Assembly: GCA_035294785.1 (NCBI GenBank)
Contig: DATGKF010000055.1
Coordinates: forward strand, 1,914-65,913
Source of the DNA: Caulobacteraceae bacterium
GTDB taxonomy: Bacteria; Pseudomonadota; Alphaproteobacteria; Caulobacterales; Caulobacteraceae
Reading direction: 5' to 3'
DNA length: 64,000 nucleotides
In this document: piece after piece, positions 1 to 64,000 of the stretch
Numbering within the stretch: position 1 is the first letter of the stretch
How the letters are laid out: the number at the start of each line of letters is the position of its first letter
Position numbers and translations under genes: made by a program
The notes under the pieces: model-generated
What the model saw: only the letters and a program-made list of their open reading frames with translations
Told to the model about the DNA's origin: nothing
Databases searched by the model: none

Positions 1-1065
1 CTTGGCGCGGGCGGCGAGGCGCTCGGCCAGCGCGCGCACCTCCTGCGCCCGCGCCTTCGGTGCGACGAGCACGCCGGCTTGCGTCGCGACGATCACGAGG
101 TCGCTGACCCCGATCGCAGCCACCGTGGGGCCGTCCGACCACACCAGGCTGTCAGCCACGTCGAGGAGCCCGACATCGCCGCGCACGGCGTTGCCCTGCG
201 CGTCGCGGGCGCCCAGGCGCCAGACTTCGTCCCAGGCGCCGACATCCGCCCAGGCAAAGTCGCAGAGCGCCACTGCAGCCCTGTCGGTCTTCTCCATCAC
301 CGCCCGGTCGAGCGCCTCGGCGGGGCAGGCGCCGAAGGCGGCGTCCAGGATGATGAGGGGGCCGGCGTGCTCGGCCGGCAGGGCGCCAAGGGTAGCCGCG
401 AGGATGTCGGGCCGGTGGAGCGTGAACTCGCGCAGCATCAGCGCGGGGTCGAACAGGAAGACACCCGCGTTCCAACTGTGATCGCCACTCGTCAGGTAGG
501 CCGCGGCGTCCGCGAGAGGCGGCTTCTCGACGAACCGCGCCACGGCGTGGACGCCATCCGCCAAGGCGGGGCCGCGCTGGATGTAGCCGTAGGCCGTTTC
601 CGGGCGTGTGGGCGCGATGCCAAGCACGACGATCCGCTCGTCCGCGACGGCGGCGCCGCGCCGCACGGTGGCGCGAAAGGCCGCCGCATCGGGAACGAGA
701 TGGTCGGCCGACAGCAGCAGCACCAGCGCGCCCGGCGTCCGTTCGGCCGCCAGCGTCGAGATGATGGCCGCGATCGGCGCGGTGCCGCGGCCACAGGGCT
801 CGACGAGCAGCACGCCCGGCGTGATCTGGACGGCCGCCAACTGCGCTTCGACGATCGCGTGGTGAGCCTGGCCGCAGACGATCACAGGCGGCAGAAACCC
901 TTCAGCTTCGGCGGCTCGACCGGTCACGCGAGCCACGGTTTGTTCGAACAGGCTGGATCCGCCGATGAGCGACGCGAAAGGCTTGGGCGACGCTTCGGTG
1001 GAGACCGGCCAGAGCCGCGCGCCCGCGCCGCCGCAGAGGATGACGGGCAGGATCGGCCGCGTCAC
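1..1065 (-). CDS. manC: Mannose-1-phosphate guanylyltransferase (ManC/XanB family), 3' end runs off the window
   Basis: Manual translation from GTG at 1065 gives MTRPILPVILCGGAGARLWPVSTEASPKPFASL, later FVEKP, WNAGVF and WDEV-GAWD-like motifs of GMP/PMI enzymes. Absent from the ORF track because its stop is outside the window. GTGA overlap with the upstream gene. Confidence 0.9.
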   Translation of the reverse strand, partial: MTRPILPVILCGGAGARLWPVSTEASPKPFASLIGGSSLFEQTVARVTGRAAEAEGFLPPVIVCGQAHHAIVEAQLAAVQITPGVLLVEPCGRGTAPIAAIISTLAAERTPGALVLLLSADHLVPDAAAFRATVRRGAAVADERIVVLGIAPTRPETAYGYIQRGPALADGVHAVARFVEKPPLADAAAYLTSGDHSWNAGVFLFDPALMLREFTLHRPDILAATLGALPAEHAGPLIILDAAFGACPAEALDRAVMEKTDRAAVALCDFAWADVGAWDEVWRLGARDAQGNAVRGDVGLLDVADSLVWSDGPTVAAIGVSDLVIVATQAGVLVAPKARAQEVRALAERLAARAK

Positions 1066-1385
1066 GGGCGGGCCCGTCCAGCCGGTCCGAACGGCCGCTT
1101 GCGCGCGCCGAACGGCCGACGTGGTTCCTCGCCCTTCGCCTTGGCGGCGATCTCTTTCAGCTTCATTCGCTGCAGGACCGAGAGGCTCTCGCCCGGCGCG
1201 CCCTTCTCCGGATCGGCGAAGGCGCGGCCATATGTCTTCACCCGCTCCTCCACCGAGCCGAGAAACTCGCCCTCCCAGTCGCTGAGTTTGGCCCCGGTCT
1301 GGGCGGCCGCGCGGCGGGCGCGTTTCAGGGCGTTCAGCGCGGCGCGCCTGGCTTGCGCGCGGGGGTCTGGGCGTTTGGCCTTCAC
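1062..1385 (-). CDS. Basic hypothetical protein, coupled to gapR and manC
   Basis: 107-aa ORF with GTGA overlaps at both ends. Core LSDWEGEFLGSVEERVKTYGRAFADPEKG looks like a folded domain. Confidence 0.75.
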   Translation of the reverse strand: MKAKRPDPRAQARRAALNALKRARRAAAQTGAKLSDWEGEFLGSVEERVKTYGRAFADPEKGAPGESLSVLQRMKLKEIAAKAKGEEPRRPFGARKRPFGPAGRARP

Positions 1386-1648
1386 AAGCCCCCAATGGCG
1401 GACAGGTAGAGGTCGATCAACGCCTCTTCCTCCTGCCGCTTGGCGCGGTCCTGCTTGCGCAGCCGCACCACCTTTCGAAGAATCTTGGCGTCGAAGCCTT
1501 CGCCTTTGGCTTCGTCGTAGACCGCCTTCAGGTCGCCGGTCACAGCGGCCTTGTCCTCCTCCAGCCGGTCGATCCGCTCAATGAGGCTTTTCAGCCGCCC
1601 CTGCGCTGTCGCGTTCAAGGTGTCGATCGCGGCGGAGTCGTCGGCCAT
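1382..1648 (-). CDS. gapR: Nucleoid-associated protein GapR (DUF2312)
   Basis: AQGRLKSLIERIDRLEEDKAAV...VYDEAKGEGFDAKILRKVVRLRKQD...EEALIDLYLSAIG is the DUF2312/GapR signature. Confidence 0.95.
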   Translation of the reverse strand: MADDSAAIDTLNATAQGRLKSLIERIDRLEEDKAAVTGDLKAVYDEAKGEGFDAKILRKVVRLRKQDRAKRQEEEALIDLYLSAIGGL

Positions 1649-1737
1649 GGGCGTGCGCTCGGGACTGGAGAAGCGGGGTCTGCGGGTTCGGCGACCCTAG
1701 CGGTCCGGGCGCTGGCGGCCAAGGGCGCGGCCGCCCC

Positions 1738-1863
1738 TTACCCCTGGCGCGCCTTGAACCTCGGGTTGGTCTTGTTGATCACGTAGACCCGGCCCTTGCG
1801 ACGCACCAGCTTGCAGTCGCGATGGCGGGTCTTCAGCGACTTGAGCGAACTTCTGACCTTCAT
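1738..1863 (-). CDS. rpmJ: 50S ribosomal protein L36, zinc-independent type
   Basis: [41 protein letters not shown] from ATG at 1863; lacks the full Cys/His zinc ribbon. Confidence 0.97.
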
Positions 1864-1989
1864 GGCGACGTGGTCTCGGCGACGGAGGGGTGAAAAAGAG
1901 CGCGCTCGTTTAGGGCGGGGCGCAGTCAAAGTCAAATCGCGCAAGCGTGCCTTGAAGCCGAACCCGGCTCGCCGCTAGCTTCGGCTTCG

Positions 1990-3213
1990 ATGCGCCGCCG
2001 AGTCTTCTTGCAAACCAGCCTGGCAGCGGCCCTGGCCGGGCCGGCGGCGCGAGCCGCGCCCGCCAGCCCGAGCCCGCCCGTCGACGAGGCCCGCTTCCAG
2101 GTCTGGGCGGCGGACTTCATCGCACGCGCGCCGCGCATGGGCCTTCCGATCGACGTCGTCCGCCGCGAATTCGCCGGACTGACTCTCGACCCTCGGGTGG
2201 TCGCGCTCAACAACCAGCAACCGGAGTTTTCCCGTCCGATCAGCGACTACATCCAGTCGGTCGCCACCGACGATCGGGTGGCGGCCGGTCGTCGCCACTT
2301 GGCCGCCGTGCGCGACCTTCCGCGCATCGCCCAGCGCTACGGCGCGCCGCCGGAGATTCTTGTCGCGATCTGGGCGGTCGAGTCGGGCTTCGGCGTCAAC
2401 CAGGGCGGCTTCGACGTTCTGCGGTCGGTCGCCAGCCTCGCGGCCGAGGGCCGCCGACGCGACTGGGCCGAAGGCGAGATCGCCGCCCTGATCAAGATCA
2501 TCGCCGCCGGGACCGCGACCCGCGCGCAGCTCAAGGGCTCCTGGGCCGGCGCCATGGGACAGACCCAGCTCGAGCCCTCGGCGCTGCTGGCGGACGCGGT
2601 CGACGTCTCCGGTCGCGGGCATCCTGACGTCTGGGGCTCGCCGGCCGACGCGCTGGCTTCAGCCGCGAACCTGCTGGAGAAGGCCGGCTGGCGCCGCGGC
2701 GAGGCCTGGCAGCGCGAGGCGGTGCTGCCGCCCCACTTCGACTACGGCCTGACCGAAGGACCGGCGAAGCCGCCGGCGGTCTGGACCGCGCTCGGGGTCA
2801 AGCCGGCGGTGGGCGGCGTCTGGGGCGACCGCGCGCCCGACGGCGTCCTGCTCCTGCCCGCCGGCGCGGCCGGGCCTGCGTTCCTGGCCTTCCCCAACCA
2901 CTTCATCATCCGCAAGTACAACAATGCCATCTCCTACGCGCTCGGCGTGGGCCTGCTCGCTGACCGCATCGCCGGGCGGGCGAACGTCGTGGCGGCCTGG
3001 CCGCACGAGCTGCCGCTCTCCACCGCCGATCGGGTGGGCGCGCAGGCGGCGCTGGCCAGACTCGGCTACGACGTCGGTCCGCCCGACGGCCAGATTGGGC
3101 TTAAGACGCGCATTGCACTGCGGGCCTGGCAGAAGTCGAAGGGCCTGCCGGCCGACGGGTACCTCACGCCGCACATCGCCGGCCAGCTCGTGGCCCAGGC
3201 GGCGGCCCGTTAG
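1990..3213 (+). CDS. Lytic murein transglycosylase (MltB/SLT_2 family) with C-terminal peptidoglycan-binding domain; Tat signal
   Basis: RRRVFL twin-Arg signal; IWAVESGFG catalytic Glu; GSWAGAMGQTQL; KYNNAISYAL; C-terminal LGYDVGPPDGQIGLKTRIALRAWQ PG-binding motif. Confidence 0.92.
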   Translation: MRRRVFLQTSLAAALAGPAARAAPASPSPPVDEARFQVWAADFIARAPRMGLPIDVVRREFAGLTLDPRVVALNNQQPEFSRPISDYIQSVATDDRVAAGRRHLAAVRDLPRIAQRYGAPPEILVAIWAVESGFGVNQGGFDVLRSVASLAAEGRRRDWAEGEIAALIKIIAAGTATRAQLKGSWAGAMGQTQLEPSALLADAVDVSGRGHPDVWGSPADALASAANLLEKAGWRRGEAWQREAVLPPHFDYGLTEGPAKPPAVWTALGVKPAVGGVWGDRAPDGVLLLPAGAAGPAFLAFPNHFIIRKYNNAISYALGVGLLADRIAGRANVVAAWPHELPLSTADRVGAQAALARLGYDVGPPDGQIGLKTRIALRAWQKSKGLPADGYLTPHIAGQLVAQAAAR

Positions 3214-3235
3214 GGGGAAGGGCCGGCGCATACGC

Positions 3236-3251
3236 GGAATTAAGCATTAAC
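3236..3251 (+). promoter_or_regulatory. Possible CtrA half-sites upstream of motA
   Basis: GGAATTAAGCATTAAC holds two TTAA half-sites, one TTAAC, but not at N7 spacing. Flagellar genes are CtrA targets in Caulobacter. Confidence 0.35.
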
Positions 3252-3294
3252 GCCCAGCATTCCCGCCGACGCGCGCGCGGGGAGCAGCCAGGCC

Positions 3295-4164
3295 TTGTTT
3301 CAGATCATCGGCATCGTGCTGCTCTTCGCCATGGTGTTCGGCAGCTTCATTATCTCCGGCGGCAAGATCGCGGTGGTGCTCGAGGCGCTGCCGCACGAGC
3401 TGATGGCGATCGGCGGCGCCGGCGCGGCGGCCTTCCTGATCTCCAACTCGATGACCACGATCAAGGGCACCGGCGCGGGCCTTGCCAAGGCCTTCAAGGG
3501 GCCGAAGTGGAAGGCGCAGGACTACAAGGACCTCCTGAGCCTGCTGTTCCTGCTGACCAAGACGATGAAGTCGAAGGGCGTGATCGCGCTTGAGAGCCAC
3601 ATCGAGAAGCCGGGCGAGAGCGCCATCTTCTCCCGCTATCCGAACCTCATGAAGGACCACTTCGCCATCGACTTCATCTGCGACACGTTGCGCATGATGA
3701 CTATGAACCTGGAGGACCCGCACCAGGTCGAGGACGCGATGGAGAAGCAGCTCGAGAAGCATCACCACGAGGCGCTGGCCCCCAGCCACGCGCTCTCCAG
3801 TCTCGCCGACGCCCTGCCGGCGCTCGGCATCGTCGCCGCCGTCCTGGGCGTCATCAAGACCATGGGCGCGATCACCGAGCCGCCCGAAATCCTCGGCATG
3901 ATGATCGGCGGCGCGCTGGTCGGCACCTTCCTCGGCGTTTTTCTCGCCTACGGCATGGTCGGGCCGATGTCGGCGCGGATGAAGGACGTGACCGAGGAGG
4001 AGGGCGCCTTCTACCGCATCATCCAGTCGGTGCTGGTCGCCCACCTGCACGGCAACGCCGCGCAAATCTCGGTTGAGATCGGCCGCGGCAGCGTGCCATC
4101 GCCCGCCCAGCCGACCTTCCTCGAGCTCGAGGAGACCCTGGGCTCGATCCCCGCGGAGGGTTAA
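3295..4164 (+). CDS. motA: Flagellar motor stator protein MotA
   Basis: MFQIIGIVLLFAMVFGSF; KGVIALESHIEKP; DALPALGIVAAVLGVIKTM; GGALVGTFLGVFLAYG; VEIGR. Confidence 0.95.
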   Translation: MFQIIGIVLLFAMVFGSFIISGGKIAVVLEALPHELMAIGGAGAAAFLISNSMTTIKGTGAGLAKAFKGPKWKAQDYKDLLSLLFLLTKTMKSKGVIALESHIEKPGESAIFSRYPNLMKDHFAIDFICDTLRMMTMNLEDPHQVEDAMEKQLEKHHHEALAPSHALSSLADALPALGIVAAVLGVIKTMGAITEPPEILGMMIGGALVGTFLGVFLAYGMVGPMSARMKDVTEEEGAFYRIIQSVLVAHLHGNAAQISVEIGRGSVPSPAQPTFLELEETLGSIPAEG

Positions 4165-4200
4165 ACCGCGCTCACGATCACGCTGTCGTGAAGAGAATGC

Positions 4201-4228
4201 TTGCCCTGGGGAAAGATGACGGCATAAT
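4201..4228 (+). promoter_or_regulatory. Putative sigma70-type promoter for the small lipoprotein
   Basis: TTGCCC-N16-CATAAT about 110 nt upstream of ATG 4340. Confidence 0.5.
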
Positions 4229-4339
4229 CAGCCTCAGCGCAGGCGAGGCGCCGCTGGGATGTCGGCCAAGTTGGCTGAACAGCCGCGGAGGCGGGCTTGC
4301 TGATCGGCGCAGCAACCTCCTTCTAGGGGACCAGGGACA

Positions 4340-4591
4340 ATGACCTCCGAAGTTCTTCGTAAGATCCTCGTCGCCGGCGCCGCCGTCGCCGCTCTTTCTG
4401 TCGTGGCCTGCAACAAGACGGCGAACGACGCCAACACGGCGGCTGCATCCGCCGAGTCGGCCGCTTCCGACGCGACGGCCGCGGCCAGCGCCGCTTCCGC
4501 CGCTGCTTCGGACGCCGCAATGGCGGCTTCCGCCGCTTCGGGCGCCGCGATGTCGGCCGCCGGCGGCTCCGCCGCTCCGGCGAACAAGTAA
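4340..4591 (+). CDS. Small Ala/Ser-rich lipoprotein
   Basis: Signal peptide with lipobox (LSVVAC) and a low-complexity tail with AASDA/AASA repeats; purine-rich RBS upstream and terminator downstream. Confidence 0.8.
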   Translation: MTSEVLRKILVAGAAVAALSVVACNKTANDANTAAASAESAASDATAAASAASAAASDAAMAASAASGAAMSAAGGSAAPANK

Positions 4592-4622
4592 GCTTTTCGC
4601 GTCCAACGCGAGCGCGTAAGTC

Positions 4623-4652
4623 AAGGGGTCGCCCGGTAGGGCGGCCCCTTTT
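4623..4652 (+). terminator. Intrinsic terminator
   Basis: AAGGGGTCGCCC-GGTA-GGGCGGCCCCTTTT stem-loop with U-tract after the lipoprotein gene. Confidence 0.85.
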
Positions 4653-4676
4653 CGCGTCCAGCGGCGCGATCGATCG

Positions 4677-6512
4677 ATGGCTGGATCCGATCAGGGCGAA
4701 CCGTCCTCCCCGATCACCTGGGACGCCGACGGGACCCCTCGCTCCACCCGCTTCGACGACGTCTACCATTCGCGCGCCGGCGGGCTGGGCCAAGCCAGGC
4801 GCGTCTTTTTGGATGGCTGCGATCTTCCGCACGCTTGGGCTGGACGTTCGGCCTTCGTCGTCGGCGAGCTCGGGTTCGGGACCGGGCTGAACGCGGTCGC
4901 ATTGCTCGATCTTTGGCGCCGCTCCCGGCCGCCCGGCGGCCGGCTGACGCTGTTTTCCGTCGAAGCCGAGCCGCCCTCCGCCGCTGATGCGGTGCGCGCG
5001 CTTGCGCCCTGGCCCGAGATCGGCGAGCTCGCCCGGCGCCTGACGGACGCCTGGCCGCGCCGTGCGCGCGGCTTCCACCGGATCGCCTTCCCTGACATCG
5101 GCGCGTCGATCGACCTCGCCTGTCTGCCGGTCGAAGAGGCGCTCGACGGCTGGAGTGGTGCGGCGGACGCCTGGTTCCTCGACGGCTTCGCCCCGGCGAA
5201 GAACCCGGCCATGTGGTCGGGCGCCGTGTTCGCCCGCCTCGCCCGGCGCTCCGCGCCTGGCGCGCGCGCCGCGACTTACACCGTCGCCGGAGCCGTCCGC
5301 CGCGGCCTTCAGGCCAACGGTTTCGTCGTCGAGAGGCGCCCCGGCTACGGCGGCAAGCGAGAGCGGCTCGAGGCGCGCCGGCCGGGCGCCGCGGCCTCGC
5401 CGCGACGGCCCAGCGTGGCCATCGTCGGCGCCGGCGTCGCGGGCGCGGCGCTGGCGCGCGCCTTTGCGGAGCTTGGGCTCGAGGCCCAGGTGGTCGAGGC
5501 GGACGCTCCGGGCGGCGGGGCCAGCGGAAACCCGGCCGCCCTCGTCCTGCCGCGCCTCGACGCCGGCGGCGGCCCCATCGGGGCGCTGCACGCCCAGGCC
5601 CTCGCGCGCGCCTGCGACCTCTACGATGCGACGCCGGGCGCGGTGATCGCCCGCGGCGCGCTGCAGCTGGAAGTGGGCCCGAAAGACAGCCGACGCTTCG
5701 ACCGCGTGTGCGCGAGCGCCCTTTTCGCCCCAGGCGCCGTCGAACGCCTGTCGGCGGCGGAGGCCTCGGCCCGCGCGGGCGAACGCCTTGCCGTCGGCGC
5801 TCTCGCCGTCCGCGACGGGCGCGTGGTCGACCCCGCGGCCGTGCTCGACGCCTGGCTGATCGGCGCGGCGCTGATCGCGGCCCGCGTGGGCGCGTTGGAG
5901 CCGCATGCGGATCGCTGGCGGCTGGTCGACGACGACGGGCGCGAGATCGCCCGGGCGGACGTCGTTTGCCTGGCCAACGCGCTCGATGCGGCGCGGCTGG
6001 CGTCCGCCGCGCTCGCCCCGCTTCGCGGTCAGGCCAGCGCCGCGCAGGGCCCGCCCCCGCCGGCCGCCGTGATGGGCGAGGCTTTCGCCATCCCGACCGC
6101 TGCGGGCCTCCTCTATGGCGCGACGCACGACCGCGACGATGCTGGCGCCGATATCCGGCCGGGCGACGATGCGCGCAATCTCCAAGCGCTCGCCGCCACG
6201 CTGCCAGCGCTGGCAGCCCGCGCCGCCGCAGCGCCGGCGGCGGGCCGCGCGGCCGTGCGCGCGGTGACGCCCGACTTTCTTCCGTTGGCGGGCCGGCTCG
6301 GGCCGCCGGGGCTCTTCGTCCTGGCCGGGTTGGGGTCGCGCGGATTCTGCCTTGCGCCGCTCCTGGCCGAGCACGTGGCGGCCGCCGCCGCCGACGCGCC
6401 ATCGCCCCTCCCAGAAGACCTGGCCGCACTGGTCGATCCCGGACGCTTCGCCATGCGACGAAACCGGCGGCTCGCGCGTTCAGCCAGGGTTCAGGGCCGC
6501 GGCGGCATATAG
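4677..6512 (+). CDS. mnmC: Bifunctional tRNA mnm5s2U34 biosynthesis protein MnmC (methyltransferase + FAD oxidoreductase)
   Basis: FDDVYHS; ELGFGTGLN; DAWFLDGFAPAKNPAMW; GKRERL; IVGAGVAG FAD motif; GASGN; GLGSRG. Confidence 0.93.
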   Translation: MAGSDQGEPSSPITWDADGTPRSTRFDDVYHSRAGGLGQARRVFLDGCDLPHAWAGRSAFVVGELGFGTGLNAVALLDLWRRSRPPGGRLTLFSVEAEPPSAADAVRALAPWPEIGELARRLTDAWPRRARGFHRIAFPDIGASIDLACLPVEEALDGWSGAADAWFLDGFAPAKNPAMWSGAVFARLARRSAPGARAATYTVAGAVRRGLQANGFVVERRPGYGGKRERLEARRPGAAASPRRPSVAIVGAGVAGAALARAFAELGLEAQVVEADAPGGGASGNPAALVLPRLDAGGGPIGALHAQALARACDLYDATPGAVIARGALQLEVGPKDSRRFDRVCASALFAPGAVERLSAAEASARAGERLAVGALAVRDGRVVDPAAVLDAWLIGAALIAARVGALEPHADRWRLVDDDGREIARADVVCLANALDAARLASAALAPLRGQASAAQGPPPPAAVMGEAFAIPTAAGLLYGATHDRDDAGADIRPGDDARNLQALAATLPALAARAAAAPAAGRAAVRAVTPDFLPLAGRLGPPGLFVLAGLGSRGFCLAPLLAEHVAAAAADAPSPLPEDLAALVDPGRFAMRRNRRLARSARVQGRGGI

Positions 6513-6555
6513 GCCGCGGCGCCCGGCCGCCTGCGAGACCAAGGGAGATTGTCGA

Positions 6556-6975
6556 ATGCTCAAATCATCGCCCGCCTGGGCCGCGCGATACGCCGTGACG
6601 GCGGCGGCGGTGCTGACGACCCTGGCGACCGCCGGACCGGCGGCTGGGCCGGCGACGGCGCAACCGCGGGGCCAGGAACAGTGCTTCGCCGTTCGCAACA
6701 TCAACGGCTTCAATGCGCCCAACGACCGCACCCTCTACGTTCGCGTCGGGGTGAACGATATCTATCGCCTGGACCTGATGATCGACTGCGAAGGCCTGAC
6801 CTTCCGCCAGCGGCTCGGGCTTCAGTCGACCGTCGGCGACCCGTGGATCTGTGAACCGATTCAGGCGCAGATCGTCTATCGGGACGCTGGGATCGCCAAC
6901 CGCTGCCCGGTCAGCGCCATCCACAAGCTGACACCGGACGAAGTCGCCGCCCTGCCCAGGCGCGATCGGCCGTGA
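6556..6975 (+). CDS. Secreted small protein, DUF6491-like
   Basis: ATG after GGGAG RBS; signal-like N-terminus; four spaced Cys (CFAVRNINGF, C-EGL, WIC, CPVSAI). Confidence 0.65.
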   Translation: MLKSSPAWAARYAVTAAAVLTTLATAGPAAGPATAQPRGQEQCFAVRNINGFNAPNDRTLYVRVGVNDIYRLDLMIDCEGLTFRQRLGLQSTVGDPWICEPIQAQIVYRDAGIANRCPVSAIHKLTPDEVAALPRRDRP

Positions 6976-7067
6976 TTCGACGGCGCTGACCCACGGGAAG
7001 GCTTGCGGCGGCGGTCCCGCTCGTCCTTAAACCCTGGGTTTCATCCCAGTCGCGGAAGGGCGCGCCC

Positions 7068-7691
7068 ATGCTGAAGGTCCACCACCTCAACAACTCGCGC
7101 TCACAGCGCATCCTGTGGCTCATGGAGGAACTCGGTCTCGACTACGAGATCGTGCGCTACCAGCGCGACGCGACCACCAATCTGGCGCCGCCGGAGCTGG
7201 AAAAGGCGCATCCGCTCGGCAAGTCGCCAGTGATCGAGGACGGCCCGATCAAGATCGCCGAGTCCGGCGCCATCGTCGAATACGTGGTCGCCAGGCATGG
7301 CGGCGGGCGGCTGCGCCCCGATCCGGCCTCCGACGCCCATGTCGCCTATCTCGAATGGCTGCACTATGCCGAAGGCTCGGCCATGTTGCCGCTGATGATG
7401 ACGCTCTACGTCATGCGCCTGGGCGAGGCGGGCGCGCCGCTGCATCCGCGCATCGAGAGCGAGACCACCAACCACCTGGGCTACATCGCAAGATCGCTCG
7501 GCGATCGCGACTATCTCATGGGCGATTTCACCGGCGCCGACGTGCAGGTCAGCTTCGTCATGGAGGTCGCCCGCGCTTTCAACAAGCTCGCGCCCTTCCC
7601 GAACCTAACCGCCTATCTCGAGCGGCTGCAGGGCCGGCCGGCGTTCCGGCGCTCGCTTGACAAAGGCGGGGCCTACAACCTGGCGCGCTAG
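7068..7691 (+). CDS. Glutathione S-transferase
   Basis: MLKVHHLNNSRSQRILWLMEEL; HPLGKSPVI; AESGAI; WLHYAEGS. Confidence 0.95.
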   Translation: MLKVHHLNNSRSQRILWLMEELGLDYEIVRYQRDATTNLAPPELEKAHPLGKSPVIEDGPIKIAESGAIVEYVVARHGGGRLRPDPASDAHVAYLEWLHYAEGSAMLPLMMTLYVMRLGEAGAPLHPRIESETTNHLGYIARSLGDRDYLMGDFTGADVQVSFVMEVARAFNKLAPFPNLTAYLERLQGRPAFRRSLDKGGAYNLAR

Positions 7692-7699
7692 AAGCGGGC

Positions 7700-9247
7700 T
7701 CAGTTGGCGGCCGCGGGAGGCGGCGGCGCGCTTTCGGCGGCGCGGCGAACGATGTGCGGCGTGACCACGATGTAGAGTTCGGTCTTCGAGCGCGTGCCCG
7801 TCTGCATGCCCAGAACGTCGCCGATCACCGGAATCCTGCCGATGCCCGGCAGCCGCGTTTTCGAGCCGATGTCGCTCTCCTCGGTCAGGCCGCCGATCAC
7901 GAACGTCTCGCCGTCGCGAACCGTGGCGGAGGTTTCGGCCTCGCGCTGGCTGATCGTCGGATAGCCTTGCGAGGTGCCGGTCACGCTCGAGACGACGCAG
8001 AAGACGTGCGAGGTGACAAAGCCGTCGTCGCTGACCCGGGGCGCGATCTGCAGCGTCACGCCGACGTTGACGTACTGCACCTGCTGCGAGACGGCGTTGA
8101 CGCCGGAAAGCGCGATCGAGGTGAGGATCGGCAGGGCATCGCCTGTGATGATCTTGGCGGTGCCGCCGCTCTGCGCGGCGATGCGCGGCTTCGACACGAT
8201 CCGCCCGTGTCCCGACTGCACCTGGGCGGCGATGGCCGCCTGCAGCGCATAGCTGGTCAGCGGGCGGCCGTTCGGCTGGCCGGCGGGGATGAAGGCGCCG
8301 GCCTCGAAGGTCGCGACGGCGAGTTGGCCGCTGGTGTTGTTGAAGTCCAGACCGACGTTCCTCGCCCCGGACTCGTCCAGCTCGACGAACACGGTTTCGA
8401 GCAGCACGCTCTGCACTGGCACGTCGATCTCGGCGATTTTCGCTTTCAGCCTGGCGATGGTGTCGGGCGGCCCTTTGAGGATGATGGCGTTCAGCCGACG
8501 GTCGACGGCGATCTCGTCGTTGACGGACTCGGCGAGCGGGTCGTTCGACGCCTGATCGGTTGGATTGGGCGCCGGCGCGAACGTCTGGCCGTTGATGCCC
8601 GCCGAGCCGAAGGCCGGCTCGCGCGGCACGAAAGAGTCGTTCGACTTCACGCTCAATCCGTCGGTGAGCAGGCCGACCACCTCGCTGACGTCGGCGTACT
8701 TGAGGAACACCACCTCGAAGCCGTCGTCGCCGGCCGGCCGATCCACGGCGCGCGGGAAGGCCGTCTGCGCCGCCGCAAGCGTCGCCGAAGCCGGCCCCGT
8801 CGTCGGCGAGAGGGAGAGGCTCACCGCGTTCGGTCCCGATGCGACGGCGGCCAGGTGGACCTTCCCGGCCGTGGCCAGATGGACGATCAGGACGGTGTCG
8901 CTCTGTTCGAACGCCACCGCGCGCAGCAGGCCCTTCAGCCCGTTGGGCTGCGCGGCCGTCGGTGCGCGCGACGAGAGCGCGAAGGCGATCGAAGGCCGGT
9001 CGGTGTCGTTGTTGATGATGGAAAAGCGGGGCGCCTGCGGCTGGAACGTCAGCACCACGACGAGACCGTCGCCGCCCGGGACGGCCGACACGGCGGTGAG
9101 GATGGCCGGCGCCGCCGGCTGCTGATACTCGGCCCGCGCGACGCCGGCGCAGAAGCTCGCGACGACAAGAACCAGCCACGTCAGACCGACCGCGGCGAGG
9201 CGGCGCGCATGTCCTTGACGGCGTTCAGCGGTCACGAATCGGCCCAC
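7700..9247 (-). CDS. Orphan secretin (GspD/PilQ/HofQ superfamily)
   Basis: Signal-like N-terminus; N-domain LKYADVSEV...AVDRRLNAIILKG...IAEIDVPVQSVLLETVFVE; secretin core SKPRIAAQSG, NVGVTLQIAPRV, ATVRDGETFVIGGL, PGIGRIPVIG, TELYIVVTPHIV. Start codon uncertain. Confidence 0.88.
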   Translation of the reverse strand: MGRFVTAERRQGHARRLAAVGLTWLVLVVASFCAGVARAEYQQPAAPAILTAVSAVPGGDGLVVVLTFQPQAPRFSIINNDTDRPSIAFALSSRAPTAAQPNGLKGLLRAVAFEQSDTVLIVHLATAGKVHLAAVASGPNAVSLSLSPTTGPASATLAAAQTAFPRAVDRPAGDDGFEVVFLKYADVSEVVGLLTDGLSVKSNDSFVPREPAFGSAGINGQTFAPAPNPTDQASNDPLAESVNDEIAVDRRLNAIILKGPPDTIARLKAKIAEIDVPVQSVLLETVFVELDESGARNVGLDFNNTSGQLAVATFEAGAFIPAGQPNGRPLTSYALQAAIAAQVQSGHGRIVSKPRIAAQSGGTAKIITGDALPILTSIALSGVNAVSQQVQYVNVGVTLQIAPRVSDDGFVTSHVFCVVSSVTGTSQGYPTISQREAETSATVRDGETFVIGGLTEESDIGSKTRLPGIGRIPVIGDVLGMQTGTRSKTELYIVVTPHIVRRAAESAPPPPAAAN

Positions 9248-9316
9248 CCGCGAGGGGCTGACTATGGCGCCGTTCGACCGCGAAGTCGTCCAGCCCCCGC
9301 AGCGGCTGCGGCGGGC

Positions 9317-10525
9317 CTAAAACGCCGAGCCGCCCTTCGGCGTCCCCAGGCCCGTCGGGCCGTCGTAGCCGGCGCCGGCGGTGCAGAAGTAAGTGCCGCC
9401 GCAACTGCCGTTGGCCCCGCTGGTCACGTCGTTCAGCGAAGCGCCATGCGTATAGGGGTTGGCGCCATAGGTCACCGCGCCGCCGTTGTTGGCGTAGATG
9501 CCGCCGACCAGCGGCGCCGCGACGCTGGTGCCGCCAAACACGAGCCAGGCCGACGAGCGCGCGTTCGCCGGCCCGTAGACCGCGACGCCGGTGTAGGGGT
9601 CGGCGACAGCTGAGACGTCGGCCTCCATGCGCGTGGTGCACAGGGGATCGGTCTGCCAGCTCGGCTTCGCATAGACCTTGCTGCAACCGCTGCCGGCATC
9701 GGCCCAGGCCGTCTCCGACCAGCCGCGGGCGTTCGAGGCGCGGACGAGGCTGGTGCCGCCGACGGCGATCACGTGCGGGGAGGTGGCGGGAAACTGCGGC
9801 CCCGCGCCATAGCCGCTGTCGCCGGTCGAAGCGGTGATAGCGACGCCCGGGTGGTTGTAGGCGGCCTCGAAGCTCTGGGACCCGTTCTCGCCGCCGCCGT
9901 AGCTGTTGGAGATGACGTGCGCGCCCAGGGCCGCAGCGCGGTTCTCCGCCGCCGCCAGGTCGTTGTAGGTGGCCGAGTTCGCCTCGACGAGGATGATCTT
10001 GCAGTTCGGGCACATGGCGCTGGCCATGTCCAGGTCGAGGGCGGTCTCTTGCGCCCAGCCCGTGTTCTGCGACGGATAGCTCCCCTTCTGGCCGTTCTCA
10101 TTGTACTTGCCGAAGCACCCATTGGCGGTGGTGCAGGCCGGCAACCCGTACGTCGAGCGATAGGTGGCCAGGTCGCTCTCGGCGTTCGTGTAGCCGTAGG
10201 CGTCCACGATCGCGATCGTCGTCGCCGCGCTGCCGTTGGTGGTGATTGCGTAGGCGGCGTGCAAGTCGGAGGGGCCGTAGCCCTGAGGCACCAGCTGCGT
10301 GCGCGCATTTCGCTCGGTCAGGTTGGCCATGAAGCGATTGAGCAGCGCCGCGCCGCGCGAGTCGCTGACGATGTGAGCGTGGCAGCGCGCCACGCCGGGG
10401 CCGGTCGGTCCGCAGGCGCGCACGTGGAACACTTTGCCGGAAACCTGCACCTGCGCGGACGCGGTGGACGCGGCGGCCATGGCGATTGCGGCGGCAAGCA
10501 CCGCGGTCGTGGCGAAGCGGATCAT
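9317..10525 (-). CDS. Secreted S53 (sedolisin-like)/S8 clan serine peptidase
   Basis: Sec signal peptide; ETALD (Glu/Asp); STGDSG oxyanion Asp; GGTSVAAP catalytic Ser; GYDGPTGLGTP Ca-binding C-terminus. Confidence 0.88.
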   Translation of the reverse strand: MIRFATTAVLAAAIAMAAASTASAQVQVSGKVFHVRACGPTGPGVARCHAHIVSDSRGAALLNRFMANLTERNARTQLVPQGYGPSDLHAAYAITTNGSAATTIAIVDAYGYTNAESDLATYRSTYGLPACTTANGCFGKYNENGQKGSYPSQNTGWAQETALDLDMASAMCPNCKIILVEANSATYNDLAAAENRAAALGAHVISNSYGGGENGSQSFEAAYNHPGVAITASTGDSGYGAGPQFPATSPHVIAVGGTSLVRASNARGWSETAWADAGSGCSKVYAKPSWQTDPLCTTRMEADVSAVADPYTGVAVYGPANARSSAWLVFGGTSVAAPLVGGIYANNGGAVTYGANPYTHGASLNDVTSGANGSCGGTYFCTAGAGYDGPTGLGTPKGGSAF

Positions 10526-10602
10526 AGGGCCCCCCTGGGCGCGGGCGACGGGCGCCCGGGTGTCGACTGGCGAGATTTGCGCCGTACGTCGTCTCAGTCT
10601 AG

Positions 10603-12973
<2,371 letters not shown>

Positions 12974-12978
12974 TCGGC

Positions 12979-13731
12979 CTAGAGCCAGGCGGGCTCGAGG
13001 TTCGGAAAGATCTGCAACATCAGCCATTCCGGCAGGATGTACTGGGGCAGCGAGCGCGAGGCGTTCGCGCCGTGCACCACGTGCAGGCAGACTCCTGTGT
13101 GATCGTTGAGCAGGTGCAGGTTGAAGCCGTTGCCGAGGGCGCCCCAGACCAGCGGCGTGTCCTCGCCCCAGCCGCGCGCCGGAAAGGGCCCTGCCTCCCA
13201 GACCTTGCGCCGGAAGACGTAGCTGAAGCCGAATCCCAGGTGCAGATTGTTCGCCTCTTCGGTCTGCGGCAGCTGGATGAGGGGGGTCTCGGTGCTGTTC
13301 CACCAGGCGAAGTGCGGCCCGTCGCGCTTCATCAGGTCCCAATAGCCGCACTGCTTGACGAGCCGGTTGTAGACGAAAAAGGCGACCAGCTTGACGAAGT
13401 CGACCCCGCCATCACGCATCGGGGCGATCATCGTCTCGACGTAGGCTGGCGCGTAATAGTCGTCGTCGTCGAAGTGCACGATGACCGCGCCGCTGGCCTG
13501 TTCGACCGCCATATTGCGCTTGACGCCCAGCGGCGTGCGCTCGGCCAGATGCAGGTAGCGCACGCGCGGGTCGGCCAGACTCGCCATGAACAGCGAGGGC
13601 GTCGGGCTGTCGTCGACGACGATCCACTCGAGCGGCCCCACCGTCTGCGCGGCGAAGGCGGCATAGACCAGCGGCAGGAAGTCCGGCCGGTCGCACGTGG
13701 GCGTGATGACGCTGGCCAGGGGCTCCGGCAT
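12979..13731 (-). CDS. Family 2 (GT-A) glycosyltransferase
   Basis: SVITPT, EWIVVDD, LGVKRN, HFDDDDYY, GEDT motifs. ATG 13731 preferred over TTG 13767. Confidence 0.85.
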   Translation of the reverse strand: MPEPLASVITPTCDRPDFLPLVYAAFAAQTVGPLEWIVVDDSPTPSLFMASLADPRVRYLHLAERTPLGVKRNMAVEQASGAVIVHFDDDDYYAPAYVETMIAPMRDGGVDFVKLVAFFVYNRLVKQCGYWDLMKRDGPHFAWWNSTETPLIQLPQTEEANNLHLGFGFSYVFRRKVWEAGPFPARGWGEDTPLVWGALGNGFNLHLLNDHTGVCLHVVHGANASRSLPQYILPEWLMLQIFPNLEPAWL

Positions 13732-13788
13732 GGCCGGATTGGCGCCATGCCCCGGCGCGGCTGTCAAATCCTGGGCTGGCGCGTCGGC

Positions 13789-15234
13789 CTAGACGGCCTC
13801 GTCCAGCATCCCGTCCAGCCCCTGCTCGCGCACCTTGCGATAGAGCGTCGAGCGGCCGATGCCGAGGCGGCGCGCCACCTCGCTCATGTGGCCGGAATAG
13901 ATCTCGATCGCCAGCTGAATGAGGTCCCGCTCGATCTCCTCGAGCGTACGCAGGTGACCGCGGTCATCGAGGATGCGAACCGGCGCATCGGCCGGCATGT
14001 CGTCCAGAAGGCCCGCGCCGACGGCGGCTTCGCGCGGCGCGGCGTCCGGCGGCGGCCCGTTCAGGCCGGAGATGGCGGGGAAGTCGTAGGCCTGCAGATA
14101 GGGCGCGTCGGCCAGCACGATGGCGCGATAGACCGCGTTCTCCAGCTGGCGGACGTTGCCCGGCCATTCGTGCGCCTGCAGCATGGCCATGGTCTCGGGC
14201 GAGACGCCCTGCACGCGCTTGCCTTCCTCGACGTTGAAGCGGCGCACGAAGTGGTCGACCAGGCCGGGGATGTCCTCGCGCCGCTCGCGCAGGGGCGGCA
14301 GCTCGATCGGGAAGACGTTCAAGCGGTAGTAGAGGTCCTCGCGGAAGCGGCCCTCGGCCACCTGCTGCGCCAGATCGCGGTTGGTGGCGGAGATGATGCG
14401 GACGTCGACGCGGGTTGGGCGCTTGGAGCCGATCGCGTCCACCTCGCCTTCCTGCAGCACGCGCAGCAGCTTGACCTGCATGTCGAGCGGAAGTTCGCCG
14501 ATCTCGTCCAGGAACATCACGCCGCCGTTCGCTTCCTGGAACTTGCCCAGGTGCTTGTCTGTGGCGCCGGTGAAGCTGCCCTTTTCGTGGCCGAACAGAA
14601 TGGACTCGACCAGGTTCTCCGGGATGGCGCCGCAATTGACGGTCACCAGCGGCTTGCCGGCGCGATCGGAACCGCCGTGCACGGCGCGAGCGATCTGCTC
14701 CTTGCCGACGCCGCTTTCGCCAAGCAGCAGGATCGGGATCTGCGACTTCGCCGCCCGCTCCCCCAGGCGTATCACGTGCAGCATCGAGGGCGCCTCGGCG
14801 ATCAGGTCGGCGAAGGTGATGCGCCCGGACGCCTTCTTGGTCAGCCGGTCGACCTCGCCCTTCAGTTCGCCCATCTGCAGCGCGTTGCGGATCGAGACCA
14901 TGATCCGCTCCGGCGAAGCCGGCTTGACGAAGAAGTCCTGCGCGCCGGCCTGCATGGCCTTCACCACCGTGTCGATGCCGCCGGTCGCTGTCAGCACCAC
15001 CACCGGCTGGCGAAAGCCGCGACCGCGCAGTTCCTTCAGCGTCTCCAGGCCGCCGAGGCCGGGCATGTTCAGGTCGAGCATGATCGCGTCGGCCGCGCCG
15101 CCGGCCACCAGGCGGTCGATCGCCTGCTCGCCGGTTTCGGCATGGGCCACGGCCAGCCCCTCGCGCTCCAGAACGGCCTGGATCAGCCGGCGCTGGGTCG
15201 GGTCGTCATCGACGACGAGAACGGTCTTGGCCAT
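13789..15234 (-). CDS. tacA: Sigma54-dependent response regulator TacA (NtrC family)
   Basis: [22 protein letters not shown] receiver; GESGVGKE; GSFTGA; [12 protein letters not shown]; Fis-type [23 protein letters not shown]. Matches my recollection of Caulobacter TacA. Confidence 0.88.
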
Positions 15235-15406
15235 CAGGTACGCACCCACCGAAATGCGCGCTGTCCTCGATTGGGACAGCGCTTGATTTGTCCCGTTTTA
15301 GGGCGCCGGCGGTAAAGGCGGGGTTTCGCAGACCTGAGCAGGAGGTTAACGGCGCGCGCCGGCGGCTTTCGTTTGCGGGCGTCCCGCGCGCGGGCCAAAA
15401 GGGGGC

Positions 15407-17209
15407 ATGAGCGCCCTTGCCAAGTCCGAGGCGGCGGAAACGCTTCCGCCCGAATGGCGCCTCGACGACCTATTCGCCGGCCGCGACGACCCGCGCGTCG
15501 CGGCCACGCTCGACGACGCCGGCGCCGTCACCGGGAGGCTGGCTCAGCTCGAAGGCCAGTTCATCGCCGCGCGCGACGATCCCCAGCGGCTGGGCGGCCT
15601 GATCGCCGAGGGCGTCGACCTCTACGAACAGGCGACGAACAGGCTCTGGGCGGTCGGCGCCTATGCTTCGCTGGCGGCCTCGGTGGCGCGCGACGATCCC
15701 GCCTGGTCGAAGTTCGAGGCCGACATCCGCGCCAGGTCGTCACAGATCGGAGCGGAGGCGCTCTTTTTCACCCTGGAGCTGAACGCGCTGACCGAGACCG
15801 AGATCGAGGCGGCGCTGTCCGCCGCGCCGGCGGCGGCGCGCTGGCGGCCGTGGCTTCGGCGCGTTCGGCTTGGCCGCCCGCACGAACTCGACGCGCCGCT
15901 CGAGCGTCTGCTGCTCGACCGCGCCCCGGCGCTGGCCAACTGGACCCGGCTCTACGACGAAACCCTGGGCCGCCTCGCCGTCCGCGCCGGGCGCGAAAGC
16001 CTGACGCTGGCGCAGGCGTTGAACCGCCTCTCCGACCCCGACGCTGGCCGCCGCAAGCAGGCGGCGAGCGGCCTCTCGCGCGCGCTCGAGGCGCAGGCCC
16101 CTGTACTTGGCCTTTGCCTCAACACCGTCGCGCTCGAGAAACAGGTCGAGGACCGCTGGCGCAAGTTCGCCGACCCGGCGGCGTCCCGGCACCTGTCGAA
16201 CGAGGTCGACGCCGAAGCCGTCCACGCGCTCGAGGCCGCCGTAGTCGAGCGATACCCCTCGATCTCGCATCGCTACTACCGGCTGAAGGCGCGCATCCTG
16301 GGCAAGCCGGCCCTTGACCACTGGGACCGCAACGCGCCGCTCGATACAGGGCCGCAGCGCCGCTACGCCTGGGACGAGGCCAAGGCGATCGTTCTCGACG
16401 CTTACGCGGGTTTGAGCCCCGCGTTCGCCGGTCATGCGCGGACCTTCTTCGATCGTCCATGGATCGACGCGCGACCCAGGGCCGGTAAGTCGTCGGGCGC
16501 CTATTCCCACCCTGTGACGTCCGAGCGGCACCCTTACGTCTTCCTCAACTACATGGGCGAGCGGCGCGATGTGCTGACCTTGGCGCACGAACTCGGCCAC
16601 GCGGTGCACCAGACGCTCGCCGCGCCGCTCGGCACGCTGCTCGCCGACACGCCGCTGACCCTGGCCGAGACCGCCTCCATCTTCGGCGAGGGGCTGGTGT
16701 TCGAGAGGCTCCTGGCCGAGGCGGCGCCAGCCGAGCGGCGCGCTCTTCTGGCCGGCAAGATCGAGGACGCGCTCAACACCATCGTGCGCCAGATCGCCTT
16801 CCACCGGTTCGAGACCCGCTTCCATGCGGCGCGCTGCGATGGCGAGTTGGCGGCCGACGACATCGCCGCGCTCTGGCTGGACGTGATGGGCGAGAGCCTC
16901 GGCCCGGCCGTGCGTCTCAATCGCGGCTACGAGGTCTACTGGGCCTACGTCAGCCACTTCGTGCACGCGCCCTTCTACGTCTACGCCTACGCCTTCGGGA
17001 ACCTGTTGGTCGAGGCGCTGATGGCCGCGCGGCAGGCCGACCCCAGCGGCTTTACGCCGCGCTACGAGGAATTGCTGGCCTCCGGCGGCGCGCAAACCTA
17101 TGTCGAAGCCTTGCGGCCATTCGGCCTCGACCCCAAAACAAAGGCGTTCTGGGACGCCGGCTGCCAGCGGATCGAGCGGCTGGTCGACGAATTCGAAGGG
17201 CTGGTTTGA
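15407..17209 (+). CDS. pepF: M3 family oligoendopeptidase F
   Basis: WRLDDL N-terminus; GKSSGAY; LAHELGH zinc motif; AETASIFGE; HFVHAPFYVYAYAFG. Confidence 0.92.
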   Translation: MSALAKSEAAETLPPEWRLDDLFAGRDDPRVAATLDDAGAVTGRLAQLEGQFIAARDDPQRLGGLIAEGVDLYEQATNRLWAVGAYASLAASVARDDPAWSKFEADIRARSSQIGAEALFFTLELNALTETEIEAALSAAPAAARWRPWLRRVRLGRPHELDAPLERLLLDRAPALANWTRLYDETLGRLAVRAGRESLTLAQALNRLSDPDAGRRKQAASGLSRALEAQAPVLGLCLNTVALEKQVEDRWRKFADPAASRHLSNEVDAEAVHALEAAVVERYPSISHRYYRLKARILGKPALDHWDRNAPLDTGPQRRYAWDEAKAIVLDAYAGLSPAFAGHARTFFDRPWIDARPRAGKSSGAYSHPVTSERHPYVFLNYMGERRDVLTLAHELGHAVHQTLAAPLGTLLADTPLTLAETASIFGEGLVFERLLAEAAPAERRALLAGKIEDALNTIVRQIAFHRFETRFHAARCDGELAADDIAALWLDVMGESLGPAVRLNRGYEVYWAYVSHFVHAPFYVYAYAFGNLLVEALMAARQADPSGFTPRYEELLASGGAQTYVEALRPFGLDPKTKAFWDAGCQRIERLVDEFEGLV

Positions 17210-17276
17210 GCCGACAAGGATTATTGACCGCGCGGTCTAAGCATCGGCGCGCGCATTGAATTTCTCGAGGATTGGA

Positions 17277-18263
17277 ATGCCTGACGACCGGACGGCTCCC
17301 GACAACCAAGGCCAGGTCATGCCCTGGGACGAGCGCGGCGAGGCGGTGCTGGCGCCGTTCAACGGCGAGTCGCCGCCGGCGCCGGACTGGTTCACCTGGG
17401 CCGTCGCCCAGCCCCCGGAGCGGTCGTTCGTCCCCGTCGACGGGGCCAACATCGAGCTCTTGGCCTGGGGCGAGCGCGGCAAGCCGGGCCTCATCCTCGT
17501 CCACGGCAACAGCGCCCACGCCGACTGGTGGAGCTTCATCGCCCCTTATTTGGCCGAGGACTACCGGGTGGCGGCGATCTCGCTCTCGGGCATGGGCGCG
17601 TCCGACTGGCGCGACGCCTATTCCTTCGAAGTCTTCGCCCAGGAGCTGCGCGGCGGAGCCCAGGCGGCCGGCCTCTATGACGCGCCGGTCAAGCCGGTCT
17701 TCATCGGCCATTCGTTCGGCGGCTCGCAGGTCTTCTTCGCCGCCCGGCGCTATCCGGAGTGGATGCGCGGCGCGATCCTGGTCGACACCGGCTTCGGCGG
17801 GCCGCCGCCGGCCGCCGAGGGTTTCCGTCAGCCCCAGCGGCGCGTGACGCCCAATCGCGTCTATCCGACGCTCGCCGCGGCCCTCGCCCGCTTCCGCTTC
17901 ATGCCGCCGCAAGGCTGCGAGAACGTCTACATCGCCGATTTCATCGCCCGCCACTCGCTGAAGCGCGCGCCGATGGAGGAGGGCGGGGAGGAGGGCTGGA
18001 CCTGGCGCTTCGATCCGCAGCTCTGGTCCAAGCTCGACCGCGCGGTCATGTCCGACATGGCGCTGGAAGAGAGCATCACCCCGCTGATCCACATCTTCGG
18101 CGAGAATTCCAAGATCATGAGCCGCGTCGCCCAAGGCGATCCGCATGGTCTCTTGAGCGGCTTGCACAGCGTCGTCATCCCCGATTCCGAGCACCACATC
18201 ATGGTCGACCAGCCGCTGGCGCTGGTCGCCGCCATCCGCGCGGTGCTCGCGGTCTGGCCCTAA
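17277..18263 (+). CDS. Alpha/beta hydrolase
   Basis: HGNSAHADWW; GHSFGG nucleophile elbow; HHIMVDQP. Confidence 0.88.
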   Translation: MPDDRTAPDNQGQVMPWDERGEAVLAPFNGESPPAPDWFTWAVAQPPERSFVPVDGANIELLAWGERGKPGLILVHGNSAHADWWSFIAPYLAEDYRVAAISLSGMGASDWRDAYSFEVFAQELRGGAQAAGLYDAPVKPVFIGHSFGGSQVFFAARRYPEWMRGAILVDTGFGGPPPAAEGFRQPQRRVTPNRVYPTLAAALARFRFMPPQGCENVYIADFIARHSLKRAPMEEGGEEGWTWRFDPQLWSKLDRAVMSDMALEESITPLIHIFGENSKIMSRVAQGDPHGLLSGLHSVVIPDSEHHIMVDQPLALVAAIRAVLAVWP

Positions 18264-18367
18264 GCCGGGGCGACGCTGCGGAACCCGGTCCAGCCGCCTT
18301 GAGCGGCGCGCCGCATTGGTATAGTCGCCACCCCAAAGCGCGTGGGCGTCAGTAAGAAGGATTCGCC

Positions 18368-18604
18368 ATGGCCGAGACGGCTTCGGACTACCAACACGGC
18401 GAACAGGACATCCACGAGCAGCAGGCGACCTTCCGGCAGGTGATCTTCGCGACCAAGTGGTCGGTGCTTTACCTCGCCGCGTTCATCACCCTCCTGACCC
18501 TCTGGTTCTGCACGGCGGCCGGGTTCTGGCAGGGACTGCTCGCGGCCATCGTCATCCTCATTGTCGGAACCATCGCCCTGAGGGAGCGGCCGTCGGCGCA
18601 CTAA
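18368..18604 (+). CDS. aa3-type cytochrome c oxidase subunit IV
   Basis: DYQHGEQDIHEQQATF motif plus two TM helices; usual position upstream of pnt in alphaproteobacteria. Confidence 0.8.
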   Translation: MAETASDYQHGEQDIHEQQATFRQVIFATKWSVLYLAAFITLLTLWFCTAAGFWQGLLAAIVILIVGTIALRERPSAH

Positions 18605-18651
18605 AAGGGTTGTCCGGCGCGCCGGCCGGCTTCGAGAGGTGTTGAGAGGGC

Positions 18652-19788
18652 ATGGGCGCGCGCGTCGCCGTCACAAAGGAACGTCGTCTCGGCGAGACGC
18701 GGGTCGCAGCGACTCCGGACACGGTCCGGAAGCTGGTCGAGCTTGGCCTCTCCGTTGCGGTGGAGACGTCGGCCGGCGTCGCCGCCGCCTTCCCTGACGA
18801 GGGCTACCGCGCCGCGGGCGCTGAGGTCGCGCACAGCGCCGGCGCGGCGGTCAAGGACGCCGACATCGTGCTGAAGGTGCGTGCGCCGGCCTCAGACGAG
18901 ATCGCCCGCTTCAAGCCCGGCGCGATCCTGGTCGGGCTGCTCAACCCCTACAACGACCAGGGGCTGGTGTCCTCGCTGGCCCAGGCCGGCGTCTCCGCTT
19001 TCGCCATGGAGCTGGTGCCGCGCATCACCCGCGCCCAGGTGATGGATGCGCTCTCCAGCCAGGCGAACCTGGCCGGCTATCGGGCGGTGATCGAGGCGGC
19101 GCAGGTCTACGGCCGCGCCTTTCCGCTGATGATGACGGCGGCGGGCACGGTCGCGGCGGCGAAGGTGTTCGTGATGGGCGCCGGCGTCGCCGGACTGCAG
19201 GCGATCGCGACCGCGCGGCGGCTCGGCGCCGTGGTGACGGCGACCGACGTTCGCCCGGTCGCCCGCGAACAGGTCGAGAGCCTGGGCGCGAAGTTCATCG
19301 CGGTCGAGAACGACGAGTTCAAAGCCGCCGAAACCGCCGGCGGCTACGCCAAGGAGATGAGCGCTGAATACCAGGCGCAGCAGGCCGCGCTCGTGTCCGA
19401 TCATATCAAGAAGCAGGACATCGTCATCACCACCGCCCTCATTCCCGGCCGCCCGGCGCCCAAGCTCGTCTCGGAGGAGCAGGTCGCGTCGATGAAGCCG
19501 GGCTCGGTGCTCGTCGATCTCGCCGTCGAACAGGGGGGCAACGTGGCGGGCAGCCAGGCGGACAAGATCGTCGACGTCGCCGGGGTGAAGATCGCTGGCT
19601 ACCTCAACCTGCCCGGCCGCATGGCCGCCGACGCCTCCAGCCTTTACGCCAAGAACCTGCTCGCCTTCGTCGGCCTGCTGGTCGACAAGACCGGCGCGCT
19701 TGCTCCCGACCTCGACGACGAGATCCTCAAGGCGGCGCTGATCACCCACGCGGGCGCCCAGGCGCAAGCCCAGTTCGACGCGGCTTGA
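18652..19788 (+). CDS. pntA: NAD(P) transhydrogenase alpha subunit part 1
   Basis: ETRVAATP; PRITRAQVMDALSSQANLAGY; GAGVAGLQAI; GGYAKE; TTALIPG. Confidence 0.95.
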   Translation: MGARVAVTKERRLGETRVAATPDTVRKLVELGLSVAVETSAGVAAAFPDEGYRAAGAEVAHSAGAAVKDADIVLKVRAPASDEIARFKPGAILVGLLNPYNDQGLVSSLAQAGVSAFAMELVPRITRAQVMDALSSQANLAGYRAVIEAAQVYGRAFPLMMTAAGTVAAAKVFVMGAGVAGLQAIATARRLGAVVTATDVRPVAREQVESLGAKFIAVENDEFKAAETAGGYAKEMSAEYQAQQAALVSDHIKKQDIVITTALIPGRPAPKLVSEEQVASMKPGSVLVDLAVEQGGNVAGSQADKIVDVAGVKIAGYLNLPGRMAADASSLYAKNLLAFVGLLVDKTGALAPDLDDEILKAALITHAGAQAQAQFDAA

Positions 19789-19817
19789 GAATGGCGGGGA
19801 GGGGCTAGAGGCCGAGC

Positions 19818-20126
19818 ATGGACGTCGATCCGACCGTCTTTCGTCTGGCGATCTTCGTGCTCGCCATCTTCGTCGGCTACTACGTGGTCTGGAGCGTGAC
19901 GCCGGCGCTGCACACGCCGCTGATGGCGGTCACCAACGCCATCTCGTCGGTGATCATCGTCGGCGCGCTCCTGGCCGCCGCCGCGCACGGCGCGGGGCGC
20001 GGCATCTGGCTCTCGAAGGGCGCCGGGGCGGCCGCTGCGGCGCTCGCCTCGGTCAACATCTTCGGCGGTTTCCTGGTCACCCAGCGCATGCTGGCCATGT
20101 ACCGGCGCAAGGATCGCGCGCCGTGA
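19818..20126 (+). CDS. pntA: NAD(P) transhydrogenase alpha subunit part 2
   Basis: [18 protein letters not shown]; [13 protein letters not shown]. Confidence 0.95.
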
Positions 20127-21532
20127 ACGCGAGCCTGGCCGCGCTTGCCTACATCGTCTCGGGCGTCCTCTTCATCCTGGCGCTGCGTGGGCTGTCCAGC
20201 CCCGAGACCAGCCGGCGCGGCAACCAGCTCGGCATGCTGGGGATGGCGATCGCCATCGGCACGACGCTGGCCATCCTCTGGCGCAGCGGCGGACTCGACG
20301 GCGTCACTCTGGCGCTGATCGGCGGCGGCATCGCCGTCGGCGGCGGCGTCGGCGCGGTGGTCGCCCGGCGCGTCCAGATGACGGCGATGCCTCAGCTCGT
20401 CGCCGCCTTCCACTCGCTCGTCGGCCTGGCCGCCTGCCTGGTCGCCGCCGCCGCCCTCTATGCGCCGGCCGCCTACGGCATCGCCGAGGCGCATGGCGTG
20501 AAGCTCGAGAGCCTGATCGAGCTTTCGGTCGGCGTCGCCATCGGCGCGGTCACCTTCACCGGCTCGCTGATCGCCTTCGCCAAGCTGAATGGCAACATGA
20601 GCGGCGCGCCGATCCTGCTGCCCGCCCGCCATGCGCTGAATATCGCCCTGGCGCTGGCGCTGGTGTCCCTGATCGCGGTGCTGGCGACCAGCGGCGGCGA
20701 CGCCAAATGGGCGTTCTGGGCCGTCTTCGCGCTGGCGCTGATCATCGGGATCACCCTGATCATCCCGATCGGCGGGGCCGACATGCCGGTCGTCGTCTCG
20801 ATGCTGAACAGCTATTCCGGCTGGGCGGCGGCGGCGCTGGGCTTCACGCTCGCCAACATCACCCTCATCATCACCGGCGCGCTGGTCGGCTCGTCCGGGG
20901 CCATCCTCTCCTACATCATGTGCAAGGGGATGAACCGGTCCTTCATCTCCGTGATCCTGGGCGGTTTCGGCGGCGAGACCGTCGCATCGGCGGGTCCGGC
21001 GGAGACGCGGCCGGTCAAGCAAGGCTCGGCCGAGGACGCCGCCTTCATCATGAAGAACGCCTCCAAGGTCATCATCGTCCCCGGCTACGGCATGGCGGTC
21101 GCGCAGGCCCAGCACGCGCTGCGCGAGATGGCCGACAAGCTGAAGGCCGAGGGCGTCGAGGTGAAGTACGCCATCCACCCCGTCGCCGGCCGCATGCCCG
21201 GCCACATGAACGTGCTCCTGGCCGAAGCCAACGTGCCCTACGACGAGGTGTTTGAGCTCGACGACATCAACGCCGAGTTCCCCTCGACCGACGTCGCCTT
21301 CGTCATCGGGGCCAACGACGTCACGAACCCGGCCGCCAAGACCGATCCCACCTCGCCCATCTTCGGCATGCCGATCCTCGACGTCGAAAAGGCGCGCACC
21401 GTCCTTTTCGTCAAACGCGGCATGGGCTCTGGCTATGCTGGCGTCGAGAACGAACTCTTCTTCCGCAACAACACCATGATGCTGTTCGCCGACGCCAAGA
21501 AGATGGTCGAAGGCATCCTGAAGGCCCTCTGA
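20123..21532 (+). CDS. pntB: NAD(P) transhydrogenase beta subunit
   Basis: [10 protein letters not shown]; [18 protein letters not shown]; [18 protein letters not shown]; GANDVTNP. Confidence 0.97.
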
Positions 21533-22392
21533 TGCCAAGGCCCGCGCCCCGCGGGCGGATGGTCGACGTCGCCGGCCGACGCCTGCACCTGGTGGCGGCC
21601 GGACCGCCGTCAGGCGAGCCGCTCGTGGTCCTCGAAGCCGGCTCCTATGGCGCGTCGGCGGACTGGGCGGCGGTGCAGGCGCTGCTGACCGTCGGCGGCG
21701 TCCGCTCGCTCGCCTACGACCGCGCCGGTCTCGGCCTCTCCGACCCCGGTCCCAGTCCCCGCGACGGGGTGGCCATCGCCGCCGATCTCGAACGCCTGCT
21801 GGCGGCGTTAGGCGAGGCCGGGCCGCTCGTTCTCGTCGGCCACTCCATGGCCGGGCTGCACGTGCGCCTGTTCGCCGGCCGCAATCCGGCGCGCATCGCC
21901 GGCCTCGTTCTCGTCGACGCGTTCACGCCGGAGATGGCCAAAGACCCCCGCATCGCCGCCGGCGCGCGGGGCTACGGGCGCCTCGCCCGGCTCTCGGCCG
22001 CGGCGACCGCGCTCGGGCTCATTAGACCCTTCGGTCCTTTCGGCGATTCGATCGGCGTCGAGGGCGAGGCCCATGCCCACAAGCTCTGGACCTTCGGCAA
22101 CGCCGGCCACACCCGCGCCGCGGCCGACGAGATCCTCGCCTGGCCGTTCACGGCCGCACAGGCGCTGGCGGTCGGCCCCGCCGACCCCGCTTGGCCGGTC
22201 GCCGTCGTCACCGCGTCGGCCGAGCGCCGGCTGCCCGCCTTCCGCGCCCTGCAGGCGGCGGCGGCCAGCGCCTCGGCGCGCGGCCGCGTCGACCACGTCG
22301 CCGGCGCCCGGCACGCCAGCCTGCTCGGCCCCCGCTATGCGCACCATGTCGTCGGCGGAATTGAACACGTCCTTAAGACGCTCCACGCTTAA
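21532..22392 (+). CDS. Alpha/beta hydrolase
   Basis: YDRAGLG; GHSMAG; overlaps the pntB stop. Confidence 0.85.
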   Translation: MPRPAPRGRMVDVAGRRLHLVAAGPPSGEPLVVLEAGSYGASADWAAVQALLTVGGVRSLAYDRAGLGLSDPGPSPRDGVAIAADLERLLAALGEAGPLVLVGHSMAGLHVRLFAGRNPARIAGLVLVDAFTPEMAKDPRIAAGARGYGRLARLSAAATALGLIRPFGPFGDSIGVEGEAHAHKLWTFGNAGHTRAAADEILAWPFTAAQALAVGPADPAWPVAVVTASAERRLPAFRALQAAAASASARGRVDHVAGARHASLLGPRYAHHVVGGIEHVLKTLHA

Positions 22393-22424
22393 TGCGCGCC
22401 GGACGGAGCGGGAGCGGCTGACGG

Positions 22425-23351
22425 ATGAGCGGGGCGGCGCTGGCGCTCGATGGGGTGACCAAACGCTATGGCGCGTTCACCGCGGTGGACGGCCTCAGCT
22501 TCCGGGTCGAGCCAGGCCGCATCCTTGGCTTCCTCGGCCCGAACGGCGCCGGCAAGACCTCGACCATCCGCATGATCCTCGGCCTGATCGCGCCGACGGC
22601 CGGCGCCATATCGGTGCTTGGCGCATCCGACATTCGCTCGGTGCGCGACCGCATCGGCTTCCTGCCCGAGGAGCGCGGCCTCTATCGCCGCATGACGCCG
22701 GTCGCCGCCATCGCCTTCCTCGCCAGCCTCAAGGGCGTCGCCGTCCCGGAGGCCAAGCGCCGCGCCCGGCAGATGCTCGAGGCGCAGGGCCTGGGCGACG
22801 CCGCCGGGCGCCAGATCCGCATGCTGTCGAAGGGCATGGCCCAGAAGGTCCAACTTTTGTCCGCCATCGCTCACGAGCCGGACCTGGTGCTGCTCGACGA
22901 GCCGTTCTCCGGCCTCGACCCGGTCAACCAGCAGAGCCTGGAGACGCTGATCCGCGAGCTCGCGGCGCGCGGGGCGACCGTCGTCTTCTCCACCCACGTC
23001 ATGCAGCACGCCGAGCGCCTGTGCGATCAGGTCGTCCTGCTCGCCAACGGCAAGAAAGTCTTCGACGGCGCGGTCGAAGCCGCTCGCGCCGCGGCGCCGC
23101 GCACGCTGGTCATCGAAGGCGGCTTCGATCCGGCGCGGCTGGCCGCGGTGCCGGGCCTCGGCGAACGCACGGTCGAGCCGGCCGACGACGGCGGCGTCCG
23201 GGTGACGGCCGTCCTGGAACGCGGCGCGCCGGCGCAGGCCGCGCTGACCGCCGCCTTCAACCTCGGCCTCGACATCCGCCGCTTCGAGCTCAGAGAGCCG
23301 CACCTGCACGACGCCTTCATCGTGCTGACCGCCGGGGCCGGCCAGCCATGA
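22425..23351 (+). CDS. ABC transporter ATP-binding protein (NatA/YhaQ-like)
   Basis: GPNGAGKT Walker A; LSKGMAQK signature; LLDEPFSGLD. Confidence 0.93.
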   Translation: MSGAALALDGVTKRYGAFTAVDGLSFRVEPGRILGFLGPNGAGKTSTIRMILGLIAPTAGAISVLGASDIRSVRDRIGFLPEERGLYRRMTPVAAIAFLASLKGVAVPEAKRRARQMLEAQGLGDAAGRQIRMLSKGMAQKVQLLSAIAHEPDLVLLDEPFSGLDPVNQQSLETLIRELAARGATVVFSTHVMQHAERLCDQVVLLANGKKVFDGAVEAARAAAPRTLVIEGGFDPARLAAVPGLGERTVEPADDGGVRVTAVLERGAPAQAALTAAFNLGLDIRRFELREPHLHDAFIVLTAGAGQP

Positions 23352-24634
23352 GCCGCCTCCTCCGCATCGCCGTCCGCGACTACCTCGCCTACGTCCGCAC
23401 GCCCGGCTTCTGGCTCTCCATCCTGCTCATGCCGGTCGGGATCATGCTCTTCGGCGGCTCGTCGACGCTCCTGGCGCGCACCTCGCCGGTGCCCGAGATC
23501 GCCGTCGTCGACTTCACCGGGCAAGGCTACGTCCAGGCGGTGCAACAGGCGCTGGCCGCCAGCCAGCCCGGCCAGCGACCGGCCGCCGTGATTGTCGCCG
23601 CCCCGGGCGGTCCGTTCTCGAGCCCCGCCGACGCCGGCGCCCGGCTCCGCGCCTACGTCGCCGGCGGAGCCCGTCTGCCCGATGGCCACCCGCTCGACGC
23701 CGCGGCGATCATCCACGCGTCGGGACAGGGCGTCGACGTGGACTACTGGAGCCGCAACGTCGCCGACCGCGCCGGCCAGATCGCCGTCCGCGAAGCCGTC
23801 GCCGAGGCCATGCGCCGAGCCGACCTCGCCAAACAGGGCATCGGACCGAAAGCGCTGGCGGCCATCGACCAGCTGACGCCGCACGTCACCACCTTCTCCG
23901 CCCGCGCCGGCGGCCGCGTGTCCCAGCGCGAGCTGGTGCGCGGCTTCATCGGCTTCGGCATGGGCATGCTGCTGTGGATGGTGGTGTTCACCGGCGCAGG
24001 GATGCTGCTGAACAGCGTCATCGAGGAGAAGTCGAGCCGCATCCTCGAGGTGCTGCTGACCTCAGCCTCGGTGCCGGAGATCATGGCCGGCAAAATCCTC
24101 GGCGTCGCGGCGGTGACCGCAACGGTGCTCGGCGTCTGGCTGAGCATCGGGGCGACAGCGCTCGCCATCGCCGCGCCCTCGGTGGCCGCCGATCTGGTCG
24201 CCATCCTGCTCAGCAAGGGGATGATCGCCTACCTCGCCCTCTACTTCGTCGGCGGCTACCTGATGTTCGCCACCCTCTACGTCACCGTCGGCGCCTTCTG
24301 CGAGACAACGCGCGAGGCGCAGACCCTGCTCGGGCCGATGATGATCCTCCTCTCCATGCCGATGATCTTCATGTCGCAGGCGATCACCCATCCCGACGCG
24401 CCGCTGCTCACGACCCTCTCGTGGGTGCCGATCTTCACGCCCTTCATGATGGCCGCGCGCGCCGCGTCCGACCCGCCGCTCTGGCAGGTGGCGGGAACGG
24501 CGGCGCTGATGTTCGCGACCACCGCGGTCGAGCTCTGGGTGGCGGGGCCGGCGTTCAAGTCCGGCGCGCTGGCCAGCGGCCGGTTCGAGATCGGGACGTT
24601 CCTGAAAAGCCTGGTCCGGCGGACCGGCGAGTAG
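23348..24634 (+). CDS. ABC-2 type permease (NatB/YhaP-like)
   Basis: ATGA overlap at 23348; EEKSSRILEVLL motif; N-terminal TM, large periplasmic loop and several C-terminal TMs. Confidence 0.9.
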   Translation: MSRLLRIAVRDYLAYVRTPGFWLSILLMPVGIMLFGGSSTLLARTSPVPEIAVVDFTGQGYVQAVQQALAASQPGQRPAAVIVAAPGGPFSSPADAGARLRAYVAGGARLPDGHPLDAAAIIHASGQGVDVDYWSRNVADRAGQIAVREAVAEAMRRADLAKQGIGPKALAAIDQLTPHVTTFSARAGGRVSQRELVRGFIGFGMGMLLWMVVFTGAGMLLNSVIEEKSSRILEVLLTSASVPEIMAGKILGVAAVTATVLGVWLSIGATALAIAAPSVAADLVAILLSKGMIAYLALYFVGGYLMFATLYVTVGAFCETTREAQTLLGPMMILLSMPMIFMSQAITHPDAPLLTTLSWVPIFTPFMMAARAASDPPLWQVAGTAALMFATTAVELWVAGPAFKSGALASGRFEIGTFLKSLVRRTGE

Positions 24635-24640
24635 GCGGCT

Positions 24641-24877
24641 CTACGTCCGCGCCGGCTTCTTCGGCGCGGGGAGCAGGCCTTCGCGCTGAGCGCGTTTGCG
24701 CGCCAGCTTGCGGGCGCGGCGCACGGCCTCGGCCTTCTGGCGGGCGCGCTTCTCGGAGGGTTTTTCGTAGTGCACGTGCCGCTTCATTTCGCGGAACGAG
24801 CCTTCGCGCTGCATCTTCTTCTTCAGCGCTTTCAGCGCCTGGTCGACATTGTTGTCGCGCACGAAAATCTGAACGAT
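24641..24877 (-). CDS. rpsU: 30S ribosomal protein S21, apparently starting at a non-canonical ATC
   Basis: [45 protein letters not shown]; GGGAGG SD 7 nt before ATC. Start assignment is inferred. Confidence 0.95.
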
Positions 24878-25017
24878 GACCAGTCCTCCCAGACGGGCAC
24901 GGAAAAATGAAATCGGCGAGCGACGCTCGCCGATGCGGGGCGGCTGATAGCAGAGCCGGGCCCTATTGTCCACGGGCGAGACGCGGGCAAGCCTTGCGGT
25001 GTAAGGTTCCAGACGCC

Positions 25018-25710
25018 ATGACCGCCGCCGAGATCGACTGGACCGAAGCCGCAGAAGCCCGCCTGCTCGACGCCGCCATCCAGCGCGCGCCGACGCTGGG
25101 CTGGAACGGGCGCATGCTGACGCGCGCCGCCGCCGACGCCGGCCTTTCGGCGGGCGAGGCGATGCTGGTCGCGCCAGGCGGCGCCCGCGACCTCGCCGCG
25201 CTCCTCTCCCGCCGCCACGACGCTCGCGCGCTGGCCGCGCTCGCCGGTGAGAACCCGGCGGGGCTCAAGGTGCGGATGCGCATCCGCAGGAGCGTCGAAG
25301 CGCGGATGGACGCGGCCTTCGCCGACGAGGCGGCGCTCGGTCGCTGGGCCGGCTTTCTGGCGCTGCCGCCCAACGCGCCCCTGGCGGCGCGGCTCGTCTG
25401 GGAGACCGCCGACCGCCTTTGGCGCTGGGCCGGCGATGTGGCCACCGACGAAAACCACTATTCGAAGCGCGCCATCCTCGCCGGCGTGCTCGCTTCGACA
25501 CTGGCCGTCCGCCTGCGCGAGGGCCGTGCCGCCAGCCTCGACCACCTCGACCGCCAGATCGACCACGTCATGGCGTTCGAGTCCTGGAAAGCCCGCCTCA
25601 AACCCGCCGACCTCGCCACCACCCTCGCCAGCGCCCTGGGCCGCCGCCGGTACAATCGCTCGTCATCCTCCGCCGTAGCGGCGAAGCCGCGGAGTGCGGG
25701 GGACCCATGA
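25018..25710 (+). CDS. COQ9-family protein (rpsU-divergently transcribed)
   Basis: [24 protein letters not shown] motif; divergent from rpsU. Confidence 0.88.
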
Positions 25711-25764
25711 GCACCCACGTTCGACGCTGATCATGGGTGGCCCGAACAAGTCGGGCCATGACGA
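25660..25764. repeat. About 105-bp palindromic REP/RIME/MITE-like element
   Basis: Terminal inverted TCGTCAT...ATGACGA; internal CCCATGA/TCATGGG; hairpin TGGCCCGA-ACAAG-TCGGGCCA. Resembles alphaproteobacterial GTCAT-type intergenic repeats; only one copy seen here. Confidence 0.6.
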
Positions 25765-25773
25765 AGACGAGCT

Positions 25774-26862
25774 TCACTCCCGCTCCAGGGGCCTCAGGCG
25801 GTTGATGTGGCCCATTTTTCGGCCGTCGCGGACCTCGGCTTTGCCGTAGAGCCAGACGCGGGCTTCCGGTTCGGCGATCAGGGCGGGCCAGCGGTCGACG
25901 TCGTGGCCGATCAGGTTCTCCATCTCGACGCTGGCCAGCGGCGTCACCGGTCCCAGCGGCCAGCCGGCGATGGCGCGCAGGTGCTGCTCGAACTGGTCCA
26001 CCTCGCAGCCGTCCAGCGTCCAGTGGCCGGAGTTGTGCACCCGGGGCGCGATTTCGTTCACGAGCAGCCGCCCGTCGGCCATCTCGAAGAGCTCGATCCC
26101 GATCACCCCGACATAGTCGAGGCTCGTGAGGACGCGCGCGGCGATCACCTGCGCCTGTTCGGCGATCGCCGGCGTCACCTGCGCTGGCGCATGGGTGCGC
26201 CGAAGGATGCCCCCCTCGTGGTGGTTCTCGCCCAGCGGATAGGCGGCCACCTCGCCGTCGCGGCCGCGGGCGGCGATCACCGAAAGCTCGCGCACGAAGT
26301 CGGCGCGCGCCTCCAGAATCGCCGCCGCCTTGTCGATGCGCGCGAAGGCGTCGGCCGCGTCCGCGTGGCCCTCGACCCATGTCTGACCCTTGCCGTCGTA
26401 GCCTTCGCGGCGGGTCTTCAAGAGCGCCGGCGCGCCCAGCGCCTCGAGGCCGGCGAGGATGTCGGCGGTCGTCTCGACGGCGGCGAAACGGACGGTCGGC
26501 GCGCGACACCCGTTCAGGAAGGTCTTTTCGTCCACCCGGTCCTGGGCGACCGCCAGCGCCCGCCCGCCCGGCGCCACCGACGCGCCGAGGCCGACCAGCG
26601 TCTCGACCACGCTTGCGGGCACGTTCTCGAACTCGAAGGTGACGACGTCGGCGGCTTCGGCGAGCGTCTTCAACGCGCCGGCATCGTCGTAGGCGGCCTT
26701 CAACCACAGTCCGGCTGTCTGGCCCCCGCCGGAGTCGGCTCGCGGCTCCAACACGACCGTCTCGAACCCCAGCCGCGCCGCCGCCAGGGCCAGCATGCGG
26801 CCCAGCTGACCGCCGCCGAGGATGCCGATCGTCGATCCGGGCCGGAGCGGGAAGGCGGGCAC
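25774..26862 (-). CDS. purK: N5-carboxyaminoimidazole ribonucleotide synthase
   Basis: IGILGGGQLGRML; FEFENVP; GYDGKGQ; NEIAPRVHNSGHWT; GRKMGH. Confidence 0.96.
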   Translation of the reverse strand: MPAFPLRPGSTIGILGGGQLGRMLALAAARLGFETVVLEPRADSGGGQTAGLWLKAAYDDAGALKTLAEAADVVTFEFENVPASVVETLVGLGASVAPGGRALAVAQDRVDEKTFLNGCRAPTVRFAAVETTADILAGLEALGAPALLKTRREGYDGKGQTWVEGHADAADAFARIDKAAAILEARADFVRELSVIAARGRDGEVAAYPLGENHHEGGILRRTHAPAQVTPAIAEQAQVIAARVLTSLDYVGVIGIELFEMADGRLLVNEIAPRVHNSGHWTLDGCEVDQFEQHLRAIAGWPLGPVTPLASVEMENLIGHDVDRWPALIAEPEARVWLYGKAEVRDGRKMGHINRLRPLERE

Positions 26863-26867
26863 GCGCG

Positions 26868-27359
26868 TCAGTCGGTCACGGTTTCCGCCACCGAGGCTGT
26901 CTGCAGCGCCCGGTAGGTTTCCAGCCGCTCGGCCAGCGCCGGGTCGCTCAACGCCAGGATCTGGGCGGCCAGCAGCCCCGCGTTCGTCGCGCCGGCTTCG
27001 CCGATGGCGAGGCTGCCCACCGGGATGCCGGCCGGCATCTGTTGGATGGAGAGCAGCGAGTCGACGCCCTTCAGCGCCCGCGTCTTGATCGGCACGCCCA
27101 GCACCGGAAGCATGGTCATCGAGGCGGTCATGCCCGGCAGATGCGCCGCGCCGCCGGCGGCCGCGATGATGATCTTGAAGCCAGCGGCCTTGGCGCCTTT
27201 GGCGAAGGCGTACATCCGATCCGGCGTACGGTGGGCTGAAACCACCTTCTTCTCGTAGCCGACGCCCAGCTGGTCGAGGATGGCGGCGGCGGCCCGCATG
27301 GTCGGCCAGTCCGACCGGCTTCCCATGATGATGGCGACCGGCGCGATCTTTCCGGGCAT
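26868..27359 (-). CDS. purE: N5-CAIR mutase
   Basis: IIMGSRSDW; VVSAHRTP; [10 protein letters not shown]; QMPAGIPVG; start ATG 27359. Confidence 0.96.
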
Positions 27360-27506
27360 GGCGGCTCCGACGAGGAAGCCGGGCAGTATAGGGGTCAACC
27401 TTGCGCCCGCAACCGATCGGAGCCAGGATTCGCTTGGCGGCGGCCGCCTTGAGGCGATTCGCGGGGCTCTCCCGGGAACGCGGGCGGCGGGGGACGATGG
27501 CAAGCG

Positions 27507-28226
27507 ATGAGGCTCCTGGGCGTGCGTCTCGACGCGCTCGGCGCGGTCAGGCGAAGGCCGGTCGCGGCCGGTGTCACGCCCGCGCAAGCGTTGGCGAGCT
27601 CCGCGCCCGTCGATAGCGCCGCCTTCCTCGGCCTCGGCCCCGCCGACATCACCGGCCCGGTGCAGGCGGCGCTGACCACGCTGCTCGGCGAAATCGAGGA
27701 GCTGCGCGGCGAGGTCCAGCGGCTCAAGGCTCGGCTCACCGAGGCCGAGGGCCTGGCCGACCAGGACGTGCTCACCCCGGTGCTCAACCGCCGCGCCTTC
27801 GTGCGCGAGCTTCGACGCGTCATCGCCTTCACGCACCGCTACGGCGGCCAGACCAGCCTGATCTACTTCGACCTCGACGGGTTCAAGGCGGTGAACGACC
27901 GCTTCGGCCACGCGGCCGGAGACGTGGCGCTGAAGGCGGTGGCCGAGCGGCTGGCCGGCGCTGTGCGCGAATCGGACATCGTCGGACGCCTCGGCGGCGA
28001 CGAGTTCGGCGTCATCCTCGTGCATGCGGACCGGGCGACCGCGCTCGCCAAGGCCGCCGTGCTCGCCACGCTGGTCGAGGATGAGCCGATTGCCTCCGGC
28101 GAGTGGCTGATGCCGGTCAGGATCAGCTACGGCGTCGCCCAGCTTATGCCCGGCGCGGACGCCGAACAGGCCCTGACCGAAGCCGACGCGGCCATGTACG
28201 CGCACAAGCGAGCGGCCGCCGGGTAG
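27507..28226 (+). CDS. Diguanylate cyclase (coiled-coil + GGDEF)
   Basis: [10 protein letters not shown]; [18 protein letters not shown]; RESD I-site; GGDEF. Confidence 0.92.
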
Positions 28227-28230
28227 GTCG

Positions 28231-28725
28231 ATGCGCAATCGCTCCCGTCTTCTGCCTCTCGCCGCATTTGCGCTGGCCCTGGCGGCCGCCATGCCGGCCG
28301 CCGCCCAGGATGTGGCCGTTAGCGGCCTCGCCGGCCAGGCCGTGACGCTGAGCCCCGCCGACATCGCGGCGCTGCCGCACGTTATGCTGACGGTCACTGT
28401 CGAGGGCCAGACGCACGCCTACCGGGGCGTCCCGCTCGCCGACATTCTGGCCCGCGTCGGCGCGCCCGCCGGCAAGACGCTCAAGGGTCCCGATCTCGCC
28501 GACGTCGTCCTGGTCACCGCCAAGGACGGCTATGTCGTGGCGCTCAGCCTGGCCGATACCGACCCCATGGTGCGCAGGGACCAGATCATCCTCGCCGATG
28601 CATCCGACGGCGCGCCGCTGCCCGACGGCGTCGGCCCCTACCGCCTGGTGGTGGAGGGCGACCAGCGCGGGGCGCGCATGGCCCGGATGGTCGTTTCCAT
28701 CGCCGTTCTCCGCGTCAGGCGATGA
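28231..28725 (+). CDS. Exported molybdopterin-oxidoreductase-like protein
   Basis: Signal peptide; [10 protein letters not shown]; AKDGY; [10 protein letters not shown]. Confidence 0.65.
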
Positions 28726-28939
28726 TGTCGGGCGTCAGGCGGTCTTCGAGGCGGGTGATCTGGTCGCGCAGGGCGAGCTTCTGCCGCTTGAGGCGGGCGA
28801 TCTGCAGCTGGTCGGGGACGGGCTTGCCGGCCAGCGCCTGGACGGCGTCGTCCAGATCCTGGTGCGCCTGGCGCAGTTCGGCGATGCGCGCCTGGATCGC
28901 CTCGTCATTGGCCAGCGGTGGCTCGTCGCTGAAAGACAT
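28715..28939 (-). CDS. YdcH/DUF465 family coiled-coil protein
   Basis: ELRQAHQDLDDAV...DQLQIARLKRQKLALRDQI...TPDIIA; also in frame with the upstream TIGR02444 ORF. Confidence 0.85.
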   Translation of the reverse strand: MSFSDEPPLANDEAIQARIAELRQAHQDLDDAVQALAGKPVPDQLQIARLKRQKLALRDQITRLEDRLTPDIIA

Positions 28940-29428
28940 GGCGGCGGGGAGTTTAGCAAACTCGGCCGCTACCGAAAACGCGGCGGCCAGCGCCGAGAGC
29001 AGGTCGGGCGGCGCCGGCTCGCCCCAGGCGGCGACGGCGGCGGCGAGCGCAATCCGCGCATTCGGGGCGCCGCGCGCCTCGGGCGTCATCGCCTCGAGCT
29101 GGTCCAGGAGGCCGCGTTCGGCCGCCAGCTCCTCGCCCCTGATCCGGGCCCGCAGAGCCTCGCGCGGCCCGTCGTCGGCGCTGGTGAGCGAAGCCTTCAG
29201 CGTTCGCCGCGTGGCGCGGAGCGGCTTCAGCACGTTCGCCTCGACCTCGTGGGCCAGGGCGGCGGCGCGGGCCGCCAGATCGGCGTCCGCCATCCGCCCG
29301 GCCTCGCCAGCCCAAAGCGCCCAGAGCAGCAGGCAGACGCTCTGCCCATGCTCGTCCTGCAGCGTCAGGCACAGCGGCGCCACGCCGGGCGCGGCGTAGG
29401 CCTTCGCGGCCCAGTCATAGAGGCTCAA
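28715..29428 (-). CDS. TIGR02444 (DUF2390) family protein reading through into DUF465
   Basis: TTG start overlapping the ubiX stop; LYDWAAKAYAAPGVAPLCLTLQDEHGQSVCLLLW; ELAAER; no stop before the DUF465 ATG. Confidence 0.75.
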   Translation of the reverse strand: MSLYDWAAKAYAAPGVAPLCLTLQDEHGQSVCLLLWALWAGEAGRMADADLAARAAALAHEVEANVLKPLRATRRTLKASLTSADDGPREALRARIRGEELAAERGLLDQLEAMTPEARGAPNARIALAAAVAAWGEPAPPDLLSALAAAFSVAAEFAKLPAAMSFSDEPPLANDEAIQARIAELRQAHQDLDDAVQALAGKPVPDQLQIARLKRQKLALRDQITRLEDRLTPDIIA

Positions 29429-30024
29429 TCCGCGTCCCCCAGGATCGGCTTTAACGCCACGCCCCAGCGGCTCACGCCTTTCCAGTCGAAGCCGAAAAGG
29501 TCGAGCGCGCGCCCGACCGACTGGTCGACCATCGCCTCGATCGTCCGCGGCCGCGCGTAGAAGGCCGGCAGGGGCGGGGCGATCACCGCACCCATTTCGG
29601 CCAGCTTCACCAGCGTGCGCAGATGGCCGAGGTGCAGCGGCGTCTCGCGCACCATCAGCACGAGCGGCCGCCGCTCCTTCAGCGTGACGTCGGCGGCGCG
29701 CGCGATGAGGCCCGATGTCACGCCGGTCGCGATCTCCGACATGGTCTTCACCGAACAGGGTGTGACGATCATGCCCAGCGTCTTGTAGGAGCCCGAGGCG
29801 ATCGAGGCCCCGATGTCGGTCGGCCGGTGTGTCACCGACGCCTTGGCGGAAAGCTCGGCGAGACTGAGGCCCGTCTCCGACTTCAGCGTCAGCGCCGCGG
29901 CGCGCGAAGCGACCAGGTGGGTCTCGACGCCGAGCTCGGCCAGCGCCTCCAGAACCCGCACGCCGTACGCCGCGCCCGACGCGCCGGTCACGCCGACGAC
30001 CAGCCGTTCCGGCGCCTTCGCCAA
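29425..30024 (-). CDS. ubiX: Flavin prenyltransferase UbiX
   Basis: VGVTGASGA; IASGSY; PCSVKT; RAADVTLKERRPLVLMVRETP; PAFY. Confidence 0.95.
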   Translation of the reverse strand: MAKAPERLVVGVTGASGAAYGVRVLEALAELGVETHLVASRAAALTLKSETGLSLAELSAKASVTHRPTDIGASIASGSYKTLGMIVTPCSVKTMSEIATGVTSGLIARAADVTLKERRPLVLMVRETPLHLGHLRTLVKLAEMGAVIAPPLPAFYARPRTIEAMVDQSVGRALDLFGFDWKGVSRWGVALKPILGDAD

Positions 30025-30165
30025 GGTCAGCGCTCCCGCATTTCGCCACCATGGCGCCCGCCATTTGGGCGCCTTCTGGCCCCGCCAGATCGCAAGCGAA
30101 TGTGATCTGACGCGACTCGTGGCGGGTGTTTAACTCGCTACCGCCAGCAGTATGGAGGCGCACTT

Positions 30166-30339
30166 ATGGCAGTTGAAGCGCGAATTCGCGAACTCGGATC
30201 GAGGCACGAGACCCTCGAGCGCGCCATTCAGGAAGAGGCCGGGCGGCCCGCCGCCGACGACCTGCGCATTCGCGAGCTCAAGCGACGGAAGCTGAAGCTG
30301 AAGGAAGAGATGGAGTCGTTGCGCGGCCGGGTGCATTAG
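30166..30339 (+). CDS. Second YdcH/DUF465 family protein (57 aa; below ORF-track cutoff)
   Basis: Manual translation MAVEARIRELGSRHETLERAIQEEAGRPAADDLRIRELKRRKLKLKEEMESLRGRVH; GGAGG RBS. Confidence 0.85.
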   Translation: MAVEARIRELGSRHETLERAIQEEAGRPAADDLRIRELKRRKLKLKEEMESLRGRVH

Positions 30340-30380
30340 ACCCGCACGACCCGGTTCCTTCGAAGGAGTAGACGGCCGCG

Positions 30381-31097
30381 ATGGCGGGAAAGGTCGCCGA
30401 AGACGCCCGCGCGGCGCTCGATGGGCTGTTGTCCGACGGCATGACGATCATGGCCGGCGGGTTTGGCCTGTGCGGCATCCCCGAGAACCTGATCGCCGCC
30501 ATCCGCGCGTCTGGCGTCAAGGACCTGACGGTCGTCTCCAACAATTGCGGCGTCGATGATTTCGGCCTCGGCCTGCTGCTCGCCGGCGGTCAGATCCGGA
30601 AGATGATCTCGTCCTACGTGGGTGAGAACAAGCTCTTCGCCGAACTTTATCTCTCTGGCCGGCTGGAACTGGAGTTCAACCCCCAGGGCACGCTTGCCGA
30701 ACGCATCCGCGCCGGCGGCGCCGGCATCCCCGCCTTCTTTACCAAGACGGGCGTCGGCACGCTGGTCGCCGAGGGCAAGGAGGTGCGCGAGTTCGACGGC
30801 GAGCTTTACGTGATGGAGCGGGGCCTTGTGGCCGACCTCGCCATCGTCAAGGCGTGGAAAGGCGATGCCGAGGGCAACCTCGTCTATCGGAAGACGGCGC
30901 GGAACTTCAATCCGGTCATGGCCACCGCCGGCAAGGCGACCATCGCCGAGGTCGAGGACCTGGTCTCCATCGGCGGCCTCGATCCCGACCAGATCCACAC
31001 GCCCGGCATCTACGTTGATCGCATCTTCAAAGGCGCCGTCTACGAAAAACGCATCGAGCAGGAGACCACCCGTCCACGCGCCGAGGTGCGCGCCTGA
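30381..31097 (+). CDS. scoA: 3-oxoacid CoA-transferase subunit A
   Basis: [13 protein letters not shown]; SSYVGEN; [19 protein letters not shown]; TARNFNP. Confidence 0.93.
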
Positions 31098-31747
31098 TGG
31101 CCTGGACCCGCGACCAGATGGCCGCCCGCGCGGCCAAGGAGCTGCGCGACGGCTTCTACGTGAACCTCGGCATCGGCATCCCGACGCTCGTGGCCAACTT
31201 TATCCCGCCCGGCATGCATGTGACGCTGCAGAGCGAGAACGGGATGCTGGGCATGGGGCCCTTCCCCTATGCCGGCGAAGCCGACCCCGACCTGATCAAC
31301 GCCGGCAAGCAGACGATCACCGAGCTGCCGCAATCCAGCTTCTTCTCCTCCGCCGACAGTTTCGCGATGATCCGCGGCGGCCACATCGACCTGTCCATCC
31401 TCGGCGGCATGCAGGTCTCGCAAGCCGGCGACCTCGCCAACTGGATGGTGCCGGGCAAGATGGTGAAGGGCATGGGCGGGGCGATGGACCTGGTCGCCGG
31501 CGTCAAGCGCGTTGTCGTCGTGATGGAGCACAGCGAAAAAGCCGGCGGCGCGAAGTTCCTCAAAGCCTGCACGCTGCCGCTTACCGGCCAGGGCGTCGTC
31601 GACCTCCTGATCACCGACCTTGCCGTCTTCGAGATCGACCGCCGGGCCGGCCGCGCCCGCCTCGCCGAGCGGGCCGAGGGCGTCGGACTGGACGAGATTC
31701 GCGCGAGAACCGAAGCGGCCTTCGAGGTCGCCGCCGAGGCCGCCTGA
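31097..31747 (+). CDS. scoB: 3-oxoacid CoA-transferase subunit B
   Basis: VNLGIGIPT; LQSENG active Glu; [10 protein letters not shown]; CTLPLTG. Confidence 0.93.
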
Positions 31748-31841
31748 GGGCGCCAAACTGCTCATCCTGGACGCACCGCCTGCCTTTCCTTTGGGCGCCC
31801 GAACCCTTTTCCGGCAAGGGAAGCGCGATTTCATCCGCCCG

Positions 31842-31857
31842 ATAAGACACGGTTAAC
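31842..31857 (+). promoter_or_regulatory. CtrA-like box upstream of the hybrid kinase
   Basis: ATAA-N7-TTAAC, one mismatch to TTAA-N7-TTAAC. Confidence 0.55.
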
Positions 31858-31879
31858 CGGCGTCCGGCGCTCTCCCCGC

Positions 31880-33553
31880 ATGACCGACGCGGACGGGCCC
31901 TCGATGACCGACGAGATGACGGCTAAACCCGCCGGCCTCTGGCGTCGCCTGACCGCGTGGATGCGGCCGGGGAACGCGGCGTTGCACAGGGCCGAGCAGG
32001 CGGCCGCGTGGGCGGAGCGGCGCCTGCGCGAGGCCATCGACGTCCTCCCCGAAGGCCTGGTCTTTCTCGATCGGGACGGCCGTTACGTGCTTTGGAACGA
32101 GCGCTACGCCGAAATCTATCACCGCTCCGCCGACCTCTTCCGCGAAGGGGCGAGGCTGGCCGACACGCTCGCGATCGGCGTTGCGCGCGGCGACTATCCG
32201 GAAGCGGTCGGGCGCGAACAGGCATGGCTCGCCGAGCGCCTGGCCCTGCTCGACAATCCCGGCCAGAGGCATCAGCAGCAGCTCGCCGACGGGCGCTGGG
32301 TGATGATCGAGGAGCGCCGCACCAGCGACGGCGGGATCATCGGACTCCGTGTCGACATCACCGAGATGAAGGAGCAGGCCGGCGCCTTGACCCTGGCGCT
32401 CGAGCGCGCCGAGGCCGCCAGCCGCGCCAAGAGCGAATTCCTCGCCAACATGAGCCACGAGATCAGGACCCCGCTGAATGGCGTGCTGGGCATGGCCGAA
32501 GTTCTGGCCCGCACCGATCTGGACGCGCGCCAGAGCGAGCTTCTGAGCACGATCGTTTCGTCCGCGGCGACGCTGGACAGCATCCTCGCCGACCTGCTCG
32601 ACTTTAGCCGGCTCGAGGCCGGGCGTCTGGCCATTGGCCGCGAGCCATTCGACCTCGCCGCGTTGGTCGATGAGGCGGCTTCGCCGTTCGCGAGCGCCGT
32701 CGCGCCGAAGGGCGTCGTCCTTTCGGCGGCGGTCGACGCGTCGGCCCGTCGGCGCGTGGCCGGCGACCCGGTGCGGCTGAAGCAGATCCTCACCAACCTG
32801 CTCTCCAACGCCGTCAAGTTCACCGCCGAGGGCGCCATCGCCCTCTCGGTGACGCGGGCGGCGCGCGGCGACCGCTATGTGTTCGAGGTGCGCGACACCG
32901 GCATCGGCTTCGAGGCGGACGCCGCCGAGCGGCTGTTCAACCGCTTCGAACAGGCCGACGGCTCGATCACGCGCCGGTACGGCGGCACGGGCCTTGGCCT
33001 TTCCATCTGTCGCCAGCTCGCCGAGCTGATGGGCGGCGAGATCTCCGCGGCCGGCCGCCCGGGCAAGGGGGCGGTGTTCAGCCTCGTCCTGCCGCTGCCG
33101 CCGGCGGCGGATGACGACAAGACGGTCATCTCGGCGACGGTCCCGACCGGCGAGCGGCCGATCCGGGTGCTCATCGCCGACGACAACGAGACCAACCGCA
33201 AGGTCGCCGCGCTGATTCTGGCCGCCATCGGCGCCGAGGTGGCCGCCGTCGAGGATGGCGCCCAGGCCCTCGCCGCCACCCAGACCAACGCCTTCGACGT
33301 CGTCCTCATGGACCTGCAGATGCCGGTGATGGACGGCCTCTCCGCCACCGCCGCCATCCGCGCCCGCGAGGCGGCCGATGGCCTGCCGCGGCTGCCCATC
33401 GTCGTGCTCTCGGCCAACGTCATGCGAGAGCACGTCGAAGCCTCGGCCGCCGCCGGCGCCGACGACCACATCGGCAAGCCCGTGCGCGCGGAGACGCTCA
33501 TCAGTGCGGTGGTCCGCGCCGTCAGCGCGGCCGAGGAGGCGGCCGCGGCCTAG
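31880..33553 (+). CDS. Cytoplasmic hybrid sensor histidine kinase (PAS-HisKA-HATPase-REC)
   Basis: PAS_7-like region; FLANMSHEIRTPLNG; NLLSNAVKFT; DTGIG; GGTGLGL; receiver VLMDLQMPVMDG. Confidence 0.92.
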   Translation: MTDADGPSMTDEMTAKPAGLWRRLTAWMRPGNAALHRAEQAAAWAERRLREAIDVLPEGLVFLDRDGRYVLWNERYAEIYHRSADLFREGARLADTLAIGVARGDYPEAVGREQAWLAERLALLDNPGQRHQQQLADGRWVMIEERRTSDGGIIGLRVDITEMKEQAGALTLALERAEAASRAKSEFLANMSHEIRTPLNGVLGMAEVLARTDLDARQSELLSTIVSSAATLDSILADLLDFSRLEAGRLAIGREPFDLAALVDEAASPFASAVAPKGVVLSAAVDASARRRVAGDPVRLKQILTNLLSNAVKFTAEGAIALSVTRAARGDRYVFEVRDTGIGFEADAAERLFNRFEQADGSITRRYGGTGLGLSICRQLAELMGGEISAAGRPGKGAVFSLVLPLPPAADDDKTVISATVPTGERPIRVLIADDNETNRKVAALILAAIGAEVAAVEDGAQALAATQTNAFDVVLMDLQMPVMDGLSATAAIRAREAADGLPRLPIVVLSANVMREHVEASAAAGADDHIGKPVRAETLISAVVRAVSAAEEAAAA

Positions 33554-33608
33554 GCCTTGACGACCGGGTTCAACGAGGACGCTAATCCCGCAAACGCCCG
33601 GGGGCGCC

Positions 33609-34637
33609 ATGATCTTCGAACAGGTCGCCACTGGCGGCTGCCAGTCCTACCTCCTCGGCTGCACCGACACGCTCTCGGGCGTGCTGATCGATCCCGAGGT
33701 CAGCCAGATCGACCGCTACAAGGCGCTCGCCGGTCGCGCGGGCGTGCACGTCCGCTATGTGGTCGACACCCACACGCACGCCGACCACTTCTCGGCGACC
33801 AAGCAGCTGGCCGAGATGCTCGATGTCCCGGCCGTGATGCACCAAGCCAGCCCTTCGCCGCATGCGAGCCTCAGACTCGACGACGACGACATGCTCATCG
33901 TTGGCAATCTCCGCATCCGCGCGCTGCACACGCCCGGCCACACCCGCGATTCCATGTGCCTGATCGTCGAGGACCGCGTCTTCACCGGCGATACGCTGCT
34001 GATCGGCGGGACCGGCCGCACGGACCTGCCGACCGGTGATCCGGACCAGCTCTACGAGAGCCTGTTCGGCAAGCTGCTCACGCTCGATCCGGCGCTGCTC
34101 GTCTATCCGGCGCACGACTACAAGGGCCGCTCCCACTCGACGCTGGCGACCGAGATTGCCGAGAATCCGCGACTGCAGAAGCGCGAACGGGACGACTTCG
34201 TGCAGATGATGCGCGAGCTCAACCTGGCCGCGCCGACGCACCTCACCGAGGCGCTGCGCACCAACATGAGCGGCGGCAAGACCATCAATCAGATGCTGGC
34301 CGAGGCGGCGGCCGAGGTGCCGTTCATCGCGCTCGCCGAGCTCGACCGGCGCATCGCATCGCGGCCGAACGACCTCCTCGTCCTCGACGTTCGCGAGGCG
34401 TCCGCCTTCGCCGCCGGGCGAATTCCCGGCGCCCGCCACCTGCCGCGCGGCCAACTCGAGCTTCGGATCAACGATGAGTTGCCGGACCCGACGCTGCGCA
34501 TCGTCACCTGCTGCGAGTTCGGCAAGATCTCGACGCTGGCCGCCCAGACCCTGCGCCAGCTTGGCTTTACGCGCACGGTCGCCCTCGACGGCGGCATGAA
34601 GGCGTGGCGCGAAGGCGGCTTTCCGATCGAGGTCTGA
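33609..34637 (+). CDS. Persulfide dioxygenase (ETHE1-like MBL) fused to rhodanese
   Basis: THTHADH; HTPGHT; GRTDL; YPAHDY; C-terminal LDVRE...GRIPGA...CCEFGKIS...LDGGMKAW. Confidence 0.85.
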   Translation: MIFEQVATGGCQSYLLGCTDTLSGVLIDPEVSQIDRYKALAGRAGVHVRYVVDTHTHADHFSATKQLAEMLDVPAVMHQASPSPHASLRLDDDDMLIVGNLRIRALHTPGHTRDSMCLIVEDRVFTGDTLLIGGTGRTDLPTGDPDQLYESLFGKLLTLDPALLVYPAHDYKGRSHSTLATEIAENPRLQKRERDDFVQMMRELNLAAPTHLTEALRTNMSGGKTINQMLAEAAAEVPFIALAELDRRIASRPNDLLVLDVREASAFAAGRIPGARHLPRGQLELRINDELPDPTLRIVTCCEFGKISTLAAQTLRQLGFTRTVALDGGMKAWREGGFPIEV

Positions 34638-34713
34638 GGCCCGGTCACATTCTTGTTAACGGAAAAATTGTCGCGCACCACCCAGGCGCCGTTGACGGTC
34701 CATCAACCCTATG

Positions 34714-34761
34714 GCCCCATATCTTCCGTTGCGTGGGTGCTTCGCCCACAACATATAGCGG
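34714..34761 (+). promoter_or_regulatory. Tandem NrdR boxes upstream of nrdA
   Basis: GCCCCATATCTTCCGT (34714) and CCACAACATATAGCGG (34746), 32 bp apart, resemble acaCwAtATaTwGtgt. TTGACG -35-like hexamer at 34692. Confidence 0.7.
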
Positions 34762-34806
34762 TTGGGCTGGGGGCAGCTTGCCGCGAGTGACATGGGGCAT
34801 AGGTTA

Positions 34807-36684
34807 ATGGCGATGACGCGCAGCCAAGCGATTTCGACCGCATCCGAGGTCCGGGAGGCCCGTTTTGCGGCCACCAGGCCGGCCGAGCGGCCGGTTCTGC
34901 ATCTGGTGCGCAAGGTCGAGGTGGATCGCAGCCGCGACGCGCTCTTGACCGACTTCGGCAAAACCACGCTCGAGCGCAGCTATCTGCTGCCGGGCGAGTC
35001 GTACCAGGACATGTTCGCGCGGGTGGCGACGGCCTACGCCGACGACGCCGACCACGCCCAGCGCATCTACGACTACATTTCCAAGCTCTGGTTCATGCCG
35101 TCGACGCCGGTGTTGTCGAACGGCGGCGCCGACCGCGGGCTTCCGATCTCGTGCTTCCTCAACGCCGTGTCCGACAGCCTGGAAGGCATCGTCGGCGCCT
35201 GGAACGAGAATGTCTGGCTCGCGGCCAACGGCGGCGGCGTCGGCACCTATTGGGGCGGCGTGCGCTCGATCGGCGAGGCCGTGAAGGGCCAGGGCCAGAC
35301 CAGCGGCATCATTCCGTTCATCCGGGTCATGGACTCGCTGGCTCTGGCGATCAGCCAGGGGTCGCTCCGCCGCGGATCGGCGGCCGTCTACCTCGACATC
35401 CACCACCCGGAGATCGAGGAGTTCCTCGAGATTCGCAAACCGTCCGGCGACTTCAATCGCAAGTCGCTCAACCTGCACCACGGCCTGGCCGTGACCGACG
35501 CCTTCATGGAAGCGGTGCGCGACGGGACCGACTTCGCCCTCGTCAGCCCGAAGAGCGGCGAGACGGTCAAGCTCGTCGACGCCCGCGCGCTCTGGCAGAA
35601 GATTCTCGACGTCCGCCTCGCGACCGGCGAGCCCTACTTGATCTTCGCCGACACCGCCAACCGGCTGATGCCGGAGCACCAGCGCGCCCTTGGCCTGAAG
35701 GTGCGCCAGTCGAACCTATGCTCCGAGATCATGCTGCACACCGGCCCCGACCATCTGGGCATCGAGCGCACCGCCGTCTGCTGTCTCTCGTCGGTCAACG
35801 CCGAGATGTTCGTGGAATGGCGCGACCATCCGACCTTCGTCGAAGACGTGCTGCGCTTTCTCGACAACGTGCTGCAGGACTTCATCGACCGCGCGCCGCC
35901 GGCGATGGAGCCGGCCCGCTACGCCGCCGAGCGGGAGCGGTCCGTCGGCCTCGGCCTCATGGGCTTCCACTCCTTCCTGCAGGCGCAGAACGTGCCGTTC
36001 GAGAGCGCCCTGGCCAAGTCGTGGAACATGCGCCTCTTCAAGCACCTGCGCCGCGAGGCCGACAAGGCCTCGCGCAAGCTGGCCGAGGAGCGCGGCGCGT
36101 GCCCGGACGCGGCCGAGCAGGGCGTCATGGAGCGGTTCTCGCACAAGCTGGCGATCGCGCCGACGGCGTCGATCTCGATCATCTGCGGCGGGACCTCGGC
36201 CGGCATCGAGCCGATCCCCGCCAACATCTACACGCACAAGACCCTCTCGGGCTCCTTCGCGGTCAAGAATCCCTATCTGGAACGGCTCCTGGCCGAGAAA
36301 GGCCTCGACACCGACGAGGTGTGGCGCTCGATCTTGGAGAACGAGGGCTCTGTCCAGCACCTGGACGGCCTCAGCCAGGACGAGAAGGACGTCTACAAGA
36401 CCGCCTTCGAACTCGATCAGCGCTGGGTGGTGGAGCTGGCCGCCGACCGCACGCCGGAGATCTGCCAGTCGCAATCGGTCAACGTCTTCCTGCCCGGCGA
36501 CGTGGATAAGTGGGACCTGCACATGCTGCACTACATGGCCTGGGAGCGGGGCGTGAAGTCGCTCTACTACCTGCGCTCCAAGTCGGTGCAGCGCGCGGCG
36601 TTCGCCGGCAGCGAGGCGCTGATGAGCGCCCCGAGCGGGCCGGTCGAGCGGACGGACTACGAGGAGTGCCTGGCCTGCCAGTAG
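34807..36684 (+). CDS. nrdA: Class I ribonucleotide reductase alpha subunit (no obvious ATP cone)
   Basis: STPVLSN; PISCF; QSNLCSEI; VCCLSS; APTASIS; ICQSQSVN; KSLYY; C-terminal CLACQ. Confidence 0.95.
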   Translation: MAMTRSQAISTASEVREARFAATRPAERPVLHLVRKVEVDRSRDALLTDFGKTTLERSYLLPGESYQDMFARVATAYADDADHAQRIYDYISKLWFMPSTPVLSNGGADRGLPISCFLNAVSDSLEGIVGAWNENVWLAANGGGVGTYWGGVRSIGEAVKGQGQTSGIIPFIRVMDSLALAISQGSLRRGSAAVYLDIHHPEIEEFLEIRKPSGDFNRKSLNLHHGLAVTDAFMEAVRDGTDFALVSPKSGETVKLVDARALWQKILDVRLATGEPYLIFADTANRLMPEHQRALGLKVRQSNLCSEIMLHTGPDHLGIERTAVCCLSSVNAEMFVEWRDHPTFVEDVLRFLDNVLQDFIDRAPPAMEPARYAAERERSVGLGLMGFHSFLQAQNVPFESALAKSWNMRLFKHLRREADKASRKLAEERGACPDAAEQGVMERFSHKLAIAPTASISIICGGTSAGIEPIPANIYTHKTLSGSFAVKNPYLERLLAEKGLDTDEVWRSILENEGSVQHLDGLSQDEKDVYKTAFELDQRWVVELAADRTPEICQSQSVNVFLPGDVDKWDLHMLHYMAWERGVKSLYYLRSKSVQRAAFAGSEALMSAPSGPVERTDYEECLACQ

Positions 36685-36870
36685 GCGCGGGTCTTGCAGG
36701 GCGAACATCGCCGCCCAGAACCGGCGGCGCAGTCAAGGCTGAAGCGCCGAACCAGCCGCTCGCGTCAGGTTTCGCAACCCTTCGCCCGCGGTTGTCGTTA
36801 GATTGACGCAATTCCGGCGCCTCCTTCACGCAACGTGCGGGGAGGACGCGCGGGCTAGGGGGAAACGAGG

Positions 36871-37830
36871 ATGCGGCCCAGGCTGGGTCTCATTCTGGCG
36901 ATCGCCGCAGCGTTCGCGGCGATTTCCGCGCATGCGCAACCGCCCGCCCGCCCGCTGACGCCGGTGCAGAGGGCCCTCCTCAACGACATCTTCGTCGCCA
37001 AGCCGCTGAAGTCGAAGCACGGAGAGCTCCACGTCACGCCGGCGGCGGTTCCCTACGTTCGCGACGAAAACCGCACGGCCATGGGCGCCGGCGGGGTCTT
37101 CGCCCTGCCCGCCGTGACCGGATCGAACCTCGATCAAACCCGCCTCCTCGGCCGCGACCAGCTGGTCAACGGCCAGGGGATGGTCGTCTGGCGCGACAGC
37201 GAGGTCAGCCAGCCGGCGCCGGGCGGCGCCATAGACACGCTGCGCATGAGCTGGGGCGGCGTCGCCCGCGCGCCCGGCGGCGTCGTGTCGGCGCGGCCGG
37301 AAGGGCTGCTGGCGCCGGACGCCGAGGCCTTCGACGTCAGCTACACCCGCGGCTGGCCGGGCTTCTGGACGGCGTCGGACGGCCGCTATCAGGTCGACGT
37401 CTCGCCGCACGCCGGCGTCGGGTTCAACAACGCCGGCGGAACCGCCGAAGCCGGCGCGATGCTGCGGCTGGGCCGCGACCTCGGCCGCCAGGTGATGAAC
37501 AAGCTCGGCGGCCACGAGGTGGACGATTCCGCCTTCGCCGGCCAGGGCCGCTGGTTCCTCTTCGCCGCCGCCAGCGGCCGGGCGGTCGGATTGAACATGG
37601 TCCCGGCCGGCCTTGGTCTGCCGCAGCGCGCCGGCTGGTCGAACGAGTCGACGCCGGCGCTGGTCAATGACGCCCAGGCCGGCCTCGCCTGGCGCAAGGG
37701 CGATGTTCAGGCGTCGGTGGGCTACGTGCATCGCGACGTGAAGAGCCAGGCCGCCATCACCAGCGGCCCGGGCCCGGCCAGCTACCACGACTCCATGGTG
37801 GCTGTGTCCTTCAGCCTCACCTCGCGGTAG
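36871..37830 (+). CDS. Putative outer-membrane beta-barrel protein (LpxR/DUF2219-like C-terminus)
   Basis: Signal peptide; amphipathic beta-strands (DAQAGLAWRKG, ASVGYVHR); C-terminal VAVSFSL. Confidence 0.55.
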   Translation: MRPRLGLILAIAAAFAAISAHAQPPARPLTPVQRALLNDIFVAKPLKSKHGELHVTPAAVPYVRDENRTAMGAGGVFALPAVTGSNLDQTRLLGRDQLVNGQGMVVWRDSEVSQPAPGGAIDTLRMSWGGVARAPGGVVSARPEGLLAPDAEAFDVSYTRGWPGFWTASDGRYQVDVSPHAGVGFNNAGGTAEAGAMLRLGRDLGRQVMNKLGGHEVDDSAFAGQGRWFLFAAASGRAVGLNMVPAGLGLPQRAGWSNESTPALVNDAQAGLAWRKGDVQASVGYVHRDVKSQAAITSGPGPASYHDSMVAVSFSLTSR

Positions 37831-37836
37831 CGACGC

Positions 37837-38481
37837 TCACCCGTCCCATCCCTCGACGAAGGGAAACCGCTTGGCCCAGACGTCGGCCAGCCTCGGCTCG
37901 GCGTCGACGCGCCGGACCACGTCGGCCAGCTTCGGCGCGGCGGCGTAGAAGCGCTTTCGCCTGGGCGACCAGCGCGAGATGACGGCGACATAGAGGTCGA
38001 GCACCGAGAGGTCCTCGCCCAGGATATAGCGGCCCGGGTGCACCTGGGCGTTCATCGCCTGCCAGCACTCGATGCGCCGGTCGGCCACCCGCTCGCGCAG
38101 CACCGCGTGCTGCGTCTTGGCCGTGACCAGTCGCTCCGGGTCGTCGCGCGCCCACGACAACGCGTAGATGCCGGCGGCGACGAAGGTCATCCAGCGCAGG
38201 AAGGCCGGCCGCTTGCGACTCAAGGGGTCGGGCGCGAGGTGCGCCTCCGGGTAGCGGTCGGCGAGCCAGATCAGCATCGCGGCGCTCTCGGTCATCACCT
38301 CGCCGCCCGGCAGCACCAGCGTCGGGACTTGGCGGATGGGATTTAAGCCCCGCACGCCGGCGTTGATTTCGTCCTCGCCGACGTCGATGACCTCGTACGG
38401 CAACCCGATCAGGGTCATCGCCGCTTCCACGGGCACGGAGCCGAACCCTGGCGCCCCGTAGATCGTGATTGGTTTATCCAC
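37837..38481 (-). CDS. Glutathione S-transferase family protein
   Basis: NPIRQVPTL; MTESAAML; YILGEDLSVLDLY. Confidence 0.88.
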   Translation of the reverse strand: MDKPITIYGAPGFGSVPVEAAMTLIGLPYEVIDVGEDEINAGVRGLNPIRQVPTLVLPGGEVMTESAAMLIWLADRYPEAHLAPDPLSRKRPAFLRWMTFVAAGIYALSWARDDPERLVTAKTQHAVLRERVADRRIECWQAMNAQVHPGRYILGEDLSVLDLYVAVISRWSPRRKRFYAAAPKLADVVRRVDAEPRLADVWAKRFPFVEGWDG

Positions 38482-38482
38482 A
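38474..38482 (+). promoter_or_regulatory. Consensus DnaA box
   Basis: TTATCCACA perfect match, 4 nt before the first NrdR box of nrdB. Confidence 0.6.
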
Positions 38483-38486
38483 GGAC

Positions 38487-38534
38487 TAACCTTATCTTGT
38501 GAATTCCGACGTTATGTCACACCAGATATTGTGG
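38487..38534 (+). promoter_or_regulatory. Tandem NrdR boxes upstream of nrdB
   Basis: TAACCTTATCTTGTGA (38487) and ACACCAGATATTGTGG (38519), 32 bp apart. Confidence 0.8.
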
Positions 38535-38605
38535 CGTCGCCACCCGACGCTCGGTAGCGTCGCCAACCGAGCTTAGCCCCGACCCTGATTCGAAACGCGG
38601 TCCCC

Positions 38606-39643
38606 ATGTCGAACATTCGCAGTCTTCCCGGCCTCCTCACCCCCTCCGCCGCCTACAAGCCGTTCCGCTATCCCTGGGCCTACGACCTGTGGAAGCGCCA
38701 GCAGCAGGTGCACTGGATGCCGGAGGAGATTCCGCTCGGCGAGGAGTGCAAGGACTGGGCGGCCAAGCTGGACCAGGGCGAGCGCAACCTGCTGACACAG
38801 ATCTTCCGCTTCTTCACCCAGTCGGACATCGAGGTCGCCGACAACTACATGGAACGCTTCGGCCGCGTGTTCAAACCGACCGAGGTGAAGATGATGCTGG
38901 CCTCCTTCGGCAACATGGAGACCATCCACATCGCCGCCTATGCGCTGCTGCTCGAGACGATCGGCATGCCGGAGAGCGAGTTCGCCGCTTTCCTCGAGTA
39001 CGACGCGATGCGGGCCAAGCACGACTACATGCAGACGTTCGATGTGGCCAACAACGCCGACATCGCCCGCACGCTGGCCATGTTCGGCGGCTTCACCGAG
39101 GGCCTGCAGCTGTTCGCCTCTTTCGCCATGCTGATGAACTTTCCCCGCTTCAACAAGATGAAGGGGATGGGCCAGATCGTGTCCTGGAGCGTGCGCGACG
39201 AGAGCCTCCACTGCGAAGGCATGGTCAAGCTCTTCCACGCCTTCAGGAAGGAGACCAACTGCGTCACCAAGGCGGTCGCCGACGATATCGTCGACTGCTG
39301 CAAGACCGTGGTCGGCATGGAGGACCGCTTCATCGACCTCGCGTTCGAGATGGGGCCGGTGCAGGGGATGAACGCCGACGACATCAAGCGCTACATCCGC
39401 TTCATCGCCGACTGGCGCCTGCGCCAGCTGGAGCTGCCGGAAGTCTATGGCGTGAAGGAAAACCCGTTGCCCTGGCTGCAAGTGCTCCTTTCCGGAGTCG
39501 AGCACGCCAACTTCTTCGAGGCGCGGGCGACCGAATACTCAAAGGCCGCCACCACCGGCAGCTGGGACGGCCAGGCCGGCGTCTGGGCCGAGTTCGACCG
39601 CCTCCTGGCCAAGCGCGCCGAAGGCGAAGCGGCGACCCACTAG
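38606..39643 (+). CDS. nrdB: Class I ribonucleotide reductase beta subunit
   Basis: HWMPEE; FFTQSD; METIHIAAY (ExxH plus radical Tyr); TEGLQLFASF; RDESLH; NFFEARATEY. Confidence 0.95.
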   Translation: MSNIRSLPGLLTPSAAYKPFRYPWAYDLWKRQQQVHWMPEEIPLGEECKDWAAKLDQGERNLLTQIFRFFTQSDIEVADNYMERFGRVFKPTEVKMMLASFGNMETIHIAAYALLLETIGMPESEFAAFLEYDAMRAKHDYMQTFDVANNADIARTLAMFGGFTEGLQLFASFAMLMNFPRFNKMKGMGQIVSWSVRDESLHCEGMVKLFHAFRKETNCVTKAVADDIVDCCKTVVGMEDRFIDLAFEMGPVQGMNADDIKRYIRFIADWRLRQLELPEVYGVKENPLPWLQVLLSGVEHANFFEARATEYSKAATTGSWDGQAGVWAEFDRLLAKRAEGEAATH

Positions 39644-39693
39644 TCCGCGGCGGCCCCTCGCAATTGTCACACTGGCCGGCTAACACCGGCCGC

Positions 39694-40473
39694 ATGGACC
39701 AGCGACATATCCGCCTGGAAGGCGTCGACAATTTTCGTGATTTCGGGGGCTATCGCGGCGCGGGCGGCAAGCGCGTGCGCGCCGGGCGCCTCTACCGCTC
39801 CGCCCACCATGGCGGGGCCACCGACGCCGATCTCGCCGCCATCGCGGCCCTGGAGCTCGCCGCCATCGTCGATCTGCGCCGCGGCGAGGAGCGCGAGCGC
39901 ATGCCCAGCCGGCGCCACGTCGACTTCGCCGCGCTGGTGATCGAGAACGACAGCAACGAGGCCACGCCCGACCCCTGGCTGGCCTTTATCAAGGCCTCCG
40001 ACGCCAGCGAGCAGGCGTTCCAGGGCTATCTCGACGGCTACTATCGCAACGCCCCGTTCGAGCCGAGGCATGTCGACCTTTTCAAGCGCTATTTCGCGGC
40101 GCTGGCCGAGGTGGACGGGCCGATCCTCGTCCACTGTGCGGCCGGCAAGGACCGCACCGGCGTCCTCGTCGCGCTCACCCACCATGTGCTCGGCGTCGAT
40201 CGCGACGACATCTTCGCCGACTATCTGCTCACCAACGCCGTCCTGCCGTTCGAGCGGCGGCTGCCGGTTCTGACCCAGGTCATCGCCGAGCAGGCGGGGC
40301 GCACGCCGACGCCAGCCGCCGTTCGCGCCGCCATGGCGGTGGAAGCGGCCTACCTCGAAGCGGCCTACGAAGCCATCGAGGCCAGCCACGGAGGGGTCGA
40401 CGCCTATCTCGCCGACGTCCTGGCCGTCGACGCCGCCGTGCGCGAAGCCATCCGCGACCGCCTGCTGGTCTAG
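39694..40473 (+). CDS. Tyrosine-protein phosphatase (Y_phosphatase3 family)
   Basis: NFRDFGGY; VDLRR; HCAAGKDRTG P-loop; DYLLTN. Confidence 0.9.
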   Translation: MDQRHIRLEGVDNFRDFGGYRGAGGKRVRAGRLYRSAHHGGATDADLAAIAALELAAIVDLRRGEERERMPSRRHVDFAALVIENDSNEATPDPWLAFIKASDASEQAFQGYLDGYYRNAPFEPRHVDLFKRYFAALAEVDGPILVHCAAGKDRTGVLVALTHHVLGVDRDDIFADYLLTNAVLPFERRLPVLTQVIAEQAGRTPTPAAVRAAMAVEAAYLEAAYEAIEASHGGVDAYLADVLAVDAAVREAIRDRLLV

Positions 40474-40566
40474 CCCGCCCGCTCTATCCGCCGCCCTTGG
40501 AAACCGGCTAGGGTCTTCCTCTCGCGGCCGCGCGAAGACGGCCGGGCGGTTTAGGGGAGGCTTGGC

Positions 40567-42021
40567 TTGACCGAGTTGGCGCCGGAGGACGACCTCAGGC
40601 CGGGCGTCGCGACGGCCCCGGACGGGGGCGGGCGGCTCTCGCTGGGCGCCGTGTCCTGGTCGGTCTTCGAGGGCGCGCGCGACCCCTACGTCATCCTGAT
40701 CATCATTTACATCTTCATGCCCTACGTGGGCTCGGTGATGGTGGGCTGGCCGCATTCCAATCCCACCGCCGGCCAGGAAGTCATCTCCCAGTGGAGCCAG
40801 TATTCCGGCTGGGCGACCATGGCGACGGCGCCGTTCCTGGGCGCCTCCATCGACCAGCTCGGCCGGCGCAAGGGCTGGCTGGCGCTGGCCATCGCCCTGA
40901 TGATCCCGCTGATGTTCGCCCTCTGGTGGGCCAAACCGGACGGGTCGGGGCTGCCGGTGATCGCGGTCATGCTCATGACCACGGTCATCGCGCTCCTCTT
41001 CAGCTACACCGAGGTGATCCACAATTCGCTGCTCGTCCGCGCCGCCGGCATGGGCGGGGCGCACAAGGCCTCCAGTCTGGCGCTGGCGCTGGGCAACGCG
41101 TTTGCGCTCCTCCTCTTCATCTTCCTCGCCTGGGGCTTCATGCTGCCGGGCAAGACCAACTGGCCCTGGGTGCCCAAGGCGCCGCTGTTCGGGATCAGCC
41201 AGGCGCTGCACCAGCCCGAGCGGCTGACCGGACCAATGACGGCGGCGCTGCTTCTGATCGGCAGCATCCCGATCCTGCTCTTCACCCCCGACGCCCCACG
41301 CTCCGGCGTCGGCGTCGTCAAGGCGTTCGCCGAGGGCGCGCGGTCGCTATGGCGCATGCTGACCACGGTCGGCCGCCACCGCGACGCGGCCATCTTCCTC
41401 GTCGCCCGCTCCTTCTACGTCGACGGCATGACCGCCGTGCTCACCTTCTTCGGCATCTACGCCACCGGCGTCATGCACTGGGGGGCGCTGGAGATGCTGG
41501 TGATCGGCATCATCCTCACCGTCCTGGCGGTGATCGGCGGCGTGCTCGCGCGGTTCTTCGACGCTGTTCTTGGACCCAGACGATCGGTGCAGCTCGAGAT
41601 CCTGATGTCGCTGGTCGGCATCATCGCGCTCCTGGGCATGGCCCCCGATCGCATCTTCTTCTTCTGGCACTACGATCCGGCGTTGCACGCGCCGATGTGG
41701 AACGGGCCTTTCTTCCGCACGCTGCCGGAGTGGATCTTCACGCTGATCGGGTTCTCGAACGCGATCTTCATCACCGCCCACTACGCGTCCAGCCGCACGC
41801 TGCTCACCCGGCTGACGCCCGCCGACCAGACAGGGGCCTTCTTCGGCGCCTACGCGGTCTCGGGCACGGCGACGGTGTGGCTCGCGCCGCTGATGGTCAA
41901 CATCGGCACACGGCTGTTCAAGAGCCAGCAGGGCGGCTTCGCCATGATCACCATCCTGCTGACGGTGGGCTTCTTCGGCCTGCTGTTCTTGCGGCGTGGG
42001 AACCGCGACTTCGCCGCCTAG
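40567..42021 (+). CDS. MFS transporter (UMF1/Atg22-like)
   Basis: About 12 hydrophobic segments; IDQLGRRK loop motif; ARSFYVDG; ASSRTLL...GAFFG. Confidence 0.82.
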   Translation: MTELAPEDDLRPGVATAPDGGGRLSLGAVSWSVFEGARDPYVILIIIYIFMPYVGSVMVGWPHSNPTAGQEVISQWSQYSGWATMATAPFLGASIDQLGRRKGWLALAIALMIPLMFALWWAKPDGSGLPVIAVMLMTTVIALLFSYTEVIHNSLLVRAAGMGGAHKASSLALALGNAFALLLFIFLAWGFMLPGKTNWPWVPKAPLFGISQALHQPERLTGPMTAALLLIGSIPILLFTPDAPRSGVGVVKAFAEGARSLWRMLTTVGRHRDAAIFLVARSFYVDGMTAVLTFFGIYATGVMHWGALEMLVIGIILTVLAVIGGVLARFFDAVLGPRRSVQLEILMSLVGIIALLGMAPDRIFFFWHYDPALHAPMWNGPFFRTLPEWIFTLIGFSNAIFITAHYASSRTLLTRLTPADQTGAFFGAYAVSGTATVWLAPLMVNIGTRLFKSQQGGFAMITILLTVGFFGLLFLRRGNRDFAA

Positions 42022-42548
42022 GGGCTGACCCGCGAGACCGGGTCGACGATCCGCGGCCGCAGATAGAAGGTATAGCTGAACGGGAACGAGGCCGGCAGCA
42101 TGTAGGCCACCGGCACGGTGTAGGTGTACTGCGCCTCGGCCTTGATGATGCTCTGGCTGTTGCCGATCAGGTTCGCCGGAATGGCGATCGTGTTCCCCGG
42201 CGTGTTCGCGGTCAGGCCGCTCGCGTCGCTCCAGCCCACCGTGGTCGCCCCCTTGGAGTCGGCCTGCACGCTGGTGATGCGCATCTTCAAGCCCGCCGTC
42301 GGATCGGGCGACATGATGATGTTGCCGATGGCGAAGATGTTGGTGATGTCGCTGTCGTGCAGGGTGGTCGCTTGAGCGGCCAGGTCTCCGACCGCGTAGG
42401 CGACGTGGCTGGTCTTGCGCTCGGCCAGCATCGCGCCGCAGAGCTCAGCCAGCCCGAAGTAGGCGAGGATCAGCACCGGCGCGATGAAGGCGAACTCGAC
42501 GGCCGAGACGCCCCGGGTGTCGCGGGCAAGACGTCGAAGGCGGATCAT
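42018..42548 (-). CDS. TadE/TadG-like pseudopilin (CpaK-like)
   Basis: RGVSAVEFAFIAP pilin-like cleavage motif; FYLRPR C-terminus; ATGA overlap with the upstream gene. Confidence 0.85.
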   Translation of the reverse strand: MIRLRRLARDTRGVSAVEFAFIAPVLILAYFGLAELCGAMLAERKTSHVAYAVGDLAAQATTLHDSDITNIFAIGNIIMSPDPTAGLKMRITSVQADSKGATTVGWSDASGLTANTPGNTIAIPANLIGNSQSIIKAEAQYTYTVPVAYMLPASFPFSYTFYLRPRIVDPVSRVSP

Positions 42549-43105
42549 GGCGTGTAGGGCTCGTTGCGGAAGACCGAGGTCGCGGTCAGCAGCGTCTGGC
42601 CGCCGTTGATCGGCGTGCCGATCTTGTCGAGCGCCGGCGCGATGACCGTCCATTGATAGAAGGCCTGCACCATGACGATGTCGCCCGGACCGCCGGTCTG
42701 GAACGGCAGCGTGTTCTGGGCGGCCATCTGGCCGTTCGTGATCGGGCTGGTCTGCGTGACGGTCTGAAAGCTCGAAAAGGTCTGAACGCTGACGCTTAGA
42801 TTGTTCGTGCAGTTCGAGCCCAGCCAGGTGAGCTGGTTGCAGATCAAGGTTTTGAACGAGGCCGCGGTCGCGCCGCCGGCGATCTGCAGCTGGCCGGTGC
42901 GGATCTCGCGCGCGGCCTCGAAGGTGGCGTTCTCGAGCGTCGTCGAGACGAAGTAGATCAGGCCGATTTCGATGATCCCGAAGGTCAGCGCCAGGAACGG
43001 AATCGACACCAGCGCGAACTCGACGGCGGCCGCGCCGCGCTCGCCGAGTCCGAAGCGTCGGGCAAGGCGCCGGGCGCGCCGAAAGGCGGAGAGTTTGGCC
43101 TTCAT
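42545..43105 (-). CDS. TadE-like pseudopilin (CpaJ-like)
   Basis: RGAAAVEFALVSIPF; AAREIRTGQ; FRNEPY. Confidence 0.88.
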   Translation of the reverse strand: MKAKLSAFRRARRLARRFGLGERGAAAVEFALVSIPFLALTFGIIEIGLIYFVSTTLENATFEAAREIRTGQLQIAGGATAASFKTLICNQLTWLGSNCTNNLSVSVQTFSSFQTVTQTSPITNGQMAAQNTLPFQTGGPGDIVMVQAFYQWTVIAPALDKIGTPINGGQTLLTATSVFRNEPYTP

Positions 43106-43129
43106 GCGGCGCAAGCTAGCCGGTCGTCC

Positions 43130-43144
43130 CTAAGGGACGTTTAA
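43130..43144 (-). promoter_or_regulatory. CtrA box upstream of the pseudopilin genes
   Basis: Minus strand TTAA-acgtccc-TTAG. Confidence 0.65.
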
Positions 43145-43170
43145 GCTCGGGGCCGAATCGTGGCGAAGCA

Positions 43171-43650
43171 TCAGGGGTGGTTCGCGGCGGGTGCAACGCT
43201 CGGCGCCGGCTCGGTGACCGTCATCGTCATCATGCCGTTGTTTGAGGTCGCCGCTTGCGCCGGCGCTGCGGGGGTGACGCCGTCGGCCGCCAGCGCCTGG
43301 CAGCGGCCGGCGCAGTTGTATTCGACCGGCGTCACGCCGCGGTAGACGGTCACCCGCGCCTGGTCGGGCGCCACGACGGCGACGCGGCCGTCAAACAGGG
43401 TGCGGCCGGCGTGGTCGGTGACCATGATTTCGGTCACGCCATAGGCCTTGCCCATGATCACCACGCTGTGGGGGTCGGTCATGGCCACGTCGGCGATGGC
43501 CGGGTTGGCGACGACGACGTTCGCCGCGACGCCGGGCAGGATCACGCGGCGGGACTGGTTCAACTCGACGCTCAGGCCGGCGGCGAAGGCCGCGCCGGCG
43601 GCCAGCGTCATGACGACCGTCAGGGAAAGCATCCAGATCGGACGGTGCAT
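43171..43650 (-). CDS. Pilus formation N-terminal domain protein (CpaI-like)
   Basis: Signal peptide; VVVANPAIADV...VIMGKAYGVT motif; C-terminal CAGRC. Confidence 0.8.
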   Translation of the reverse strand: MHRPIWMLSLTVVMTLAAGAAFAAGLSVELNQSRRVILPGVAANVVVANPAIADVAMTDPHSVVIMGKAYGVTEIMVTDHAGRTLFDGRVAVVAPDQARVTVYRGVTPVEYNCAGRCQALAADGVTPAAPAQAATSNNGMMTMTVTEPAPSVAPAANHP

Positions 43651-43797
43651 GGGGAGAGCCTCCAGGCGAAAGAGAGGGTCGGTCGGCAGAGAAGACTGGG
43701 TCCGCAATGGTCAACAAAGTCTGAAGCGGCGCGGCTCCCCCACGCGCGCGAGTCATAATGTGTGCAACGCAGGCTTTTCGCCCTGCAATCGCGCCTT

Positions 43798-43875
43798 GGT
43801 TAATAGAAGATAATAGTAAATGTCCGTATACCAACAAATATATTCGGTAATAGTCCGCTGTTTACTGACCATTAA
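43798..43875 (+). promoter_or_regulatory. AT-rich pilA promoter with CtrA boxes
   Basis: TTTA-ctgacca-TTAA at 43861-43875 and TTAA-tagaaga-TAAT near 43800. Multi-site CtrA control of pilA is established in Caulobacter. Confidence 0.75.
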
Positions 43876-43970
43876 GCGACGAGCGTCAAATTGCGCTCAG
43901 TTTTTCGGGGCGAGCAGGCCGACGGCTTGATGCTCCAGTCAACGGCTTGCTGAAACAGGAGACCAAGCAC

Positions 43971-44132
43971 ATGTCGAAGTTCTTTTCTCGGTTCGCGAAC
44001 GACGAGTCGGGCGCCACGGCCATCGAATACGGCCTGATCGTCGCGCTCATCGCCGTCGTCATCATCGGCGCGGTGACCACCGTCGGCACGAACCTGAGCA
44101 CGAAGTTCAACACCGTCGCCTCGAACGTCTAA
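43971..44132 (+). CDS. pilA: Flp/Tad major pilin
   Basis: MSKFFSRFANDESG/ATAIEYGLIVALIAVVII; AGGAG RBS. Confidence 0.96.
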   Translation: MSKFFSRFANDESGATAIEYGLIVALIAVVIIGAVTTVGTNLSTKFNTVASNV

Positions 44133-44163
44133 CCGACGCTTCGACGACACGTCAGAACTCGGA

Positions 44164-44192
44164 GGGCCGCGGCGCTTGCGTCGCGGCCTTTT
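44164..44192 (+). terminator. Intrinsic terminator after pilA
   Basis: GGCCGCGGCGC-TT-GCGTCGCGGCC-TTTT. Confidence 0.8.
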
Positions 44193-44228
44193 CCGTTTGT
44201 TCAGAGCTCCGCCCTATTCAGCGGCGGC

Positions 44229-45824
44229 ATGCGGCCTTCCCGCTTCCGAGTCCCGGTCACGATCGCGCTCGCCGCGCTGATCCTGCTTGGCCCGGCGCTG
44301 TTCTGGGGCCGCCCCTTCATCTTCTACGACACGCCGGTCTATTGGGGCTGGGGCAAGGACGTCGTCGGGGCGCTCCAGCATCCCTGGCCGCGCGCCGGCG
44401 CCCCATGGATCCCCGGCCGGCCGCTGTTCGGCTGGGAGCTCGGCGCCCACGGCGCGACCCTCGGCGACCTTCGCTTCACGCTCACGGCTATCGAGGCCCG
44501 CTCGATCTTCTACGCCGTTCCGCTCTACCTGCTCGCCGCCGCGGGCGGCCTCTGGCTGGTCGCGGCGCTGCAGGCGCTCGCCGCCGCCCTCGTGCTGCGC
44601 ACGTCGGTCCGTGCGCTCGCGCCGGCGCTCGGCGAGGCCGCCTTCCTTGCGGTCACGGCGGCGCTCGTCCTTCTGACCGCGGTCGGATTCGAGGCCTGCG
44701 ACATTATGCCCGACCTGTTCGGCGGCCTGGCGGTGCTCGCCGCCGCCGTGCTGATCGCCCGGCCGGAGCGGCTGAGCCGCGCTGCGCGTCTCGGCCTTGC
44801 CGCCGTCGCCGGCTATGCGGTGCTCGCCCACGCCGAGAACGGCCTGAACCTCGCGGCGGCGGCCGCGTTCGGCGTCGTCTTTTTCGCGCGCGAGGGGATG
44901 AAGGCCGCCCTTCTGCGCGTCGCGCCGGTCGCGGGCGCGCTGGCAGCGGCCGCGATCGTCGGCCTGATCGGCCACGCCGGCGTCGAGCAGGCATTCGGCC
45001 GTCCGTCGCATCCCGCGCCGTTCCTGGTCAGCCGCCTCGCCGCCGACGGGGCGGTCCAACGCTATCTCGCCAAGGCCTGCTCCAGACCCGGGCTCGCGTC
45101 GTGCGACCTGGCGCAGATCCACGCCGACTATCCGGAATACTATCTCGCCCTCTACCCGCTCAGCCCGCCGCCCGATCTTGCGAACGCCGCCAGCGCCTAC
45201 GACCGCCTCCAGTCCACCGATGTGAGCGACGCGTCGGCGGCCCGGCGCGAGCGTTTCCTCGCCGAGGGGCCGCGCCTCGTCGCCGGCGCGCTGACCGCCG
45301 ACGGGCCGCATCTTGCGGCGCTCGCGCTCGCCCGCGGCGGCGCGCTGATGGGCGCCGGCGCCGTCGGGCCGAACTTCGACAGCTTCGCCGGCCTGATGCG
45401 CGAAAGGACGCAGCGAGCGCGCGAGACGGCGGCCATCACCCCCGGCGCGGCGGACTGCGGGCGGACGCGGGCGGCGTCCTGCGGCCCACTCGCCCCCGGC
45501 CCGCTGGCGGCGATCCAGACGCTCGCCCTGCTCGCCGGCCTCGCCGCGCTCGGCGGTTGCCTGCTCCTCGACGCGCCCGAAGCGCGGGATCTCCGCGCTT
45601 TCGCCGCCCAGATCCTCTTCCTGCTCATGGCCAACGCGCTGATCTGCGGCGCGCTCTCCGGGCTCTACGAGCGCTACCAGATCCGCGTGGCCTGGCTGGC
45701 GCCGTTCGTCGCCCTCGTCGCATTGGCCAGCGGCCTCGTCCGCAGGCGCGCCCGCGCAACGCTTCCTTCACCTGTGCCCGGGATCGTTCCACCGATCGCC
45801 GCCGTCCAGAGACGCCCATCGTGA
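44229..45824 (+). CDS. Polytopic membrane protein, putative GT-C superfamily glycosyltransferase
   Basis: TM1 followed by PFIFYDTPVY (acidic residue in the first external loop); RSIFY; MPDLF; multiple TMs; large Cys-containing loop; C-terminal YERYQ. Stop overlaps the cpaA start. Function inferred from topology and motifs. Confidence 0.6.
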   Translation: MRPSRFRVPVTIALAALILLGPALFWGRPFIFYDTPVYWGWGKDVVGALQHPWPRAGAPWIPGRPLFGWELGAHGATLGDLRFTLTAIEARSIFYAVPLYLLAAAGGLWLVAALQALAAALVLRTSVRALAPALGEAAFLAVTAALVLLTAVGFEACDIMPDLFGGLAVLAAAVLIARPERLSRAARLGLAAVAGYAVLAHAENGLNLAAAAAFGVVFFAREGMKAALLRVAPVAGALAAAAIVGLIGHAGVEQAFGRPSHPAPFLVSRLAADGAVQRYLAKACSRPGLASCDLAQIHADYPEYYLALYPLSPPPDLANAASAYDRLQSTDVSDASAARRERFLAEGPRLVAGALTADGPHLAALALARGGALMGAGAVGPNFDSFAGLMRERTQRARETAAITPGAADCGRTRAASCGPLAPGPLAAIQTLALLAGLAALGGCLLLDAPEARDLRAFAAQILFLLMANALICGALSGLYERYQIRVAWLAPFVALVALASGLVRRRARATLPSPVPGIVPPIAAVQRRPS

Positions 45825-46339
45825 CCCTGATCCAGATCGCGCTCTTGAGCCTCTTTCCGGCGCTCGCCGTCGTCGCGGCGCTGACCGACCTCGCTAGCTT
45901 CACCATCCCGAACCGGCTGAACATCGCGCTCGCCGTCGCCTACCCCATCGCCGCGTTGGCGCTCGGCCGCCCGTTCGCCGAAATCGGCGTTGGGCTTGGC
46001 GTCGGCGCGGTCGCGCTCCTGATCGCCGTCGGGCTTTTCGCCGGCGGCTGGATCGGCGGTGGCGACGCCAAGCTGTTCGCGGCCGCCGCGCTCTGGCTGG
46101 GCTGGCCGGCCGCGCTCTCGTTTCTGATGGTGACGGCGCTGGCCGGCGGCGGCCTGGCGCTGCTGCTGCTCAACGCGCGCAGCCAGTGGCTCAAGCCATA
46201 TCTGGCCGCTGCGCCGCCGTGGCTCGAGCGGCTGACCACGACCGGGCAGGCGGTGCCCTACGGCGTCGCGATCGCCATCGGCGCGCTGGCCGCATTCCCC
46301 GAGGCGGCGATCGTCCGCGGCGTTCACGCACCTTTTTAG
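45821..46339 (+). CDS. cpaA: Prepilin peptidase CpaA (A24)
   Basis: ALTDLASFTIPN; GGGDAKL catalytic Asp; VPYGVAIA. Confidence 0.92.
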   Translation: MTLIQIALLSLFPALAVVAALTDLASFTIPNRLNIALAVAYPIAALALGRPFAEIGVGLGVGAVALLIAVGLFAGGWIGGGDAKLFAAAALWLGWPAALSFLMVTALAGGGLALLLLNARSQWLKPYLAAAPPWLERLTTTGQAVPYGVAIAIGALAAFPEAAIVRGVHAPF

Positions 46340-46356
46340 GCCATTCACCGAACCGC

Positions 46357-46372
46357 TTAGGTCGTCGTTAAC
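46357..46372 (+). promoter_or_regulatory. CtrA box upstream of cpaB
   Basis: TTAG-gtcgtcg-TTAAC. Confidence 0.65.
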
Positions 46373-46417
46373 CATGGCCCGAGCAAGGTCGGCGCACGTC
46401 TCCGGAGAGCGTCACCG

Positions 46418-47305
46418 ATGAGCCGAGCCAGAATCTTCATCGTCCTCGCAATCGCCTTGGTCGGCGCCTTCGGCATGGTCCTGCTCGTCGGCATGCTCAC
46501 CAAGCACAAGCCGGCGCCGGTCGTGGCCGCCGTGGCTGCGCCGGAGCAGCCGATGGCGCGGGTGCTCGTCGCCAAGCGGGATCTGCCTGTCGGGACGCGC
46601 CTGGACGCCAGCGACATGGCCTGGCAGGACTGGCCCGCAACCGCCGTCAATCCGGTCTTCATCACCGACGGCCAGGGCGCGCACGCGCCCCCCGTCTCCA
46701 TCGCCGCTCAGGCCGGCCAGACGATCCATGCCGCCACCTCGGTGATCACCGGGGCCGCCGGACCGATGCAACAGCTCTCCGGCTCGATCGTCCGCACCGA
46801 GATCCTCGCCAATGAGCCGATCGAGAACGCCAAGCTCGTCCGCGGCGGGGAGGGCGGCTACATGGCCGTCGTGCTCCGTCCGGGCATGCGCGCCGTCTCG
46901 GTGGCCGTGCAGCCGAACTCCGACGCCGGCGGCTTCATCCTGCCCGGCGACCGCGTCGACGTGGTGCAGGCGCACTCCACAGACGCCGCCTCGAACGGCG
47001 GCCGCGCAGGCTTCGTCGCCGAGACCCTGCTCCGCAACGTTCGGGTTCTGGCCATCGACCAGACCAGCCAGCCGCCGAAGAATGGCCAACAGAGCGAGGT
47101 CGGCGCCGTCGCCACGATCGAGGTCTCGGCCGCCGACGTCGGCCTGATCGCCAAGGCCAAGCTGCAGGGCGACGGGCTCATCCTGGCGCTGCGCCCGTAT
47201 TCCGACGCCAATCAGCCCTCAGGGCGCGGCGACGACTCCGAAGACGCCGGTCAGGTGCGAATCTTCCGCGCCGGCCAACCCCCCGAAGTGGTGGCTCTCC
47301 AATGA
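46418..47305 (+). CDS. cpaB: Flp pilus assembly protein CpaB/RcpC
   Basis: SAF domain VLVAKRDLPVG; PGMRAVSV; GGFILPGDRVDV; LRNVRVLAIDQ. Confidence 0.93.
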   Translation: MSRARIFIVLAIALVGAFGMVLLVGMLTKHKPAPVVAAVAAPEQPMARVLVAKRDLPVGTRLDASDMAWQDWPATAVNPVFITDGQGAHAPPVSIAAQAGQTIHAATSVITGAAGPMQQLSGSIVRTEILANEPIENAKLVRGGEGGYMAVVLRPGMRAVSVAVQPNSDAGGFILPGDRVDVVQAHSTDAASNGGRAGFVAETLLRNVRVLAIDQTSQPPKNGQQSEVGAVATIEVSAADVGLIAKAKLQGDGLILALRPYSDANQPSGRGDDSEDAGQVRIFRAGQPPEVVALQ

Positions 47306-48861
47306 CGCACAGCTTTCGCTCCCTCGCCGCGCTGGCGGCGTTCGGCTTCGCCCTCGTCGCCCTCGTCGCCGCGCCCGCCCGGGCGCAGAGCCGCGAGCCG
47401 GCGGCGCCGATGCATGTGGATCTGTCGACCGGCGCGGCGCAGTCGATCTCCATCCCGCGCGGCAAGTCGGCGATCATCGACCTGCCGGTGGACGCCCGCG
47501 ATGTGTTGGTGACCAACCCGCAGGTGGCCGACGCGGTCCTGCGCACGCCCCGGCGGATCTATGTGGTCGGCCTCGCGCCCGGCGCGACCGACGCGGCCTT
47601 CTTCGATGCCGGCGGACGGCGGATCCTGGCGCTCAACATCCGTGTCGATCAGGACTTCAGCGCGGTCGCCCAGACCATCAACCGCCTGATCCCCAACGCG
47701 CGGGTCCACGTCGAGGGGGTGAACCAGAGCGTCATCCTCTCCGGCTCGGTCGCCAACGCCAGCGAGGCCGACCAGGCGGTCCAGATCGCCCAGCAGTTCA
47801 CCGCCAGTCCCACCCAGGTGGTGAACATGCTCTCCATCGCCGGCAAGGAGCAGGTGATGCTGAAGGTGCGCATCGTCGAGATGCAGCGCAGCGTCATCAA
47901 GCAGCTCGGCTTCAACCTGAACGCCCTGCTGGGCCAGGCCGGCAGCCCGCAGTTCCTGGTCGGCGAGGCCGCCAGCTTCGCGATCAACGGCGCGCTCCTC
48001 GGCGGTATCAACGCCGGCACGCAGATCGACACCACGCAGCAGCCGGAGGTGAAAGCTTTCGATCCGCTGACCAATGCTTTCGACATCAACCAGGTCTGCG
48101 GCGGCTGCAACAACGGCGGCCAGCACACGATCGCCACCACCCAGACCACCTCGGGCTCCAACGGCCTGAACAAAGGTAACGCCAATATCGAGGCGTTTGA
48201 ACGCGTCGGCCTCGTGCGCATGCTCGCCGAACCGAACCTGACGGCGGTTTCGGGCGAATCGGCCCGCTTCCTCGCCGGCGGCGAATTCCCCGTGCCGTCC
48301 GGCGAAGACTCGACCGGGCGCGTCAGCATCGAGTTCAAGCCCTTTGGGGTCGGCCTCGGCTTCACGCCGATCGTGCTCTCGTCCGGGCGCATCTCGCTGA
48401 AGATTTCGACCGAGGTGTCAGAGCTCTCCAACCAGGGCGCCTTCACCCTGTCGAACGGAGCGGGCGCGCCGGCGCTGACCATCCCGGGGCTCACGGTCCG
48501 CCGCGCCGAGACGGTGGTCGAACTTCCGTCTGGCGGGTCGATGATGATCGCCGGCCTCCTGAACGAGGAGACCAAGCAGGACCTGGATTCGGTCCCGGGG
48601 CTGATGAACCTGCCGGTGCTCGGCGCGCTCTTCCGCAGCCGCGACTACCAGTCCGGCGAGACCGAGCTCGTCGTCATCGTCACGCCCTATCTGGTCAACC
48701 CGACCAGCCCGGCCAACCTGCAGACCCCGGCCGACGGCTTCCAAATGGCCGACGACGCACAGACGCTTCTGCTCGGACGCCTCAACAAGGCCAACAAGGC
48801 GCCGCCCGCCGCGGTCGCCGGCAAGACCTACCAGGGACCCGTCGGCTATGTCATCGACTAG
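47302..48861 (+). CDS. cpaC: Tad secretin CpaC/RcpA
   Basis: NPQVADA; QVMLKVRIVE; LAEPNLTAVSGESARFLAGGEFP; LPVLGALFRS; ETELVVIVTP. Confidence 0.94.
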   Translation: MTHSFRSLAALAAFGFALVALVAAPARAQSREPAAPMHVDLSTGAAQSISIPRGKSAIIDLPVDARDVLVTNPQVADAVLRTPRRIYVVGLAPGATDAAFFDAGGRRILALNIRVDQDFSAVAQTINRLIPNARVHVEGVNQSVILSGSVANASEADQAVQIAQQFTASPTQVVNMLSIAGKEQVMLKVRIVEMQRSVIKQLGFNLNALLGQAGSPQFLVGEAASFAINGALLGGINAGTQIDTTQQPEVKAFDPLTNAFDINQVCGGCNNGGQHTIATTQTTSGSNGLNKGNANIEAFERVGLVRMLAEPNLTAVSGESARFLAGGEFPVPSGEDSTGRVSIEFKPFGVGLGFTPIVLSSGRISLKISTEVSELSNQGAFTLSNGAGAPALTIPGLTVRRAETVVELPSGGSMMIAGLLNEETKQDLDSVPGLMNLPVLGALFRSRDYQSGETELVVIVTPYLVNPTSPANLQTPADGFQMADDAQTLLLGRLNKANKAPPAAVAGKTYQGPVGYVID

Positions 48862-48865
48862 GGAA

Positions 48866-49540
48866 ATGCTTCGCTGCCTGATCGTCTCCGGCCTGGCGCT
48901 GTTCGCCACCGGATGCGCCACCGATGGGCTGATGCATCACGCCGACAAGACGCCCCCGGCGGTCACGCCCACGGAGCAGTACGCCATCACGGTCACGCGC
49001 GCGCCGGACGAGATCCTGCTGGCGCCGCACGCCGACGGTCTTTCGGCGGCGCAAAGCGCGGCGTTGGCGGCGCTGGTCCAGCGCTGGCGCGATGTCGACG
49101 GCGATGAGATCACGATCCACAGTCCAGGCGGCCAGGCGCAGGCCTACCGGGCCGTCGCCGCGGTGCAGGAAGCGCTCGAGGGCCTCGGCGTCCGCTCCGA
49201 CCAGATCACCCTCGCCGCCTACGATCCCGGCGACCGCGCGGGCGCGCCGATCGCCGTCGGGTTCGAGGGCTATCACGCCCAGGGCCCCGCCTGCGGACGC
49301 AACTGGAAGGACTTCACCAAGACGTTCCAGAACCAGGTGAACAACAACTTCGGCTGCGCGACGACGGCGAACATGGCGGCGATGATCGCCAACCCCGCCG
49401 ACCTCCTGCGGCCGCGCGCGATGGACGCCCCTGACGCGGCCCGTCGCGAGACGGTGCTCGGCAAGTACCGCCAGGGCGCGGTCACCTCCTCGCCCAAGGA
49501 TCCGCAGGCGAACGGCGCCGTTTCGAACACGCTGCAATAG
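48866..49540 (+). CDS. cpaD: Pilus assembly lipoprotein CpaD
   Basis: Lipobox LFATGC; NFGCATTANMAAMIANPADL. Confidence 0.92.
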   Translation: MLRCLIVSGLALFATGCATDGLMHHADKTPPAVTPTEQYAITVTRAPDEILLAPHADGLSAAQSAALAALVQRWRDVDGDEITIHSPGGQAQAYRAVAAVQEALEGLGVRSDQITLAAYDPGDRAGAPIAVGFEGYHAQGPACGRNWKDFTKTFQNQVNNNFGCATTANMAAMIANPADLLRPRAMDAPDAARRETVLGKYRQGAVTSSPKDPQANGAVSNTLQ

Positions 49541-49553
49541 CAGGCACCCCCCC

Positions 49554-51002
49554 GTGAACAACACCACCCAACCCGCCCCCGACGATCCCGCGACAAGCTT
49601 CGGCGCCGACGACGAATTCGCGCCCCAGACGGCTGACCACTGGCGGCCGGCGCCGGGCGCTGGCGAGGCGGTCGACGACGACGATCCGTTTCTGACTCCG
49701 CAAGAGCCGCTGGCGAGCTTCGACGCCGAACACGACGGCGCCCACGCGTCGCCGCCGGCGGTCAATCCGGTCGGCGACCTGATCGCCGGGGCCGAAGCGG
49801 TGCTTGGCGAGGCGAGCGTGCCGCGGATCGGCATCCACATCTTCTGGGAGCGGGCCGAAACCGCCGAGATGGCCGAAAGGGCGGCCGCCGATCGGCGCAT
49901 GGGCCGGGCCTCGACCGAGGTGCGCGAAGGTGGTCTCGCCGCCGCCGTCGCCCAGTATCAGAACCAGCCGACGCCGCCGCTGATCATCGTCGAGAGCCAG
50001 GCGCCGGCGCAGGTGATGCTCGAACAGCTCGATCAGCTGGCGCAGGTCTGCGACGCCGGCGCCAAGGTGGTCGTGATCGGCTCGCACAACGACATCGCCC
50101 TCTACCGCGAGCTGATGCGCCGCGGGGTGAGCGAGTACCTGGTGCCGCCGCTGCAGCCGCTGCAGCTGATCGGCGCGATCACCACCCTGTATGCCGATCC
50201 GGCCGCGCCGTTCGTCGGTCGCCAGATCGCCTTCGTCGGCGCCCGCGGCGGGGTGGGATCGTCGACCGTCGCGCACAACCTCGCCTATCTCTTGTCCGAG
50301 ACGATGCGCACCAACACGGTGATCGTCGATCTCGACCTGCCGTTCGGCACAGCCGGCCTCGACTTCAACCAGGACCCGCTGCAGGGCGTGGCCGACGCGC
50401 TCAGCCAGCCGGACCGGCTGGACCCGGTGCTGCTGGATCGCATGATGGCCCGCTGCGGCGATCGCCTGAGCCTCTTCGCCGCTCCGGCGACCCTGGACGC
50501 CGACTACGACATCAGCGCCGACGCCTTCGAGGAGGTGACCAGCAAGATCCGCGCGACGGCGCCCTACGTCGTTCTCGATCTGCCGCACCTCTGGTCGGGA
50601 TGGATGCGCCGCACGCTGCTCGGCGCCGACGACGTCGTGGTCACCGCCTCGCCCGACCTCGCGTCGCTGCGCAACGCCAAGAACATCGTCGACCTGGTCC
50701 GCGCCGCGCGCCCGAACGACACGCCGCCGCTCTTGGTGCTGAACATGGTCGGCTCGCCCGGCCGGCCTGAGATCCCGACCAAGGACTTCGGCGAGGCTCT
50801 CGGGCTCGAAACCTCGATCGTGATCCCCTTCGACGCCAAGCTGTTCGGTCAGGCGGCCAACAACGGCCAGATGATCGAGGAGATCGGGCCGAAGTCGAAG
50901 GCCGCCGAGGCCTTTCAGCGGCTCTCATTGGCGATCACCCGCCGGGACCCGCCGCCGGCCCCGAAGAAATCCGGTCTCTCCAGCCTGTTCAAGCGCAAGT
51001 AG
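49554..51002 (+). CDS. cpaE: Pilus localisation ATPase CpaE/TadZ
   Basis: Acidic N-terminal extension; NDIALYRELM; GARGGVGSST deviant Walker A; DLDLPFGT. Confidence 0.93.
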   Translation: MNNTTQPAPDDPATSFGADDEFAPQTADHWRPAPGAGEAVDDDDPFLTPQEPLASFDAEHDGAHASPPAVNPVGDLIAGAEAVLGEASVPRIGIHIFWERAETAEMAERAAADRRMGRASTEVREGGLAAAVAQYQNQPTPPLIIVESQAPAQVMLEQLDQLAQVCDAGAKVVVIGSHNDIALYRELMRRGVSEYLVPPLQPLQLIGAITTLYADPAAPFVGRQIAFVGARGGVGSSTVAHNLAYLLSETMRTNTVIVDLDLPFGTAGLDFNQDPLQGVADALSQPDRLDPVLLDRMMARCGDRLSLFAAPATLDADYDISADAFEEVTSKIRATAPYVVLDLPHLWSGWMRRTLLGADDVVVTASPDLASLRNAKNIVDLVRAARPNDTPPLLVLNMVGSPGRPEIPTKDFGEALGLETSIVIPFDAKLFGQAANNGQMIEEIGPKSKAAEAFQRLSLAITRRDPPPAPKKSGLSSLFKRK

Positions 51003-51008
51003 GCCCAA

Positions 51009-52583
51009 GTGTTCGGGAAACGCCCAGCCGACGGCGATCCGCCAAAGCCGCAGGCGCCGCCGCCTCCCGAAGCCGGCGCGCCGATCGCCACGCGGCCGCA
51101 GAAGGTCGAGCCGGCGTTGTCGAAACAGGCGCTCGCCCCGCCCAAGGCGCCCGCGGCCCAGCCGCCGCGCCAGCAAGGCGCGGCCGACCGTATCGCCGGC
51201 GCACACGCCCAGCAGGCCAGCGCCGCGGCCGGCGGCCCCAAGCTGACTTCGGCCTTCGAGCAGCTGCGCGCGGCGCAGGGTGCGCCGACGGCCGATATCG
51301 TCCGTGAACAGAGCGACTACTACCACGCCACGAAGACCACGATCTTCAACGCGCTGATCAACACCATCGATCTCGCACAGCTGGCGCAGCTCGACCTGAA
51401 GACGGCCGGCGAAGAGATCCGCGACATCGTCGCCGAGCTGGTGGCGATCAAGAACGTCTCGATGTCTGTAGCCGAGCAGGAACACCTGGTTCAGGACATC
51501 ATCAACGATGTCCTTGGCTACGGCCCGCTCGAGCCGCTTCTGGCCCGCGACGACATCGCCGACATCATGGTCAATGGCGCCGGCCGGGTGTTCATCGAAG
51601 TGGGCGGCAAGGTCCAGCTGACCAACGTCCGCTTCCGCGACAACGCCCAGCTGATGAACATCTGCCAACGGATCGTCAGCCAGGTCGGCCGCCGGGTCGA
51701 CGAGGCCTCGCCGATCTGCGACGCGCGCCTCCCCGACGGCAGCCGTGTCAACGTCATCGCGCCGCCCTTGGCTCTGGATGGGCCGACTCTCACCATCCGG
51801 AAGTTCAAGAAAGACAAGCTGACGATGCGCAATCTGGTCGAGTTCGCCTCGGTCAGTCCGGAAGGCGCGCGCGTCCTGGGCGTCATCGGCGCGTCGCGCT
51901 GCAACGTCCTCATCTCCGGCGGCACCGGCTCGGGCAAGACGACGCTGCTCAACACGCTTACCGCCTTCATCGATCCGACCGAGCGGGTGATCACCTGCGA
52001 GGACGCGGCCGAGCTGCAACTGCAACAGCCGCACGTTGTGCGCCTTGAAACGCGTCCGCCGAATCTGGAGGGCAGCGGCCAGGTGACCATGCGCGATCTG
52101 GTCAAGAACTGCCTCAGAATGCGCCCGGAACGGATCATCGTCGGCGAAGTGCGCGGCCCTGAGGCGTTCGACCTGCTGCAGGCGATGAACACCGGCCACG
52201 ACGGGTCGATGGGGACGCTGCACGCCAACAGCCCGCGCGAGGCGATCAGCCGGATCGAGTCGATGATCACCATGGGCGGCTACGGCCTTCCGTCGAAGAC
52301 CATCCGTGAGATGATCGTCGGGTCCGTCGACGTGATCATCCAGGCCGCGCGCCTGCGCGACGGCTCGCGCCGCATCACCCACGTGACCGAAGTGGTGGGC
52401 CTCGAGGGCGAGGTGATCATCACCCAGGACCTCTTCGTCTACGAGATCACCGGCGAGGACGAGAACGGCGGCGTGGTCGGCAAGCACCGCTCGACCGGCA
52501 TCGCCCGCCCGCGCTTCTGGGACCGGGCGCGCTACTACGGGCTCGAGCGCGAACTTGCCGAAGCGTTGGACGCGGCGGAGTAG
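51009..52583 (+). CDS. cpaF: Tad pilus ATPase CpaF/TadA
   Basis: GGTGSGKTT; EDAAEL; LRMRPERIIVGEVRG; NTGHDGSMGTLHAN. Confidence 0.96.
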   Translation: MFGKRPADGDPPKPQAPPPPEAGAPIATRPQKVEPALSKQALAPPKAPAAQPPRQQGAADRIAGAHAQQASAAAGGPKLTSAFEQLRAAQGAPTADIVREQSDYYHATKTTIFNALINTIDLAQLAQLDLKTAGEEIRDIVAELVAIKNVSMSVAEQEHLVQDIINDVLGYGPLEPLLARDDIADIMVNGAGRVFIEVGGKVQLTNVRFRDNAQLMNICQRIVSQVGRRVDEASPICDARLPDGSRVNVIAPPLALDGPTLTIRKFKKDKLTMRNLVEFASVSPEGARVLGVIGASRCNVLISGGTGSGKTTLLNTLTAFIDPTERVITCEDAAELQLQQPHVVRLETRPPNLEGSGQVTMRDLVKNCLRMRPERIIVGEVRGPEAFDLLQAMNTGHDGSMGTLHANSPREAISRIESMITMGGYGLPSKTIREMIVGSVDVIIQAARLRDGSRRITHVTEVVGLEGEVIITQDLFVYEITGEDENGGVVGKHRSTGIARPRFWDRARYYGLERELAEALDAAE

Positions 52584-52586
52584 GCC

Positions 52587-53573
52587 TTGAACCCGCTGCT
52601 CATTCTGGTCGCGGTGCTGGGCTTCGTGACCCTTGGCGGCGTGGGCTTCGCCCTGGCCGGCGCGGGCGGCGGCGACGCACGGGTGGCCAAACGCGCCAGG
52701 GCGATGGGCACGGTCGGTCGGCCGGAGAAGGCCCAACGCGGCGCGCGCGCGGCGCAGCAGGACGCCGGCCAGCGGCGCAAGGCGTTGCTGCAGACGCTGA
52801 AGGAGCAGGAGCGCCTGCAACGGCGCGCGTCCGTTTCGCTCAGCGCGCGCTTGCAACAGGCCGGGCTCAGCATTTCGGTCACCCAGTTCTGGATCGGCAG
52901 CGGGATCGCCGGCGCGGCCGTGCTGATCGTCCTGTTCGTACTTCGCGTGCCCCCGTGGGCGGCGCTGCTGCTCGCCCTCGTCGCCGCGCTCGGTCTGCCG
53001 CGCTGGGCGATCACCTTCCTCGCCAATCGCCGCAAAAAGAGCTTCACCGAGTCCTTCTCCGACGCCATCGACATCATCGTCCGCGGCATCAAATCGGGCC
53101 TTCCGGTGCACGACTGCCTGCGCGTCATCGCGCGCGAGAGCTCCGCCCCGCTCGGGCCGGAGTTCCACCGGCTGGTCGAGAATATCTCCATGGGCATGAC
53201 CGTCGATCAGGGCCTGGAGAAGATGTACGAGCGCATGCCGACGCCCGAGCTGCGCTTCTTCACCATCGTGCTCGCCATTCAGGCCAAGACGGGCGGGAAC
53301 CTGGCCGAGGCGCTGGGCAACCTCTCGGCCGTGCTCCGCGCCCGCAAGCTGATGCGCGAAAAGATCAAGGCGCTGTCGTCTGAAGCGACCACGTCGGCCT
53401 TCATCATCGGTTCGCTGCCGATCGCGGTCATGCTGCTCGTGATCGCCACGACGCCGTCCTACATGATGATCATGATCCACGACCCGCGCGGCCAGATGAT
53501 GCTGCTCGCCGGCGCCATCGTCGAATGCATCGGCGTCTTCGTCATGCGCCGCATGATCAACTTCAAATACTAG
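52587..53573 (+). CDS. tadB: Tad inner-membrane platform TadB/CpaG
   Basis: DAIDIIVRGIKSG; QAKTGGNLAEAL. Confidence 0.92.
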   Translation: MNPLLILVAVLGFVTLGGVGFALAGAGGGDARVAKRARAMGTVGRPEKAQRGARAAQQDAGQRRKALLQTLKEQERLQRRASVSLSARLQQAGLSISVTQFWIGSGIAGAAVLIVLFVLRVPPWAALLLALVAALGLPRWAITFLANRRKKSFTESFSDAIDIIVRGIKSGLPVHDCLRVIARESSAPLGPEFHRLVENISMGMTVDQGLEKMYERMPTPELRFFTIVLAIQAKTGGNLAEALGNLSAVLRARKLMREKIKALSSEATTSAFIIGSLPIAVMLLVIATTPSYMMIMIHDPRGQMMLLAGAIVECIGVFVMRRMINFKY

Positions 53574-53586
53574 CGGGGCGGAGACC

Positions 53587-54579
53587 ATGGATTTCGCCAC
53601 CATCGCCGGCTTCGTCACCGACCCGCAGCACTTGCTGATGGGCTTTACGGCCCTGGTCACGTTCGCGACCATCGTCACGCTGTCCTCGCCGCTGCTCAAT
53701 CGCTCGACGCTCGAGAGCCGGCTGAACTCGGTCGCCAACCGGCGCGAGGAGCTGCGCCGCCGCAGCCGCGAGGCGCTGGCGCAGAAGAACCAATCCGGCA
53801 CGCTGCGTCAGACCGACGAGGGCATGTTCAAGACCATCGTCGACCGGCTGCAGCTGTCGCGCCTGCTCGAAGATCCCCAGGTGGCCGACAAGCTGGCGCA
53901 GGCCGGCTTCCGCGGTCCGCGGCCGATCACGACCTTCTATTTCTTCCGCCTGGTGACGCCGTTCGTGTTCGCCGTGGCGCTGGCGGCCTACCTCTACACG
54001 CTCAATCCCTTCCACCTTCCGGGTCTGACCAAATTCTGCATCTGCATCGGCGGTCTGACGGCCGGCTACTACGCGCCCAACGTCTACATCCAGAACGTCG
54101 CCGCAAAGCGGCGCACCTCGATCATGCAAGGCTTCCCGGACGCCCTCGACCTGCTCTTGATCTGTGTCGAGTCCGGCATGTCGATCGAGGCGGCGCTGCA
54201 GAAGGTCAGCCAGGAGCTTGGCCCCTCGTCGATCGAGCTGGCCGAAGAGCTTTCGCTGCTCGTCGCGGAACTCTCCTACCTGCCCGAGCGGCGCGTCGCC
54301 TACGAGGGGCTGTCCAAGCGGACGAACCATCCGGGCATCAAGTCGGTCGCCACCGCCATGATCCAGGCGGAGCGCTACGGCACCCCGCTCGGCACCGCCC
54401 TTCGCGTGATGGCGAAGGAAAACCGCGACCTTCGCCTGGCCGCCGCCGAGAAGAAGGCTGCGGCGCTGCCGGCCAAGCTGACCGTGCCGATGATCGTCTT
54501 CTTCCTGCCGGTCCTCTTCATCGTCGTCCTCGGCCCCTCGATCATCCGCGTCCAGGACGTCATGGCCCACAAGGGCTAG
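53587..54579 (+). CDS. tadC: Tad inner-membrane platform TadC/CpaH
   Basis: FPDALDLLLICVESG; QAERYGT; AEKKAAALPAKLTVPM. Confidence 0.93.
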   Translation: MDFATIAGFVTDPQHLLMGFTALVTFATIVTLSSPLLNRSTLESRLNSVANRREELRRRSREALAQKNQSGTLRQTDEGMFKTIVDRLQLSRLLEDPQVADKLAQAGFRGPRPITTFYFFRLVTPFVFAVALAAYLYTLNPFHLPGLTKFCICIGGLTAGYYAPNVYIQNVAAKRRTSIMQGFPDALDLLLICVESGMSIEAALQKVSQELGPSSIELAEELSLLVAELSYLPERRVAYEGLSKRTNHPGIKSVATAMIQAERYGTPLGTALRVMAKENRDLRLAAAEKKAAALPAKLTVPMIVFFLPVLFIVVLGPSIIRVQDVMAHKG

Positions 54580-54611
54580 CGGCCGCGCTGACCCTCGGCT
54601 GAGCAGCCGCC

Positions 54612-55463
54612 TCAGCTGCCGCCGTTCTTGACGGATGCCCAGGTCCGCGTCGGCGTGGCGTCGGCGGTGGGGGCGGCGCCGCGGCCGGAGGAGGCGGCCT
54701 GCAGGTAGGCGAGGTCGGCGTCGGCCTCGGCCGGCGGCAGGTCGCGGCGCAGGATCTCCTCGGCTTCGCCGAGCTTGCCTTCAAGGCCCAGCACCAGCGA
54801 CAGGTCCTGGCGCACGGTCAGGCTTGCGCCCGGCTGGGCGGCGGCTCGCCTGAGCAGCGGCTCGGCCCCGGCCACGTCGCCGGTCGCCGCCATCTCCATG
54901 GCCATGTTCGACAGCACCGACGGGTTGTCAGGCGACAGCGCCAGCGCCTGGCGCCAGACGGCCTGGGCGTCGGCGTCACGCTTGACCTGGGCGTAGGCGA
55001 TGCCGAGTAGCGACAGCGGCCGCCAGTCGCGCGGCGCCTGCGCCTGCGCCTGCTGCAGCGGATCGATGGCGTAAAAGCCGTCGCCCTTGGCGATGTAGGC
55101 GCGCGCCGTCTCCATCAGCGCGTCGGTGTCCCTCGGCGCCAGCACCAGCACGCGTCCGCTCGCCTGGATGGCCGCATCGTACTGGCCGAGCGCGCGGAGC
55201 GCGGTCGCAAGGTGCACGCCGGCCACCGCGTCAGTGGGGTCGATGTCGGCCTCACGGCCCCAGAAGGCGGCGCGGGCCAGGGGATCGAGCCGGTCGGCGG
55301 CGGCGCGCTCCTCGGGGCTGGCCTTGCGCGGCGGCGTCGGCGCGGCGGCGGCGACCGGGCTCGCCTTGCCGATCGGCGGCGCGCTCGGCGGCGCGGCGGC
55401 GCGGCCGGCGGCTGGGGCGAGGAGGGCGCCGGCGGCGACGGCGGCGAGGAGGGCGCGGGACAT
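54612..55463 (-). CDS. tadD: TPR protein TadD/CpaO-like
   Basis: Signal peptide; TPR repeats (ALALSPDNPSVLSN; VRQDLSLVLGLEG); adjacent to the Tad locus. Confidence 0.8.
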   Translation of the reverse strand: MSRALLAAVAAGALLAPAAGRAAAPPSAPPIGKASPVAAAAPTPPRKASPEERAAADRLDPLARAAFWGREADIDPTDAVAGVHLATALRALGQYDAAIQASGRVLVLAPRDTDALMETARAYIAKGDGFYAIDPLQQAQAQAPRDWRPLSLLGIAYAQVKRDADAQAVWRQALALSPDNPSVLSNMAMEMAATGDVAGAEPLLRRAAAQPGASLTVRQDLSLVLGLEGKLGEAEEILRRDLPPAEADADLAYLQAASSGRGAAPTADATPTRTWASVKNGGS

Positions 55464-55545
55464 GGCGGGGTTCGGCTCCGCTGGGACAGAAAGGCGGCCC
55501 GCCGGCGTCCGCGAGCCTCGTTGCGGCCAAGGATCGGCCGCGCGC

Positions 55546-55561
55546 GTCAACGAAGCGTTAA
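55546..55561 (-). promoter_or_regulatory. CtrA-like box upstream of tadD
   Basis: Minus strand TTAA-cgcttcg-TTGAC. Confidence 0.55.
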
Positions 55562-55597
55562 GCTTGACGAAATCTTACCTCGGGCTATGGCCCGCCC

Positions 55598-56980
<1,383 letters not shown>

Positions 56981-57039
56981 GCGAGCCCAATTCGCGGCTG
57001 CGCCGCTCCAGCAAAGGATGACGTTGGAAGGCCCGCCGC

Positions 57040-59295
57040 TCAGAGCGCCGGCAGGAACGGCAACACCTTGTCCGGCGTGATCGGGTAGTCGCGCACGCGG
57101 GCGCCGCAGGCGTTGTAGACGGCATTGGCGACCGCCGCGCCGGCCCCGCAGATGCCCACCTCGCCGACGCCCTTGATGCCGAGAGGGTTCGCCTTGTCGT
57201 CCACTTCCGGCAGGAAATAGGCGTCGAGATTGACGATGTCGGCGTGCACGGGCGCGAGGTACGAGCCGAGGTCCTGGTTGATCAGGCTGCCGTAGCGCGG
57301 GTCGACGGCGTTCTGCTCGGTCAGCACCGAGCCCACGCCCCAGATCATGCCGCCCGTGATCTGGCTGCGCGCGGTCTTGGCGTTCAGGATCCGCCCGCAG
57401 GCGAAGGCGCCCAGCATGCGGCGCAGCCGCACCTCGCCGGTCACGGCGTTCACGCCCACCTCGGCGAAGTGAGCGCCATAGGCGTGCTGCGAGAAGGCGC
57501 GCGACTCCATGATCGGCATGGACTCGCCGACCACGTCGACCCCGGACGGCGCCCGCCGCGAGACCAGCGCGCCCAGCGTCTCCGACTTGTTCGAGGCGGT
57601 GATCAGCCCGTCGCGGAAGTCGATCTCGTCCACCGCCGCCCCGAAGAGCGGCGAGGCGGGGTCGGCCGCGGCCATGGCCGCCAGCGTCTTGCGCATCTCC
57701 ATGCCGCCTTCGTAGACGGCCGAGCCGGCGCTGGCGGCGCCGAACTGGCCGCCGGAGCCCGGCGTCGGCGCAAAGCCGGAGTCGCCGATCTCGACCACCA
57801 CCTGCTCGAGCGGCACCCCCATCGTCTCGGCGGTGATCTGGGCGATGATCGTGTAGGAGCCGGTGCCGATGTCGGTCATGCCCTGGCGCACGATGACCTT
57901 GCCGTCGGCCTCGACGCGGATGCCGGCCTTGGCGGGCAGGAGGAAGTTGCCGCGGATGGCGGCGGCCATGCCCATCCCGACGAACCACTCGCCCTCGCGC
58001 GTTGCGGCCGGCTTGGGATTGCGCTTGCCCCAACCGAAACGCTTGGCGCCGTCGGTCATGCAGTCGACCAGCTGGCGGCAGGAGTGCGGCGCGCCCGTCT
58101 CCGGGTGGACGTCGGCTTCGTTGCGGATGCGCAGCTCGATGGGGTCGAGGCCGAGCCGGTTGGCGAGCTCGTCCATGGCGCATTCCAGGCTGAGCATGCC
58201 GGACGCCTCGCCCGGCGCGCGCATGGCCGAGGCCACGGCGATGTCGAGCTTGTGCAGGGTGTGGCCGGTCAGCCGGTTGGGCGCGGCGTAAAGGGCGCGG
58301 GAGAAGTTGGCCGCACGCTCGACGAACGGCGCCTCGCGCGCGCAGTGGGTCGCCGCTTCCAGTGCGAACGCGGTCAGCCGCCCGTCCGCCGTCGCGCCCA
58401 GACGCACGCGCTGCACCGTGGCCGGCCGGTGGACGGTGGCGTTGAACATCTGGGTGCGGGTGAGCGCGATCTTCACCGGCTGGTCGATCTCGCGCGATGA
58501 CATCGCCGCCAGTTCCAGGTCCTCGTAAGTCGATCCCTTGCCGCCGAATCCGCCGCCGATGTAGCGCGAGAGCAGGTGCACGTGGTCGCGCGGGATCTGC
58601 AGCGTTTCCGACAGGAGATGCTGGGGCGGCTTGATCATTTGCACCGAGGTGTGGACCGTCACCGTTCCGTCCTCCCACCAGGCGGTGGTGGCGCAGGGCT
58701 CCATCTGGCAGTGGTTCTCGATCGGCGTCGACCACGTCTCGTCGAGTTTGACCGGGGCGTCGGCGAAAGCGCGCTCGAAGTCGCCGATGGCCGAGGTCCC
58801 GTCGACCGGTTCGGCCTGGGCCGGGTCGAAAGCGAAGGCGGCCGGCGTCTCTTCGTAGGTGATCTTGATCAGCGAGGCGGCCGCGTCGGCATGCTCGAGC
58901 GTGTCGGCGCAGACGAAGGCGACCGGCTGGCCGAAGAACCGCACGTTCGGCTCGGCAAACACCGGCTTGGCGCCCGCCTGGCTGCCGACGTAGCTGCGCG
59001 CGCCACGCTCCGGCTGGTTCTCCGGCCGGCGCAGCGCGTGCCAGACGAGCTTGACGCCGGGCGCGGCCAAGGCGGCCGCGTCGTCGACAGCGGTCACCAC
59101 GCCGCAGCCGATCTCGGCCCCGACCACCACGCCGTAGGCGGGCGGCGATGGCGTCTCGACCTCGTAGGCGTAGGGCGCCGTGCCGGTGACTTTGAGCGGG
59201 CCTTCGTAGCGGTCGACCGCCCGGCCGATGATGCCTTGGCGGTTCTGGCTGATCGGGTTCGGAGCGGCGTAGTCGTCCAGCGAAAGAGAAGGCAT
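57040..59295 (-). CDS. paoC: Xanthine/aldehyde dehydrogenase Mo-binding subunit (PaoC/YagR-like)
   Basis: GGGFGGK; MRAPGEA; DIGTG; GSGG; KGVGEVG; ANAVYNA. Confidence 0.88.
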   Translation of the reverse strand: MPSLSLDDYAAPNPISQNRQGIIGRAVDRYEGPLKVTGTAPYAYEVETPSPPAYGVVVGAEIGCGVVTAVDDAAALAAPGVKLVWHALRRPENQPERGARSYVGSQAGAKPVFAEPNVRFFGQPVAFVCADTLEHADAAASLIKITYEETPAAFAFDPAQAEPVDGTSAIGDFERAFADAPVKLDETWSTPIENHCQMEPCATTAWWEDGTVTVHTSVQMIKPPQHLLSETLQIPRDHVHLLSRYIGGGFGGKGSTYEDLELAAMSSREIDQPVKIALTRTQMFNATVHRPATVQRVRLGATADGRLTAFALEAATHCAREAPFVERAANFSRALYAAPNRLTGHTLHKLDIAVASAMRAPGEASGMLSLECAMDELANRLGLDPIELRIRNEADVHPETGAPHSCRQLVDCMTDGAKRFGWGKRNPKPAATREGEWFVGMGMAAAIRGNFLLPAKAGIRVEADGKVIVRQGMTDIGTGSYTIIAQITAETMGVPLEQVVVEIGDSGFAPTPGSGGQFGAASAGSAVYEGGMEMRKTLAAMAAADPASPLFGAAVDEIDFRDGLITASNKSETLGALVSRRAPSGVDVVGESMPIMESRAFSQHAYGAHFAEVGVNAVTGEVRLRRMLGAFACGRILNAKTARSQITGGMIWGVGSVLTEQNAVDPRYGSLINQDLGSYLAPVHADIVNLDAYFLPEVDDKANPLGIKGVGEVGICGAGAAVANAVYNACGARVRDYPITPDKVLPFLPAL

Positions 59296-60233
59296 CAGGC
59301 TTTTCCGTCCTGCAGCGCCGCCGTCATCAGGCGTTGGGTCAGCGCGATCTTGAAGGTGTTGTGGCCGGCGCTGGCCGCGCCGGCGAGTTCGGCGTCGGCG
59401 GCGGCGGCCGGCGCGGCGCCGGCCGCGAGCGCCGCTTCGGCCTTCGTCGCCCGCCAGGGCTTCAGCGCCACGCAGCCCAGCGCGATGCGGTCGCCGGCGA
59501 CGGCGACGGCGACCAGACCTGCGGCGTAGGAGGCGCGGTCGCGCACCTTGCGATAGGCCTGCCGGCCCTTCGGCGGCGGCGGGACGGCGACTCCCGTGAC
59601 GAGTTCGCCCGGCTCGAGCGTCGTCTCGAGGTGCGGCGCGTCGCCGGGCAGCCGGTGCAGGTCGTCGATGGGGATCGCCCGCGTCGTCCCGTCCGGCCGC
59701 ACGGTCTCGACGCTCGCATCCAGCACGCTCAGCGCCACGGCGAGATCGGAGGGGTGGGTGGCGATGCAGGCCTCGCTCGCGCCGAGGATGGCGGCGAAGC
59801 GGTTCAGGCCGCCGATCGCCGCGCAGCCGGCGCCGGGCTGGCGTTTGTTGCAGGGCTTGGCGGCGTCGTAAAAGTAGGGACAGCGCGTGCGCTGAAGGAG
59901 GTTCCCCGCCGTGGTCGCCTTGTTGCGCAACTGCGGCGAGGCGCCGGAGAGCAGCGCCTCGGCCAGCACGGGATAGTCGCGGCGCACGCGAGCGTCCGCG
60001 GCGACCGCCGAGGCGGTGGCTAGCGCGCCGATGCGCAGGCCGTCGCCGTTTGCCTCGACGCCCGCCATCGGCAGGCGGCCGACGTCGATCACCCGCTCCG
60101 GCCGCTCGATCTCGAGCTTCATCAGGTCGAGCAGGTTGGTGCCGCCGGCAAGGAACCGGGCGGCCGGCGTCTCCGCCGCGGCCTTGGCGGCGCCGGCCGC
60201 GCTTGTCGCGCGCTCATAGCTGAACGGCCTCAT
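59295..60233 (-). CDS. paoB: FAD-binding subunit (PaoB/YagS-like)
   Basis: [13 protein letters not shown]; [11 protein letters not shown]; RTRCPYFYD...CNKR...GC...CIATHPSD 4Fe-4S insert; KVRDRASYA. Confidence 0.88.
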
Positions 60234-60766
60234 GCGGCTGCTCCGGCGACGTCGCGGATGGCGTCCAGGATCTGCGGGTAGGCCGAACAGCGGCAGATGT
60301 TGCCGCTCATCCGCTCGCGAATCTCGGCGTCGGTCAGCGAGATCGCCGCGGTCAGGTCCTCGGTCGCCGCGCTGGGCCAGCCTCTTTCCGCTTCGTCCAG
60401 CAGCCCGGTCGCCGAGCAGATTTGGCCGGGCGTGCAATAGCCGCACTGGAAGGCGTCGCGATCGAGGAAAGCCCTTTGCAGCGCGCTCAGCCGATCGGCG
60501 GTCCCGATGCCTTCGATGGTGGTGACCGCGTCGCCGTCGTGCATGACGGCGAGCGAGAGGCAGGCGTTGATGCGCAGCCCGTTCACCAGCACGGTGCAGG
60601 CGCCGCACTGGCCATGGTCGCAGCCCTTCTTCGACCCTTTGAGGCCGAGGGTCTCACGCAGCGCATCGAGCAGGGTGGTGCGGACATCGAGGGTGAGCGC
60701 GCGCGGCTCGCCGTTGACGGTCAAGTTGACGGAGGCGGACGGCGCGTCCGCGGTATCCAAAGCCAT
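60230..60766 (-). CDS. paoA: 2Fe-2S subunit (PaoA/YagT-like), no Tat leader
   Basis: [14 protein letters not shown]; [10 protein letters not shown]; GNICRCSAY. Confidence 0.88.
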
Positions 60767-60934
60767 CGGGATCGGGAATCTCTTGCTGGGCGGCCGCGAA
60801 CTTGGCGGCCCGCCTATCATCAAGCCTCCGCCCTTTCAGGACAAGCGCACGCGGGCGCGGTCGCAAGACAATTCGATTGCCCTCGCGCCCCGTCCGCTGT
60901 TCACTCGCGCCAACCTCAACCCCCGGAGAGATCA

Positions 60935-61045
60935 ATGCACCGCAGCTTCATGACCATCGAGTTGGGAAACCTTCGAAAGGACATGAGGCCTTATGCGAAC
61001 GTTGAACTTGGGGATCCTGGCGCACGTCGACGCCGGAAAGACTAG
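60935..61045 (+). other. Putative leader ORF (36 aa) overlapping the start of the ribosomal protection gene
   Basis: GGAGAG RBS then ATG; MHRSFMTIELGNLRKDMRPYANVELGDPGARRRRKD*, out of frame with and overlapping the main start at 60993. Confidence 0.35.
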
Positions 61046-62939
61046 CCTCACCGAGCGCCTGCTCTACGCGGCCGGCGTCATCGAGACGATCGGCAGCGTC
61101 GACGCCGGCTCGACCCTGACCGACAGCCTGGCGCTGGAGCGCCAGCGCGGCATCACCATCAAGTCGGCGGTCGCCTCGTTCGTCGTCGGCGACGTCGCGG
61201 TCAACCTGATCGACACGCCCGGCCACCCGGACTTCATCGCCGAGGTCGAGCGGGTGCTGAGCGTGCTCGACGGCGCGGTGCTGGTGATTTCGGCCGTCGA
61301 GGGCGTGCAGTCGCAGACGCGCATGCTGATGCGGGCGCTGCAGCGGCTTGGCGTGCCGACGCTCATCTTCGTCAACAAGATCGACCGGACCGGGGCGCGG
61401 GACGCCGGCGTTCTGGCGGCCATCGCCGAGACGCTGACGCCGGCGGTCGTGGCGATGGGCGCGGCCCGCGATCTCGGCAGCCGGGACGCCAGCGTGACGC
61501 TGTTCGGCGAGGGCGACGCCGGCTTTCGCGCCGCGCTCAGCGAACGGCTGGCCGACAACGACGAAACGATCTTCGCCGCCTTTGTCGAGGGCAGGCGAGC
61601 GCTCCCTTACCGGCGGCTTCGCGCCGCGCTCGCGGCGCAGACAGGCAAGGCGCTCGTGCATCCGGTCTTCTTCGGCTCGGCCATCACCGGCGCCGGAACG
61701 GACGCGCTGATCGCCGGCGTCAGTGAGCTGCTTCCGGCGAGCGAGGGCGATGCGGACGGCCCCGTCTCCGGCGCCGTCTTCAAGATCGAGCGCGGCGTGG
61801 GCGGGGAGAAGGTGGCGTTCGTCCGGATGTTTTCCGGAATGGTCAGCACGGGCGACCGCGTGGCCGTGCATGGGGCCGACCCGGCCAAGGTGACCGCGAT
61901 CAGCGTCTTCGAGCGTGGCGGCGCCGCGTCTGCGCACGCCCTCGGCGCGGGGCGGATCGGCAAGCTCTGGGGTCTGCACGCCGCCCAGATCGGCGACGCG
62001 ATCGGCGCGCCCCGGGCGGACGCTCGGGCGCATCATTTCGCGCCCCCGTCGCTGGAGACCGTGATCGTTCCGCGCCACGCGGCCGACAAGGGAGCGCTGC
62101 ACACCGCGCTCGCCCACCTCGCCGAGCAGGATCCGCTGATCAATCTTCGCCAGGACGACATCCGCCAGGAGATGTTCGTCTCCCTCTACGGCGAGGTGCA
62201 GAAGGAGGTGATCGAGCAGACGCTGGCGGGCGACTTCGGGGTGGAGGTCGACTTCCGCGAAACGACCACGATCTGCATCGAGCGGGTCATCGGCACGGGC
62301 GCCGCCGTCGAATGGCCGCCGCGCCCCTTCATGGCGGCGGTTGGCCTTCGGATCGATCCGGCCCCGATCGGGACCGGCGTCAGCTTCAAGCTGGAGGTCG
62401 AGTATGGCGCGCTGCCGCTGACCTTCCACAAGGCGGTCGAGGAGGCCGTCTATGAGACCTTGATGCAGGGGCTGCACGGCTGGCGGGTCACCGACTGCAC
62501 GGTCGCCATGACCCACGCCATCCGCTACCGCCACTTCGCGACCAGCACGCCGGCCGACCATCGCAACCTTACCCCGCTTGTCCTCATGAAAGCGCTGAAG
62601 CAGGCCGGAACCGAGGTCTGCGAGCCGATCCACCGCTTCCAGCTCACCGCCCCGGCCGAAGCGCTCGGCGCGATCCTGCCGGCGCTCGCCAAGCTCGGGG
62701 CCGGCGCGCCGACGCCTGTGGTGCGCGGCGGCGCGTGCGAACTCACCGGCGAGATCCGGGCGGCCCAAGTGCACCGGCTGCAGCTCGAGGTCCCCGGTCT
62801 GACCGGCGGCCTCGGCGTGCTGGAGCAGGCGTTCGACCACTATCGGCCGGTGCGCGGCGCCGTTCCGAGCCGGCCCAGAACGGACCACAATCCGCTCGAC
62901 CGGCGGGAGTATCTGCGGCACGTCTTGCGGCGCGTTTAG
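60993..62939 (+). CDS. TetM/OtrA-family ribosomal protection-like GTPase
   Basis: LNLGILAHVDAGKTSLTERLL; ERQRGITI; DTPGHPDFIAEVER; NKID; LYGEVQKEVI; QGLHGWRVTDC; STPAD; C-terminal RPRTDHNPLDRREYL. 648 aa, RPP-sized rather than EF-G. Confidence 0.88.
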   Translation: MRTLNLGILAHVDAGKTSLTERLLYAAGVIETIGSVDAGSTLTDSLALERQRGITIKSAVASFVVGDVAVNLIDTPGHPDFIAEVERVLSVLDGAVLVISAVEGVQSQTRMLMRALQRLGVPTLIFVNKIDRTGARDAGVLAAIAETLTPAVVAMGAARDLGSRDASVTLFGEGDAGFRAALSERLADNDETIFAAFVEGRRALPYRRLRAALAAQTGKALVHPVFFGSAITGAGTDALIAGVSELLPASEGDADGPVSGAVFKIERGVGGEKVAFVRMFSGMVSTGDRVAVHGADPAKVTAISVFERGGAASAHALGAGRIGKLWGLHAAQIGDAIGAPRADARAHHFAPPSLETVIVPRHAADKGALHTALAHLAEQDPLINLRQDDIRQEMFVSLYGEVQKEVIEQTLAGDFGVEVDFRETTTICIERVIGTGAAVEWPPRPFMAAVGLRIDPAPIGTGVSFKLEVEYGALPLTFHKAVEEAVYETLMQGLHGWRVTDCTVAMTHAIRYRHFATSTPADHRNLTPLVLMKALKQAGTEVCEPIHRFQLTAPAEALGAILPALAKLGAGAPTPVVRGGACELTGEIRAAQVHRLQLEVPGLTGGLGVLEQAFDHYRPVRGAVPSRPRTDHNPLDRREYLRHVLRRV

Positions 62940-62960
62940 GCAGGGCGGGAGAGCGGCCGC

Positions 62961-64000
62961 GTGGCGGAGCGAACGGGCGACGAAGCCGGCGCCTGGTCGG
63001 TGATCCGCGTGGCCAGCGGCAACTTCCTTGAGATGTACGATTTCCAGGTGTTCGGCTACTACGCCGCCGCCATCGGGGCGACCTTCTTCCCCAGCCGCGA
63101 TCCGTTCACCTCGCTGCTCGCCTCCTTCATGACCTTCGGCGCCGCGTTCCTGATGCGGCCGCTGGGGGCGATCATCCTGGGCGCCTACGCCGACAAGCAC
63201 GGGCGGCGCGCCGGCCTTCTGGTCACGCTCAGCCTGATGTCGGTGGGCATTCTGACGCTGACGGTCATGCCCGGCTACGCCGCCATCGGTCTGATCGCGC
63301 CGCTGGCCGTGCTGGCCGGGCGGCTGCTGCAGGGCTTCTCGGCCGGCATGGAGCTGGGGGGCGTCTCGGTCTACCTGGCCGAGATCGCCCCGCCCGGGCG
63401 CAAGGGCTTCTACACGTCCTGGCAGTCGGCCAGCCAGCAGGTGGCCGTCGTGCTCTCGGCCGCCATCGGCATCGCGCTGGCGAGCCGCCTTTCCCCTGCG
63501 GCGATGACCGCCTGGGGCTGGCGTATTCCGCTCGGCGTCGGCTGCCTGATCGTGCCGGTGCTGCTCGTCCTGCGCCGTTCGCTGCCGGAGACCCGCGCGT
63601 TCGCCGAGCGCACGCTGCACCCGACCTGGGGCGAGATCTTCGCCGGCCTGGCGCGCCATTGGGGGCGCATCGCCGTCGGCGTCCTGATGACGACGCTGAC
63701 CACCGTCTCCTTCTACATGATCACCGTCTACACCCCCTCGTTCGGCACGCAGGTGCTGCGCCTGCCGGCGCTGCCCGTGTTCGCGGTCACCGCTGCGGTT
63801 GGCGTCTCTAACTTCATCTGGCTGCCGGTCATGGGGACGGTGTCCGACCGCATCGGCCGCAGGCCCGTGCTCATCACGATCAGCGCGCTGATGCTGATCG
63901 GCGCCTATCCGGCCATGCTCTGGCTGGTGCACGCGCCCTCGTTCGGGCGGCTGCTGGCGGTGGAGCTGTTCTTCTCGTTCGTGTTCGGCGCCTACAACGG
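62961..64000 (+). CDS. MFS metabolite:H+ symporter (CitA/TcuC-like), runs off the window
   Basis: Manual translation from GTG 62961: VIRVASGNFLEMYDFQVFGYYA...FLMRPLGAIILGAYADKHGRRAGL...GRLLQGFSAGMELGG. Confidence 0.88.
   Translation, partial: MAERTGDEAGAWSVIRVASGNFLEMYDFQVFGYYAAAIGATFFPSRDPFTSLLASFMTFGAAFLMRPLGAIILGAYADKHGRRAGLLVTLSLMSVGILTLTVMPGYAAIGLIAPLAVLAGRLLQGFSAGMELGGVSVYLAEIAPPGRKGFYTSWQSASQQVAVVLSAAIGIALASRLSPAAMTAWGWRIPLGVGCLIVPVLLVLRRSLPETRAFAERTLHPTWGEIFAGLARHWGRIAVGVLMTTLTTVSFYMITVYTPSFGTQVLRLPALPVFAVTAAVGVSNFIWLPVMGTVSDRIGRRPVLITISALMLIGAYPAMLWLVHAPSFGRLLAVELFFSFVFGAYN

What the first reader, a model, noticed from the sequence alone, without database searches (positions are those of the whole stretch)
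43971..46339. Candidate Tad/Flp pilin glycosylation module: a GT-C-like membrane enzyme between pilA and cpaA
Seen: a 531-aa polytopic membrane gene (44229-45824) sits directly after the pilin, and its stop overlaps the GTG of the prepilin peptidase (GTGA), implying translational coupling to pilin processing. It has TM1 followed by a D-T-x-x-Y loop motif, MPD, several TMs, a large Cys-containing loop and a C-terminal RY. The predicted 39-aa mature pilin has a Ser/Thr/Asn-rich exposed end (TTVGTNLSTKFNTVASNV). Established: GT-C enzymes have this topology and use lipid-linked sugars. In C. crescentus, as I recall, pilA is directly followed by cpaA. In P. aeruginosa the pilin-glycosylating TfpO/TfpW lie immediately downstream of pilA and glycosylation blocks pilus-specific phages, and Caulobacter pili are receptors for phiCbK-like phages. 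Inference: this may be an undescribed Tad-pilin modification or phage-shielding system.
Basis: partly seen in the sequence, partly recalled or inferred. Interest (0 to 1): 0.8.

Follow-up and report, generated by a model that had tools for sequence, protein, structure and literature searches.

The report
Membrane sugar-transferase beside Tad pilin gene
In one group of uncultured Caulobacter relatives, a gene for a membrane enzyme predicted to transfer sugars sits between the adhesion-pilus subunit gene and its processing enzyme, so it possibly sugar-coats the pilus, although it could equally modify another surface sugar and merely have landed there.

Summary
In detail: pilA (43971-44132), a 531-aa orphan gene X (44229-45824), then cpaA. 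X has no Pfam or NCBIfam match, but its confident model matches only GT-C enzymes in the top 12 rows (Z 9.7-15.9). Family invariants include D34 and D162. Relatives often sit in GT2 + GT-C + GtrA cassettes; one such cassette elsewhere in this genome could supply the lipid-linked sugar. X fills the pilA-cpaA slot in 10 of 18 genomes of this genus, at 51-87% identity, and these pilins all keep Ser29. But this is one evolutionary event. Close orthologues sit elsewhere, and distant relatives were never beside pilins (0 of 45, 0 of 18). One genome lost X yet keeps an identical pilin. The GTGA overlap is not evidence of coupling: X's tail reads through cpaA's own conserved upstream box. Verdict: a GT-C of an uncurated family, acceptor unknown. 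Odds: pilin O-glycosylation about 0.42, another surface glycan about 0.38. Phage shielding is analogy only. Earlier scan notes report other GT-Cs beside Flp genes in other phyla; none matched this sequence.

The parts
43861..43875 (+). CtrA-box-like site (one mismatch to TTAA-N7-TTAA) upstream of pilA
   Evidence: 6 such sites in the window against 0.21 expected; consensus from passages of PMC11264516
43971..44132 (+). pilA, Flp prepilin, 53 aa; mature pilin 44013-44129 (39 aa); Ser29 is the candidate acceptor
   Evidence: (PF04964 E 5e-21)
44165..44192 (+). terminator-like hairpin with U-run after pilA; X starts 40 nt after the hairpin
   Evidence: hairpin present in 14 of 14 slot loci examined
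44229..45824 (+). gene X: 531-aa predicted GT-C_A-fold glycosyltransferase of an uncurated family (D34, R91, D162, H201, C284/C292, R482-Y483)
45756..45772 (+). conserved box upstream of cpaA, likely part of its promoter, lying inside X codons 510-515
   Evidence: in 17 of 18 genomes of the genus with or without X; once in the own genome; the pattern was drawn from these same sequences
45821..46339 (+). cpaA (TadV) prepilin peptidase, 172 aa
   Evidence: PF01478 E 7e-15
46357..46371 (+). CtrA-box-like site upstream of cpaB
46418..54579 (+). rest of the Tad operon (context): cpaB, cpaC secretin, cpaD, cpaE, cpaF ATPase, tadB, tadC
42018..43707 (-). divergent Tad genes (context): secretin-N-like protein and two TadE-like pseudopilins

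Best explanation
Gene X encodes a predicted GT-C membrane glycosyltransferase that likely O-glycosylates the Flp pilin encoded just upstream, probably taking a lipid-linked sugar made by a GT2/GtrA cassette elsewhere in the genome. Inferred steps: the GT2 on contig C109 loads one sugar on undecaprenyl phosphate, and the GtrA domain fused to X's paralogue flips it. X then transfers it, through the periplasmic aspartates D34 and D162, to Ser/Thr on the exposed C-terminal half of the membrane-bound pilin; Ser29 is the best candidate. X is likely made at low level by read-through of the pilA terminator or from a short promoter overlapping it. The sugar would mask the pilus surface, as TfpW's does in Pseudomonas. 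Shown: gene order, conservation and slot retention. Predicted: fold. Inferred only: donor, acceptor, site and any anti-phage role.
For: Model pLDDT 90, pTM 0.91. The top 12 rows of the wide structure search are all GT-C-fold proteins: Pmt1-Pmt2 Z 15.9 (rmsd 4.4, 334 aligned), AftA 15.1, AglB 14.6, PglB 14.0, ArnT 14.0. Foldseek ranks ArnT first, E 0.003. The family goes with GT2 and GtrA: 9 loci have a GT2 directly upstream and 6 of those proteins are GtrA-fused; one such cassette is in the own genome. X holds the slot in 10 of 11 genomes of one clade and in 11 of 19 close metagenome loci (one duplicates a genome). The 10 full-length slot proteins are 51-87% identical and share one site, whereas 7 'elsewhere' orthologues at 57-100% occupy at least 4 sites. 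Neighbouring accessory genes come and go in the same genomes. Slot pilins carry 7-9 Ser+Thr in residues 22-39 (mean 7.3, 13 distinct) against 5.75 (8 empty-slot) and 5.1 (10 from other genera). Ser29 is in 13 of 13, against 2 of 8 and 2 of 10. Precedents: TfpW is a GT-C gene directly after pilA, and Aggregatibacter Flp1 is glycosylated.
Against: The position needs only one change on the tree, and the slot group's monophyly is unsupported, 52/48, so the counts are not independent. No family member lay within 10 kb of a Flp gene in 45 other Caulobacteraceae genomes holding both (compared by eye; many on separate contigs). No pilin motif was found near 18 other alphaproteobacterial homologues or 87 distant loci. 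Orphan homologues sit among unrelated housekeeping genes, so arbitrary landing is common in this family. G002 is nested in the slot clade, has no X, and has a mature pilin identical to this one. The fold cannot tell protein from glycan acceptors: Pmt, AftA, AglB, PglB and ArnT lie within 2 Z units. Two Caulobacteraceae homologues lie next to rhamnose-pathway genes with GT2 and GtrA. The C. crescentus Tad pilus map shows no glycan.
Confidence: 0.42

Rival explanations
1. X is a GtrC-like side-chain transferase for a surface glycan or lipid (O-antigen, capsule, lipid A or glycolipid). It landed once between the pilA terminator and the cpaA promoter, a harmless gap, and was inherited there.
For: The family's usual company is GT2 + GtrA, the three-component layout that decorates O-antigens (passages of PMC11127046). 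Orphans sit at unrelated sites. The position is one event. X's 3' end merely reads through the cpaA upstream box. G002 lost X with no pilin change. Orthologues 47-60% identical are kept outside the slot.
Against: The slot group stayed put over deeper divergence than the mobile sister group. Neighbouring accessory genes were lost more often. Slot-specific residues cluster in the first loop next to D34 (5 of 10 listed positions), which suggests a changed acceptor. Ser29 is fixed while neighbouring polar pilin positions vary.
Confidence: 0.38
2. X is a broader protein O-glycosyltransferase for swarmer-stage envelope proteins, such as Tad pseudopilins, CpaB or other membrane proteins, with the major pilin at most one substrate.
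For: The best structural match is the protein O-mannosyltransferase Pmt1-Pmt2, and the nearest named Atlas clusters are PMT-like, TM 0.60-0.63. In several slot genomes the donor cassette lies within about 10 kb of a TadG-like gene and a second pilin.
Against: The lead over AftA and ArnT is under 2 Z units. No substrate evidence exists for other proteins.
Confidence: 0.13
3. X is a non-catalytic pilin accessory protein that helps pilin maturation or assembly.
For: It lies in the pilus cluster on the same strand, and its frame ends at the cpaA start in 8 of 10 slot genomes.
Against: The catalytic-type residues are intact and shared with non-pilus relatives. Eight genomes of the genus have the same pilA-cpaA genes without X in the slot.
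Confidence: 0.05

Closest known systems
TfpW of Pseudomonas aeruginosa group IV strains (pilin D-arabinofuranosyl transferase)
   Same: GT-C gene immediately after pilA; donor pathway with a GtrA-like flippase encoded in another cluster; Ser/Thr acceptors (bioRxiv 10.1101/2020.04.19.049825, part 1 of 4 read). Pilin glycosylation blocks pilus phages (abstract of 10.1101/150227).
   Different: TfpW is 646 aa with a periplasmic TPR domain and a DDX motif and acts on a type IVa pilin. X is 531 aa, has no TPR domain, has D-T-x-x-Y, and neighbours a 39-aa Flp pilin. A UbiA-type prenyltransferase found beside a family member in another genome had no match in the own 82%-complete genome. Sequence homology to TfpW was not tested.
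GtrABC three-component periplasmic glycosylation systems (Shigella/Salmonella O-antigen glucosylation; GT136)
   Same: GT2 + GtrA + GT-C layout in X's paralogue and many relatives (passages of PMC11127046).
   Different: X stands alone, without GT2 or GtrA in cis; its acceptor is unknown; it has no sequence match to a named family.
ArnT / PMT-type GT-C_A enzymes
   Same: Fold (Z 14.0 and 15.9); an aspartate after the first membrane helix, in register with the ArnT-type D-E motif in a weak profile alignment (probability 0.7%, E 0.08).
   Different: No PF13231 or PF02366 match in 41 of 41 close members; no C-terminal soluble domain; a Trp-rich insert in the first loop that is private to this subfamily.
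Glycosylated Flp1 of Aggregatibacter actinomycetemcomitans
   Same: Shows that Flp pilins can be glycosylated (passage of PMC6182317).
   Different: Only RcpC/CpaB was tentatively implicated, and it is now described as a structural conduit (passages of PMC12307814). The passages read named no transferase.

Membership tests
GT-C_A fold superfamily | 7-13 membrane helices with the GT-C core fold | tested here: met
   top 12 rows are GT-C-fold proteins; 8 hydropathy peaks over threshold, about 10-11 membrane helices read from the model
GT-C_A fold superfamily | conserved acidic residue in the loop after helix 1 | tested here: met
   D34 in 108 of 108 rows and in 261 of 262 rows with a residue (whose numbering is shifted by 6); register with the ArnT-type motif only weakly shown
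GT-C_A fold superfamily | transfer from a lipid-linked sugar donor | not testable with these tools
   inferred from fold and from GT2/GtrA neighbours of relatives
TfpW family | gene directly downstream of the major pilin gene | tested here: met
TfpW family | large periplasmic C-terminal TPR domain | tested here: not met
   no TPR hit; the model ends with a membrane helix at 490-509 and a low-confidence tail
TfpW family | D-arabinofuranose donor pathway in the genome | tested here: inconclusive
   one UbiA-type query found nothing in the 82%-complete genome; DprE1/E2 not searched
TfpW family | pilin glycosylation activity | not testable with these tools
GtrABC three-component system | GT2 lipid-sugar synthase and GtrA flippase encoded with the GT-C | tested here: inconclusive
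   not in cis for X; present on contig C109 with a paralogue
ArnT/PMT (PF13231, PF02366) | profile match over the curated cut-off | tested here: not met
   0 of 41 members; X none at E<=0.1
TfpO/PglL O-oligosaccharyltransferases (Wzy_C type) | PF04932 match | tested here: not met
   no match for X; the genome's two Wzy_C genes are on other contigs

The most novel reading that the evidence does not exclude
X is a dedicated Flp/Tad pilin O-glycosyltransferase from a large uncurated GT-C family. It was recruited from a GtrABC-type surface-glycan cassette into the pilA-cpaA slot, where it sugar-coats Ser29 and neighbouring residues of the 39-aa pilin and shields the Tad pilus from pilus-binding phages. 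That would be a TfpW-like defence evolved independently for Tad pili, and it could be moved into Caulobacter crescentus.
Probability: 0.35. Interest if true: 0.75.

Novelty: new variant of a known kind. Interest (0 to 1): 0.5.

Why it matters
Flp pilin glycosylation is on record in Aggregatibacter, but eight literature searches (open-access and bioRxiv text only) listed no paper naming a GT-C enzyme for Tad pilins. X is a single gene next to a 39-aa substrate, in a relative of the model organism in which the Tad pilus structure, the unglycosylated baseline and the pilus phage phiCbK are all known. The question can therefore be settled with one expression experiment. Whatever the acceptor, a result would give a first function to a family of about 2000 representatives with no Pfam or NCBIfam model. 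If the acceptor is another surface glycan, the finding is an ordinary orphan glycosyltransferase in a suggestive place.

Tried and rejected
Translational coupling to cpaA as evidence: rejected. A supposed remnant of X in the empty slot of G002: the only match is the cpaA upstream box, which empty-slot genomes also have; G002's loss rests on the cpaA+cpaB tree alone. An N-linked site: the N27-L-S29 sequon is present here, but N27 is in only 4 of 13 distinct slot pilins. Sequence searches of solved structures gave nothing significant. No tblastn match in plasmids or phages. NCBIfam gave no family for 29 of 29 family members scanned. No Rfam match in 40000-56000; no meaningful repeats. No RNA run was listed for the locus, which is no evidence either way. 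Complex prediction of X with the pilin was not available, so there is no result. The profile comparison with ArnT-like proteins was not significant. No conserved promoter or Shine-Dalgarno site was found before X in 14 loci, so read-through versus an own leaderless promoter is open. The frameshift in G015's X is a one-base gap against a 98.7%-identical contig with an open frame, probably an assembly error. Longer or fused forms were not searched systematically.

Full report
Observation. The window holds a complete Tad locus: two TadE-like genes and a secretin-N-like gene on the minus strand, then pilA, gene X, cpaA, cpaB, cpaC, cpaD, cpaE, cpaF, tadB and tadC. Record titles of close relatives read 'Caulobacteraceae bacterium' or uncultured Alphaproteobacteria. 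The own genome is 82% complete.

What X is. X has no Pfam or NCBIfam match, and none of 41 close members has a Pfam hit below E 0.01. It belongs to a large family: 2120 representatives at E<=0.001. AlphaFold on a 41-row alignment gave pLDDT 90.1 and pTM 0.91. Foldseek found nothing at E<=0.001 but ranked ArnT first, with AglB, STT3 and EmbB close behind. In the wide search of 48,161 chains the top 12 rows were all GT-C-fold proteins, led by Pmt1-Pmt2 Z 15.9, AftA 15.1, AglB 14.6, PglB 14.0 and ArnT 14.0; the first unrelated row was at 9.0. The Atlas gave unnamed clusters at TM 0.77-0.85, one of them 99% GtrA-bearing, and PMT-like clusters at 0.60-0.63. D34, D162, H201, C284, C292 and R482 are invariant in 108 of 108 rows. 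A GT-C enzyme is therefore well supported as a prediction. The fold does not name the acceptor.

Where the donor could come from. Among 20 fetched regions, 9 had a GT2 directly upstream of a family member, and 6 of the members scanned carried a C-terminal GtrA domain. The own genome has such a cassette on contig C109. Its GT2 is closest to AglJ-type lipid-phosphate sugar synthases but below every cut-off, so the sugar is unknown. This is the three-component layout described for O-antigen decoration (passages of PMC11127046). X has neither partner in cis, like TfpW, whose donor genes lie in another cluster.

How often the slot is filled. The genus has 18 genomes. X lies between pilA and cpaA in 10 of them; in G011 only the cpaA side is assembled. 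Eight have pilA directly before cpaA, and two of those eight carry a close orthologue elsewhere. Of 19 close metagenome loci, 11 are in the slot (one duplicates G004, several show one flank only) and 8 are elsewhere. On a cpaA+cpaB tree the slot genomes form one clade, with G002 nested inside as a loss. On the X tree (31 rows) the subfamily has support 100/100, the 'elsewhere' group 96/90 and the slot group only 52/48; one change of position is enough. The slot proteins are 51-87% identical and share one site; 7 'elsewhere' proteins are 57-100% identical and occupy at least 4 sites. Accessory genes near the locus (aminotransferase IV, GT87, LpxR-like) are patchier than X in the same genomes. 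This hints at selection on position, but it remains one event.

Outside the clade the link disappears. The family was found in 63 of 301 Caulobacteraceae genomes (5 candidates scored per genome). Of 51 such genomes outside the genus, 45 had a Flp gene, and none lay within 10 kb of a family member; the nearest was 19 kb away. I compared the tables by eye, and contig breaks could hide a case. In other Alphaproteobacteria 18 of 300 genomes had a member, none with a pilin motif within 1.5 kb. No Flp motif was found in 87 distant loci, mostly acidobacterial where named and many short. Of 57 neighbours scanned, most were housekeeping or unassigned; 2 were GT2 and 3 were GT87. Two Caulobacteraceae members sit beside rhamnose-pathway genes with GT2 and GtrA.

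The overlap with cpaA. A box upstream of cpaA (window 45756-45772) is present in 17 of 18 genomes of the genus, with or without X, and occurs once in the own genome (the pattern was drawn from these sequences). CpaA is described as CtrA-dependent in C. crescentus, so the box is likely part of cpaA's own promoter. X's last 20 codons, low-confidence in the model, read through it. The TGA across the cpaA start is present in 7 of 8 empty-slot genomes too. X ends there in 8 of 10 slot genomes; G015's X ends earlier, and G003 has an acyltransferase gene in between. Coupling is therefore not required. Upstream, X starts 25-42 nt after the pilA hairpin in 13 of 14 loci, with no Shine-Dalgarno match in 14 of 14. 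X inserted into the gap between a terminator and a promoter, which fits either low-level co-expression with pilA or a harmless landing.

The pilin. In the solved C. crescentus filament the polar C-terminal patch forms the outer surface and shows no glycan density (passages of PMC10710030). Slot pilins have 7-9 Ser+Thr in residues 22-39 (13 distinct), against 4-8 in 8 empty-slot pilins and 3-7 in 10 from other genera. Ser29 is in 13 of 13, 2 of 8 and 2 of 10. Polar neighbours vary within the slot group while Ser29 does not. The nominal p of 4e-5 overstates the case because these are kin. G002 has the same mature pilin as this window without X, so the pilin sequence alone does not imply glycosylation.

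Mechanism and odds. Most likely, by a narrow margin (0.42): GT2 loads the lipid carrier, GtrA flips it, and X transfers one sugar to pilin Ser/Thr at the membrane surface. Nearly as likely (0.38): X decorates a surface polysaccharide or lipid and its position is inherited chance. A broader protein target gets 0.13 and a non-catalytic role 0.05. Anti-phage function rests on analogy: Pseudomonas pilin glycans block phages (abstract), and phiCbK needs Tad pili (passages). That pilA directly precedes cpaA in C. crescentus is recalled; it fits the empty-slot loci and a table in PMC2529317.

Literature and earlier notes. Eight searches listed no paper on a GT-C enzyme for Tad pilins or on this family; subscription journals and supplements were not seen. 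What I read: part 1 of 4 of the TfpW preprint, the abstract and outline of 10.1101/150227, and matched passages of the other seven papers. Seventeen earlier scan notes (8 shown) describe GT-C genes beside Flp genes in other phyla. None matched X by sequence and none concerned Caulobacteraceae. They are unchecked and are not counted as support. My test found no pilin link for this family in other phyla.

Verdict. X works like a GT-C_A transferase and is placed like TfpW, but it is not a TfpW-family member (no TPR domain) and matches no curated family. It is a concrete, cheaply testable candidate for Flp pilin glycosylation, with an equally serious ordinary reading.

Noticed in passing
own genome C109:9341-17265 (L066); L292-L297, L299: A second Flp pilin gene lies within about 2.5-6 kb of the GT2 + GT-C-GtrA cassette, with a TPR gene between, in 7 slot genomes and probably in G002; all these pilins have Ser29. 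A TadG-like gene is nearby in 6. No pilin was found there in G015, G016, G017 or G007.
   Followed up: partly
L273, L275, L279, L282, L134, L278 (5-7 kb from pilA on the tadE side): Other GT-C genes gather beside the Tad locus in this genus. GT87 is there in 4 genomes. One contig of the same neighbourhood has GT87 + an 'elsewhere' orthologue of X + GT87. G013 has an unrelated membrane protein with no Pfam match and an Asp-rich first loop. The own genome has no GT87 match.
   Followed up: partly
L065:7871-8890 (G003): An Acyl_transf_3 acyltransferase gene is inserted on the opposite strand between X and the cpaA upstream box; it could acetylate a glycan.
   Followed up: no
window 43130-43144, 43861-43875, 46357-46371, 55547-55561: Four of the six CtrA-box-like sites in the window lie in or at the edge of the Tad locus.
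   Followed up: no
L042 (G002): The mature pilin is identical in 39 of 39 residues to this window's although cpaA is only 70% identical, which points to strong constraint on the pilin.
   Followed up: partly
window 44349-44483 (X residues 41-85): A Trp-rich insert in the first periplasmic loop is shared by the slot and 'elsewhere' groups and missing from the rest of the family; it has low model confidence and may shape the acceptor site.
   Followed up: no
L056, L060, L061, L062: In four other Caulobacteraceae genomes the pilA-cpaA gap holds a second pilin gene instead.
   Followed up: no
window 36871-37830: LpxR-like outer-membrane protein gene between nrdA and a GST-like gene, patchy in the genus.
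   Followed up: no
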